DNA of 64,000 nt, taken from assembly GCA_036172245.1 (NCBI GenBank), contig JAYWIR010000012.1, forward strand, positions 2,666,001 through 2,730,000, read 5' to 3'. The DNA comes from Raillietiella orientalis (taxonomy: Eukaryota). A program made the translations under genes and the position numbers. Below, in pieces: positions 1 to 64,000 of the stretch (position 1 is its first letter; each line of letters opens with the position of its first letter). The notes beneath the pieces were generated by a model that ran no database searches, was not told where the DNA came from, and saw nothing but the letters and a program-made list of their open reading frames with translations.

Positions 1-759
1 GCGAAGCTGGACCTTTCCATCTTCCTCGTCCCGGATCGCGGGACCGAACACCCAAAGCAGGCGAACTCCATCAGCACAGGAGAGGAACCGAGGGAAGGTG
101 CGTTCACGGACCCTGGCTGGTTCCCGATCGGCTACTCTACTCCTCGTTTTCCAGGTTCCTCCAGCCGGAGAATCCGCCCGCCCGTTTGGGAAGCGACCCT
201 TTTCATTCCCCTGAGTCGACGCAGCACGGCACCACGGAACATATGGTTCGGAGTATCCGGGCTGAAGATCGCCTCCGGGCGTTCCAACCCAGCTGCCCGG
301 TGCTGAGTTTTCCCCGGACCACAACACCCACGCTCCGTCCCCAAATGTTCGCCTTGAACTTCCTGGTCTTCGTCTTCGCTTTCTTGGCCGACATGCCAGG
401 GCGACTCATTGAGAGGAACTTCCACGTCCGCCGAACGCGTCTCCTCTTGTAAGGGTTCTAGAGGATCGGCTTGGACGTGGTTCAGGAGGTGCATTCGACG
501 GATGTTCTTGCTGTATCTGATGTTGGGTGACCCCACTGAACTCCCTAGCAGGCTGGCTTAAGATGGTCAAGGGATTCTCCAAATCTTGAGCGGTTTCCTC
601 TGATCCAGCATTGACGCTTCCTGGGTGTTCTCGAGAGGGCGTTCCACGCCCAGATTGGTTGGTCGATCTCTTCTTCGTGACAGGAGGTTACGGTAAGAGG
701 GGATCACGACGTGGTCTCACCAAGAACTAGGGAGGGAGCGAGAGTGGGGAAACAGACTC

Positions 760-1400
760 AATAAATAAACAAATAAGGGTGGCATACACTAGGCTCATAG
801 TTCCAGAGGGTCTGAGGTGGACTGGGGCGGGAAAGGAGGAAATGGGGCGCTGTCGCCGGAGGCGAGGTCGCTCTGTGCGGCATCACCATCTTCGGCTCGT
901 CGAGAGCCACAGCGTCGTCGCTCTTGAAGTCCCGCAGGATCCGGTTGAACATCACGTTGCGGTCGGCAACAAACGGAGTCTCTCACTCTCCCTCCGGGTG
1001 CAGCCTTTGGAAGGATAATCTCCTCAAGCATCTTGTCCACTCCCCAGGAGCCTGGGAGATGCGATCTTGTTTCGTGAAGTCCAGTGGCATCCAAGCCTGG
1101 CCGCGGCTGAAACCGATCCTGAGGAACACTCTGCAGAAGCAGCTCGTGGTGACGTCGACATGGTCCTCATCCTCGAGCAACAGTTTCAACAATCTAAGGG
1201 TAGACTCGAGCAGCTCCCTTACACCCACGACAGCGGAATTCCGGTTTGCCCCAGGCCTGTTCGTGTTCATAGTGCAGGAAGGCGTGCACTTGCGGTCTTC
1301 CTCCAGCGAGCTGGAGGTCTTCGCGTTGACGCGCCCTATTTCGGAGTGCACCTCCTCCAGATCTGCCTCGACTACGCACTACAACCTCGCTGTGCACTAC
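760..1400 (-). mobile_element. Possible further non-LTR 3' fragment
   Basis: Frameshifted 'VHAFLH...FRCRGCKG' zf-RVT-like peptide followed by a T-rich tail (TTATTTGTTTATTTATTG). Confidence 0.35.
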
Positions 1401-2324
1401 AGCCGCCTCAAAACCACCGGGGAACAGCAATTCCAGGCTTCGGTTTAGCTCTTTGCTGTCTCTCCGGTGGGCTCCTGGTGATCGATCCCAAACGCGACAG
1501 CTCGGCAGCGTCGATCCTGAGTGGATGCCTGGCGTAGCGCAATTGGATGGACAAGGGAAACCACCGCCTCGTGTCCGCAGTGGTCCCGGAGCTTTCTTAA
1601 GTGCGATGTCCTAGTTCGAGCCACCTCTTCGCACGAGGACGGAGGCAGTTCCTTTGGATGGTGGCCACGCTCTTCTTCCATTTTTGGAGATCACAGTCTC
1701 CCGCGTGCAGGGCAGAAGATCGCCGGGAGGGCAGGGAATTGGCAAGCCCGAAGGAGAGAACATTCTTTCAAGCAGATCCTGGGGCAGCAGCAGCTTTGCA
1801 GCTAAGTAAAACGAGCGTCAACACGAACGCGTCATCCTGTAAAATCATTGGAATGTGAGGAGGGTTCCTTCCGGGTCACGCCGAGGCGTTTTTTTCATCA
1901 AAAGATAAACATTGAGAAGAAAACATTGGGTCGCCACCGAGTCCGGCAATTCTTGGGAGGGAGGTGGGGTGCTGACGAGCTCCACAATGGGAACGGAAGG
2001 GAATGAAGGAAAGAAAAAAGAAACGAAAATAAAGCAACAAAAAGGGATTGTCTGTAGGATAAAGAAGCATTCCTTCCTTATCCCACAGACAATTCGTTCC
2101 AACAGGCCCTCAGCGTCCTTTGCAGGATGCCGGTCAGCTCCACCTGATGGGTCCATCTCATGGTGATCCTCAGAAAGCGGGTTGCCAAGAGTGGGCTACT
2201 TCGCCGTCCGTCGCACCCTCTCTTGGCCTCGCACTTCGCAGCGGCGACATCTCTTCAGAGCAGCAGAGCGCTGCAGTTCTTGCAAGAGCTGTCGCTCTGC
2301 GGTTGGGACGGCAGGCAGCAGGAC

Positions 2325-3320
2325 ACTTCGCACGAAGAGGGGCTTCACAGGAGGGATACGCGGAGAACGTTCCCACGATGCCTGGAGGGCAACATGATGC
2401 ACCAGCACGCGAGGGAAGGATTACTCCACCTTCCCGCACGTCTTTTCGTCCAGTGGTGACGCAGCACATGGCGCGGGAATCCCCAGTGCAACATCGGCAG
2501 CTCCGATTGCTGCCACAGGTGGCCCGCTCGGTCGCCACAGCCCTTGCCGCAGCGCCGTCTTCCCTGATGGCAAGCGGGCTGGGAGTTGCCCTGCATCGCT
2601 GCAGGAGCGACCAAACTCCTGCGTGACTGGACGAACTCCGAGCGAGCTGGTGAACGCCGCTCAATCCTCGCCCCCAGGCGGAGGGACTCCTTCGGTGCAG
2701 CGAACCGCCGGCCGTGTTTCTCCCCCTCTCCGAACAACTCGTCGTCCCTCCTTCCCGCGTGAACACTGCGGTATTCCCTTGAGGTGGAAACGGGATGGCC
2801 GGCTGTTTCCGCACTGGCGTTTCCAACTCAACCAGCGTGCGAACCTGGTCGCCGGGGCAGCAGAGAGTTGCCCAAACTCTTCCGGACTGCTTTTTCGACC
2901 GCGGCGCAGTCCGGGTACCGTGGCGGCGTCTATCTTCAGCGCCCCGGTACCGCGACAAGCACTTGCTGCGGCGAGTCTTCTCTCCGGACCGGCGCCGGGA
3001 TTGCGGCGATGCGCAGCATCCGCGCCACCGTCACTGCCCGCCGTGCCTCGGACGCGGCGAAGGCACGGCGGGCAGTGTCATGGCAGCCGCCTAAACGAGG
3101 GCGCAGGCGAGGTGGTCTAACCTGGAAGAGGTCGAGCTGGAGATCGCCGTCATCCCGCGCCGGTACTCAGCAAGAAGAAGGGACCCCAACCGAAGACCTT
3201 TGTCCCCACCCTTCTGCTTCGATTGATATATTGATTTGCCGTCCCCTTTCCTCCCGTTCCGGACTGCTCCGGTAGCCGACCTGCGTGTCCTGCGCAACCC
3301 TGTCTCTGAACTTCCTTTTC
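2325..3320 (+). mobile_element. 5'-truncated L1/Tx1-like element, family B; inverted near-identical copy at 20078-21087
   Basis: Identical peptides in ORFs 2623-3120(+) and 20162-20761(-). Degenerate zf-RVT (WKRDGRLFPHW...LPDCFFDRGAVRVPWRRL). Confidence 0.7.
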
Positions 3321-5879
3321 TTGTATTGCTGTTTTGAGAGGACTTCTGGATGTCTCTACGCTGCCACTTGAGGAGAGGGAACGAGCTGTCCGTCGTCACT
3401 GGAGCCACCACCAGCTCCTCAGGCGGGACGCCGGAGAGCTCACCTCAACTCAGGAGTTTTTTAGGGCTGTAAGTTGCTGCTCTAGAAAGCTGAAGAATGT
3501 CCGGCCACTGAGCGGCTTCCTGCCACTCGAGATGCGACGGGGAGGACGAACGTTGCCCGTTCGAAAGCTATACTTGCTTTAATGAACGAAAATGATTAGC
3601 AGCTCTGGATGCCTCTACGGAAGCCACTAAAAGAAAAAGAAAAGAAAACGCTAAGTATATAGCGTCAGGAGTCACGAGCTGACGCGTCAAAGAACTTGGG
3701 CTCCGGGATAAAATTTCGTTTAGCCCGTGACTTTGGCAGATGCTCTCGGAACAGCTTCTGGAAGGATCGAGTTGCTTTGCGAGGCGTGCCTGACGGCGCC
3801 GCCATGACTCCGTTTACTTGGAAACCCACCGGGCTGATGAAAGTCGGCCAGGTCTGAAGCCCGGATGGGATTCCCTCCGTTTTGTTCGAAAGTGCTCTTC
3901 CCTAGGGACGTGGTGGGTCCCTTTCATTGTTCGTCAGCGTTCGGCGAGAGTGGATGACGGATTCACGTTTCGTGAAACACACCAACGGGAGAGTCGTTTT
4001 CCTTTATCCTGAGCCATACCAAGATCTCCAAGATAACTGGAGCGTGTCCCTAATGGTGCTTGTTTTCCTCCGCGGTAATTATGATGGATGTTCTTGTGAT
4101 GCGGGCGCATAATCACAAGCATTTACGCTCCAGCGAGTGAAGTTCCGCTTTCGCATTGTGTCCGGCTCAAACCTCGGAGTGAGGCTGCCTCTCCCTAATG
4201 CGTTTCCAGCGGGCGATTTCTTTCAGAGCCGGGACCTTCGCTGACGTTGCAAATTGTGGATTTCGAAATGGAAACTGCCGCTTTGCGTGCGGCGGATCTT
4301 TGTGCGCCGCAGCCTCCACTGACACCAGCTGTCCACCAGCACCGTTAAGACCGGAATCGGGCATCATTAACCCACACAATGGATTTTTGTCGAGGGTAGG
4401 TGGAATCGGCTAGTGGGGGAGGTGGCATCCTTCGGTGCTGCGCATTCCACCTCGAACGGGGAATGTCTGAAGATCTTGGACCTTGGAACGGGCGGGTGGC
4501 GCAAAAAAAATAAATAAAAAAATGCAACTCTGCGCCGCATTTTTGAAGCGGACATGAATCATTCGATGTGGATGGTCAGGCCACTCCAATTGAATTGGAC
4601 AATGGCTGCTTCAAGACTTCTTTGGGATTTCGGTCCGGAAGACAGTGTTGAAAGGAAGGACGCGAACGGACAAAGGGGAGTTTTCTCCACCTTCCTGGCT
4701 ACCATCTTCAGCCCATCCTGTGATCTCAGCAGTGTCTTCCGTTGCGCGAGGCGACCCATGTCGTCCTTTGAGCACGCACATTCTGGGAATACCGGACGTT
4801 CTTTTCCCAGATGCTACGCGCGCTTCTTGAAAATCCCCGATTCGCGGGATGCTTCGTCGTTTCTCGAATCCTCTCGGGACCTCAGAAATTCTGCTACGAT
4901 TCCTATTACCTGCTTTTCTTCTTCCGCCTTGCCTCTTCTGAGGTTGCTGGGGAACATCTATAGGGGCAAGCACATTCGAGTGTGACCACCTTCCCTCCAT
5001 ACTAAAGCACTCGATCTGGCCTCGAAGTCGCTCCTGGAGTGGTCCGCCGGGTCGACGTGTTATCGACAGGCTGATTGTGAGGCTCATTCTTCAGTTTTCC
5101 ATATAAGAGCAATAGGTAAGCGGACGACTCATGAGAAGGGGGAGGAGGAATAGGAATGGTAGGTCGTGTTTTGTCGATGGTAGGTCAGGAGGGGGACGGT
5201 CGTTCAAGGTCACTTTTGGTAGCTCTAGTTTGGAATGAGGAACGAGGCTGCACGGGTGACAACACGCAGACGTCATCCGGTCAGACCACGGAGTCTGTTA
5301 GAAATGCAGCTTCAGTGGGTCATCGGTTCGCCAGTGTCAGGGATATTTAGCACTGCAATTAATGGCAATCAGAATTCTTGGACATGCCAGCCTCTCCTTT
5401 CTTCGTTTTCTTTCTGTCTTTTTTTTTTTTAAAAAAAAAGAAAAGAAAGAAAGAAAGAAAAGTGATTGCGTATGAGCATTGGTCTCACTTTGGAACACGA
5501 AAGAGTCATGCGCTCCTCTTGCACCAAATGTTGGATCCGCTGCGTTTCCAAAGTCACTCAGCTCTCCTTCTTCGTGATGAGGACCCCTGGTAGTGCTGAG
5601 GCAAATTCCCGCAGCATCCACGAACGCAGGCCGGAACTTGAACGGGGAGGAAACGCGACTTTCCTGACATCGGCGTTTTTGACCACGTCAGAGAGAGCCT
5701 GAGTTCCGTCAACTATGCTTCCCGGCTCGATGAGGCTCATGGCTGAACTCTAAGAGTATCGTGGAGGGAACTCTTCTCTTTCGTTTGCTTCGAGCTGAGC
5801 GTCTTCCTTGTCCTATTCCCCAGAGGTCACGCGTTGCGGCACACAGCTACATCCGAGACCGCCGGGATCCATGAGTAAC

Positions 5880-6085
5880 AGCCGTGTGGCTGCGCCGTAC
5901 CAAGCGTTGCGGGTTCGAATCCACCCGAGAAAGGATCGACGACGAGAAATGGATGCGTCGTTGGTTTCCAGTTCCCCACCCCCCTGCCCCCCACAGGACG
6001 ACGAATGAAGGAAGAATGAGGACGACGCTGGTTGGCCAGCGGACTTCGGGTGCTACAGCACTGGGTGGAAGCTGGAAACCAGATG
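5880..6085 (+). mobile_element. tRNA-derived SINE, 5' part
   Basis: GCGGGTTCGAATCCACCCGAGAAAGGATCGA...GGACGACGCTGGTTGGCC...CAGCACTGGGTGGAAGCTGGAAACC, similar to the 18196 copy. Confidence 0.65.
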
Positions 6086-9000
6086 CCCCCATTGACGGAT
6101 CGGGACAGTACCAGAAGTGTGAAAAGAGCTCTTGAAAGGAGGGGGGAGGGAGGAAACTAAATCCACTTGTAAAACGGGAGAAGATGGCAAGTAAAGATTT
6201 CCAGTCTCCATCCTGTTCACTGTTAGATGGACGTTCTTAAGGATACTCGAAACTCTTGCGTCGGTAAGTCCTTAATTCATCTGGTGTACTCCAATCATCC
6301 ACATCAGATATTATGGAATGATTGTAGATCACAGATTTATCTAATTGCAGATCCATTCTTGAGAAAGGAACTCGACCTTCAGCCTGCGTGGTCACTGCCC
6401 ATCGGTGACAGAACTGATTGCCTACGCAGAAGACAGGAGGAATCTCCAATGTTCACGTCCTCGACGGACGCTCCAACAACCAGATGCCTATTCTTTGATG
6501 AGCTGATATCCTGGAAAAGAATCCCTCCCCCTTCTCCCCCCCCCCAAAAAAAAAAAAACGCTGGGAATTGCAACAGAGAGTTGCAATTCCCAGCAGCCCC
6601 TACCCAACCATCCTTCCCAAACCTCCCCAGTTTCCTGGAAGTCACAAGCTGGGGGTCGCTGTGCCCAGAATTTGGGGAAGGTCCCTGAGTCTTTCTGCGT
6701 TACTGTGATCGAAAGCTACAGAAACACCAATCCTGAGGGCAGCTGGCTGGCATGTTTCAAGCCTCGCGCATGCGACCCCTCTTGCGGCGGCCACCGGCGA
6801 ACACCTTCGCTCGGAGCTTCCTCGCGCGCGGGGGCGGAAAGGCGAAGCGCATCCGGAGAAGGGCAAAAACTTCGCGAATCTGCATCGTCTTGTGGCCCGG
6901 GATATCTCCAGCACACCCAGTGGTTTCAACAGGCATCGGATCAAAACGCGATCACCTCTGCCGTTCGACCACCTCCTCCCCGTCCACTTTTTTTTTTTTT
7001 TTTTTGTCTTCTTTTCCTGTAATTCCTCGCGTTCCTCTTGCTTGCTCAGGTTTGCAAGATGCCACTCTCGGCTCCAAGAGGAAACGCGGCCTCCGGGAAA
7101 AACCCGGCCTGTTTATCTCTTGTGGATCGCTGGCACCCAACTCGAAGATTCCACGAGTCCCGGTCGAAAACATTTTCCTGTTCTTTGGAGAGCCAGTGGA
7201 AGAGGAAAGAGCTGAAACAAAAGGAAAGAAGCTTTCCAGAACACTCGCTGGGATCAGTTAGCTGTCGGAAGTTTGAGTTGCACACCTCCAGCATTTGGTG
7301 GTCAGCGGTATCTTACGGCTGGCGGGACATCAAAAATCTCCCCTTCTCTCTTTTTTTTATGGCGAAACCACGTGACGCCTTCAAATTGCAGCAACGTTCC
7401 TCTCTACCACCGAAAAAAAAGGCTCGTAAAATGTAGAAGTGCGCACCGAACGCGTCTCGCTAACTAGGGAGAACAGGAGGGAAGTCACCCCTGGACACCC
7501 GACACCAGATAGCCAGAGGAGCTCGGATAGAACTGACCAAAAGTCAGAAACAATCCGGAGTCGGGGACAGTTCGAAATGAAATGAAACTCCTGGAAGCAG
7601 AGGCTGGAATGCTCGAGATGGAGGAAACCTGGAGATGACTCTCGTCCGCGCTCACGCTCCTACGAAAACAAAGAGCGGGAGAGAGTTGAGAGGCGACGTT
7701 TCACCCCTACCGATTCCCGTTTCTTCCCGCACGTGTTCTTTGCGTAGCTCCCGGAACACACAAAGACCGTCCTCGTCTCTGTCAGTGAGGTCTGTCGTGG
7801 CTGAAGATCCCAAGCGGGTCAGCAACACCTCAGAGGTGACCGCGTCCAGGTGTCGGCAATTCAGCAGTTCTTCCGGCTCCGATACACTGCTTCCTTCAGA
7901 GCAGGGACGAAATTCTCAAGCCCGCATCGGAAACCGCGCATCCCCCGGTGCGGGAAAAGGTGCGCCGTGGAAGTTGAGGATCAAACACGGGGCTTTTCGG
8001 GTTCCGGGCTGTCGGGGCCACCCTCATCGAGGCAAATATGAGAGCAGAAGGGGTTCGGGGTGGAATGAACCCAGAAGAGACGCTTCGCTCATTGCAGAGC
8101 AGTGAGGTTCCAGAAGAGATGCTTCGAAGATACAAGCCGTTTCCATCCCAGCTCGTACAACAATGGTAGGAGGTAGGAGTCAACAAAAAGGGATTATCTT
8201 CAATGGGCCGAACAGAGCCCAATTCCTTTGGGTAAAGGGAAGGAGAGATTTAAGAGCCTTCCTGAGGAGCATGCTGCGCACTCTGGAAGTTGGTTTTGGT
8301 CTCGCCAGCTTGTGCAGGCATCGAGCGGGAGGGGTTTCCACCTTCTCGTTCGAAATGCGTGCTTCTGCTCATTGCAGGACCCCTTCATCGGTCATCCAAC
8401 GTCACTTCTCAGAGGGCAAATTCTGAATTATCCGTTCGCCAGAAACGATTATCCTTCTAGTCCCCGAGATGCACAGCAGTGGATGCAGGATCAACGACAG
8501 CCGAACGTCATTCTTGTCGTCAAGAATCCCTGATTTCTTCGTGCGCTTTTGGATTCCACGTGACGCGCCGAGGAGGGCAAGGGGTAATGCCGAAGATCCA
8601 TGAAGCTTCCCCGTAGACAACTCGGAGGGGAAAAGGCAGCTCCAATAAACTCTTCAGTGACTGCCTTGTTGTTAAGAGACAAAACAGCAACAACAACAAA
8701 ATGCCAAGATGACCGGGTGTGAATTCTTACCCCCCTCCCTCCCCTTCCCCAAGATTCCTTGGTATTCCAGCTTCATAAGGACGCAGTTCGGGAAGCACCA
8801 TTGTCCAATAGCCGGCGAGCAGGGTTGACATTTAATTCGATTTCATCCTAATCTTCCTCGGGAATTCTGTCGAAACCGCTTTGGACTAACGGAACTGGAA
8901 GTTCCCGGATCCATGATATCCTTGCGCGACATCGGCTGTTGCATCCCGAGTTCCAGGTAAAGTGATTGCTTTCTCTTGTAGTGGCTGGAGCACCGTAAGC

Positions 9001-10299
9001 ACACACAAATGGTAAGAGGCAGAGAGTTGGAAGCAAGCAGGCACAAGAACGCGGTTCTCGAGACGATACGCGTGGGGGTGCGCGGAGGGATGCCACGGGG
9101 TGGAAAATCATATCTTGCGGGCTACTGCAGCAGCTGCTCATGCAGACTTCGACGGGAACAAAGGGAAAGGACTGCCATTTTGTTTTTTGATTTTTGCTTG
9201 AAGTTAGCGAATGGAGCAGCCTCTTCCGGGAGCGTGCTGTGTCCCTGCCCAAGTTCGACACCGTCCGAGAGAACACAGGCTGCTTCTCCAGGAGCAAGCC
9301 TCATGCAATGAAACCTCTGGAGAGAGGGGAGTCATCACAAGGATTTACTGCATCGGAACGCAACCGCAGTGGAACGGGATGGACTCCGGACTCTTCAGGA
9401 TATCGGGTGCGTCCTATGGCAAGTCTCAGAATCCAACTTTGTTTTGCAAGGAACGCGCACTGAACAGCACTTTTAGAATGCTCCAACGATCGCAAACGGT
9501 GAGCAGACAATTAGTGCAGCGCAAAAACGCGGTGACCCAGAGCTATCCGCTCAAAGGCTGATGCTTCCAGGTGTTGCAGTCCATCCGATGAGAGTGACAC
9601 GTGTCATGCGAGAACGCGAGACAGTGAGATGATGGATGTCCTCTACAGACTGGCGATGAATGGCTCGCACCTTTCTCTTCTGTGCAAAAGGTGAAACCCC
9701 GTGCATAGCGAAATGAAATCAGCCTGGGCTACCGGAGATTTGGAAGCTCATCCGAAATATTTTTCCGGCGGGTGGGGACGCCCCTTAACTACTGGTCTTT
9801 GCTAAAATGAACTCCTTAAATGGTCTCTTAATTGAGAATTTCCCGGATTGTGCGCCCCCGGAGACCGATCACTATGGCCCAAACGTGTGAGCGTTCCTGC
9901 GAGCAACAACAGCTCTGGTAATTCCCGAAGTCTTTCCGCAAAAGGATGACCACGCCTTAACTACCGATTGACGAGGTGCGTAACTGTGCACGTGGCCTGC
10001 AGCAGGTCGTCGTTCGGAAATTCTTCAATGAATCCTGAATCCTCCAGGCGAGATGCTCCACGTTTTCTACACTGGGAGCAAAACAGAAATGTGTTCTGCT
10101 CTGCGCTTTTAATTTCCGGCCATTATCCCGAGGGCAGTATCCCTGGGTTCGAGACAGGAGCCTCTGGAGTGCTGTCTCATCAGGCAGTGTGAGGAAGGCA
10201 GCGATAAGGAGCAAATTAAAATTTACCAGTGCTGAGCATTTTTGACTCGAGAGTTCGTAAAAGGGCAAACATGTCCAAAGGAGGAGGAGCCTCGAGAAG

Positions 10300-11140
10300 A
10301 AAAAAAACCTGCTGGAAATGCACTGATGGAGGGCCCAGCACAATGGTCGACGACGTCATCTTCAGCAGCAGCATGAGGAGAAAATTTACCTCCGTCGCGA
10401 GAACCCTGCAGAGAGAGCACGCGTGGCAATCTTTCGTTCAAGAGCACCTCAGTCAAGGGAGAGCCTTGCAGTGAGTCTTGCACCACTCCTCAAGCTCCTT
10501 CCTAACGGAGACTACCTCAGGTTCCAGGACTACAGAGTCATCCACTCAACCCGGCTAAACGTCCTACCAATCAGGGTCGGGGTCAGGGTGGAACCAGAGG
10601 GACGCGCACGTCGGCGCTGCAGGACGGAAGACGAAACGTTGCCTCACATCTTCAAACCTATGCAAGAGACACTTTCGTCTGTTCACTGGGCGACATGACG
10701 CGATCCAGGAGATGATCAGAATGGCAGCGGTGGATGAGACAAAGTGGACCCTAGTGAGCTCCAGGAACGGAATCCCTCCTGAGAACAGATCTAGTACTGA
10801 AGAAAGGAAATCGAACAATAGTGCCGGACATCTGCTGCCCGTTTGATGGTGGGAAAGAGGCGTTCAGCACAGCTAGGAGGAACAAGCTGGAAAAATATAG
10901 GGAGTAGCCCTCCTGCTGAGCAGGGAAGGGAAGAAATGCAAGGTACATGCTCTCATCGTTGGCTCACTGAGAGCCTGGGACCCAGATAACGAGGAAGTGC
11001 TCCAGGATCTTGGAATTCCTGAAAAGCACTCGGAGAGGATGAGGCACCGGATGGTGGCTTCGCGCTTCCGGTACTCCAAGGACATCTACGCGGCCCACGT
11101 CACGGTAGGAACAGAACGAGAGACCAAAACTCAGATACTG
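10300..11140 (+). mobile_element. Decayed RLE-type non-LTR retrotransposon (Utopia/NeSL-like) C-terminus: CCHC knuckle + PD-(D/E)xK endonuclease
   Basis: Across frameshifts it reads LRFQDYRVIHSTRLNVLP - (C)RRC..ETLPHIF - RHDAI - DLV - DICCPFDGG - KLEKY - IVGSLRAWDPDNEEVLQDLGI...MRHRMVASRFRYSKDIYAAHVTVG. A very weak RT-like trace continues upstream (~9000-10300). Confidence 0.75.
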
Positions 11141-12359
11141 CTGGAAAATCCCAGCGGTCAGCTCTCGAGAGACGGAGGACAGGACGCTGAGGAAAGAACA
11201 GACTGAAGAGCGACGAGCGTCCCAGATGAACAGATGAGGAATCTCGCAAGAATGTCAAGATCCCCCCCCCCCCTCGTAAAACGATGTAAAATTGTAAATT
11301 TAAATAATAGAAATCATCATTATCATCTTTTGAAGTCTCGGAACACATTCTTCCTTCTGCGGAAGAGTGCCATCTGTGGCTCCTTACCAGAGTGTCGGTG
11401 GAAAAGTGTGCAGCACGAAGTGGAAAGAACAAAAGTATCTTTATTCGTTTCAAGGCTGCATGACATGAGTGCGTTCGAGGCACGTCGTTGAAATGGCAAT
11501 TCAGAAAACAAAGGCGCCTCCATAAAATCGGAAAGCATCTTCAATGGCACTGCTGGGCATTTCTGAATCGTAAAAGAGCGAATGAATCCATGTGCGGGGA
11601 ACCAAGCACACGACCTTACTATAGGAGCAGTGGACGGATGCCACCGTGATATTTCCGTTAATGTAACGATATCTCTATAGAGCCACAGGATGTATAAATA
11701 CTAACACGACATAATGTAACCCAATTGTAAAATCGAGCACGTGTGCATCATGCTAAAGCATGCTCTCTCTTGTGGTAAGGAAAAAAGAGAGCGCTCCAAG
11801 TGTTTCCAGTAATGCGGATCAACGCTGTGACGCACCAACGTGCTGTCCAGACGCTGTCACCGACGAAAAGAGATTTCGACTCAGCACACGTGTTGGCAAA
11901 ATACATGTTGCACCATCCACTCACTATGACTCATTGCCCCCTCCCCCCAAGTTCTACTTCCCTGCAGCTCCTGGTACGTGCTTCAAATACGTTCCCACAC
12001 ACGCGTTTGCGCTGCTCGTCTTCGTGAGCTCAACGTTGTCTGGAGCATGGACCATCGATAGTTGAGAGTGTTTTTATTTTTCGTAAGGCGGAGAGTGCGA
12101 ACGACGCTGCCATGGCGAAGTGCCTGTGTTAATTCTCACGGGCTCGAAGGAAGGGTTTCCTTGCTCCCTCCGCGTGACACACGTAGGTCTGACACGGTGC
12201 ACGCAACCAAAGGCGCCAACACTCATTCACTTGGGCGTGTTTTGCAAATGACTCCGAGTATCAGGAAGAAGAAACAATTTGTAGCCATCACTTGTAGCTG
12301 CCTCTGAGATTACGAGGCAACGAACGCTTTACTTTGCTCGTTGTGATTGCCGGTCCCGC

Positions 12360-14005
12360 GTTGGCGGCCTGGGGAAGGGGCCCCAGCCCGCGCCACCAAG
12401 CGGATTAGAAATCCCTTCCAATGCCAAGAAAAGGGTGCGTCGTGGGTTTCGAGTGTCCCCCGCAAGATGACGCTGGTTGGCTGTTGGCTTTGGGTGCGGC
12501 GGCACTGACGGAAGCTGATTGACACCCAATCACTCCAGGGTGTTTATTTATAACATAAACATACACGTCTGTGACAGGTCATTTGATCCTGCCACGTTAC
12601 TTATAACTACGAGAAGAATCCTGCCGGGAACCGGCACGCAGGACAGTGGGGCTCGTCTCGGCAGCAGCGCAGGGAAGGAGAGACAAAAAGAAAAAAAGAA
12701 ATCAACAAAATACAGTCAAAAAAATGGGGAGGGTTCGGAAAGGGATCACCGGATGCTGGAGGGCGTCCTCTGCATCCTTGCCAGGATGCTGCCAAGTTCT
12801 TGTTTCAAGACTCCCAATGGGGCCATCTTCACGCTGAATAGATGAAGCAGAATAGATGGCGTCCCTGGCGTTCTGACTTCCTCTGGCATTGCTCCATGCA
12901 GCCACGATCCTGCCCCGTGGGCAGCAGAGTGCTATTGGGGATGTGGCCGGCGTGATTGCGCCACGCAGGAAGAGACGCTTCGAAATGTCCCTGGCGTTGC
13001 CGCCGAGGGTCCCCATGGTCGCGGCAAGGCATCCCCAAAGGGACCGGAGGGCAACACAGTCCACTAGGAGGTGCGGGAAGGATTCCCGCTCCCCGTGACT
13101 GGCATAGTTCGGGTCCACCCATCCACCAACCCGTGTCCGATGATGCCAGCGGGCGTTGCACGGAAAGCCCCAGTGCAGCAGCAGCAATGCCGACTGCCGC
13201 CACTTCAAGGGCAGGATGCGCGGAGACCGGGTATCGGTGCAGGTCTTCCTCTGGAATACTCAGTAGCAAGCTCCAGCGCAAAAGTCCATGGGGTCGAGCG
13301 ATCGGGGTGGCAGCGTCGGTGAGCTGGCCCGTCGTCCACTCATCCAGTCCTCTTCTCCTTCAGGAGATTTCCACAGTGACCTCCCATCTAGCCGCAAGGC
13401 TGCTGGCCGTGTGCTCCCTAAAGGAGGGCGGCGCGGCGGCGAAGGAGATTCTGCTTGTCCATGCACTCTTCCATGGATCTTATAGGATTTACAGGAGCGC
13501 GCAGTTGTCAGGAACGTACAGGAAACGAGGCACCTGTTCCGCGCTTGGCTCCTGGATCCTCGTCCACGTGCGAACGGTTTTCTGCAACCAGGCACTACCT
13601 GGCGGAAGCTGGTAAAAACCGAGTGTCCCTGTCAAGTGACCAGGGTTGGAAGTTGACCGTCCGCAGTCTTTCCAGGGCATCAAGGAGTCCTTCGGGGTTT
13701 CCCTCCGGTTGTGAAAACGGAGCTACACAATGGAGCTGGTTGATGCCTCTCCAGAGTGTAAGAAACGCACTGTTCCCTTCGAAGTGCGCTCCTCAGAGAA
13801 ATTGGAAAGCGTCCTTCCGGGGTTCTCCTCAGAGGAGCAAACAGGGAGCGAATCCTTCGCGGAGGGTCTTTCTGGAAAGAATAAAGAGGTTCCTTTCAGA
13901 GTTCCCTTTGGAGACCACCAGGGTGGACGGTTCCCCTCAATGGTTCCCTCCCAAGCGTAAGAGGAACGGACGCCTTCCTCCGGAGCCTTCCTGGATTTTA
14001 TAGAA
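12360..14005 (+). mobile_element. tRNA-derived SINE split by an L1/Tx1-like insertion (5' part ~12360-12519, 3' part 13599-14005)
   Basis: The 5' part GGTGCGTCGTGGGTTTCGAG...AAGATGACGCTGGTTGG and the 3' part GGTTGGAAGTTGACC...GGAGCCTTCCTGGATTTTATAG both match the 18196 copy. TSD-like repeat at the junctions. Confidence 0.75.
12520..13598 (-). mobile_element. 5'-truncated L1/Tx1-like non-LTR retrotransposon, family A (ORF2 zf-RVT C-terminus + 3'UTR), inserted in a SINE
   Basis: KWRQSALLLLHWGFPCNARWHH...ERESFPHLLVDCVALRSLWGCL is a zf-RVT-type C-terminus. AATAAA near the 3' end. Flanked by CTGACGGAAGCTGAT / CTGGCGGAAGCTGGT. Confidence 0.8.
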
Positions 14006-15289
14006 TAGTCCGTCCGTGGTTGCCTTTTAGCTTGAAGAGAATGGCAATCACAAGGTTGCAAGGGAAGGCAGCCATCCATCATTCCGAGGTTTCTCTTGAA
14101 GATTTCTGAAATTCGAATGTGTGCGTGCGCGCTTGCGCGCGTGTGTTTTCCATATGTCTTTCAAGCAACTCGATTGCAGCTTTTGAATGTATTATGCACT
14201 TAACGTGCCTTCCCCAAAATTGCATTATAAGGATGCATTCTTAGACCGGGGCAACGCAGCCCTTTATGCTGGTCTCCGGGCAGTCACCAGCAGCAACTGA
14301 AAGCTGAGGTTGTTTTCGAGCGCCGGATGGAGTTCCCCTCTGCAAAACAATAAGCGAAGAGTTGCTCGAAGGGGAAAAAATCACGCAGCGTCAGCCAAAG
14401 AAATTTTCAGTCCCGCAGAAGATAGCGGACGTCTGCACTCCAGAGTTTCTTGTGCTTTTTACGGCCTCCAGCATCGAAAATCAAGATCTGCATTCCATAC
14501 CAGCGTTTATCAGGTCTTCCAGCCGCTGGATTTCCGTCATCTAGAAAACGCGCCGCTGTTCTTCTGCCCCGGCCGCTTTTGTGGACGCCTGCGCTGTCAA
14601 GGTGAGCTCGTTTCCCGCGTTCCTCAGCTAGTGCCTCACTTCGGAATGCAGCGGCCGCCTGTGCTTCCCAAGTGGCCAACCAGAGCTGGTTTCAAGAAGG
14701 AGAAGCCGATAGCAATCTTGTGGCTCGCTGCCGACGTGAGCGCAGTCGCACGCACGCGTCTGTTACGCCGCCGGACATCAGTTTCGGGCAGGGTCTACAG
14801 ACAGGAACCGCTCACCCCGCAACCGCCAACTTGCCCTCGTTATTCTTCCACCTTCTGAACGCTGTGATGATGATGGTGCCCTCACCAGAAGGACGAGTCC
14901 CAAAGACCTGCTTTTTGAGGAGACCCCTGACCAAAAAAGGACTATGTTGGTCACCGCCTCGGCAGGTAGCTGCAAAGATGGCGCGAAATCGCGGTGTCGA
15001 CAAGGGATTCGGGCGTCGGCAGGAAGCAACAGTACGAGAGAGCGCGATCTTTAGCCGCTCACTGATGCTGCCATTCGTCTTTCACGAAGATCACTTTGCG
15101 CACGCGACCGCAACCGCGAGCTGAGCAGCTGCCGAAACTGCGGATCGGGAACCATCTGTGGACAGTCTTTCCATCCGGGTGCTCCGGGGCATTTCTCGTT
15201 AATAATAAACGTGCAAAAGCGATGGCAGGACACTCGGTCCTGACACGTTCATCTAAGGCGGAACTTGGAGAGAGACCGGTACGAAGACT

Positions 15290-15900
15290 ATCGGGATATC
15301 TGCAAATAGTTGTTTCCTCGGCAGCAGAGGGGAGGGAGACAAACAAAAAATAAAAAGGTTAATGTAAAAAAAAATCTCTGGAGGAATCGAGAAGGGATCA
15401 CTGTCTACTGGAGAGCGTGCCCTCTGCATCCTTGCTAGGATGCCGGCAAGTTCCTGTTGCACGTCTTCCAGATGGGGCCATCTCGTTGCATCCTCAGGAA
15501 ACGGACTGCAGAAAAGATAGAGTCCCCGTCGTCCTGGCCTTTTTCGGCAGCGCTTCAGGCAGCCACAAAGCTGTCTAGGCCAAAGTCAGACCGCCAGCCG
15601 CGCTCCCTGAGCAAAGAGCTGCTGGGGACGCGGCTGGCGTCAGAGCATACCGCTCAAAGAGGCGCTTGATAGGCCACGTCTCTGGGGTTGCCGTCAGGGG
15701 ACCCGCAGCGTCGCGGCAAAACGTCCCCACGGGGACACGGTGGGCAACGGAATCCGCGGGCAGATGTGGAGGGATTCTCTCTCTCCGCACCTGCTGCAGC
15801 CTGGGCTCACACCCTCCCCTTGAATCCAGTGATGTCGGCGGGCATTGCACGCCCCCCACTCCCACCCCAGTGAAACAGTAGGATCTCCGAGCCTGCAGTC
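15290..15900 (-). mobile_element. Diverged family A L1/Tx1-like 3' fragment
   Basis: Similar to the family A tail (CCTCTGCATCCTTGCTAGGATGCCGGCAAG...GGGCCATC...GCGGGCATTGCACG) with a T-rich 3'UTR. Confidence 0.65.
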
Positions 15901-16949
15901 ACTCGATGGGAAGGGTGTGGGGGTGTTCCTTAGCATTGGGGACCACTCGACATCTTTCCGGGGAATTCCGAGTAGCTTGCCCCACCTCTAAAGTCCTCCT
16001 TTGGGAGGGGGAGGGGAGAGGGAGGCTGTTCTGGCCCACGTGCACTTGGTGCGATACACGACGATCTCCTAGAGCGGACAGCTGCTGTAGAAGGAATGTA
16101 GCAATCTCTGTCCTGGCTCAGGGCTGGTCTCGTTTTGGGGCAGTCGGATGCGGCTTCCGGTTGCGCCTCCCTCTCCGGTCCTCCGCGTCTCTCGGATGCA
16201 CAAGGCTTCCTGGAGCTGGAAGCCGGCGATCTTCTTGCGAGTCGCATTTGAAAGACAAAGGCGCCAAAAGAGAGAGAAAGAGAGAAACACTTGGCAGTTT
16301 CCTCCCAGAAGCTCCGTGGAGACCTCATCTTCCCATGGCCTCCAAGCATTCCCCACCGTTCCCTCGTCTGGTTTCGCCCTTCCCTCCCTCGAGGAAAAAG
16401 TCCTCACCCCGCCTTCCGTTTGTCCCGGAGGCACCTTCCCTCGGCGTCTTCCTCCCCCCTCCCCCCTCCCAAGGGATACCCGGGTGCCTGTTCACCCTGA
16501 ACAGGAGACAGTCGGAGACGCGCTCCTTCCTCTCCTTCATCCCTTTTTCCGAAGCGATGATTTATCGGGCGGCTTGGTGTAATGACGCACCTCCGCGTTC
16601 CTAATGGTGAGCGGAGGCGGTCGGGTGTGCTGCTGCCAGGCTTGGCTCACGTCATCATTTCAGGGAGAGCTTTGCGCTCAGCTGCCTCCATCTCGGGCGA
16701 CACGGGAATAGCTTTCGGCCACGAGCACCTCAACGCGACACGCGCGCACCTGAGAGCGAGCCAAATAGCATGCAGCCACAAGTACAATCCGTACGGTAGC
16801 AGGGTCCGCGTGCGTGTACACATGGCTGCGTGCGCTGCGGCGCGGAATGGAGTGATGCTGATTTTGCGTGTTGGAAAGCATCGGAACGGCGGGTGCACGT
16901 GGACGAACCAACGGGCGTTCAGATCGTTGTTCCACGTGGAGGAGATCTC

Positions 16950-17460
16950 ACGAGTTTGCCCGCCTCCATCCGAGTTCGAGGAAGATGATGGGGAGTGGTG
17001 TGGGGGGAGGACTGCATCCCCGAACCGCTGTTCCAGGTGCGGGTCGATGGAGTCGACCCCGCACCGGCTGCTGGAACTACGGCGGTACCCTCCAGGAAGT
17101 GATGCCTTCAGCGCTCTTCCTCCACACTGAGGACCCTGCCAAGGACTCGCTGCGGCGATTCTTTGCAAGAGGCGGAGTCACGATGGGCGCCGTGACTGCG
17201 ACGACGTCCTGCCTCCGCGCCATCGTCACGGCGGTCCGCCACGTGCTCGAGACGGGCCTGGAGAAGGGGGGAGAGCCGTGATGGCAGCCGCCCACGTGAG
17301 GACGGCTGGCTGCGAGGTGGACTCACCTCGAAGAGGAAGTGAAGGCGGAGATCGCCGGGTCTGAACACCGGTAGCCCCTGCTTTCACCATCCCTTTATTT
17401 ATTTATTGTCCTCTCCCTCCCGTTCCCTATTTGCAGATATCCCGACCTGCATGTCCCTGG
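16950..17460 (+). mobile_element. Diverged family B-related L1/Tx1-like 3' fragment
   Basis: CSRCGSMESTPHRLLE zinc-knuckle remnant, AIVTAVRHVL, and nucleotide similarity ATGGCAGCCGCC...GAGGTGG...GGAGATCGCCG to 3080-3165. Confidence 0.6.
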
Positions 17461-18195
17461 GCCTTCCCCTTCGTCTTCGGTTGGGAACCGACTTCCTGAC
17501 TGGTTTATTTGTTTTTGTTAAATGAACGCCCCCGGGCGTGACTGGGCGATAATTCTAAGTTCGAGGGGCGGGCCAAAAAAAGAAATTCTTTCCAGCGAGC
17601 AGGCGACCAGGAGATGCGGGCAACCAGCAGGCTGCTTGGACCCGGTTTCCGAAGCAAAGACCGATGCGCTCCCCAAAGATGCGGAGCAAGAACAAATGGA
17701 CCACCTCCACGCTCGGGCTCTCCGTGGGCTCAGCGGTGCCTGCTAGCCCGCGAAAAATCTCAGCTTCCTCCGCAGCACAAACAAACACAGGAACAGGGCA
17801 ATTTGTAATCCTGGGAAGTGAAATGGATGGCACTGACGCCAGAGGCACTGACGTGTAGCAGGAAATGTGTTTTTTTTCGGGAAGGGGGGGACGGAATTCA
17901 TTCATCCCGAACGGCGTGCCCCTTTCAGCGTGTGCGCTGACGAGAGGAAACGAACGATCGGGAAAGATTCCAAACAACGCGGTGGCCGAGGCGCGGCAGC
18001 CTCCGGAAACGAAAGCCCCTGGACCACCTCCTTTCGGAATCGCTTCCCGGACAGCCATCCTGGTCCGTGAAGATGAGCGGACCCTCGGGAACCCGACGAA
18101 TCACGCATCCCGAAACGCGAATGGATGAGCCCAAAGATGCAGAGGTGGCCCTGTCCGGAGTCGATGCCAGCAGCGGTGGTGAAGCAGAGGACACG

Positions 18196-18770
18196 GCCCG
18201 CGTGGGCCGACCGAGCGGCTGCGGTCTCCGCGCTCGGCACCGGGAGTGGCGGGTTCGAATCCCACCCGGAGAAAGCATCGATGCCGAGAAGGGGAGGTGC
18301 GTCGTGGGTTTCGAATCACCCCCGCAGGACGACGCTGGTTAGCCTCTTCGGGTGCAGCATTGGAGGGAGCAGGATGTCCCCGTTGACTAGTCTGGATTGG
18401 AAATTGACCCTCCGGGATCCTTCCAGGCCATCAAGGAGCCCTTCCGAGTTTCTCCCCTCCAGTTGTGAAAATAAAGCTGCCCTCCCCTCGGAGGGGGATC
18501 CTTCATCGCGTAACACGGAGCTGGCTAATACCCCCCTGGGGGTCACCTCTCCGGAGCGTAAGAAGCGCGCGAAGGGAGCTTCGGGGTTCTCTCCAAAGGA
18601 GGAAGCGAAGAGCGGATCCTTTCCGGGTTCCCTTCGGAAAAGAAATGAGGAATGCTCCCCTTCCGGGTGGTCCCTTCGGAGAGAATAAGGAAGAGGTGGT
18701 TCCCTTCGCAAGCGTTAAGAGGAACGGACGCCTTTCTCCGGAGCCCCTCATGGATCCATACGGTGGATCT
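18196..18770 (+). mobile_element. tRNA-derived SINE, most complete copy (~570 bp)
   Basis: The tRNA-like head has a degenerate A box (GTGGGCCGACCGAGCGG) and a B box/T-arm GCGGGTTCGAATCCCAC (~18249-18265). The body is shared with 5 other copies and has a common 3' end (GGAGCCYYYMTGGATCCATA). Confidence 0.75.
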
Positions 18771-18799
18771 ATTGGTCCGGGGTTGCCTCCTCACTCAGA

Positions 18800-19750
18800 G
18801 AGTCACACGCACCCTCGGGCGGCGCGAACAGTGTTCAGGGAACGCTTCTGTGAGAGATCCCAGCGGTATACATCTCCGAAGAGGTTCGGTGTCTGCCGAC
18901 TTCTCTTGAAGAGGGAGAGTGGCTGGCGGTGAATCTGGCGGGGAAGCGGCCGCTCTGATGCTTCCCCTCCCCTCAGGGTCTTCCGAAGCGGATTGACTGA
19001 TTGACCCAAAAGAGCAAATCTGCTGACCGGGGTTCAAGCTCGTCTGCCTCACATGGGGGACGGCAGCACATGCGGTCGCATCCCACCCCCGCGGAACGAA
19101 GAGATGCGCTACTTCCAGACGTGCCTGCCTCGTCCTCGTACGTCCCTCTCCAGCTCGTACGATCAGATAGCTCGGGTCGGAGGTTCTGTGAACATTCTGT
19201 GGTCGTACGGGTTGCTTGGGAGCGATAGCGCACGTGACTGGAAGGCGGGAAGCCGAAGGTGCCAAGCAAAACTGCCCACGGTGTCGGAATGTGGTAGATC
19301 TTCAAGTATCGGAGAGCAGAGCGAGAAGCCAGGAAGAAAAAAAGATCCATCGCTCCCATGGAGGGCTCCCTTCACTCTTCAGAACTCTTTGGGCAAAACC
19401 CGGCTGGAATTCCTGCCTGCAAGAGCAGCTGGAGGAGCAAGCAGGAATTTCCCCGAGGACCCGGAAGATAGCGCGCGATCCAGGCTTCAACCGGATCTGT
19501 TGCTCCGAGAAGAGGGGTGCACGTGACCATGCTGGACGCCGCCTGCTGTTTTAAGAACTCGCTGGCGACTTTGGAAGAGCCAAGAACTCCAAGAGACCCG
19601 GCACATCCGTCAAGAAGACGACGGTGTGGTGAGAGAGCCGAAGAGCGCGAAGTGGCAGGCGAGGCGCGTAAGGAGAAAGAATGGTGGTACTTTCGAACGC
19701 CGAGCCACAGCCCGGGTTGTGCAGTGGAGGTCGCGTGTGGTTCGCAGGTG
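18800..19750 (-). pseudogene. Decayed APE endonuclease fragment of an L1/Tx1-like ORF2
   Basis: Peptides FFFLAS...PWAVLLGTFG (GDFN-like) and SDPSYLIVR...RQARLEVAHLF (SRLD-like). Confidence 0.45.
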
Positions 19751-20077
19751 CCTGTTTTATGCACTGCGGGTGGTCTCAGTTTAGCTCCTGATCAAGATTC
19801 TCCCGTCGAACCGCCAGCATCACGCGCAGAGTCGTGAAGAGTAAAAAGAATGCCTCTGGCGCATCATCGACCATTGCAAGTATCATTCCCAGGTAATCAC
19901 GAAGAGCCACGACAAGCAGACCCATAGGATCAAGGGGATAAAGGTAGGCCAATGGGGGCGAGCTGCCTCCGACCGATTCCCAAGAGGGTTTTCACCCGTT
20001 GGTGCCGGGGCGTTTATTCTATAAAAACAAACAAACAAGTCGGGAAGACAGTCCCCTCCCCCCCTCTTCGCCAGAAA

Positions 20078-21087
20078 AACAGGAAGTTCAGAGACAAGGT
20101 TGCGCAGGACACGCAGGTCGGCTCCGGAGCAGTCCGGAACGGGAGGAAAGGGGACGGCAAATCAATGTATCAATCGAAGCAGAAGGGTGGGGACAAAGGT
20201 CTTCGGTTGGGGTCGCTTCTTCTTGCTGAGTACCGGCGCGGGATGACGGCGATCTCCAGCTCGACCTCTTCCAGGTGAGACCACCTCGCCTGCGCCCTCG
20301 TTTAGGCGGCTGCCATGACACTGCCCGCCGTGCCTTCGCCGCGTCCGAGGCACGGCGGGCAGTGACGGTGGCGCGGATGCTGCGCATCGCCGCAATCCCG
20401 GCGCCGGTCCAGAGAGAAGACTCGCCGCAGCAAGTGCTTGTCGCGGTGCCGGGGCGCTGAAGACAGACGCCGCCACGGTTCCCGGACTGCGCCGCGGTCG
20501 AAAAACCAGTCCGGAAGTGTTGGGGCGAACCAGCTGCAGGTTCGCACGCTGGTTGCGCTGGAAACGCCAGTGCGGAAACAGCCGGCCATCCCGTTTCCAC
20601 CTCAAGGGAATACCGCAGTGTTCACGCGGGAAGGAGGGACGACGAGTTGTTCGGAGAGGGGGAGAAACACGGCCGGCGGTTCGCTGCACCGAAGGAGTCC
20701 CTCCGCCTGGGGGCGAGGATTGAGCGGCGTTCACCAGCTCGCTCGGAGTTCGTCCAGTCACGCAGGAGTTTGGTCGCTCCTGCAGCGATGCAGGGCAACT
20801 CCCAGCCCGCTTGCCATCAGGGAAGACGGCGCTGCGGCAAGGGCTGTGGCGACCGAGCGGGCCACCTGTGGCAGCAATCGGAGCTGCCGATGTTGCACTG
20901 GGGATTCCCGCGCCATGTGCTGCGTCACCACTGGACGAAAAGACGTGCGGGAAGGTGGAGTAATCCTTCCCTCGCGTGCTGGTGCATCATGTTGCCCTCC
21001 AGGCATCGTGGGAACGGCTCTCCGCGGTCTTTCCCATCCCAGTGGGCAACCCTGTCATCTCCTGTGAAGCCTCTCTTCGTGCGGAGC
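20078..21087 (-). mobile_element. 5'-truncated L1/Tx1-like element, family B
   Basis: Reverse complement of 2325-3320 with few differences. Confidence 0.7.
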
Positions 21088-21499
21088 GCCATCAAGTCGC
21101 TTTCCATCAAGGAAGAAGGCGCTGCGGCAAGGGCTATGACGGGCTATCTGGGCGCACTTCGACGAGTCCTGCAGGGCATCCTCGAGCTAGCGGAGTAGGA
21201 AAGGGTACTCACCATTACTCTCGAGTTAATCTCTTCCTTAGAAAGCCGTCCAAAGACTTTGGAGGGTGGTGGGAAAGGAAGGCGAGCAAGTGCCGTACAC
21301 TTTTCTCATGTGGTTCTTCTCCCCGAATTGCAGGGACATTTATTTAACATAAATACACAAGATTTGTGCAGTTAGAGAAGGAGTGATGTGTGTCCTCCCC
21401 AATCCAGAGGGGAGTCAGTACCCTCTCTGGATTGAGAACTGGGGAGGAGTAGAGGGAAGGCCAATAAACAGGTGAAGAAATGGGGGATGGAATGGATCG

Positions 21500-23020
21500 G
21501 CCTCTGGCGAGCCTGCGTCGACCAGCGAAGGGACGGGAGGGGTCAGGAACCTTCCCAATTTTCCCTGCGCATCACGTTCGGGCCGGACGGCGTGAGTCCG
21601 ATCCAGGATGGCGTCCGCTCCACGGTCCTTTCACGGTCACTCGCTGCTAGCGCATGACACTCAGTCACCGGCGAGGGGACAGTGGGAAAGTCCTTGAAGC
21701 AGGGGGAAAGGGGGGAGGGAGAAGTGTCCGGGAAGAAAGGTGCAGCCCCCATTCCCGCGCTTGGAAAGCATGCGGGAGAGGGTTGCAGCTATCTCGCGGT
21801 GGATGAGGCCTTCTGACGACGTTCCTGGCATCGGGGGGAGGCCACAGCGCACCAGCACGTGGGACCCGGGCAAGAACAATGTCCTGGAGCTCCTGCAGAG
21901 GTGGGGCAACCTCTTGAGGAGACGTGCAGCACTCCCGCCTGATGTTCTTGGGAGGCAGAGGACGGGTGATCCTCCTGCCAGGAGATGGCGCTGATCGAGT
22001 TTCATGAGTGAAGGTCGCGGAGTTTCTCCCGCCCGCCCTTCCCAGCGACTCCACCGGGCGTCTCTGCTCATCAGAGATTGTCGCCGGAAGGCGTCAGATG
22101 GACCACCGGTCGCTCTGGGACCACCTTGGAGAGCCACAGGACCGGCCAGAAGCATGAGAGGAGGACAAAGTCCCCTTGGGGAAATGCTGGGAAAGCCTCC
22201 TTCTCCTCCCTCTCAATCTGCTTGGTCTGCGTGTGGCAGAGAAAGCGCGAGAACACGGAACAGAAAATCTACTACACGTGGAACACGGGTGTCTTCTTGC
22301 ATGCGGGGGCGATGGACCAGCAAACAGACGCTGCGACCCCGAGTGACCCAGCTGGAGGACTCTTGCATGGGTTGAGCTGCTCGGAATTCCGTAGGGAGAT
22401 CTGCAGTGGTTCCCAGTGCTTTTGGACACGCTCACCCTCCTCTTGAAGTGGCAGGGGTCGGCGCTGCTGCTGTTGCTGCTGCAATGGGGCCTCCCGTGCA
22501 GCGCCCGCCGGCATCACTGGACACGGGGGATAGGGGGAGTGGACCCGAGCTGTGTCAGGTGCGGGGAACGTGAATCCTTCCTCCACCTGCCTTTGGATTA
22601 TGTTGCCCTCCGCCCCCTCTGGGAAAGCTTTGTCGCGACCCTGGGAACTTCCCGGGACGTACGTGAAGTCCTTCGTCCGGCAGCCTCGCAAGAAGCTCCC
22701 TGCTGCCTAGGGGGGATCGTGGCTGCCTGGAGCAATGCAAGAGGAGGACCGAGAGACAGGGATGCCACATCCACTTCGCCGTTCGCTTCATGAAAATGGC
22801 AACGAGATGGCTCCACCTGAAGGACTGCATGCAGCGAGAGCTTTCCAGCATCATCGAAAGGATGCAGAGGACCGCCCCCAGCAGGACGCATCCCCTTCCC
22901 TCATCCTCTCCAAAGTTTGTTCATTTATTTATTTATTTCCTTTTTGTTCGCCACCCTCTGCTGCCGTGGCGGACCTCACCGGTCTGCGAACCGGTGGCGC
23001 GGCAGGTTAAATCTAAAAAA
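21500..23020 (+). mobile_element. Diverged family A L1/Tx1-like 3' fragment with the best-preserved zf-RVT
   Basis: KWQGSALLLLLQWGLPCSARRHHWTRGIGGVDPSCVRCGERESFLHLPLDYVALRPLWESF (ORF 22416-22793), followed by a T-rich 3'UTR. Confidence 0.75.
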
Positions 23021-25839
23021 GACGTGGTTGAACCTGTGGTCTAATCACAGATATCGTAAGTGTTAATTTTATATATGGAGAAGGGGTGCACCCAGGTGGC
23101 AATCCTGCGTGTGCGGAGTGCGCGTGACTGGGCAGCCGCTGCGGAGGAAGGGGACACCCGGGGATTCGAGCGAGCGCTGCTGCGGGAGAGGGAGTGGGTG
23201 GGGTCCCTCGAGCGCCATGCAGGAAGCGGTCCCCGGCCCGAGGTCGTGACTTCGGAGGCAGGCAGCAGCGGCATCGCTTTTTGCAAGCGCGGCAGATCCG
23301 CAGGCATAGCTGCTTCCAAGACGCTCTCTGTCACGCGCGCGTCCTGGCAGATTCCGTTTTTTGCGCCGGGCCTCCCCTCCCCCCCTCCTCTTCTTCTTTT
23401 TCCTTGAGTTTTTCCAATCAATAAATTACGAGGTTCTGTGCAAGATAACTTAGGGGGAGGGGGGGCTATTTTTACTAACTGGAGGAGAAGTCAGCTGGGG
23501 ATGGGGCAGGACACAGTACAACAAAGAGGGCGGCGAGATGAATGGAGGACTTGATGCTCGCGTAGCAACAGCACAACTCTCACCTTTTTTTCTTTTTTGT
23601 TCCTTCTCCTTTCTTTTTCTTTTCTTCTCCTCTTGTTTTTTTTTTTTTCGGGAAGGAATTTTATGGCAAGTCGAGGGAGGAGAGCGCAAGCCACCGCAGA
23701 GACGCAGGGTCGAGGCGTACCTTTGAAAGAAGCGGGGCACGGGAAGAGGAAGTGGAGGAGCGCGGACCGGCGACGTGGAGGCCGAGCAGGGAGGAGGATA
23801 CGACAGCGGACGGACAGGATGACGGTCGCCGAGGACACGGGCGAAGCAGGCGACGGGGAGGAAACCGACCATCGGGGGGATGAAGGTGGGGAGGAGGAGA
23901 CGTCCAATGAGAATGCGGCGGCGGGGACTGCCACCCGGCAAGCCACTTCTGGTCGACCCGTGCGCGCTCAGAGGGATAGCGGGGGCGAATGCCCGTGTCC
24001 ACGCGACGCTTATCGACAGCCTGCGCGTCTCGCGGAGAAGCATCTGCGGCTCGGCCATTTGCTCGGAGACCGCTGCCGCATCCATCCCGGTTGTTTCCCG
24101 AGGGCGCCTCCGCCGTTCGGTTCGCGCGAGAGGAAGACGGAAGGACCTTCCTCCGACCCTCGTGGAGCGGCCTCTCGGCCGTTCCGCGAGGGGTCGAAGG
24201 ATCCCCTTCTAGGATCGATCCCTGCAGCTCGCGAGGCGCACCACCCGCCCCATCTTTCGCGGGAGGCTGCCATCTGGAGAGCCGACCTCACCTGCGCGCG
24301 CCTCCCGAAATTCTCCGTGCTCTTCAAAGCGTCCGCCACCAGACCGGCCCAGTCGAGCTGAGGTTGTCGCCGCATCTTTCCTCCTCCTCCCCTCCCTCCT
24401 CCTCCGCCTCTTCTCTTTCGGTTAATCGCGGGTTTCCTGTTCCGTTTCGTGCCCGTAGAGCGTGCGTTTCTCCGGCACGCTTAGCAACGCAGAGGCAGCG
24501 CTCTCGCGGATCCGGGGGCAGGGCGCGCGGATTTGCTCCGAAGGGCAAGATGAGAGTTTCGCTAAGTCTTCCGCGTCCCCGCGCGTGCTTCCCTCGTGTT
24601 TCCCCCGCGAGTGCACCTCCAGGGCCTCCGTCCCTCATCCCGGAACAAAAGGATGCAGCTCGCTCGTGGCAGGGCTTTGTCCCCCAACATGTGCTGGGAG
24701 GGGGGAGAGAGAAGGATGAGAAGCTGCCGGTGTTCCTTTGGGGATGCCCGCAAGCGGCCCTCGTCGGATTCCTACATGGTTAACTGCTTCCAGAAGCTGA
24801 TCCTGTAAGGATACGAGGGAACTGTGCGAAGCCGAGAGCCAGCTAAAAAAAAACATTCCTTTTCTGGTGGGATGTTCCGGAATTTACCTCCTTTTTTTTT
24901 TATTTTACCTTTTGACTTTGGCGTCGAGATGAAAGGGAACTGGCGAGCCTATCCCGGAAGTGCTTCAATAAGCTCGCCAACCTGCTGCAGGAGAGACGCA
25001 GTCTCCAGGCATGACGACCCGTTTCGAAGTTGAAGTTGCGAGTGGCTGCTCAGGGCGCTCGGTATTTCGTTTTATTTTATTTTTTCCTCAATGAGCCAAA
25101 ACACGTGTTTCGTGTTTCTCTAAGTGGGTCTTCTTCCACGAAAGGTTTTTTTTTCGTGGCATCTTCCTGCGTTTCCTTGATTTCTCATCAGCAACCCTCC
25201 GAAGCAATCATTCTAAAATGCTTGTAACCTGTCTAATTCCTCCCCCCTCCCTCCCTCTCTCTCTCTCTCTCCTGCTCAGCTCCCCCTTCATGTTTTTAGG
25301 ATTTGGGGGCGCTCTGTATCTGCGCCGTCTTCCCTCCCAATCCCAACCAGTTTCGTGCTCTTCTACTAGATGGCATCGTAGTCGCGGCGGAGGAAACGAC
25401 CCCGAGACGGAAAGGAGCCTGTCGTACGGATCCCGCATCGCGGTGTTCGGCTTGCCCATAGCCTCCCTACCCGAACACGTAAAACACGGGACCCCCGTGT
25501 GCTTCCTGTCCCACACCGCGCGCCTTAATGCGGAAATCCCGCAGGAGCTCGCAGCTTGGGATTTTTGAAAACGGGTGCGACACGGCTTTCCTGTGCGGAG
25601 CGTGTACAACTGACGAGCACCTCCCGTGTGTAGGCAGGGAGCACGCAGCTTTCCCCTCGCATGCGTGTAAACCCCTTGGTTGTCGTCGAGCACGGGACGT
25701 TTAAAAAACAAAAAAAGAAGGGGGGGGGGGAGTCCTGCAGGGCGGTGGTTTTTCACCACCCGGTTATGCCGACGCATTCATTTTAAAAAGCGAAAATACA
25801 TCTTGGTGGTAGAACACTGGGCTCTGCCACGTGCTTGGA

Positions 25840-26480
25840 ACCTTGCAAAGACCGGCGAGATCCGCTTCGGCAGCTAGGGGGAGGAAGGGAGAACCGAAAG
25901 CGAAAAAATAAACAAACCCACACAAAAAAGGGAAAGTTTCACTCTTGGTGAGAGGTGGGGAGCGGGAAATAGAGGAAGGAGTCGCAGTTCGCTGCCAGGC
26001 GCATCCTTTGCACCCTGTCCAGGATGCTGGAGAGGTTGCTCCGGATGTTGCCCAGGTGGGGCCATCTCGTGGACGTTCCTCTTCATCCCGCACCCCAGGA
26101 CGCCACGATCCTGCGAGGACTGCAGAGAGCTGCGAGGGACGCACGCGGCTGGCGGCAGTGCGGCACGCACGCACGAAGAGTCGTTTCAAAGTAATCCCTG
26201 GGGCCGCCCGGCGGAATTGCGAGGGTCGCCTCTAGGCGATCCCAGAGGGGTAGGAGGGCAGCACAGTTTAGCAGCAGGGCGGTGGCGACGAGTGCTTTCA
26301 GGAAGATACTCGGAGAACCACAGATTGGAAGGAGGGAGGGAGGGAAGGATAGGGTGGAGTCCTTCACTGGGGTTCTCTCTCTCCCCCCTAACCCACTCCC
26401 TAACGGAAGCCAAGCCAGCGGCCGTAACTCCCACCGAAGAGGGCGTTCGCACGTGCATGCTGTGCGCCTAGCGTGGGGGG
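25840..26480 (-). mobile_element. Diverged family A L1/Tx1-like 3' fragment
   Basis: LLLNCAALLPLWDRLEATLAIPPGGPRDYF peptide and the shared 3'UTR. Confidence 0.7.
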
Positions 26481-27949
26481 AGGCTCGGCCTTTTCGGCCG
26501 AGACCGAAGCGTTCAATAGAGTAGAAATCCCTCCCTCCAAGTGCCGGTACCCCTTTGAGGGAAACAGGGAGGGCAAATTTCCTTCCCATCGAAGCTTTCC
26601 TGGCTGCTGCGGAGAATTCTTCCAGCCTCCCGATCCATCGGAAAGTCAATGGCGACGCAGGGGCGAAAAGGAGGAGAAGGGAAGGCAAATAAAGTGCGTT
26701 TCGGGGGGAGAGGGGAGAAATGCGAAAAATGCGGCTTCTTCTTCTTCCTGATCTCGGTGGCGGAACGCCATTCTTCATTCTTGGAATTTCTTTCCTCCAG
26801 ACAGGTCAAAGAAATCAAAAGAAAGAGCCTCTAATTTGGGGGGAGGGGGAGGGAAAAAAGAAAAAGATGGTGCTGATGCAGGCCCGAAACGATTCCTGAT
26901 TCGGACCGATAACCCCCGAGCGCGGTCGGGGGGAAGAAAGGCTGGCTACTGGCCGCGCCGGGTGGAGGGTCGCACCCCACGTTCGCGCCGGAGCCATCGG
27001 TCGTTATCGGCGCGCGTGCGTGCGTCAAGGCAGTGGGCGGCGCTGGAAGGAAATCCGCTTGTTCGGCGGGGGCGTCAACTGATATCCTCGGGGCGGCTGC
27101 CTTTGCAGCGGCGGCGCGAAGACGGGAGTGTCGCGTCTCGCGGAACGCCGGATACGCGGGGTATGCGGACCTCTTCATCTTGTGGCACCTCGCGTTTCCC
27201 GAAACGCCTTAACGAAGCGTCGGGGCTCCGCGTGCAAAAGGGAAGAAGGGACGGAATTCCCACGGAGGGGGGTGCTCTGCCGAAAGCGCTGCCCGGCGGA
27301 CTCGCGGGGTTTCCTCAATGGTGATCCGAGCGAACCCGCACATCCACACTTCGCCAGCGCGCTCCTCTTCCGGTTGCCGAACCCGGAGGGCACTCGAGGA
27401 TGCAGTACCTGCTCGTCTGAATTCACCAGATGGGTACGCCCTGATCCTGCTCCAGATGCACAAGCACATTCCTAGTTTTTTTTTTTGGCTCTCCGCAGCC
27501 CCCGAGCTCTGTCGTATCTTCCCTCCCTCCAGAATGCCACACAGATGCACTAAGAGCTAATTGATACATCAGCAGCAACTGCCTTCATCCTGTCATCCAC
27601 CTTCTTCCCAATCACCTACCTGAATTTTATGCGCCTCTGTTTTTCCCCTCAGTTTTTTTTTTTTCTATTTTGCGACGCGCAGAAGACGAAACACTTGTTC
27701 CCCCCCCAAAAAAAGGTAACGACAGAAAGGGAAGGGCTGTGTGCGCGGAGAGGACACGCTAAGCAGGGGAGATTTTTATTATCGTTACTATTGATGAGTT
27801 TCATGATAATCATACTATATCAAAGATCCTGATGAAGTACGATTTCGTTACTATCGGTACTATTGATGATTATCACCCGGTTATTCCAGGACATCTCTTA
27901 CATAAGGTAATGAAAATACATTGGTGTGGAGGAACCCTTGGTTCTGCCA

Positions 27950-28930
27950 CACGCAAGGAACCTGCAGAAGAGCGGTGAGCAGACCGACGAGGTCCGCTTC
28001 AGCAGCGTGGGGGAGGAGAAAACAAAAAATAAAAATAAAAATAAACGCACAAACAGGCGAGAGGAATTCTTACACGGGGAAGGGAGGGATCACAGTACTC
28101 TGCCAGGCGTCCACTGCATCCCGTTCAGGATGCTGGCAAGTTCCGTCCGTATAACGCCCAGGTGGGGTCATCTCGAGACGGTCTTCACGAAGATCTTGGC
28201 TCAGCGGATGGCGTCCCTGCCATTTCCGCCTCTTCTTCCCTCGTTGCAGACCGTGACGATCCCGCAGAGACCGCAGAGAACTGCGAGGGACGCACGCGGA
28301 TGGCGGCAGTGCGGTACCACTCATCAAGAGGCGCTTGGAAATGTCCCTGGAACCGCCCTCCGGGATTCCTAGGATCGTCGCAAGGCGATCCCAAAGGGGT
28401 CGGAGGGCAGCACACAGTCCAACAGCAGGTGCGGGAGGGTCTTCTTCTTCTGTCGCACTGAACGTCCGCGCTTCCCCGTGTCCACTGGTGAAGGTGCGTT
28501 TTTCACGGGATTCCCTCATGCACCGCCAGCAATGTCAACTCCCGTCAATCGAGGGGGGGGACGCCACTGCTCCAGTACTCTGGGGGTCATTTCACTTCCT
28601 CCGAAGGGATGTTGAGCAGCTTCTCCCAGCGTACGAGTCCGTGGGGTGGGACACTCGGAGTATCCGTCACCTCCCGAGTTGCCCACCCGCCCAGAAGCTT
28701 CGTCTTTGTTTCTGTGCGGCATGCTGGGCTTACACTGTCCCTTGCGTCCGTGAGGGAGAGCAGCACTGGGGTAAGCGGAACGGACGAGGCCCACCTCATC
28801 TCCTATGGGTTGCGGACCATCTCCTCCAATGCCTCGCGAGAGTTGACGCCTGGCCGCAGGCAGGAGCACCCCGCCTCGCTTGCGCAGTGGATCCTTCCCC
28901 AGGCGAAAACGGGACTCCTGGAGCCAGGCA
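27950..28930 (-). mobile_element. Diverged family A L1/Tx1-like 3' fragment
   Basis: LCAALRPLWDRLATILGIPEGGSRDISKRLLMSG peptide (ORF 28070-28519) and the shared 3'UTR. Confidence 0.7.
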
Positions 28931-29164
28931 GTGAAGCTTGCTGGAAGGCAGGAGATTCTGGTGCTAGGCTGATGGGAATCCTTTTTTTCTGTTTCCGCTG
29001 CTTTCCTTACAGCTTTTTTTGCTTCAGTTTTCCTTTTTTCTTTGGTTCGTCAAGTGCTGAAGAACTATTGTCCCCCTCAGGGCAGTGGAGGCTCACGAAA
29101 CTCTTCCACGCTGTCCACACCACCCGGGGGTGCGCGTAACTTCACGTTAGAGGGGCAACTCTGG

Positions 29165-30660
29165 AAGGATCACCCTATGGATCCAGGAAGGCTCCGGACG
29201 AAGGAGTCCGTTCCTCTTACGATTGGGAGAAGAACCCAGAAGGGAACCTCCTCTTCCTTGTTCTATCCGGAAGGACTCCCCGGAAAGGATCCGCTACCGG
29301 TTTGCTCCTCTGAAGAGAACCCCGGAGGGACTCTTCCCAATTTCTCTGGAGGGTGCTCCCCGAAGGGGGCGGCGCGCTTCTTGCAGTCTCGAGGGGCATC
29401 AACCAGCTCAATGGCACGTTATGGAGGGACGGCTCCATGATTCCTGGAAGAACCCCGGATGGGTCGAATTCCAATCCTGGTCAGTCAGTGAGGTAATTCG
29501 GGAGTTTCCGTCTTCCACCAGTGCCGCACCTGAGATCCTGTAAGATCCATGGAAGAGTGCGTGGACAAGCAGAATCTCCTTCGCCGCCGCGCTGCCCTCC
29601 CTTAGGGAGCACACGGCCAGCAGCCTTACGGCTAGATGGGAGGTCACTGTGGAAATCTCCTGAAGGAGAAGAGGACTGGGCGAGTGGACGACGGGCCAGC
29701 TCACCGACGCTGCCACCCCGATCGCTCGACTCCATGGACTTTTGCGCTGGAGCGTGCTACTGAGTATTCCAGAGGAAGACCTGCACCGATACCCGGTCTC
29801 CGCGCATCCTGCCCTTGAAGTGGCGGCAGTCGGCATTGCTGCTGCTGCACTGGGGCTTTCCGTGCAACGCCCGCTGGCATCATCGGACACGGGTGGGTGG
29901 ATGGGTGGACCCGAAAATATGCCAGTCACGGGGAGCGGGAATCCCTCCCGCACCTCCTAGTGGACTGTGTTGCCCTCCGGTCCCTTTGGGGATGCCTTGC
30001 CGCGACCATGGGAACCCCCGGCGGCAACGCCAGGGACATTTCGAAGCGTCTCTTCCTGCGTGGCGCAATCACGCCGGCCACATCCCCAATAGCACTCTGC
30101 TGCCCACGGGGCAGGATCGTGGCTGCATGGAGCAATGTCAGAGGAAGTCAGAACGCCAGGGACGCCATCTATTCTGCTTCATCTATTCAGCGTGAAGATG
30201 GCCCCATTGGGAGTCTTGAAACAGGAACTTGGCAGCATCCTGGCAAGGATGCAGAGGACTCCCTTCAGCATCCGGTGATCATCCTCCAGCATCCTCCCCA
30301 TTTTTTTGACTGTATTTCGTTGATTTTTTTTTTTTCTTTTTGTCTCTCCTTCCCTGTGCTGCTGCCGAGACGAGCCCCACTGTCCTGCGTGCCGGTTCCC
30401 GGCAGGATTCTTCTCGTAGTTATAAGTAACGTGGCAGGATCAAATGACCTGTCACAGACGTGTATGTTTATGTTATAAATAAACACCTTGGCGTGATTGG
30501 GTGTCAACCAGTGCCGCATGCGGAGTCAACCAGCGTTATCCTGGGGGAGCAATCGAAACCCAGGACGCGGCCTCCTTCTCGGCGTGGATCCTCCACATGG
30601 GGATTCGAACCAGCGACGCTTGGGGCCGCGCGCTGAGGCAGCAGCCACGCGGCTGACGAT
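29165..30660 (-). mobile_element. tRNA-derived SINE split by an L1/Tx1-like insertion (5' part 30660-30507, 3' part 29528-29165)
   Basis: B box GGTTCGAATCCCC on the minus strand (~30612-30600). The 3' half matches the other copies. Perfect 12-bp TSD at the junctions. Confidence 0.8.
29529..30506 (+). mobile_element. 5'-truncated L1/Tx1-like element, family A, near-identical to 12520-13598, inserted in a SINE
   Basis: Same zf-RVT peptide and 3'UTR. TSD ACCAGTGCCGCA at 29517-29528 and 30507-30518. Confidence 0.85.
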
Positions 30661-30799
30661 GCGGGGGCGTGATGCACGGCGTCATCCAACTCAGGACATG
30701 GACCTTCCCTCGGTGATGATTCTGAGTTTCTGTTTCTTTGCATAAGATCGGGAACAGACCCGGAAGTGTCATTTCTTTTCGTGTGCCGGTCGAAAGTCG

Positions 30800-33600
30800 G
30801 ATTTCCGAGGACTTGAGGCTTGTTCTGATGGATGTCTCGCATCACCTCCGTCCGACAGGAAGCCACTTTTAACCTCCTTTTGTCTTGGATGAGTTTTGTC
30901 GAACGCTCCATCTGTCGTCCAGAGCACGAGTTTTCTTGTGTCAGTCGTGCCTGCTATTTCCTTCTTCAACATCGACCTCCAACTTCGGAATATCCTTGCA
31001 CGGCTGGAGACCAGCGAGGTTCCAAGCAGGAAACGACTGTTGCTGACGGCAGAGTGGTCGGTCTTCTCCTGTAGGTTTAGGAGAGACTCTCGGTCAGTTG
31101 GCACATTCGTTCATCTCCCTGCCTGGTGGATCGAAGGTAGACTGAGGGTAGGAGCTCATGACCTCAAGTCAACCAGTCCTGGGAGAGAGACCCTAAGGCT
31201 CGTCCTGAACCTTCGTGTTTCGGAACGAAACCCAAGCCAGCCGATCCGGTGCCGCCCGCCGGCGCCAGGATTAGCACACACCCGCTTGCATGCGTGCTTC
31301 TGGAGAGGGAAGTTTGTGCGCTCCGGGTAAAGACAGCAGGTAAACAAGCGGGCGTGTGCTGCTGGAGCCGTGGAAACACCCGACCAGAATCCTCAAGCCT
31401 TCGCTCCATTTCCACCGCGTCCTGCTTCCGATGTCCGCGAAGGTCGTCCATGGTCCGCAAGAGGCGGAGGGAAGACTTCCTAGAGCCTTCCACGATGCGC
31501 CATGGCTCGCCACGCGTGGCCCGTCGCTCAAAGGCGACCTCGGGATTGGGTGGCGGACCGGCTGGCGCGAGCGCCTTCGGCACGGAGCCTCAGCATGGCC
31601 TTGCCACTCCGGTGCGTCGTCCAAGAACGACATGCGGTCGGAACCCGGTTTTCTGGGGAGACTCGCACGCCCGGGGAAGGGTGCGGGATCGTTGCCACCA
31701 GTCCATCTTCCTCAGGATGGAGCGCCGCCTGCAGCAGAAGCCCCAACGCAATCACAGGGTCACCGACCTCCGCTGCCGCAATGAAAGAACGGACCTGTCC
31801 ATAAGCATAGTGAGCACCAGGATGTCCTCCAGGGTATGTCCAAGGTCGTCGCTTACTGGCCATTCCTTGCAGACGGGGGGAGAGGCATCGCGTCATCGGC
31901 AGACTGCAAACCTAAGCTCTCAGGGGTTCCTCTGCGCCTGCGATGGTGCAAGGCACCATCCACCGAGCAGGCAGATGCCCCCCCTCCAGGTGAACGACAT
32001 TGCAGAGAAGGCTGCTGCAGCAGCTATGGCTCTAACAGATCACATGAAGACGAATGCTTCCCCAAGTGCCCCATGGACCGGATGTCGTGCGACAACCTCA
32101 CCTAGCTATCCATAGGCTCCTGCTCCCACGCAGTGAGGTTTGTCGGAGATCCACGGGTGCCTTTGAGAAAGCATTTCGAAGGAAGAAGGTGCCTGGAAAC
32201 TGCCCCAATGCTTCCCGACCTCGAAAGAGGCATTCGTGGTAGGATTTCCCTTAGGGGGTTGATAGGGCTCAGAGTTCCTCGTGGGTGCAGGTCGAGAACA
32301 CGAAGAAGAGAATGGTGGTGTGCTCCAGCATCCAGCGCAGCCCGAGGCATGTAGTGGGGACATATTCTGGCTCGTCACCCAGGGCAAAACAACCTCCAGC
32401 GAGCTTGTGGTTTCTCAGATGACCTCGAGAGAGGTTTCGCGTGCAAAATTTCGAATAAGAAAAATTCCAGTATGCCTTCCAGAACGTTCCCAGCCGCTGG
32501 TAATGCACCAGGCCAGTAAAGGGTTTCTTTGGCACCCAGTTACGTTTGCTCTGGTAGAGGGTTGGTGGAGAACTTCGTGTGAAGGAAGACAAGAATTGTG
32601 GGATGGAGCCCGCCTGTTCTTTCCGGTCGAACCAGGGGATCAGGAAGCCCCTGCATTTCAGCAGGGGCTTCCTGATCTCGGTTGCTGAATCCTGGACCAG
32701 GTGGCTGAAGAAAGCACCGCTTGGCAGCCTCTGCAAAGAATTCCGGATTCTGTGCTTGATCTTCGCTCACGTCTTGATGGACACAGCGATGCCTTGCGCG
32801 GACAACAGCAAGAATACTTCTTTGTGGATGACTCCAGGGTTCCTCCAGAGCTGAAGAGCCACCAGGTGGATTACCCTGCATCTGAGGGGCCCCAGTGTCC
32901 TCTCTATGGGATTGTGGAAACCAAAGTGGCCATTGCTCGATGTGATGAGATTCCGGAGGCATCACCTTGCCTCATTTTGTTGATGATTTTCGTGCCAATC
33001 AAGAGAGAGCAAGCGAACGAAGGGGGATTCGTCCTCTCCATTTGCCCTTTCGCTTCAGCTAGTCTTCATGTTGAAGCTACAGTTCTAAGTGGTTCCTTCA
33101 TCACACCAGTCTTTTCAGGTCACCAGTCTATTATGGATCCATGGTGAGCTCATTATCTGATGCACTCCTCGTGCAACTTCGAGTCTTTCACTTCCCCCGG
33201 CACCTCATCATTCCTAAGATGGTCGCTCTTTGCTCCTCGGGAGGTGGAGTGGAGAGCCAAGTCTTGTCCTCCTCCTGTTGCCATGTCTTCGCTGCCAAGG
33301 ATTCACGGGGAGCGACCGTCGCCCGGAGAGTGAAGTATCCAGCTTCGCGTCTGTGATGCTCATCTCCGAAAAAAGCACGATTTGAGGGCCACCACCAGCC
33401 AATACCACCAGGTTTCGAGGCGGTCCATGGCTCATTACGCATTCCCTCTGTATCTGGTGACTGTGGTTTGGTCTTCAGCGCATCGATGTGGGGACAGTTC
33501 TTCCCACACCTTGCACCACTCACGCGAGTTGGCGGCATCATCCCTGGAGAGAGACGTCCCCACACGGGCAGAACCCGTCGCAGCACGAGTTAATCACGGT
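30800..33600 (-). mobile_element. Highly decayed R2/NeSL-like non-LTR element (RT remnant, possible N-terminal zinc finger/Myb)
   Basis: Minus-strand peptides CGKNCPHIDAL, KTWQQEEDKTWL, SG(C)..LEHTTILF and LQSADDAM (YADD-like, ~31905-31885), with many frameshifts. Confidence 0.45.
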
Positions 33601-33892
33601 GACCGTGAGGGGCGACTGAGGATGCTGGCCGAAAGCGGTGAAGGGAGGAGAACCGGTTGAGCACGCGGTTGGGGGTGAATTTGCCTCTCAGCTCTCTCGT
33701 TGGAGTCGAGTTTGAAGTGATGTGTCGCTGAGGAGGGAGGTCGTGGTCGGTAATGACTGTAGCGGCTCGGAATGACTTCAGTCTTCAAGATGGGGTGCAT
33801 CCCCCAAATGACATCATTAGAATGATGAGAAGCACTTATGTTGATATTCAAATCGAGACTTCTTGTATGAGAAACAGTACGACGGTGCTCGC

Positions 33893-34290
33893 TTTGGCGG
33901 CCGCGTGGCTGTTGCCTCCGCCCGTGGAACCGAGCGTTGCTAATTCGAATCCCTCCCGGGGGAGGATCGACGCCGAAAACAGGGGGTGCATCGTGAGTTC
34001 AACTTCCCTCTGCAAGATGACGCTGGTTGGCCTATTCGGGTGAGGCGGCACTGGTGGCAGCCGGAAACCCCTGCGTGTCCCTTTTGACTTGCCAGGATTG
34101 GAAGTTGATCCTACGGGGTCCCTCCAAGAATCAAGGGGCTCTTCGGGGCTACCCCCGGTTGTGAAAATGGAACTTTCATTTCTCCAGGGAGTGCCATGGA
34201 TTTGGTCGATATACCCCTCAGGGGGTTGCCTCTTCAGAACGTCAGAAGCGCGCTGTCCCCTTCGGGGAGAGCCCTTGAGAGAAACAGTAG
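33893..34290 (+). mobile_element. tRNA-derived SINE, 3'-truncated, with uninterrupted target motif
   Basis: AATTCGAATCCCTCCCGG...AAGATGACGCTGGTTGGCC...GCGGCACTGGTGGCAGCCGGAAACC...GGATTGGAAGTTGATCC. Confidence 0.7.
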
Positions 34291-34399
34291 AATGAGCATA
34301 AGACATGGACTGTTTGGGAGAATAGGGAGGTCAGTGCTTGGGCAAACGTAGCGTAAAGAGTCAGTCGTGCACTCAAGCACACACACAAACACCTATTGT

Positions 34400-37300
34400 G
34401 TGATTCGAAGGCCATGAAACCTTCCCTTTCTATGGTCATCGGGTTCGAAAGCATCCGTTTCGTGCAGCTCTTGAGCTGGAAAATTGCATTCCGCGACTTC
34501 TCTATCCGGATCTCCCTCCGCGACCACCGACTCTTCCTCTTGAGACAGAAAACAGATCAATCACTTCGAGCGTGGTTCCTGGTTGCCTGAGAACGCTTTC
34601 CAAGCCTGACAAGGAGGAGATCCGACCTGCTGCCGCCCTCGAGCCAGGTGCGCTTTTCAGGCAGCTCCCCGAGGGAATCCGAACATCTTTCGGAAGTTTG
34701 GCGTGCGCGATTCGCTCATGGAAGGTAAAGATGGCGGAGGGTTGCTGATCCGGAAGCAGAACCCTCCTTAGTAACCTGCGGCGCCATCTGGCGGCTCCTA
34801 TCGTCCATCACAGGGCCTGACGAAGATCGATGCAGCCTTCCTTCGCGTCGCCGAAGCAGCCAAGGCGCAGAATTGTTTCTTCAACCAGCTTCGTCCCCAG
34901 ATATTTTTTCCCGTGTCTTCCGGGCTACAGAGAAACCCTCCTCCAGAAGACTGACCCGGAAGAACGAACGGAGAGAACCCGAAAGGTCGCATCTGATTTG
35001 TCTCTGGGATCACCGCACATGGTTGGGAGCGGGCTTGGAGCGACCTTAGCGCGCACTCTTTGTCCGCTAACAAATCGGATTGGGGACCAAGAAACTCTCC
35101 CCTCCCAGTCAAAGGGAGAGGGAAGCAAAGTCAGAGGGGGAAATTTCAGCTGCTCCGAAGTCAGACCAGTTGGGAATTTTCTGTCGAAGAGAATGAACGT
35201 CAAAGGAAACTTTCCCTAGAGACTTTCCCATGAGAACGGGCGGAACTACATCTACGTAGTTCCCTCATTTCCCCCCCTCCAGACCAGATCTTCGGCTTCC
35301 TGAAATCAGTTTCGTCGAGATAGTTCGGTCGGTGGAGCCAGACACCTTTTGCACCACCGATATCCCTTCGTGCCTTCTGGAAGCTGCGAGGCCGCACGGC
35401 TCAGACCGATACGGACTGGTCATAACCCTGGGCTCGCACTCCCATTTCCCCCAGAGTCTTGTTGAGATCACCGGATTCTCAGGCCCAGCAGCATTTCCCA
35501 TATCGATGATTTGGTTTTGAGAGGTTAGTCACGTGGAAGAGCTGGGATGCGTCCCAGCACCGAAGTTTGCTCAGGCGCTTGAGATCGGGAGTCTCACACG
35601 TCTTCGGCAAGCTGCTGCCACAGTAACGGTTGACTCGACTTGGTCAGCGCTGCCCCTAAGAGAACATCTGCATACTGAACGCTCCGGTTTGACGTCGGCT
35701 CCAGATGGAATCCATCTTCTCTCTTTAGAGAGCCAAGATCTCTTATCCAAAGAGCGGGAAACCAGTTTGGCTGGTGCGGGCGCCGTCTAGACGACCGGTG
35801 CAAGCCACTCGCACAGTTTGTCTTTCTTTCGCTTCTCAGTTGTTGTCCAGCATCAGGAATCTGCGTCTTGGAAGCTACAGACATTATGAACTTTGAAAGT
35901 GATCTCCACGTTCTGCAGAGTTCTAATGCAGGCTGGAGCGGATGAAGCAGACCAACGTCCGATCCAGTGAACCGGAAGAGGGACAGATCGCCACTGCTGC
36001 GTTGTCTTCGAGAATCCTCAAGACCGAAAGAGGACACGGGTCTCCCTTCCTTGTATGTAGCGAAAACGTTCATTTTTTCTTAGGAGACAAGACGAATGTT
36101 CCTGCGGGACCCAGACGTCCCGTCCCATTAGGGCGAATCGCTCGTATCGTCTGCAGTCTTGCAGCAGCGAACTTGCAACTTCGAAGAGGAATGAATCGGC
36201 TTGCAGTCGGAAGCCGGAGGTGTTGCTTTCATGGAAACTCCGGCTTCTCTGCAGGTTGGCTGCATTGCCATCAGCACTAACTCTCAAAGAACTCCGTACC
36301 AACTCCCTTCTCCCATAGGGGGAAGGATGGAAGAGGAGTCAGAGATGCCCTTTTGCAAACGGTCTCTTCAGAGTCAGATGCCCTGCGGCAGAGCTGTCCT
36401 AAGCAGCGGATCTGCTCCTCCTCCGGTCTCTCTAAAGCCACAGAGACTGCTGAGGAGCATTCGGGATCGGGATAACTCTATCAGAAATCCCAGTTGGAAA
36501 AACCACATCCTAGAGAGGAAGGTGTGCCACTGCTTAGGACCCTCTGACTTCTGCCAGCCACGACTCAGCCAAGGAAGTTTAGAGCATTCCCGGAGGACTT
36601 CTTACTGTTCGAGAGGAAGGAACGAGGAGGAATCACCGGATTTTGGCTTCTTCTAAGCGGGAAGCAGTTTCGTGAGATGCTGTCTTGGAAGACTGCTCCA
36701 ATGATGCAACACAGGTGGCGCTGCGTCATTTACTCTCCTCCTGCCTTCCTTCCAAACCCTCCAGGGGGAGAAAATCGGCTTTCGTTTCTTAGAGATCGTC
36801 GAGGAGGAAAATGCAGCTTCGTGCCTTCAGCCTCAGAAACCTCAGCTATCCTGGCAGAAGAAAAGGGAGCCGGACGGTGAGAATTGGAGTCCCAGGTGGA
36901 TGCCCTTTCTTAAACGGGAAGACATCCGAACGGCAACTGAGTTAGCAACTTGCACACACACGTGGGCATTCACAACCGAAAGTCGAAGGCAGCTGGTCTT
37001 CATTCGCCGCCCGACGCGGAGGTGCATCGGTTTCCCTGAAGAAACTCCATCCTCGTCCATCAAAGCGAGCTCGCGTCTCGGAAGAACACATCGGGAGAGT
37101 CAGTCCTCTTAAGCAGCATTCACCTTCCCTGGAAACCGGCGCTGCTCGGTTTCTTCCCGCTTTGTTTCCAGAAGAAAAGAACAGCAATGGTCCCAGACGA
37201 GTTCCGGAAACGCCGTCGTCTCGAGGGGCACGGTGACAGGGGAATTCTTGCTCTGGACTACGGGGAAAGATCGCCCGGGATTCAGAGGTCACTCCTGCAG

Positions 37301-38650
37301 CGATCTCGGAGGACGGATATCGGAAAGGATGGTGGTTTCAGTCACGAGCAGGGATACTCAGGAACAGTTCCAAGGGACCCGCCTGCGTTCGAGAAGTTCC
37401 CCTTCTTTCGAGGGTTACCTTCGCTCCCTTCGTTTGCTTGTGTTTCTGGGAAAAATCCCAAGCAGTCCAGATTATCGTGGCTGCACGGTGAGCTGCCCTT
37501 GGGGAACCTCGGCCGATGCGGGACTCCCCTAATCTGGCAACCCGGTTGTTCCCAAACCGCAGTAGAAAACCGTCGTTCTCCTGCACCCTGGGCAGCTGAA
37601 TCATCCTCTCGAAGGAGGCCCTTGCAGAGTGGACCGAGGGGGAGGCGAGGCAAGAGCTTCGATCCAGCAGTATTAGGCTCGGAGAGTTGGAAGATGCATG
37701 TAGCCGCCGTCTACGAAGACAAAGAGAAAAAACATCACCCGGCTGCTGCCATCCGAAGGCTTTGGCTGAACCTCTAAACGTGCATGAGCTTCTTGCTTGG
37801 AGCAATACCAGCAGCTCCCTCACTCCTTTCTCCCACTCCCCATCCCCTGACAGCACAAAATCTCTTCCTACCGAGGAATTCTCGTTCAGCTCACCCGGAT
37901 TTATTAAGCAGCGCGTCCCTCAAACTTTTTGTCCCTCAGCCTGCGTGAGGGACCATGCTCGACGTCCGTCCAGGTCCGTTCTTTCGGATGTTCCTGTGTT
38001 GATGATGAACCTCTAGGGTCACCAGAATGAGAATCTTCGATCTTTCTTGCACCCCTTGAAACTTTTCTCTTCTTTGCTTGGAGGACGACCCTGTTTTGCG
38101 ACGACGTCGGCAGCCTCCGCAGTACCTCTCGCCACCGTTTCCTCCCTGGTTAATCCTCGTTTTCGCCATGGTACCGGGGCTCTAACGAAAGTCTCCCTGA
38201 GTCCACCAGAATTAGTAGACAGCATCGGCAGCAAAGTCTGAAAAATGGCGATCGTTTCCATATTTTCCTGTGCTTCGAATCCAGGATGGCATTCGGGAGG
38301 CGGGAAGACCAGAAGGGCATCTTCCTGGCTGCCTGCCCAAATCTGTCGGCTCTCACCTCCTTTTGGCTTTCTTTGCTTCTGCACCCAGAAGACTCTGGAA
38401 ACTTTTCCCTTGGTTTCTTCTTCTCCTTCTTGGTTACCGATCTCAAGAAGGTGAAGGGGGGGTGAGGAATGCTGAACCTCAAGAAGGGTGATGCTTTCCC
38501 AAGTATTTCTCGCCTCCACGTTACCAAGAGCCTTCCGGTACGGCTCTTCACGACGGAAAGAGAGCTTTCTCGTCCTTCCTTCCCTCCTCCTCCCCATCCT
38601 TTCTGTATCGTCCTGGCTCGAAAGACCTTTCACTCTCCGCCCGAAAGAGA
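34400..38650 (-). mobile_element. Decayed L1/Tx1-like element: ORF1-like, APE and N-terminal RT remnants
   Basis: Motif remnants occur in the expected order: QPG..SLC....H (ORF1 knuckle), DVWVPQEH..RFRY (APE), KVSGSTD (KSPGPDG-like), LTLLPSP...SWSPIRFV..RVRAKVA (RT 'LLPK..WRPISL..KILAK'-like). Confidence 0.5.
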
Positions 38651-38999
38651 AGCGAGGTCATGCTGCGGCCACCACTGCCCGGCTCTGGGAATCTTCATGA
38701 AGCCCATCCCATCTCGACCCTCCTCCCGGATCGTTTGCGAGCAAAGGGATGGAGTGCTTCCCGGAAAGGCAGGTTTCTGGGTTCCCTAGCCACCTAAAGA
38801 AGGGCATGCAACCCTACCGGGAGAGCGCTGAGACGAGGCCATGCGCAGGATGGCACCATCTTTCCCATCCTCCAGTGGTCATTCCTGCGGCTTTGAGGGC
38901 TGAATCCGCTCCGCTCTTCTTCCTACCAAAATCCACTCCATGACCTTCACCGCCGCACCGCCATTACCACCCTTCCCCTCGTCGTCCTCCCTCGTTCAT

Positions 39000-39900
39000 C
39001 GTCCTCCCAACGGGTTGATCTCGCTCAGAAGAGTCCTGGACCAAAAGTGCTCTGGCTGAAAGTATTTGAGGGTGGAGGAGGGGAGGAGGGAAGAAGCGTT
39101 CACGCCACCACCGCTAGCCAGCGGCTCTTCACGGGAATCTCTCCCCCGTGAAAAGCGAGGGGATCACGGAAAGAGGATCACGGGAAGAGGTTCTTCGGGA
39201 GGACGCGTCAGCCGCTTCAAGGACGCCTGCAGCCACGAGCCAGGCTAAAAACCTCCCGCCTTCTAGTGGTCTGCGGTGCTTGGAGGTGGGTGGTGAGGTG
39301 CTCATGGCCTGGAAGCTCGCACCGTCCTCAAGGCCCGGGGTAAATTGTTCTTCTATTCCAGAACGTGGTAGAGGACACGAGAAGCGGGTGGCAGAGGATC
39401 CTGCCAGGTCCTTTCAGGGAGTTCCCTAAAACCTCATCGGTGAAGCCCTTGGCGACCGGCCCGCCCGAATTCTGAAGGTCGTCCTCGCAGGGAAACCGCA
39501 CAGAGGCCTCTCGCCTCCGTAAGGTCGACGACGCGTGCGTGAGAGCGGCACATTGCTCCCACATTCTTCCTTAGCTCCCTCCCCCTTGTCTGCTCCCGTC
39601 CCCTCTCACGAGGGGAGGAGGAAAACGGACGATGAAGTTCCCTCGCGGGAGTCCCCTCCAGGGCCAGGCGGCCACCGGCGTTGCGACGCAGGGGGCTCGT
39701 GCTTGCGGGCTTCGGGGTCGTGTCCCGAGCTCCGGAGGACCTGGAGCTTCAGGAGGGGCCAAAGCGCGCCGGACCCGCTCAGGTAGGAGAGACCCCCCTT
39801 ATGGCAGCCGCAGCTTGTCGGGATGGCTGTTCGTTCCTCCTGCAGCTCCGAGGGGGAGCCAATGAGCTCGCTTGCGCGCCACTGCCGCCGCCGCCTCGGA
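39000..39900 (-). pseudogene. Possible L1/Tx1 ORF1 fragment
   Basis: GPVAKGFTDEVLGNSLKGPGRIL resembles the RRM-like part of Tx1 ORF1. Confidence 0.3.
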
Positions 39901-42254
39901 AGCTGGGCATCGCCCACCACTCCATCCTGACTAGGAGAGGGGGAGGGGTCAAGCGGCGGAGTGCCAGCCTTCCTCGGGAAGTCGTGCGAAGGAAAGGAGG
40001 CGCTCGCTCACCCGTTGAGCTGAACTACCTGCGGTGAGGTGGTCAGCGCAAAACGCGGGGGTGAGTCCCTCTTTCCCCACCCCACTCCCATCCTTCAGCA
40101 ATCTCTCCCTCCTTCCCGAGAGAGGGGAGAGAAAAAAAAAATTCGTTAGTGCGCTCAGCGCACCAACGAGTCTGTCGGATGCGAGCAGCGACACTCGTCA
40201 CCGCGCCCTACAAACTCCCGGTATGTTCTTGGCAGAGGCGGAGGAGAGACGCTCGTCCATTCCTCTTCCCTCCATGACGGGAGATGAATTTCGGGAACAT
40301 TCCTCGCCCCAGCCTTCCCCGCGAACCCTAGGAACCTTCATTCCCTTGAACCCTCCCTCTTCTCGCTGCTGTCCAGCTCTCCCTCCGTGGGGGACTTTGG
40401 TTCTCCCCCCCTTCCTCCTCCTCTGATCCGATTCTCCCCCCCTCCCCCTTTCCTCCTCGCCGAGGGCGGCACCGCTCCCTCCTCCGCGCCCGAGGCACAG
40501 GACGAAAGCGAAGCCGACGAGACGGGCCGTCGTCTGCGATGCTTCCCCTCGCCCGGAAGGCACGAGGGAAGGAGTTTGAGAGGTCTTTCCTTCCCCTTCC
40601 GTTCGGCGAAAGGCGGATGTGCGTTCCCTTATTCTCCCCTCCCGCCCCCGCCCCCGGAGTAAGGCCTCAGGGCCGTGATCTCCCCACCCGGCTCTCGCCA
40701 CGACCACACGCGCGTCCCGGGAATGCACGCCCTTCCCGCTCTTTCCTCCGTCCCAGTCGTGTCGCCCGTCACCCACGTCGCACCCTCAATCCATCCAGAG
40801 CGGCACCGCCGCCACCACCCCCGGTCCCGAGGGCGGCGGTGGCGGGACTTTCACTCATGCCCGCTGGCGAGCCCCGCGGTCCTCCCCGCCATGGACTTTC
40901 TATTGTGGAAGCGCGTGGAGGTCGGGACGACGGGAAGAATTCGCTGTTGCGGAGGAAGAGGACGCGGAGCGAGAAAGGAAGCTGTGCGGGTGGCGGACCA
41001 GAATGCGCGGGAAGGAAGGCCGGAGGGGGGGGGGAGGACGTAGTGCTGGGAACGTGAGGGCTGTAAACGCATCGTCGAGAACTCCCGTCGACGGGGCTGA
41101 AAAGACGATCCGAGGAACCGGAAGTCGAGGAGGAGCGCACTTTCGGCGGCGGCGGCAGATCGAGTGAGGGTCGGGACCGGCATCTGCGCCACGACCTCGC
41201 GGCGGGGGCGCGGTCCGCGGGGCAATTGACGAAGCGACGGCGACCATAAAAGGGCGAGAGAGCGGCGTCCAATCTGGCGGCGCGACCGCCGACGTTTTAC
41301 AAGCGCAGACGAGGGGGGCGGCGGCGGCGAAGAGGGAGGTGGGGGGAGGAAGCGTTGGAGACCCCACATTCCCTCCTCCGACCACCATTCCGTTTTCCGA
41401 CGCTCGAGGGTAGCGAGGAAGGAACGTCTTTGTGTTGGGGAGGCGTGTCACGTCGGTCCCTGATGGAAGGTCCCCCACCCCTCCCCAGCCCCTTGAGCCC
41501 TGCCTACAGCACCCTACGACGAGCGCCATTTCGGGAGGGAGCGGAAAAAAGGAATCAGGGAGGCACAAGGAAGGGAGAAGAGGAGCAGTAGACAAAAAGG
41601 GAGCGCCCAGCAGTGAGAGGCAAAAAAATGCAAATCTGGGCGCCTGCCAATGCGGGGGAAGGGGATGGCCGTTCTGTTGTGGGAAAAGCGGAATGGTCCC
41701 TCTCTTCTCCCCCGCACTCCCTTTCCCTCTCCCCAGTTAGCAACAGGCCCCATCTGCTCTCAGCTCTCCCGTGCACCTCTCGTTCGCGTTTATCAATTCC
41801 CTTCCGGTGGCAGCTTGTCAGCTTCCAGGAATCCCAAACGGGTAATCGAGCGATCCCCTTCTTCACTTAGCTTCTTCCTTTCGTTCTCCCTCTCTCTTCC
41901 CCTCCTCCTCCTTTCCTCCCTTTTTTTTTAAGGAGAGGAAGGAGGACGGAAGGTAGGAAGAGCCTTTCTCCCGTTCCTGCCTCCATACAGGAGCAAGTGG
42001 TGTTTCCCAGTTCTTTGGTTCTTAAGATATCCCGAAGAAAACTGATAGCCTCTTCGGGGAGGGGAAAGGGGGGGGAGAGCATCAGAGAGGCTCGACGGCG
42101 CCACCATATGGGCATCTCATGGAGCTCAGCGTTAGGATCCCGGCGGCGAATGCGACGAGACGAGCTACGGAAGAAGGGGAGGGGAAGAAGGCACCGTCAA
42201 CGCCGCCCGAGGGTGCGTGTGACTCCTCAATTTACAGGGGGTCTCCCAGGAGGA

Positions 42255-42600
42255 AACCATCCTGTGAATCCAGGAAGGGCTCCGGAGGAAGGGGTAGATT
42301 CCTCTTACATTTGCTAAAGGAGCCATGAAGGAAACCTACTCTTCCTTGTACTCTCCGGAAGGACCCTCCAGTTTGTGGGGGCCACACCTCCTTTACTCCA
42401 GGTTCTCCGGAGGGAACCCGGAAAGGATCCACTCCTTCATTTACTCCTCTAAAGATAACCCTGAAGGGTCAACTTCCAATTTTCTCTGAAGCGGCGCCTA
42501 CCGAAGGGAGCAGCACGTTCAGAGAGAGGCAACCCCCGAGGAGGGAGTCAGCCAGCTCCATGGTACGCGATAGCACGGCTCCATTTGAGAGGAAACCCTT
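42255..42600 (-). mobile_element. tRNA-derived SINE, 3' part
   Basis: The reverse complement matches the SINE 3' half (ATGGAGCTGGCTGAC...AGAGAAAATTGGAAG...CCGGAGCCCTTCCTGGATTCAC). Confidence 0.65.
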
Positions 42601-42849
42601 CCCTGTTTGTCTTCGAAGGGAACCTCTCCCTTATTCCCTCCCTACGAAGATGGGCCGCTCTTCATTGCCTTCCCGAAGGGAACTTCGTGGTTCCCGGGCA
42701 GAGGGCGTCTTTCTCAGAGATGCGTGGCACCAGAGCGGTTTCCGAAGACTCTGATCTCCAATCCAGTCTGGCTGCCTCCCCTCCCTTTCGGGCCCCTTCG
42801 ACCCCCGTACTGGCTGAGGGCTGGGTTCCTCAGCTGCCGCTGAGGAACT

Positions 42850-45800
42850 CTGGGCGCTGCGACAGGAGACAGCGGTGATGGTTCGGGAGGCACATCGCTG
42901 CTGTCTTCTTCCCCATGCCCATCCCTCTCCCTGTTACTCCAGGTCCCTTCTACGGCCTATGCATACTGTCGAGAGAGGAGGAAAGGCTTCAGGGTAACCC
43001 ATCGGGGTTCGCACTGAACCAGGAGCTCGCTGCTTTTACCCTCTGGATGGGTCGCCCAGCAGCCCTTCTCTGGTGCCGGTGTTGGTGAAGAACGAACTCC
43101 ATTGGGTTTCGGGAGAAAAGCGCGCACGCTCCGGTCCACTGGCGTACCACTGATCAGGTCGAGACCCCGGCGGCCGAGGCCGAAACATAGCAGATGGCCC
43201 CATCGGGCGCCCCGGGTGAAAGTCGTCTCTTCATGTCGTTGCTACCGAAGGATGGCATTATGGCCTTCATCGCGTCCACCTGTTTCCGCCTGCAGACGAG
43301 CCAGGATTCCCTCCTCCCCATACATGCACGCTGTCCGCCCGTGGGCAGACGCTGGAGGATGAGGGAGGGGGGGAGGAAGTGAGAAAGACCGATCCCCCAC
43401 TCCCTTTCCCACCGCACGAGCACGCGCCTCGTGGACACCGGTCCGGTGAAGAAATGTCGGCTCCGAAGGGCAATCGACGCAATGTCCGAGGACGCCTTCT
43501 CTCGAAGCCCTGCGTGAGCGGAGGACCCAAGTTCCGCCTGGTCACGCACCGTCTGCCCTCCGGCGCCTGGAGACAAGAGGTCCACTCCGAGACGCCGGCG
43601 GCCCGCTGGGCAGAACTTTGCTCTGCGGCGGCTTCTTCGTTCCGGGAAGATGGAGATGCGGAGGGGAACCTTCCCCTCCCACCGGAAGGGATGCCACCCG
43701 CCGAAATCCCAAAGCGCTTGGACGTGCGCGCTCCTAAAGATGGAAGGGCACCGTTCAGCGAGCAAGAAGAGAAGGCAAGCGGGTCCGGTACGTGACTGCC
43801 ACATCCTCCCACGGTTCCAAGAGACCTCCGGGAAGCTAACCTGCTCCTCCCCCTGCCCGGACGCCGCTCCTCCTGGGAAGTGGAGCTCAGCCCTCGGACC
43901 CCGGCGGCGGGTGCGACGAGACGCGCTAAGGAGAGAGGAGGAGGGAAGGGGAAAGGAAGTGAACGTGAGCGGAGTCCTGAACGGCGAAACTGGCAAGGTG
44001 GACACGTGATCAAACTCAGAGTAACCCGGCTCCCCTCCTCTTTGCCTAAGAGGAGCACCTTGCTTTCCTTTCGCGATGGGAAGTGCAGCGGGAAGAGGGA
44101 CGGGAACGGCGGCGCGTTTCTGCTGCGAGGAGGATCTACCCGCGGCGCAAGCAGCGAGGCGCGCATGTGCGGGGATGCAGCATTCCTGGTCGCCGCGGGG
44201 GCGTTACGCAGCGGCGGAGGCAGGACGTGCGGACGCTTTGGGGAACGGAGAAAGAGCACGGAGGATGCTTGGACAGGACTGCTAAAAGGACCGACGCAAG
44301 GGTGGTGTCCTTCCGCCACGTACCGGGAGGGAGCGGAGTGGAAGGAAATCTCCCAGTGAACTCGCGAGGACACTGGGCGACGTAGCAGGGAACTCTAGAT
44401 AGGGGGATCCTTCGCGATGCCGCATCTCACGTATGTCGGGAACAACTCCTCCCCTCTGCGGATCCCTAGCACCCGCCGACGGGCCCCGAAGGGGCGACAT
44501 CTCGTCTGGATGGAAGCTCCGCTGACGGTATTTCCTTGACGATGTTTCTCGTCTGAGATCCCGGAGGACTCTTTTCCAACTCTCCGTGTACGGCGAGAGA
44601 TGCACAGGACAACGGGAAATGAGAGATCGGAACCGAGAGAGAGGGAAGCGGTAGGCAGGACGGGGTAGTGAAGAAAAGGCGAGCCGTTTTGGTTGACAGT
44701 CCTCCATAAACGCCCCAGTCAGGAGGGACCTCACGGCTTCGTTCAGCTCCCGTCTCAACCAAAGGCCATCCCAAAGGAAGCGGGGAAGAAAGGCAGGGGG
44801 TCAGAGATTCGCCCTACCCTCCTGCCCCACCCTCTTGGCTCAACCCGTCATGAGAGTCTCAGTTTCTCTAGGGGACGAGAAGAAGACGAGGGAAAATCTC
44901 GGGAAAGGATGTTCCGTGCCAGGGCCTCCCAGCACCGCGATCTCCGGGTGTTCACGAAGTGCACCCGGAAACCGAGATGCCCCTCTGAATCCGCCAGCTC
45001 TCTCCGCCTATCCGGAATGGTGCTATCCATTTGGGTGGGGATCCTCCCAGGTAGCGAGGGTGAGGAGGTGGATGGAGGCCTTCCAGCTAAGGAGGCAGTT
45101 CCGTCTGACTGCAGTTTCAGGAGCACCTCCAGTGTTGGGGATAGAGAACCCGCGGGGGAAGGGGAGAGAGTTCTCAGGGAAGGAGAAGGAGGCAAGGAAC
45201 GGGAGAGCGGGAGAGTCGATTCTTGATCCCACAAGTGGACCCCAAAGCCCCAGTCTTCGTCTGCTAGAAGGGGCACGAGCGTCCAGGAGGACGCAGAGAC
45301 CCGAGGGCAGTAAGGAAAGGGACTTCAGGACGACCGCCGGCAGAAAGTCGCTCCGGAACAGATGGGGATTCCCGGAAATCGGGGAGCATTCCCATCCCTT
45401 TTCACCATGGGTGACTTTGCGGAGAGGACGAGAAAGAGGAGAGTTCGCTCCTCCACTCCCCACGCAAATGGAAGGGAGGGAGTCGCGGGTATGAGCAGCG
45501 CTGGTGGCTCCCTGGGCGACGCAGCCACCGCGAGAGAGCGAGTCGGAGAGCGCGAGGGTCGCTCTTGATGACGGAGGAGGACAACGGGTACGCCTCGAGT
45601 GAGACGGCCAGCGACCTTCTGGTGGAAGACTGTGCCCGACCACGGACCGGTGCTTCCCTTTCGAAAGCGGCGGAAGGAAGAGGGAGGGGAGGAGATGAGG
45701 GAGACAGAAGGAGAGCCAAAGAGCGTGCGTAATTCCTCCTGCTGTCACGGGTGTGAGCAGGATCGGGAAGTCCAGAAGAGCTGCTGAAGCCTTCCGCGCC

Positions 45801-47400
45801 TCCAGAAGGTCCATGGAATCCCGGTTAGAAGGGGTAGGAGATCCGGGCCCTTGCCGATGGAGTCGACCGCCCAGCTTGGGGGGGAGGGAGGAACAGACGC
45901 ACTGGTCCATGGGGGGATGAAAGGGGAGAGAAAGGGAAGAACAGGATGGGATAGAAAGAACGCAAGTTTCGTATATCCCCTCGGACGCTGCTCTCTTCCT
46001 GCCAGCTCTCCGGGAAAAAGTCGCAGCCGCCTTTACGGCGACAGCGTCCCCAATAGCAAGGAGAGGGGGAGCAACAGGAAACGCCAAAAAACCCTCGGAT
46101 TCCTGGAGCAGTTTCGGGAGGGAATAAGGGCAGGGACCCCCAGCCCGAGCTGCGAAGCGAAAGATGCATTCCTAAGGACCCTGAAGCACCTGGGACGGGG
46201 TGGGGTTGCCGCAACGCATTCCAGCTGGCATCCCGCATTCCCAATCCAGTATAGGGGCGCACTCCCTCTCCCAGCCTGAAGAGAAGGGAGAGAGAGGCGG
46301 TTGGTTGCTTTCCGTTGGAGTCTCCCCGTCCCCGCCTTCCCCCCAGGTTGCGGGAGGAGCCCCTGCGGCGGCGCTTTTACTGAGGTGCGCGCGACCCTTA
46401 ATAAAAGCGGAGGAGGAGGGAAACGCTTGGGCGGTAAGGGCGCCCCCTAGCTGCGAGAACAAGGCGCACGCGAGACCAGTTCTCTGGGAGGCAGCAGGAA
46501 GGGTGAGGGCGGGGGACGAGCAGGGGAGATTCAGAGACGCCCAAGGACCTCCCCCTCCCCGACCACGCTCGCACCTTTGGGATAACTTGATCCCGAGAGG
46601 GAGAGGGACTCCCTCATACCACCCCAACCCCTGCGTCTGTCCTCTTTTGGAGTCCTTGAGGCGCACTGGAGCCGTGGCTGGGCTGACCGCGCCCTTCGCT
46701 GATTGCAAAACCCGTCCGTGGGCCCTGTCCATTCGCCTGGAGTGGATGTCCGGCGTGTCGTACGAAATTCGCGGAAAGGAGCGATCCCTCATTCCCTCTC
46801 GGCCACCTCTGGGCGACCACTAACCCCCTCACTTCCCGGTAAAGGGAGGTCCCGGCACCACTGCTGCCGAGTAACCAAAGCGCATCTGCAGGGACGCTCC
46901 TGAAGGGAGCGGTCTGGGAGGCAAGACCCGCCTCCCCTCTCTCCCGTTGGGGGGGAAGGAGGCAAGGGCCCTTCTCGTTCAGGTGCAAGGGAGAAGGGAC
47001 TTAGCCTCGGTCCTTCAAGAAGGCCCTCGAAAAAGGAAGGAACCCGGAAAGGCTTTAGGGCATTAGGGTCCCTCGTTCGCGCTGCACGGGACCTCGGCGC
47101 CAGATTGCTGTGGCGCTTTTGTCGTCTGGAAGAGCTTGAAGTGGAATCCAAGGGGGAAAACACGCGAGGGAACTTCCAGAAAGGACGCACTCGCCGCTGC
47201 CCCTCGGGGAACAATGCTGTGTCCCCGTCCTCTCCCCCTTAGGACGTCCAGGGAGAGAGCAGAAAACCTCCTGCCCGCAATGCCGGGTCCCTTTCCGAAT
47301 CGGGAGGCGTGAGGGCTCTTCGCTCACTCTGCGCCAACGATCCCGCCTGGTGGGGCTGTTGGCACCTCAGGCGAGGACGCGTCACCTGGGGGTGTGCGGG
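42850..47400 (-). mobile_element. Decayed near-complete L1/Tx1-like ORF2 (APE-RT-zf-RVT)
   Basis: Collinear remnants: KGTRHC..VFCSLPG (QET-like), SYDTPDIHSRRMDRAH (SRLD), SAALLDFPILLTPV (D-KAFD-V), AYPLSS (QG.PLS), HLGFRVH..CWEALARNI (YLG..W), LSHFLPP (zf-RVT). Confidence 0.55.
45871..45988. repeat. Short (~110-120 bp) purine-rich dispersed repeat, copy 1
   Basis: AGACGCA(C/T)TGGTCCATGGG.GATGAA.GG...ATGGGA...GCAAGT...ATCCC..GACGC is shared with 47422-47528. Confidence 0.65.
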
Positions 47401-47421
47401 AACCCCGGCACGAGACGGTCT

Positions 47422-47528
47422 CCCAGGTTGGAGGGAATAGACGCATTGGTCCATGGGAGATGAAGGGAGAGGGAAGGAGAGAAAGCAGAATGGGACAGAA
47501 TGCAAGTCCTGTTCATCCCTTAAGACGC
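47422..47528. repeat. Short purine-rich dispersed repeat, copy 2
   Basis: Direct-orientation similarity to 45871-45988. Confidence 0.65.
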
Positions 47529-49103
47529 CTTCACGGCCCCTCTCAATCCGTCCGAGACGGGGAAAATAGGTGGGAGCGCGCAGATCCGAGCTGCCATGGC
47601 TACACGGACGGGATGTTGCTGTGCACGCAATGGCCTCGCAACAGCAGCAGCAGCAGCGCGGTGGCTGTGGCGCCGACGGATGGCGACTCTGAGGGGACGC
47701 AAGAGGCGCGCTCGCGCCGCTCTGCCTGTGCGCGAGAGAGAACGCGCGCTCTCCTAGAGCGGAGAGTCCGACGCGGTGTCCATAAAGACTCGTCGATGGG
47801 AAAGGGCAGAGGATGGGGGAGGATGAGGTGAGACCCTGCAGACGCTCTCGAGCGAGGTCCTTCGCAGTGATGCCGAGGATCCCGTACGAGGACGGGAAGA
47901 ACGCGGCAGAGGAGGAGCAGAACGGAGGGAACCACCGCCAGCCTTTCCCCGGAAGACTTGACTCTGGCGGGAGGCCAGTGCAAGGTCCCGCCACTGGACG
48001 GCGGGGAGCCATCTCCAAGATCTCATCGAGTAGAAAGAGAGGAAACCATCCTTGGGCGGATGCCGTCCTCGGGAGACTTCCCCGGGAGGAAAGAGGGGAT
48101 TCTTCCGGACTGGGACCAAGACGCAGACATGAAAAACACTATCTTTTGCCTTTTCTTTTTCTTTCCTTTTTTTTGGGGAAGTAGGTGGGGGTGGGGGGGA
48201 GAGGGGAGGAAGAAGGTGCCTTCCACAGCATCGCTTCGCGGGCCGCCGTCAACCGCCCACGAGTATGGCGGCTGATAGGCGGACAACGCGCCTCCACCAT
48301 CGGAGAACAAGGGCGGGGAGAGGGGGAGAAAAGGGACGCATCCCAGAAGAGGAGTGGGTTAATTTGGGCTGCACACACCAGTCGGGCGACACTTTTCGGG
48401 ACGCTCGTCCGCCGGGACGTGCACCCCCGCACACCATCGCATCCACACGGACGACGGGAGCTTCGGGGGAAAAGGGGGGGAGGGAGGTGCCACGGCGCGG
48501 GAGCTTCTCCAGGGGTGAGGGAGGGGAAGTGAGGGAGGAGAGAACGATCCCGCAGCCGGAAAAGCAAAGAAGCAGCAGCAGCCCTGTGGTTGCTGCTGCC
48601 GACCTCCCGCGTCGGTCGCGATCGCCGCTGCAGCTCTGGTCCGCAGGTCATCGTCGACAGCCGCTGCTACCCGTGAGGATGGCGCCGCCACACCCTGAGG
48701 GCAAGGGTGGAGGGAGCTGCTGCTGCTGCACCTTGCGTCCTATCGGGCGAGGGAGCGAGCGGTGTGCGTGGGGCGGGGTGAAGGAGGAGGAGACAGCCGC
48801 CGCGCCTTTTCTTCGAGACGCACGCCGGGCCTGCAGGCAGGCGAGCTCTCCTCACAAGGGGTCAGGAAAGGGGTGCGAGCAGACGGAGGGAAGGGGCGCT
48901 CGAAGCGGCTCCTGGGCACACTTCTGCTTCTTCCAGGAATGAGAACATGCACATAAACCCTTCTTCACTCAACTACGCCTGTCTTTTTTTTTGAGGGGGG
49001 GGGGGGGGCTCTGTACTTCTTCCTGGGAGCAGTTCATCCCGCACGCTTCGGCAGGATAACCAAGGGGGCTGTGCGAAAAGGAGCCGGGGGTAAGGAACAA
49101 ACC

Positions 49104-49479
49104 CTAAACCACCACGGGGTAGTGAAAGTAATGGTGATGGAAGTGGTGGTGCTCGTGCCTCTCGACTCGCTCCCTGTCTCCTAAGTGTTCCCGCTCGAGC
49201 CAGGCCAGGACTTGCTGCATGGCGCGCCGGCGATGCTTGCTGCGGTGTTTGGAGTGGTGAGTCGAGGACCTGGGGCGACCCACCCTTTGGGAATGGAAAG
49301 GGGTGGCGGTGGACTCGGTGGCGTCGTAGGACTTGGACCTGTTGTTATTGTCCTTGTCGTGCCGGACGAACGGGGAATCGGGGTGGCGCTCCTGGGAACG
49401 CGAGCACCCGGGCGCGGGGTGCTTGGGGTGGTGCGCGCCGCAAGGTTCGGCCATTTCGTTCCTGTGGTTCTTGTAGTAG
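49104..49479 (-). CDS. nkd: naked cuticle coding exon 5 with His-rich C-terminus (...QQVLAWLEREH...VERHEHHHFHHHYFHYPVVV*), 376 nt
   Basis: Acceptor ctctctctccttgcAG, in phase 2. The poly-His tail is typical of the Nkd family. TAG at 49106-49104. Total CDS is 1191 nt, or 396 aa. Confidence 0.92.
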
Positions 49480-49556
49480 CTGCAAGGAGAGAGAGGAGGG
49501 GAGCCCTTTGCCGGACGGATCGAGGGGAGAGGGAGGAGGAGGGAGGTAGGACGTAC

Positions 49557-50017
49557 CAGGAGGAGGAGTTGAGGTTGTTCTTCGCCATGTTGTCCCTGAT
49601 GAGATCCAGAAGCTCCTGCCTCTGGTACCGCTTGTACGGGCGGTGGGGAGACGACTCCTCCGCGGTCGGTGAGCGCGGTGGCGTCGTCGCCAGAGGGATG
49701 GTTCTGTTCCGCGGGCAGCCGCCGCTGACCCGCTTGGAGGAGGAGGAGCAGTGGCAGCAGTCGGCGGCGGGGGCGACGTCAGCTGCCTCGCTCTCTTTGA
49801 ACAGGTTGTTGCGGTACTCCCGGCGGAAAGAAGGTGCCGCCAGGGGTATCTCCTGGCGGGCCTGCTTGTCCCCGCGCGGGGAATTGTTCAGCTTCTGCCC
49901 TCCTCCCTCGTCTGGAGTCACGGTCAGCTTCACCTTGATGGTCTTGCTGCCGCGAGGAGGCATGCTTATACTGTGACCCACGACTTCGTAGATGGCTCGC
50001 ATCAAGCCCACCACGTC
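49557..50017 (-). CDS. nkd: naked cuticle coding exon 4 (DVVGLMRAIYEVVGHS...GSKTIKVKLTVTPD...ELLDLIRDNMAKNNLNSSS), 461 nt
   Basis: Contains the second EFX helix, the conserved KTIKVKLTV motif and an amphipathic 'ELLDLIRDNMAKNNL' segment. Acceptor gttatcttccAG, donor TG|GTACGT (phase 2). Confidence 0.92.
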
Positions 50018-50077
50018 CTGGAAGATAACAGCAGTTCCACCCCCTCCCGCCTCGGAAAAGGAGCCGAGGTCACTCAC

Positions 50078-50185
50078 GTGTTTGGTAACCTTTCCGTGAC
50101 CGTTGAAGTCGTACAGAGTGAACGAGAACTCCTGTCGCCTCGGTTCGCCGTCGCAAGGGTCCAGGGACACGCCGCACTTGAATTC
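50078..50185 (-). CDS. nkd: naked cuticle coding exon 3, EFX (EF-hand, Dishevelled-binding) domain, 108 nt
   Basis: EFKCGVSLDPCDGEPRRQEFSFTLYDFNGHGKVTKH carries the diagnostic Nkd motif QEFSFTLYD(F/L)xGxGK(V/I)TK. Acceptor tttgctttccAG, donor CAC|GTGAGT. Confidence 0.95.
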
Positions 50186-50277
50186 CTGGAAAGCAAATTT
50201 CGTCGGGAGAGATGCAACGGTCCTTTCTGCTCCGCTTCCAGCGAAGCAAACCAGAAGGACAGGGAAGGGAAGGCTAC

Positions 50278-50453
50278 CTCCAGCTTGCAGCGTTTGTCCT
50301 CGCATCGGAAGTTCCTGTTGTTCTTGTCGAAGGCGTCGTCGGCCTTCCCGAACGCGTCTTCGGCGAACAGGAAGGAGTGGCTGCTCGAAGATTCGTCGGG
50401 AACCAACTCATCCAGGTCGGAAGACGGGTCGGCCCTCTTCTCATTGGGAAGAA
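50278..50453 (-). CDS. nkd: naked cuticle coding exon 2 (VLPNEKRADPSSDLDELVP...RCEDKRCKLE), 176 nt
   Basis: Acceptor ctgctttcctctccAG and donor GAG|GTAGCC. Joins in frame to exon 3 to give KLE-EFKCGVSL, the start of the EFX domain. Confidence 0.85.
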
Positions 50454-52057
50454 CTGGAGAGGAAAGCAGGAGGGGTTCAGCTGACGTCGCCGCACCGAGG
50501 AAAAGCTGCCTCGGCTCAGGTCGCTGCTGCTGCTGCTGCGTCCCCGCTGCTTTTCTCCCACCCCCGATCTCCCCACTCTTATCCTCCAGAAAGCAGCAGC
50601 TGCAGACGGAGACGGAACCGTCCGCCCCAGCGTCGCCGCGGAAGGCCGGGACACCCCTCGGAGGGATCGGCCACATGCACTCACTCTTCACGGCAACCAA
50701 GCGCCGACTGGGACACCGCGCTTGTCGGGTAGGCAAGAGGTGCTCTCTGCGGTGACGTACCGTAAGCGGGGGGAGCTTCGCTGACCACCACCAGCAGCAG
50801 CACCCGCCTGCAGCACCATCAGATTTACCGCGGAGGCGCCATCTTCACGCTCAGATTTTCGAGGGGACTCCCTGGCACACGGCTTTGGCACCGGAGGACT
50901 CTTCCTCCTCACCGTACCCCACCCGCCAAAAAAAAAAAAAAGGTAACCCCTACTGAAACTTGGGGGCAGACCTCCTGCCGCGCTCCAATGGCTGAGCGGC
51001 TACACTCTCATTTCGAGTGGCTCCTGCCGAGCCCAAGAGCGGTAACAAGGCAACGAAGGCGAACGCGCGGTGCCCTCTCTCCCAGTGTTGGCGCTTCCGG
51101 AGCTCGAGCGACCTCGCGAAGATCGCAGATCTTCCCGGTACCTCTCCCTCGCATCCTTTCCCGAGTTGGAGGGCGGGAGCGGGACCCGGTAGGAATCTCC
51201 AGAGCGGCACAAAAGGGAGGCGCACGGGCCCCTCATCTCCCACGGAGACGCGTCTTCCCGTCCACGCGCTCCTCCAGCCCGTTCGGTCGCTGCAGCGAGC
51301 TGCTCCCCCGCTCTTCGGGTCCCTCCCGCCTTTCCCCCACCGCGTCCCACTCGGACGTCTGCTTCGCCACCGACCCGCCGCTGCCTCCAGGAACTCCTGC
51401 CCCGGGGGAGTGAATTTTCCAAGCAAAAAAAGGGGGGGGAAAAAAAAAAACCCTCGGCGAGGGAGGAGAAGGGGCGAGAGAAGGGGTGGAAAGGGAAGGT
51501 GCGCTCTAGTCGTGAAGCGCGCGAACTCCCCACCTCTCGGAAAGATGCGCCGCGCGCGCACGCTGGCCCCGAGCAAGGAGGCACTTGCGGGCGCGCGCGC
51601 TGCCCCCTCCGCCGCCGCGGAGCGCGAGGGGTGACCCGAGAGAGGGAAAGAAAGAAGAAAAAAAACACGGAGCGGCGACGGCGGCGGCGAGGGAAACGAG
51701 GCGGCGTGGGAGGAGGAGGAGGGAGCCGCGTGCGCCCGCATCCTCCAACACGGGTCGGGTCTCGCGGAAGGCTGGCGCGTGCGCGCGGGAAAGGTGAAAC
51801 GCGGAGGGTCCGCTTCCAAAGGGGGCGCAGCCCGCGCGACCCTGCTGCGCTGCCAAACGTGGGAGGGAGGAGATCGACGAGGAGGGGGCGACACAGGAAC
51901 TCTGCTCCGAACGGGGAGGGAGAGGATCCGCAAAACGCCTGAGGCTGCGGCGAGGGTGCTCGGGAGGTACGTGGCTGAGGGACTGAGAAAGGATGACGGG
52001 AGGGGGAGGAGGAAGAGGAAGAAGGGGAGGAAGAGGAGAAAAGGAGCGCGCACTCAC

Positions 52058-52127
52058 CTCCGAAGTTCCTGCATCCGCTTGGGATTCTGCTCCTGCACCT
52101 GAAAAACCTGGAGAAAATGTTGGTCAT
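52058..52127 (-). CDS. nkd: naked cuticle coding exon 1 (MTNIFSRFFRCRSRIPSGCRNFG), 70 nt, phase 1
   Basis: ATG at 52127-52125 and donor GAG|GTGAGT at 52057. Phase 1 matches the next acceptor. The short basic/aromatic N-terminus resembles insect Nkd N-termini. Confidence 0.75.
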
Positions 52128-52858
52128 AGTCACGGGGAAGTGGAGTCTGCCCGCTTCTTGCAAAGGAAGGTCTCTCGCCGGGTGCCTCTGCAGGAGCGTT
52201 TTTTGTCCTTCAGGGGTGCCAGCATACTTTTCTCTCTCGTCTCTTTCTCTCGTCCGTGCGCCGCTCGTCACGTGCACGGGGGGGGTCGGGAGCAGAGGGG
52301 GGCTCGCTGGCGTGCCGTAGTGGGGGTGCTCCGTAAGCAGCACCTCGGGGAACGTCGCCACCGCCACCGTCGTCGGAGAGCCTGCCGCTGACGCCGCCAG
52401 CCGCGTCACTCGACCGAGCATCGACGGGAGGGCGCGCGGAGCAGCACATCGGCCTCCTTCCGCAGCGAGGAGGGCGGGAACGGGAGGGCGCGTGGGGGAA
52501 AGGGGGACGGGAAGAGGAGTTCAGCAGCGCCGACAGTAGAGGGAGAAAGCAGAAGGGGAGGAAGAGTAGCAGCAGCAGCCACCACCACCGCAACAACGAC
52601 AACAACACGAGCAGCAGCAGCAGCGACACGCACCTCCACCGTCGCCGCAGCCGCACTGTTCACGGTGTGCGCGGAGGAGTCCGGGTCGCGCGACGCAGCG
52701 ACGCACCACCGTCGTCATGCTCTGCGAGGAGCCCACTCCTGGGCAACGAGCGGAGTGCGGCGGGCTTCCCCGATTCGCCATGGTGTTATTATTACCCCGC
52801 GATGGGACCCGTTGCGAACGCCCCGCGTTGCCGCGTCCGGAAAGACCGCCGCCGCCTC

Positions 52859-52867
52859 TTTTTCTTT

Positions 52868-52899
<32 letters not shown>

Positions 52900-53245
52900 C
52901 TTTTTTGCCTTTCCTTCTCCCTCTCTCTCTCTCTCTTCTTTTCTTTCCTCTACCTCCTCCCTCCCTCCCCCCTCCCCGTTCTGCATCTCCTTTCTTTTCT
53001 TGCCTTTCGCTTCCTCTCTTTGTGCCTCCCGCCGACGGTGATTTTCACCGTGACACGCCAGCTGCCTTCGGACAAGAAATACTACGACGCCTGTCCTTCG
53101 GAAGGATTTCCTTCGACGTCCGCTTTGATCCACTTCGACTGTAAATCATAGCGCGAGGCTGTTCTTTTCTTCTTCTTCTTCTTCTTCTTCTTCTTTTTTT
53201 TTTTTTTCCTTTTTTTTCCCTCCCCCTCCCCCCCCCCCCTTTCTT
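52859..53245. repeat. Low-complexity pyrimidine tracts: poly(T), (CT)n, (CTT)n, poly(C)
   Basis: Seen directly. Confidence 0.9.
53122..53130 (+). promoter_or_regulatory. Candidate TCF HMG site GCTTTGATC, ~1 kb upstream of the nkd ATG
   Basis: Perfect SCTTTGATS match. Confidence 0.4.
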
Positions 53246-55347
53246 GGCGTTGCGCGCAGCCACGTCCGGGGGACGTCGGCATCGGAGAAACCTGCGCTCG
53301 CTCCAGCTTCCGACATGGCAGCAAAACGGCTGCGCGCGGCCACAGCGGGAACCCGGAGCGGGGAGAAGGGAAGACACTCGTCACAAGAAGGGGCCTACGG
53401 AAAGGAGTAACAGGAGGGGAGGGAGGGAGGAGAAGTAGGGGGGAGGAGGAGGGAGAAGGGTGGAAAGGGAGGAGGATGAAACGACGATATGGGTGGAGCG
53501 CTCGCGAATCGTCCTTCTGTTTCGCTTTTGTGCGTGCGTGCGTTTTCTTCCCTTTTTCCTCCCTTCCCATCCGCTCCTGGCAAGAAAGCCCCCCTCTCCC
53601 TGTCCGAGGGGTTCGGTCGCGGACGCGTGCACGCGCGAAGAGACGGATGCTGGGAAAAGCGCGCGCGCGCTCGCGACCCGAGATCCGGCACGCAGAGAGA
53701 CGCCGTTTGTCTACGCCGCCTCTTTTCAGGTACGCGCGCACGCTCCGTTGCATCCTACGCGCGCGGACGGACGTTCCCGGTTCATCTGCATAAATAAAAT
53801 ACGACGCTCCATAAATCTTCATTAGGTCCTCGCAGCGAAGCAGCCTCTCGAATTGAAAACAGATGATAAATACTTGGTTGGGGGATGAGAAGGCGCATTG
53901 CGGAGCAACGCGCGCGCGGAGACGCCCGCAGCTGGATGCGCGGCGGCGGCAAGCTGGATCATCCCCTCTCCGCCAAGCCTCGCGCCGACCGACAGCGCCC
54001 CTACACATCCCGCTCTCCCCGAAAAAATAAATCCCGGTTCTGCGGCGGCGGGGACCTCCCGAGCAAGCGGATCCGGGAAGAAATTCGAAACCGGAGGGAG
54101 AAACGGGGGGAAGGGAGCGCGCCAACGGAACGGGAGGCTCCGCCCGACCGCGCCTGAATCCTGGAGAGGGAGGTGGGGGCTGGAACGGACCAGGAAGCAA
54201 AAGGGGGGGCTGTTGAAGACCACCGGACCCCTCCGCCCTCTCCGCCCCTGAGTGCGCTTCGAGAAGTTGCCAAACGGGGGCGGAGGGGGGGAGACTTCAG
54301 TCGGGCTGCCGGGCCCCGCACGCTGCGCGCGCGCGCGAGGCCCGGCATCTCGCCGACAAGTCCGTAAGCGAGAGGGGCACTGTTTAGCGTCCCCAGGACT
54401 TAACCCCTCTCTCCCCACTCCAGGGAACCCTGGACGCGGGGACGGCCCGGCCGAGAGAGAGTGCGAGCATGCGGCGACCAGCAGCATCCTACCTGACGCG
54501 GATCTTCCTTCCTTCGCGCCGCCGGGGAGGCACCAGCGCACGTGCTCCGCCATTCCACTCCCACCAGCCCTCACGCCGCCGCACCGTTTGCTTGACCGAG
54601 AACTTGGCGAACTCCGACCCGGATCGCCCGGGCGGTGTCTTCAGGGACGGCGGTGGCGGCGCCCGGTGGGACGTGCGATCCAGGCGCCCGCGATGTCGAC
54701 GGAGGCGTCGACGTTGCGTGGGCGAGGGAGGGGAAACCGGAAGCTTCCGGCGCGAGCCCCGCAAGGTCGGGAGGCAACCCTCTGCTGCAGGATGGCCTCC
54801 CCCGGGGCACGGAAAGCCCGAAGGACGAGGAACGAACGGAACGCCTCGCTGAGTCGCCCTGGGAAGCGGCCGGCAGGGTCGAACGTCCCCGGCTTTTCCT
54901 TCCCTCCTCCGCGAGCCCGGCGCGGAAACCCCTTCGGCCGTTCTTCCTACCTACCCCCCCCCCCCCCAATCTCGGACAGAGGGATTTTTTTTTTTCTTTT
55001 TCCTCTGGATGTTTTCCGCTCGGCGGGGAGCGCGCGTCCGCAGCGTTACTTAGCAGCCAGCGAACGTGAGAGAAGCGAGTCCGTTCTCTCTCCGGCGCCC
55101 CCTCCCCTCCCGGGCACAGTCGCCGGGAAGCCGCCGCACGTTCTCAAAATTTCGCTCTCGGTGGACAGGGCGCCGTTCCCCCCCCCCTCCTCTTCCAGCG
55201 GTCGAGCGCCTCGGGGGTGGCGGCAACAGCGCCGACCCGCTCCGTTCTTTCCAGCTCGCCGCGGCTGGCTTTTTCGAAGCGCGGTAAACGACCTCCCCCT
55301 GCAGAGGTCGTCGCATGACGCAACGCCCCGCAAAAGGTGAGCATCCC

Positions 55348-55361
55348 GCGGCGGATCAAAG
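55348..55361 (-). promoter_or_regulatory. Candidate TCF HMG site with adjacent Helper-like sequence (CTTTGATCCGCCGC on minus strand)
   Basis: Plus strand reads GCGGCGGATCAAAG. Confidence 0.45.
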
Positions 55362-55998
55362 AAGCGAATCTCCCCCCCCCCTCCCTTCGCCTTCTTAGAA
55401 AGGACGCCGACTTTCCCAACAGCCAAGCCCGGCATCAGCAGCCGAAAGCAGGCCGCAGCTCCTGGAATCGACCCGAATTCCAAGGACCCCGTCACCAGTT
55501 GGGGATCCCCCCCCCCGCCCGATCCTCCGCCCTACGCTTGCGAGTGAGTAAGGAAAGAGGAGGACGCGACCAGAGAAGTCACTCCACAGGGAAAAGACTG
55601 GCCTTGACCCTTCCAGGAGGAAGGGCCGACTTTGCAGTCATTTCATCCCACTCCTTCAGCTTTCCCTCCAAGATGCTGCGCGCTTCCCTCTCCGCGCCCC
55701 ACCCCCCCACCTCTGACGCGAAGACGGTTGCCGCGCAACGCTGCCGCCGAGTCCTGATTGCCATGCCGGGACGCGGAACCCGACACGCCCGTGACGCGAA
55801 GGACACCTCAGTTATGCGCTTTTGGAAAACAACGGGGAGCAGATTCGGAACGAGGAAGAGGGGAGAAAGAGGAGGGGGAGGTGGAAAGGAAGAGGAACGG
55901 GAAGGCCGTATCGGAAGAGCCGAAAGATCAGGAAAGACGAAAGACGGCATGCGCGTTCTCTGCCTTCCCCCCCCTCTCTCTCTCCTCCAAGCGAATTC

Positions 55999-56069
55999 GC
56001 GGCGGCGCCTTTGATCGCGCGTAGCGGGCGAGCGATCCTCCGCGGGGGGAAAACTTTGATCGCGGTGCC
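55999..56069. promoter_or_regulatory. Candidate Wnt response element upstream of nkd: Helper-like GCCGCCGC (rev, 55999-56006) next to TCF HMG site CCTTTGATC (56008-56016), plus a second site ACTTTGATC (56053-56061)
   Basis: Direct motif matches to the TCF/Pangolin HMG consensus (SCTTTGATS) and Helper (GCCGCC-like). nkd is an established Wnt feedback target. Confidence 0.55.
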
Positions 56070-59000
56070 GTTCGCGCTGCCTCGCTCTTTGTCCGCCTCC
56101 TCCGCGTGCGCGCAGCCCCACGGGAGACGTCTCCCCTCCCTCTCCTGGAGCACTGCGCGCGTCTCTTCGGGGGTGCACCAGGAAGCGCCGGTCGGGGATA
56201 TTCGAGGGAGCAGAGGAGGAGGAAGAAAAGAAGGGGGGGAGCGGGTCCTTCTGAGCACACTCCTCCCGCTCCCCCTCGGAACACGTGAGGGACACCGCCA
56301 CCCGAAGCGCTGGCGTTCGCCGCTCTCCGGGAGGCCGAGACGAAGGAAGCCCTACGCGAGACTGCGACCTCGAGAGGTCAGCCCCGGTTTCCTGGGGACA
56401 CCCCTGAAGAGGTGCCCGCTGGAAACATCGGGTAGTTCTCCTCCTGCGATGGAGGAGCCTCCGAGAATCTCTCGTGAGGAGGGGGGCAGGGGGCAGGGAA
56501 AGAGCAGGGCTGACCCCTCGCTCCTCCCGCGCCAAAAATGCGGGAGCAGGTGCCTGGATGATGATGATGCTCGTTTCCCTGGCGGTGCATGGGGGATGAG
56601 AAGGAAAGCTCGCTTGCCTCCATCCACGAGGGTTGGTTCCGCTCGCCCTACGTCCGCTCGAAGTTCCCCACGCAGGGTACCGTGATGGCTTCTCCTCCCG
56701 GAAGGACAGCTGGAAGGAGCGGCGCTTGTGCCGCGCGCAGGCAGAGAAAGGCGCGCGCCACCGCGTCGCTCGGGACGCGGAAGGGGGGGAAAACGCGCGG
56801 GACTCCCGGGCAAGCGAGTGCCCCCGGGGTGACGTGGGGGCGGCCACGCGGCCCGGTCCGTTTCCAAGCCTCTCGCGCGCGCCGCCGCCCGGTGGAGCGG
56901 AAAAACGCGGAGGCAGCGGGGAAGGGGGGGGAGGGAAGCGAGGCGCCGGCCATCACCTCCTTTTATCTTATCTGTGCACTTTCGACACCACGGACACTTC
57001 GTCGGAAGGAGAAGAGAGCGGGGGAGGGGGGGTGAGGAAGAGGAGGATAGATGGACACGTTCGTGCGCGAGCGCGCAGCAAATCTCCAACTCCGGAGATA
57101 CCGGCATCTGCTCCGCTCTGCTCCAGACCGTTAGGACGCCATAAATTATCAACATGGCGGCGCAGGAAATAAACAAAATCGCGCGTGCGTAAATCAGAGG
57201 AAGGCCAGCGTGCGTTTCCGCGGACGCGGGCAACGAGGAACCGCATGCTCGCGCGTGCGTGCGTGCGTGCGTGCGCGCAGTGTCCCGGAGGTGGCATGCG
57301 ACCTGCGGGCCCGGCCTCCCATCAGAGGAGGGATACCTCGAGGATGGATGCCAAGAGGATTTTTTTCCCTTGTTTTCCTATCTGGCGCACGCGGACGCGA
57401 AAAACGGGAGCCCCCTCCGTCCCTGCGCGCGCGAGGGTCTCCGAACGGGAGAGGAGAGATGGAGGAGGAGGAAGGGAGCGCTCGGGATGTCGTGGCGAAG
57501 TGGAACCGCCTCTCGCCCCCTCCCCTCCCCTTCCCTTCCCCCTCACGCACACGACAGCAAAATAGTTGAGGAAGCGGGCGCGTGGGGCGCTCGCAAAGCG
57601 CGCCCGCCCGCAGGGACGGCACTCTCGTGAATGCCGTTCGGAATGCCGGCGATGTTTGCACGGAAACGAGCGCGCGCGATGATGATGGGGGAGGAGAGGG
57701 GGAGGGCGGAAGACGCTGCAATCCTTCAAACTCCAATCCTCCGCATTCCCGTGCGCCCCAACGAATGCAGTCCATATAGGCGCCCCGAAATCGAAATCCC
57801 GTTTTTCTCACCGGCACTTCCCGAAACCGGCAGTTCCGCGCGGTTGTTTCTCTTTCGTGTGTAATGAACGGGTAGCAGGGGACGGAAAAGGGGAGGAGGG
57901 AAGAAGGAATGATAAACGGAGCGGGGGAAAAGCACACGCAGGAATGAAAGCGGAAGGAGGAGGCGGGGGGGGAGAGAGAGAGAGAGAGAAACACCAAAAA
58001 AAACCCTTTCCCAGCTCACCTCTAAATGGACTCCCGAAACTCCTGATGAATTTTCTTATTTCCATTTTTCTCTCCTGGAAGCAGAGAAAAAGGGGGAGGA
58101 TGAATTTTTGCTGCAGGTTCGACGAAAACGGGAAGCGAACGGGTTCAGAGCGGACGAGGGACACACGCGGGGACGTGGAGGACGACCCATTCTTTCGAGT
58201 TCTGGGACCGAAACGCGAGGTCGCCCTCCGATGCGGCGCGCGCGCTCGCGCGCGCCGTCGTTAGCAACGGAGATCCTTGGGAACGGACGCTCCTCGAACG
58301 CTGTATAAATAAATAGTTCCCTCCTCCCCGCCGCGACCGAATAGGGGGGTGGGAAACGGGAACACTGCCCCCATCCATAGGAACCTATCGGAGCCACCAC
58401 CGGAACCACAACAGTGTTGGCGGCAGCTCCGGAAACAAAGAGCTGCTGCCGAGAGGGCCTCGAAGGAGCACGCGCGCGGGCGAAAGCCGAAGGTTGCCGG
58501 CGAAAAGGGAAGGAGGGAGGGAGGAGGGGGAGGAGGGGGAGGAAAAATCGAGTGGAGTGCAATGGGACCGAAACCGCGGCGAACCGTTACCAAACAGCGA
58601 GCGGCGCCGCTGGCCACTTTCGGAAGGAGGGCGGAGAGGAAGAAGACAAAAAAAAAAAAAAAAACTCTTCTTCCACCACTTACCACGCGGAATCGAAGCA
58701 AAGGTTCGGTAATTAGCAGTTCCGCACAAGAGTGGATACTTTTATCAGCAGCCTCTCTGTAGCCCGCGGCGCTGACGAGATCAGAAAGATGGATTCATCA
58801 CCGTAAGAATTGCGCGCGAAGCAAAAAAGGTCGGCCAATTAACGAGAGTTTCATTAAAGCATTCCGGACAAGACGACGGCCGCCGTGGTAATGAAGAACC
58901 GATTACCGGGGGAGTGAGATGGACGGCAGGGGAAGAGGGGACGGTGGAAGGGTGGTGTGGTGGTGTGGTGGCGGCGGCCGAGGAGGCCCCAGTGGAGAGA

Positions 59001-59912
59001 TACGAGGTCGCGCGCCGGATGGAAGAGTGGCGCAGCGAAGCTGCCATCCCAGCCTTACGGATCGGAAGTCGCCGTGGTGCGCCACCAGCGCGGGTGCAGC
59101 AGGAAGAAGACACGCCGGAGAGCGCGGTGCGGCCCCGACTGGGTCCTCCAGGAGGATGCAGGGCGCGGGAGCCAAACGAGTTCCCGAGACGCGCCGAGAG
59201 CACGCGGATATGTGGACGTCCGCGGGCGATCCGTGCGGGAGATCAGCTCGCTCCGCCCCAGCGGGAGCAGTTTCGCGCGGCACAGCGCGGGAGACGGCGG
59301 GAGGCAGAGAGCGGTGAACTCGCGCGTCCGACGGCGGGTGTCACCACCCCACTCCACCAAAGCAGGGGCGGGCTGCAGCCGTCCCACGGCATTGAGGATG
59401 GGTGCGGCGGTAAGGATGCAGCGGCGCACCGGCTTGGAGATCGCCGACTCCAACAGATGCGTCACTTGGCAGCGTCGCACGTCCCGATCTGCAGGGCAGC
59501 GCAGGTATAGAGCTGCATTGGGCAGGAAGCAAGAAAAAAGGGAGACGAGGAAAAGGCAAAGAAGCGAAAGAAGACCTCGCCGATAGCCATCACCGCTCAG
59601 GAACCAGAGCTGCACGATGCAGGGCTGTGGCTGCCTCCCCCCCTAGGAGACTGATGCAGAAGCGCGCGCACGATCCCAATCCACTCAAGGGGGAGAGACG
59701 CTGGTGCGCCCAGAAGGCTGGAGGAGGCTCAAAGAAGAGAGGACGGCGAAGAGAAGAGAGAGAAGAGACGACGCAAGAGATTCGCGGAGACCTTGCAAAG
59801 AGAAACGCGTGTCCGATGAGGGGGGGGGACGAGCATTCCCTGCAAACACACGGTGATGCACTCGAAACCGGCCCGTCCCGAGCCTCGCAACGCTCCCCCG
59901 CAAAGCCAGACT

Positions 59913-60373
59913 TCACCCGGTACTTTCGGATCGCATTGTTGGAAGCCATGCCGATTGCGCGAGCCTTGACGTCACGCCTCCATGCCGGACTCGAGGAGCG
60001 TCCGTTTCGAGTGGCTCACCCGGTATTTTCGGATCGCATTGTTGGGGGCCATGCCGATTGCGCGAGCCTTGACGTCACGCCTCCATGCCGGACTCGAGGA
60101 GCGTCCGTTTCGAGTGGCTCACCCGGTATTTTCGGATCGCATTGTTGGGGGCCATGCCGATTGCGCGAGCCTTGACGTCACGCCTCCATGCCGGACTCGA
60201 GGAGCGTCCGTTTCGAGTGGCTCACCCGGTATTTTCGGATCGCATTGTTGGGGGCCATGCCGATTGCGCGAGCCTTGACGTCACGCCTCCATGCCGGACT
60301 CGAGGAGCGTCCGTTTCGAGTGGCTCACCCGGTATTTTCGGATCGCATTGTTGGGGGCCATGCCGATTGCGCG
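59913..60373. repeat. Tandem repeat, 103-bp unit, ~4.5 copies
   Basis: Unit TCACCCGGTATTTTCGGATCGCATTGTTGGGGGCCATGCCGATTGCGCGAGCC...TTTCGAGTGGC starts at 59913, 60016, 60119, 60222 and 60325. Only the first copy differs. Confidence 0.97.
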
Positions 60374-61596
60374 CGTTGACTTTGCGTTGCGTCATCGCCA
60401 TCCGATTCGCTTCACCCCCCAAAATTCCCCCCGTTTCGCCCTCTGGTGTGCGCCGCTTTTCCAAAACGGGAAGAGCCCTCGAGAAAGTCCTCTGAAGAGC
60501 TGCGCGACAGTCACAGGCACGACGGACAGGTGTCCTTTCTTCACGGAAAAGATGGAGTAGAGGGACGTTTCCCTGATGTCGGAGGCAAAGAGCCCAGAGA
60601 AACCGCACGGAAGATCGTCTGCCTTCGTTCCCCGAGGAACAGCGAGAACGCGAGAGGCCGTTTCCTCGAGGACGGGAAGGAAATGAGGAAAGCGCGATCT
60701 TTCGAGGGCAGGGGGCAGCGTGGTTGGAGCCTGCAGACCTTCGCGAAACGTTCCTCCTCTGCCCGTCGGGACGCTCACGCGCTAGCAGCGCGGACTTGAG
60801 GTCGGAGGGCAGCAGCAGCCACCACCCCGTAGCTGAGACGCGAATGCTCCCGACGCAAAAATCTGGGAAGCTGGGCAGGAACTAATGGAGGTTTAAGGAG
60901 GCAACAGCAAATCGGGGATTGGAGGGAACGGCAGCAGCCTTTCCGGGATTCAAGCCAGCTGCGGAGGGGAGGTTCGGGCTGTGCCGCTGCTGGAAATTAG
61001 TGAAGAGCAGGAGGAGAGAGAAGGGGGGGGACGGGACGTGGAAGACACTGGACGAACACCCACGAGGGAGGGAGCGTGACCCAGGGACGCGCCGGTAAAC
61101 CGCACCGGGAACGCCGCCGCGTGGATGGAAACTTTTCCTTTTAAGCGGGGGAGAGTTCCCCGTGCCAATTTCGAGGCAAACATCGGACGGGCGCGGGACA
61201 GAAATAAGGCGCGCTATATTTGGAGCTCCGGGATTGTGGGGCGGCACCCTTCGGAGCCGAAGACGCCGGCAGACGCTATGGGAAACCCACACGCTCGCGG
61301 AAGGCGTCGATCGACCCCCGAGCGGCGCGTGCTGCCGACCTCCAGATCTTCGGCGCCCGCACAGCGGCCGAGGGAACAGGTGGAAGTGGCGGGGTCCCCG
61401 AGGAGCGAGGTGATCATTCGAGGTATTCGAGGTCGAAAGTGTTTCTCCCGGGGGCCCGGAGCTCTTCACTGGATGATGGACACAGCATCCGGGTCCATCG
61501 GGAGGGCGAAACTCACCCCGGCGAGGCGTCCTGTGAGTAGTGTCATCGTCCCGATGGCCCCGCTGCCCGAAAGCGATGGCGTTCGGGTGCGGTGCC

Positions 61597-61797
61597 GGAG
61601 TATCTGACCGCAGAGGAAGGCGGAGGAGCAAAGGGGAGAAGGGAGGATGGGCAAACGTCATCCCGCAGGGCTCCCCGAGTGCGGCGGCGGCCGCTTGAGC
61701 AAAAGACGAGTTCTTCCTCTCCGCCACCGAAAGCGCAAGCGCCAGTCTCCCTGCGACGTCATCCCGGAGCTGCAAGCAAAAGCGATCCAGAGGTGGC
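61597..61797 (+). repeat. ~190-200 bp direct repeat, copy 1
   Basis: GAGGAAGGCGGAGGAGCAAAGGGGAGAAGGGAGGATGGGCA...CCCGAGTGCGGCGGCGGCCGCTTG...TCCTCTCCGCCACCG matches 63332-63527. Confidence 0.9.
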
Positions 61798-63331
61798 GGG
61801 AGCGGAGAGCGGACCGGCCCGGTTGCGGCGTCTTCTGCCACCACGTGAGCACGCTATGCAGGACGGGAAGATCCGCACACGGTGCGTGACACCACTCAGG
61901 AGCAGAAAACGGAAGGCCCGTCCGTGGAAAGGGGTGGAGAGGTGGGAAAGTGGGACGAGCCGCGCGTTCTTGACGACCGCTCTTCCCTTCGCCCGCGCGC
62001 GCGCGCGCGTGCCGCTCGCCAAAAAAACGGGACAGACGAAAACCACGTCCCCCGAGCTGTCCTGGTAGGTGTTCCGTCTTCGCCATTTGTCAAAGTCGCG
62101 CTCCATTTTCTTAACCGCCGCCGCCATGAATGGCCGCCGCCTTGTCTGTCGAAGCGGGGCGCGACCTCATGTCTGACGGGGATCGAGTGGCGCCCCTCCC
62201 CCCTGGAACGGTGCGCCTGGCTCTCCTTGCTAGAAACATGGAGGAAAGCATGTTGGTTGCTCGTCGGTTTCCCGGTCCTCAAACGCGCATGGGAAAAGTC
62301 GCCTTCCAGCACCTTCTCCCCCTCCCCCCCCAGAATGACGTCAGCAGAGTATCGCTCGCGATGAATATCTCGTCTGCTTTCTCCCACTGGTATTGGGAAG
62401 GGAAAATAAAAAACAAAACGTGGGGAGTAGGCACTCTCAGGGTCCGAGGAAAAGAGTGGGGAGGCGAGGCTTCCCGGAAGCGACCGCGCGAAGCTTCCCA
62501 CCACTCCGAAGAAATCCTCTAATGCTTTCGGGCTACCTGAGATAGCGAGCATCGGAGGAGGAGCTGCCGACGAGTAGCCGCCGCCGCGCGGGGAAGTCCA
62601 CCACGAGTGGCACCAACCATCCGAGCGCTCCACACGGAGAACCCGGAAAGCAACAAGCGTCCCCTTCTGCAGACAGCCATCCCCCATCCCGAGCAGCCTG
62701 CTTCCATGGAATGGATGGAGACAGCTCGCTGGAATCCGTCCCGCCCGAGAAAAAAATCGCCGGTAGGTGTGAGGATCCTGGAGGCATCCGAAATCACGTG
62801 AGGGATGGGGCAGGAGGAGGATGGAGTGTCGTTGCTGCTGTTGCTCAAGAAGAGGGACTTTCCGATCACGACCTTCGTGCTTCCGGAACTGGACATCTCT
62901 CTTGCCGCCATCTACGATCCTGCGTTTCTCTCGATGGCGATCTTCGGGGAAGAGCAGACGACAACGGAGGACTCCAGGGAATCCGAGCAAACGCTGACCG
63001 AACCGGAGAGTCCCGGTAAGGGAAGATCGCTCGGCAAGCCAGCTGCCTCTTTCCTTGATCGCGAAGACACGTCTTGCGAGTGCTGTGGAAGGATGCAACC
63101 GGCAGAGGACGCAGCAGGCGCGAAGCATCCAGCCTAGAGCCGGTCAGGACCTAGGTGAAGGGCGCTCGCGTCCAACCTCCCGCCCTTTCCCTTTCCGACT
63201 ACCCGGCGAGGCGCCGTCCCATCCTCAAAGATAGTCGGGGGAGGGAGGGGGGTTCTAGGCAGCTGTATGAAGACAAGGAAGCAGGAACCGAGCTCCAAGG
63301 CGGTAGCTGTCCCTCCAGGACCGGCGTCGCA

Positions 63332-63527
63332 GAGTCTCTGACCACGGAGGAAGGCGGAGGAGCAAAGGGGAGAAGGGAGGATGGGCAGCCGTCATTCCGC
63401 AGCGCCCCCCGAGTGCGGCGGCGGCCGCTTGCGCAAAAGACGAGTTTTTCCTCTCCGCCACCGGAAGCGGAAGCGCCAGCCTCCCTGAGGCATCATCTCG
63501 GAGCTACAAACAAAACCATCGAGGTGG
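63332..63527 (+). repeat. ~190-200 bp direct repeat, copy 2
   Basis: See 61597-61797. Offset is ~1735 bp. Confidence 0.9.
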
Positions 63528-64000
63528 TGAATGAGACGGGTCCGCACGCTCGTTCTTTGCCACCCGCGCCCTCCGGCACAAACGGCAGGCGCAGGGAGGA
63601 CCGGCAACTCCGATAGAGGAGATGCAGGAGGGCCTTCGGTGGTCGGCCTGCCACGTTCCGCGAGGCTGCCGGCATCCCTGCGGTGAGACACGTGCGTCGT
63701 CGAAAGGAACTTCTTCTGCTCCCTCTCCCGACACTACGAAGCTTCCGAGACCCGTGGCAACGGGAAGAGGGAAGCGCGCCTCAGCGAGGGTCCTCTCCGT
63801 CTGCTCTGCGCCCATGTGCGTGCGTGGGATTGAGCGTCTTCTTCCTTTTTCCCCTTCCCCCTCCGCCCGTTTCGCGCTGGAACCCGCTCCCGCCTCCCGG
63901 CAGACCGTTCCGACCAGGTGACTGCCCTCTTCCATCTTCTTGCAGAGTCTCTTCGTGTTCCGGAAAGCGCCCGGCACCCTCTCCGTTTCCCCTTCCCCTC

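Follow-up and report, generated by a model that had tools for sequence, protein, structure and literature searches.

The window analysed here, a 64,000-nucleotide stretch of contig JAYWIR010000012.1 from Raillietiella orientalis, contains two near-identical 5'-truncated LINE-like elements (family A), each of which interrupts a copy of the same SINE-like repeat in antisense orientation. Copy 1 (12520..13598, minus strand) is 1079 nt long and copy 2 (29529..30506, plus strand) is 978 nt long. The 5' truncation thus differs by 101 nt, and the two share the 3' terminus GGGTGTCA, which lies at 12520 in copy 1 and at 30506 in copy 2. When 29529-30506 was searched against the window with BLASTN, query positions 7-978 (29535-30506 of the window) aligned with 13488-12520 at 96.7% identity over 972 columns. 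In a global alignment, the two copies agree at 96.9% of 968 aligned bases; the differences are 24 transitions and 6 transversions, for a K2P distance of 0.032. The poly(A) expected of the L1 clade is absent; both copies terminate in ...GATTGGGTGTCA, and the TSD follows immediately. The initial annotation, which had described this pair, its coordinates, its orientation, its common end and a difference of about 100 bp in 5' truncation, was accurate on all of these points.

The host repeat is approximately 620-660 bp long (HMM positions 3-617) and occurs in six dispersed copies in the window, one of which is 5'-truncated. The first host (S1, plus strand) is divided by copy 1 into a SINE-like head part (12342..12519) and a body part beyond the insert (13599..14039), and the second (S2, minus strand) is divided by copy 2 into a head part at 30507..30678 and a body part at 29094..29528. 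Three copies, all on the plus strand, are uninterrupted: S3 (18186..18849), S4 (33875..34329) and S5 (5852..6273), in which the motif occupied elsewhere by family A remains continuous at about 18350, 34040 and 6047, respectively, as first reported. Within the motif region, S3 carries the degenerate sequence GCAGCATTGGAGGGAG and S5 reads CTGGG / CTGGA, neither having a CTGGT there; S4 carries GGCGGCACTGGTGGCAGCC, with an intact but unoccupied CTGGT. The truncated copy, S6 (42111..42586, minus strand; HMM positions 291-614), is without the target region. CTGGT is found in the motif region of three of five SINE copies (S1, S2, and S4), two of which are occupied. Another CTGGT, located about 30 nt upstream, is conserved in all five copies and occupied in none. 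Pfam searches of the window ORFs gave no match in the repeat.

The TSDs of the two inserts differ in both length and sequence. Copy 2 is bounded by a 12-bp duplication, ACCAGTGCCGCA, present at 29517..29528 on the 5' side and at 30507..30518 on the 3' side (12/12 identical). The TSD of copy 1 is 15 bp long and consists of CTGACGGAAGCTGAT, which adjoins the 3' end of the element (12505..12519), and CTGGCGGAAGCTGGT, which adjoins its 5' end (13599..13613); these agree at 13/15 positions, and at the two others the former departs (G>A) from both its partner and the SINE consensus. Set against the uninterrupted SINE copies, both are duplications, and their sequences, lengths, and coordinates are exactly those originally given. 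The mismatches within the TSD of copy 1 (2/15 nt) exceed the expectation from insert divergence.

On the element strand, both TSDs begin with ACCAG, which corresponds to CTGGT on the SINE strand, and the two nick positions are separated by 10 nt of SINE sequence, each directly following a CTGGT of the sense strand. In S1, the first position in the motif reads CTGGC, and the second, used by copy 1, reads CTGGT; in S2, the first position is the CTGGT used by copy 2, and the second reads ACGGA. The spacing of the nicks can be attributed to a motif region that offers two CTGG(T) positions, of which each host kept one CTGGT. An A(C/T)CAG start and the two CTGG(T) motifs about 10 nt apart had already been noted, and it can now be added that the CTGGT used is the sole one within the motif region, in S1 and in S2 alike. 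When the sites are aligned at the nick, the two insertions have nothing in common past ACCAG, and this is a poor fit to a rigid sequence-specific endonuclease.

It might be supposed that duplication or mobilisation of a single SINE-plus-insert composite produced both loci, and indeed the BLAST alignment of the inserts runs on into the 3' flank (12423-13499 vs. 30583-29525). However, the breakpoints are 10 nt apart with a separate TSD each, the 5' ends of the two copies differ, and the host flanks are more than ten times as diverged as the inserts (K2P 0.42-0.45 vs. 0.032). Compared locus with locus, the flanks are 68.4% identical over 225 nt on the 5' side of the element (K2P 0.42) and 66.4% identical over 113 nt on the 3' side (K2P 0.45), and local BLAST gives 71-79% identity. 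Each nick directly follows the only motif CTGGT of its own host, 10 nt from the other, and together with the evidence from TSDs, 5' ends and divergence this excludes a duplicated composite. The argument against a single segmental duplication made in the initial annotation, and its observation that the host SINEs are clearly more diverged than the inserts, both hold in this comparison, and the independence of the two insertions is well supported.

With a common 3' end, variable 5' truncation, TSDs, a 3'UTR hairpin, and no poly(A), family A behaves as a non-LTR retrotransposon. The hairpin lies at 12571..12595 (minus strand) in copy 1, with its counterpart at 30431..30455 (plus strand) in copy 2; its 10-bp stem is conserved among 7 LINE copies and is paired in 86.7% of cells, compared with 36-51% in slid controls, with compensatory changes at 4 pairs. 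Copy 1 also retains a 185-aa open frame (12705..13259, minus strand), the C-terminal end of the element ORF, which contains ...GERESFPHLLVDCVALRSLW... and a tail that is conserved in relatives. Judged by language-model features only, this tail resembles zf-RVT (PF13966), which in the ESM Atlas appeared in 26/30 and 27/30 of the named matches (scores 0.94-0.95, recognition below 2300). Searches with phmmer, with profiles, and against the PDB gave 0 matches each; Pfam at E<=10 found nothing relevant in 9 element ORFs. Across 284 window ORFs of at least 110 aa, Pfam recognised 0 families, and neither RT nor APE was found in the window. Absence of RT from the window is to be expected, because all copies are 5'-truncated.

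Six further related copies in the window (C-H) match copy 1; the alignments of C-G extend to query positions 1055-1076 of 1079, that of H to 653. Copy C (22296..23102, plus strand), an older one, is about 66% identical to family A and has an intact CX2CX7H motif (DPSCVRCGERESFLH) in its ORF tail, where family A reads Y..H at the two Cys positions. The others with alignable 3' ends, all on the minus strand, are the older copies D (15180..16037), E (27874..28704), and F (25758..26277), and copy G (1866..3322), whose 3' end lies near 1866. These five share a common 3'UTR architecture, and SINE sequence, when looked for in their readable 3' flanks, was found in 0/5. Any specificity would thus be confined to family A.

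Whether the SINE is a preferred target must be judged from two cases in one window. Both copies of family A (2/2) sit in the same SINE motif, and both are antisense to it. If insertion is uniform, a second insertion has a probability of 6.8e-4 of landing, in matching orientation, no more than 10 nt to either side of the homologous position in any of the 4 remaining copies; under insertion at ACCAG only, the probability is (3/124)(2/123), or about 4e-4 when worked by hand. The 124 sites comprise 123 that were counted and the S1 site, which had been kept mutated in the reconstruction, and 3/124 are in the motif. These values of 4e-4 to 7e-4 are post hoc, as the case was picked from a scan of some 250,000 windows, and across that many windows they are not decisive. 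It is conceivable, therefore, that there is no SINE targeting, that family A integrates with little regard to site, or wherever ACCAG/CTGGT occurs, and that the same-motif pair is a coincidence visible because very many windows were screened, perhaps in a locally SINE-rich, insertion-tolerant region. With n=2 and 126 ACCAG sites in the window, a 5-nt nick preference comes cheaply; the related copies C-G lie outside SINEs, and other CTGGT sites within SINEs are empty. The vacancy of the intact site in S4 and the disuse, in all 5 copies, of the conserved upstream CTGGT also count against preference. However, coincidence would have to account for two insertions of like orientation within the same 10 nt or so of a repeat of about 650 bp, for the use of the sole motif CTGGT in both hosts, and for the filling of 2/3 eligible SINE sites compared with 0/~121 other ACCAG sites in the window. 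We regard coincidence as a possible but somewhat doubtful explanation. SINE targeting by family A is plausible; of the original proposal, in which the SINE is the target of the family, the placement of both copies in the motif stands, whereas the 3' flanks of C-G do not conform, and overall the proposal is not established.

The description of the host as a tRNA-SINE is borne out in part: A- and B-box-like motifs are present, but neither ARAGORN nor Rfam recognises a tRNA in the heads. ARAGORN found 0 tRNA in the window and in 0/5 heads at default settings, likewise 0/5 at ps90, and gave inconsistent tRNA calls on heads at ps80 and ps70 only. Rfam gave 0 matches at the gathering score, and on S3 at E<=10 it found no tRNA, the sole match being a 17-nt T-arm-like hairpin. 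Against the A-box and B-box consensus sequences, an exact B-box, GGTTCGAATCC, occurs in S2 (30601-30611), S3 and S5, which account for 3/4 of the window matches at <=1 mismatch. An A-box-like match (9/11) starts 44 nt ahead of the B-box start in S2, where it reads CAGCCGCGTGG, and in S4, and 33 nt ahead in S5; there is none in S3, and S1 is degenerate. The B-box of S1, GGATTAGAAATC at 12402-12413, is decayed and has an adjacent 5-nt deletion. Motif likeness thus points to putative internal pol III A- and B-boxes at tRNA-like spacing in the repeat heads.

This arrangement invites comparison with the Dictyostelium element TRE3, whose 3' end faces the tRNA gene. Family A might similarly be tethered by pol III factors at the A and B boxes, integrate about 100 nt downstream, and nick a nearby CTGGT. 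Measured from the B-box, the nick is 94 nt further on in S2 and 106 nt further on in S1, the 3' end of the element faces the tRNA-like head in both cases, and a position that varies within a limited range is more readily explained by a tether than by a fixed recognition site. According to PMC5006619, TRE3 lies downstream of tRNA genes at a distance of about 100 bp, with some positional spread relative to the A/B-box unit, and encodes an APE-RT-zinc finger protein, the zinc-finger region being C-terminal in ORF2. However, according to the same source, TRE3 has a poly(A) end, as TREs do, and is associated with real tRNA genes, whereas family A has no poly(A), its host heads are recognised by no tRNA model, and one host B-box is decayed. 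Most of that decay in S1 should predate the insertion, given a K2P of about 0.4 among SINE copies and 0.03 between inserts, and it argues against dependence on the B-box. Tethering to pol III factors is thus an unlikely explanation.

The reading that we favour, with modest confidence, is that family A is a young non-LTR family, represented here by two dead 5'-truncated products of target-primed reverse transcription, with a preference for the SINE motif region in which the nick is set by CTGGT. What is shown is that the events were independent, what their geometry was, and that the anatomy is LINE-like; the family-wide extent of the preference and its molecular basis we infer. Each copy would stem from its own target-primed reverse transcription event, in which the first nick, as judged from TSD geometry, would be made immediately after CTGGT on the sense strand of the SINE, so that the TSD starts with ACCAG on the element strand. 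This nick would fall within a motif still common to both hosts, GCGGCACTGG(C/T)GGAAG, and a second nick 12 or 15 nt away would generate the TSDs. The SINE context is probably recognised by the endonuclease or by DNA-binding parts of the element, and the exact nick may be set at CTGGT either by endonuclease specificity or by annealing of the RNA 3' end, ...GUCA(ACCAG), to a CTGGT-3' primer. The SINE would then constitute an abundant and harmless landing site.

A further possibility concerns the relationship between the SINE and the LINE. The 3' end of the SINE-like repeat, ...GCACCC(C/T)CGGG(T/C)GG(T/C)G..., resembles LINE tails, although the likeness is short and was judged by eye; CCGGGTGGTG is shared by S2 and LINE copy F, so that the resemblance is to relatives of family A and not to family A itself. 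The conserved 3'UTR hairpin, the absence of poly(A), and the LINE-like SINE tail recall stringent-type LINE/SINE partnerships, in which the SINE 3' tail copies that of the LINE, but such a partnership alone implies no targeting. It could be speculated, as a long shot, that family A homes specifically to a SINE mobilised by the same LINE superfamily, and that, by a flexible mechanism, the read-through RNA tail of a SINE-resident master (…GUCA-ACCAG…) may anneal to CTGGT-3' ends of other SINE copies. If so, the non-autonomous partner of the LINE would be its own safe harbour, and RNA-DNA homology rather than the endonuclease would specify the target.

Comparable behaviour is known among Tx1-clade LINEs, which PMC4494074 describes as found in animals and as targeting particular regions of other transposons, sometimes with two regions per target. 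Targets listed there for APE-type LINEs are RNA genes, microsatellites, DNA transposons, and LTR elements, and a target preference is accepted when one sequence type makes up more than 20% of flanks (PMC4494074). Like family A, Tx1L (into piggyBac-type Tx1D) and Tx1-Mar (into Mariner-N4_AMi) insert repeatedly, with TSDs and in fixed orientation, each into a particular region of a transposon that is abundant, dispersed and old, and Tx1-Mar inserts "around" a position, not at a single base (PMC4494074). Family A differs in that its target would be a SINE-like repeat and in that 2 copies are compared here with the hundreds of the published cases. For the L1/Tx1 likeness put forward in the initial annotation, the feature-based resemblance to zf-RVT is the one lead. 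Our literature search found no report of a LINE family with a SINE as its target.

Taken as it stands, the evidence suggests a clean two-case lead rather than demonstrated specificity. Target-specific LINEs illustrate how selfish elements can limit the harm done to their host, and offer a basis from which programmable insertion tools can be developed. If SINE targeting by family A were confirmed, it would add a new class of target and provide a natural comparison of rigid sequence recognition, RNA-guided annealing, and pol III tethering.

The two copies of family A, a young LINE-type element, lie at 12520-13598 on the minus strand (copy 1, 1079 nt) and at 29529-30506 on the plus strand (copy 2, 978 nt). 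Both end in GGGTGTCA, and their 5' ends differ by 101 nt, in agreement with the approx. 100 bp difference in 5' truncation reported in the initial annotation, whose coordinates, target-site duplications (TSDs) and common terminus for these elements were confirmed on the sequence. In a BLASTN comparison of 29529-30506 with the window, query positions 7-978 (29535-30506) match 13488-12520 on the opposite strand with 96.7% identity over 972 columns. The TSD of copy 2, ACCAGTGCCGCA (29517-29528 and 30507-30518), is identical at 12 of 12 positions, and that of copy 1, CTGACGGAAGCTGAT (12505-12519) versus CTGGCGGAAGCTGGT (13599-13613), at 13 of 15. In the latter, an identical change (CTGG to CTGA, plus strand) accounts for both mismatches, which are located in the TSD copy adjoining the element 3' end (12505-12519); two changes in 15 nt are above the expectation from the approx. 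3% divergence of the inserts. The start of copy 1 (13584-13598), read on the element strand as GTAGTGCC..., repeats the TGCC that also comes after the TSD in the target, and this TSD might be 19 nt long, accompanied by a filler of 4 nt, or TGCC might represent 5' microhomology.

Both elements interrupt a SINE-like repeat whose full unit is approx. 620-660 bp. S1 (12342-12519 and 13599-14039) is interrupted by copy 1, and S2 (30678-30507 and 29528-29094, minus strand) by copy 2; the remaining copies are S3 (18186-18849), S4 (33875-34329), S5 (5852-6273) and the 5'-truncated S6 (42586-42111). The target region is present in five copies, and an HMM built from the aligned copies matched only those copies in the window. 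The body of S5 carries an insertion of approx. 37 nt (approx. 5990-6030) relative to the other copies, and an extra short SINE fragment (42590-42686; HMM positions 395-479, E 0.0015) adjoins S6. The repeat had been described as a tRNA-SINE, a label that holds only in part. When the heads are scored against sequences that we take to be the A- and B-box consensus, an exact B-box, GGTTCGAATCC, is found in S2, S3 and S5 (three of the four window matches at ≤1 mismatch, with 1.9 expected), and in S2 and S4 an A-box-like match (9/11) begins 44 nt ahead of the start of the B-box. It is reasonable to regard the repeat as a SINE with a pol III-type head. However, its tRNA nature is not demonstrated because no tRNA model accepts the heads: ARAGORN called none of five at the default and ps90 settings and its calls at ps80 and ps70 were at odds with one another, while Rfam at E≤10 returned no tRNA on S3 but four weak unrelated matches, with only a 17-nt T-arm-like hairpin.

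The history of the two loci can be read from a single global alignment that includes their flanks. In this alignment, the inserts are 96.9% identical over 968 aligned bases (24 transitions and 6 transversions, K2P 0.032), whereas S1 and S2 are 68.4% identical over 225 nt on the element 5' side (K2P 0.42) and 66.4% identical over 113 nt on the 3' side (K2P 0.45); the host SINEs are indeed more diverged than the inserts, as had been proposed. The alternative that one SINE-element composite was duplicated or mobilised is excluded because the breakpoints, TSDs and 5' truncations differ and because flank divergence is more than 10 times that of the insert, and we assign it next to no probability. 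The independence of the two insertions, also put forward in the initial annotation, is thus firmly supported. A LINE-SINE chimera produced by template switching was rejected on the grounds that the SINE runs antisense and is divided by TSD-flanked DNA.

Before insertion, the SINE sense strand read ...GCGGCGGCACTGGCGGAAGCTGGT^AAAAACC... in S1 and ...GCATGCGGCACTGGT^GGAAGACGGAAAC... in S2, where ^ marks the first nick, as deduced from the TSD abutting the element 3' end. In SINE coordinates, 10 nt separate the two nicks, and the overlap of the TSDs is limited to 5 nt. When the sites are superimposed at the nick, only ACCAG is common to both; when they are aligned on the basis of SINE homology, both contain GCGGCACTGG(C/T)GGAAG. 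The motif region has two CTGG(N) positions, with a pattern that had not been stated previously: S1 has CTGGC at the first position and CTGGT, the site used, at the second, whereas S2 has CTGGT, again the site used, at the first position and ACGGA at the second. CTGGT also occupies the first position in S4, where the site is empty, and is absent from the motif region of S3 (ATTGGA, with the second position lost to a deletion) and of S5 (CTGGG, CTGGA). Therefore, within the window, S1, S2 and S4 alone are eligible, i.e., have CTGGT in the motif, and two of these three sites carry an insert. Another CTGGT approx. 30 nt upstream (GACGCTGGTT) is kept in all five SINE copies and used in none, which speaks against a simple CTGGT rule.

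Coincidence was evaluated under two schemes, whose P values are nominal, post hoc and drawn from the screening of a very large number of windows: 6.8e-4 under uniform insertion, for a second insertion no more than 10 nt to either side of the homologous position, in the same orientation, in any of the four other copies; and (3/124)(2/123), or ~4e-4 as calculated by hand, under ACCAG-only insertion, where 3 of the 124 sites present in the window before insertion (123 counted plus the S1 site, which is mutated in the TSD form) lie in the motif. Coincidence is unlikely, and a broader reading that also admits a preference for the short motif only appears doubtful. We lean, if only slightly, towards a preference of family A for this SINE region; with n=2, SINE targeting is plausible but unproven. 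The 3' flanks of five relatives in the window (copies C, D, E, F and G, described below) have no SINE similarity; thus, any SINE preference would be confined to family A and would not extend to the group as a whole. A scan of metagenomes for a 19-nt pattern from the 3' end yielded one locus, a chance match given that it shows no other similarity to the window. It might also be considered that family A is tethered to pol III factors in the manner of TRE3, which we regard as rather improbable. The nicks are 94 and 106 nt past the B-box, with the element 3' end toward the head, and TRE3 is located ~100 bp downstream of tRNA genes (PMC5006619, in excerpt); however, S1 has a decayed B-box (GGATTAGAAATC, next to a deletion), and this decay is probably older than the insertion, given the tenfold age difference between SINE and insert.

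Six further related copies outside family A were detected in the window by nhmmer with copy 1: C (22296-23078, plus strand), D (16037-15180, minus), E (28704-27874, minus), F (26277-25758, minus), G (2516-1876, minus) and H (20868-21101, plus). H was left out of the 3'-end alignment, as its match ends at query position 653 of 1079. The other seven (both family A copies and C-G) share a 3'UTR plan consisting of a T-rich stretch, a 10-bp hairpin and a small terminal stem, with no poly(A). In the seven-sequence alignment, 86.7% of hairpin cells are paired, compared with 36-51% with slid partners, and four pairs are changed on both sides, a count reached in 33 of 500 shuffles. The lack of poly(A) together with the conserved 3' hairpin makes this a "stringent"-type LINE in behaviour. 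G and H belong to a second young pair (2359-3322 and 20075-21026, inverted, 96.6% identity over 966 columns) from a LINE family related to A. Unlike the family A pair, they start at the same 5' boundary (3322 and 20075); similarity in H is lost at ~21084, and G continues to the LINE 3' end near 1866. This pair has the appearance of a segmental duplication or of a copy truncated at its 3' end, and not that of two TPRT events.

The ORF entering the 3'UTR of copy 1 is open for 185 aa (12705-13259, minus strand) and contains ...LPLKW...LLLLHWGFPCNARWHHR...GERESFPHLLVDCVALRSLW..., while copy C retains DPSCVRCGERESFLH, a CX2CX7H motif; such a pattern characterises the zinc-binding region that follows RT in ORF2 of L1-type elements (Pfam zf-RVT). 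Pfam at E≤10 gave nothing relevant on nine element ORFs (the sole match was NP1-WLL, E 4.6), phmmer with the 185-aa ORF had no hits among 1.84 billion representatives, and a seven-sequence profile passed none of 8000 candidates among longer proteins and hit no PDB sequence at E≤10. The AlphaFold2 model of the copy C ORF was unusable (mean pLDDT 46.2). In ESM Atlas, a feature-based search that provides leads only, zf-RVT-bearing clusters made up 26 of 30 named hits for copy C (score 0.94) and 27 of 30 for copy 1 (score 0.95), with recognition below the 2300 guide in both cases; the alignment-based searches did not bear out the zf-RVT likeness. The LINE assignment is based on anatomy: the copies have the same 3' end, differ in 5' truncation and in their TSDs, and carry a zf-RVT-like tail. 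A Penelope-like element is unlikely, as neither a hammerhead (Rfam) nor a GIY-YIG domain (Pfam) was found and the tail of the ORF resembles zf-RVT.

The SINE 3' ends (29094-29175, 18770-18849 and 42111-42190) read ...GCACCC(C/T)CGGG(T/C)GG(T/C)G..GAC and resemble, by eye only, the LINE terminal stem region (25754-25800, 15169-15200 and 23070-23102); CCGGGTGGTG is common to S2 and LINE copy F, and copies C and D contain GCACCC..GG.TGG. This visual likeness of the 3' tails suggests that the SINE may be mobilised by this LINE group. The window as a whole (64 kb, 58.6% G+C) is rich in repeats, and neither Pfam, in 284 stop-to-stop ORFs of at least 110 aa (148 + 136), nor ARAGORN and Rfam (gathering score) found anything across it. 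G+C is 62-63% in the right-hand third (40001-64000) versus 51-60% on the left; in this third, both strands contain long open frames, with no Pfam matches in 136 ORFs. Other repeats include a tandem array at 59913-60373 (103-bp unit, 4.5 copies, 99% matches) and a direct repeat pair (61598-61796 and 63332-63527, 88% identity over 199 columns).

A preference of family A for the SINE region could arise from recognition of the SINE context together with a nick or priming event at CTGGT. The element RNA would end in ...GUCA and the TSD starts with ACCAG; thus, a master copy residing in a SINE could, by read-through, provide an ACCAG tail that would anneal to the CTGGT-3' primer. According to the excerpted text of PMC4494074, co-transcription of this kind can strengthen target-specific integration, and many Tx1-clade elements are target specific: Tx1 inserts into piggyBac-type Tx1D, Keno into U2 genes, Kibi and Koshi into microsatellites, further families into LTR elements, and the crocodilian Tx1-Mar into Mariner-N4_AMi, "around" either of two positions, with the orientation reversed at one of them. 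A target-specific family is defined in the same excerpt as one with a single sequence type in >20% of flanks. No report of a SINE-targeting LINE family was found among the papers that the literature search covered. If confirmed, the preference of family A would add a new target class, the SINE, to a known kind of target-specific LINE system.
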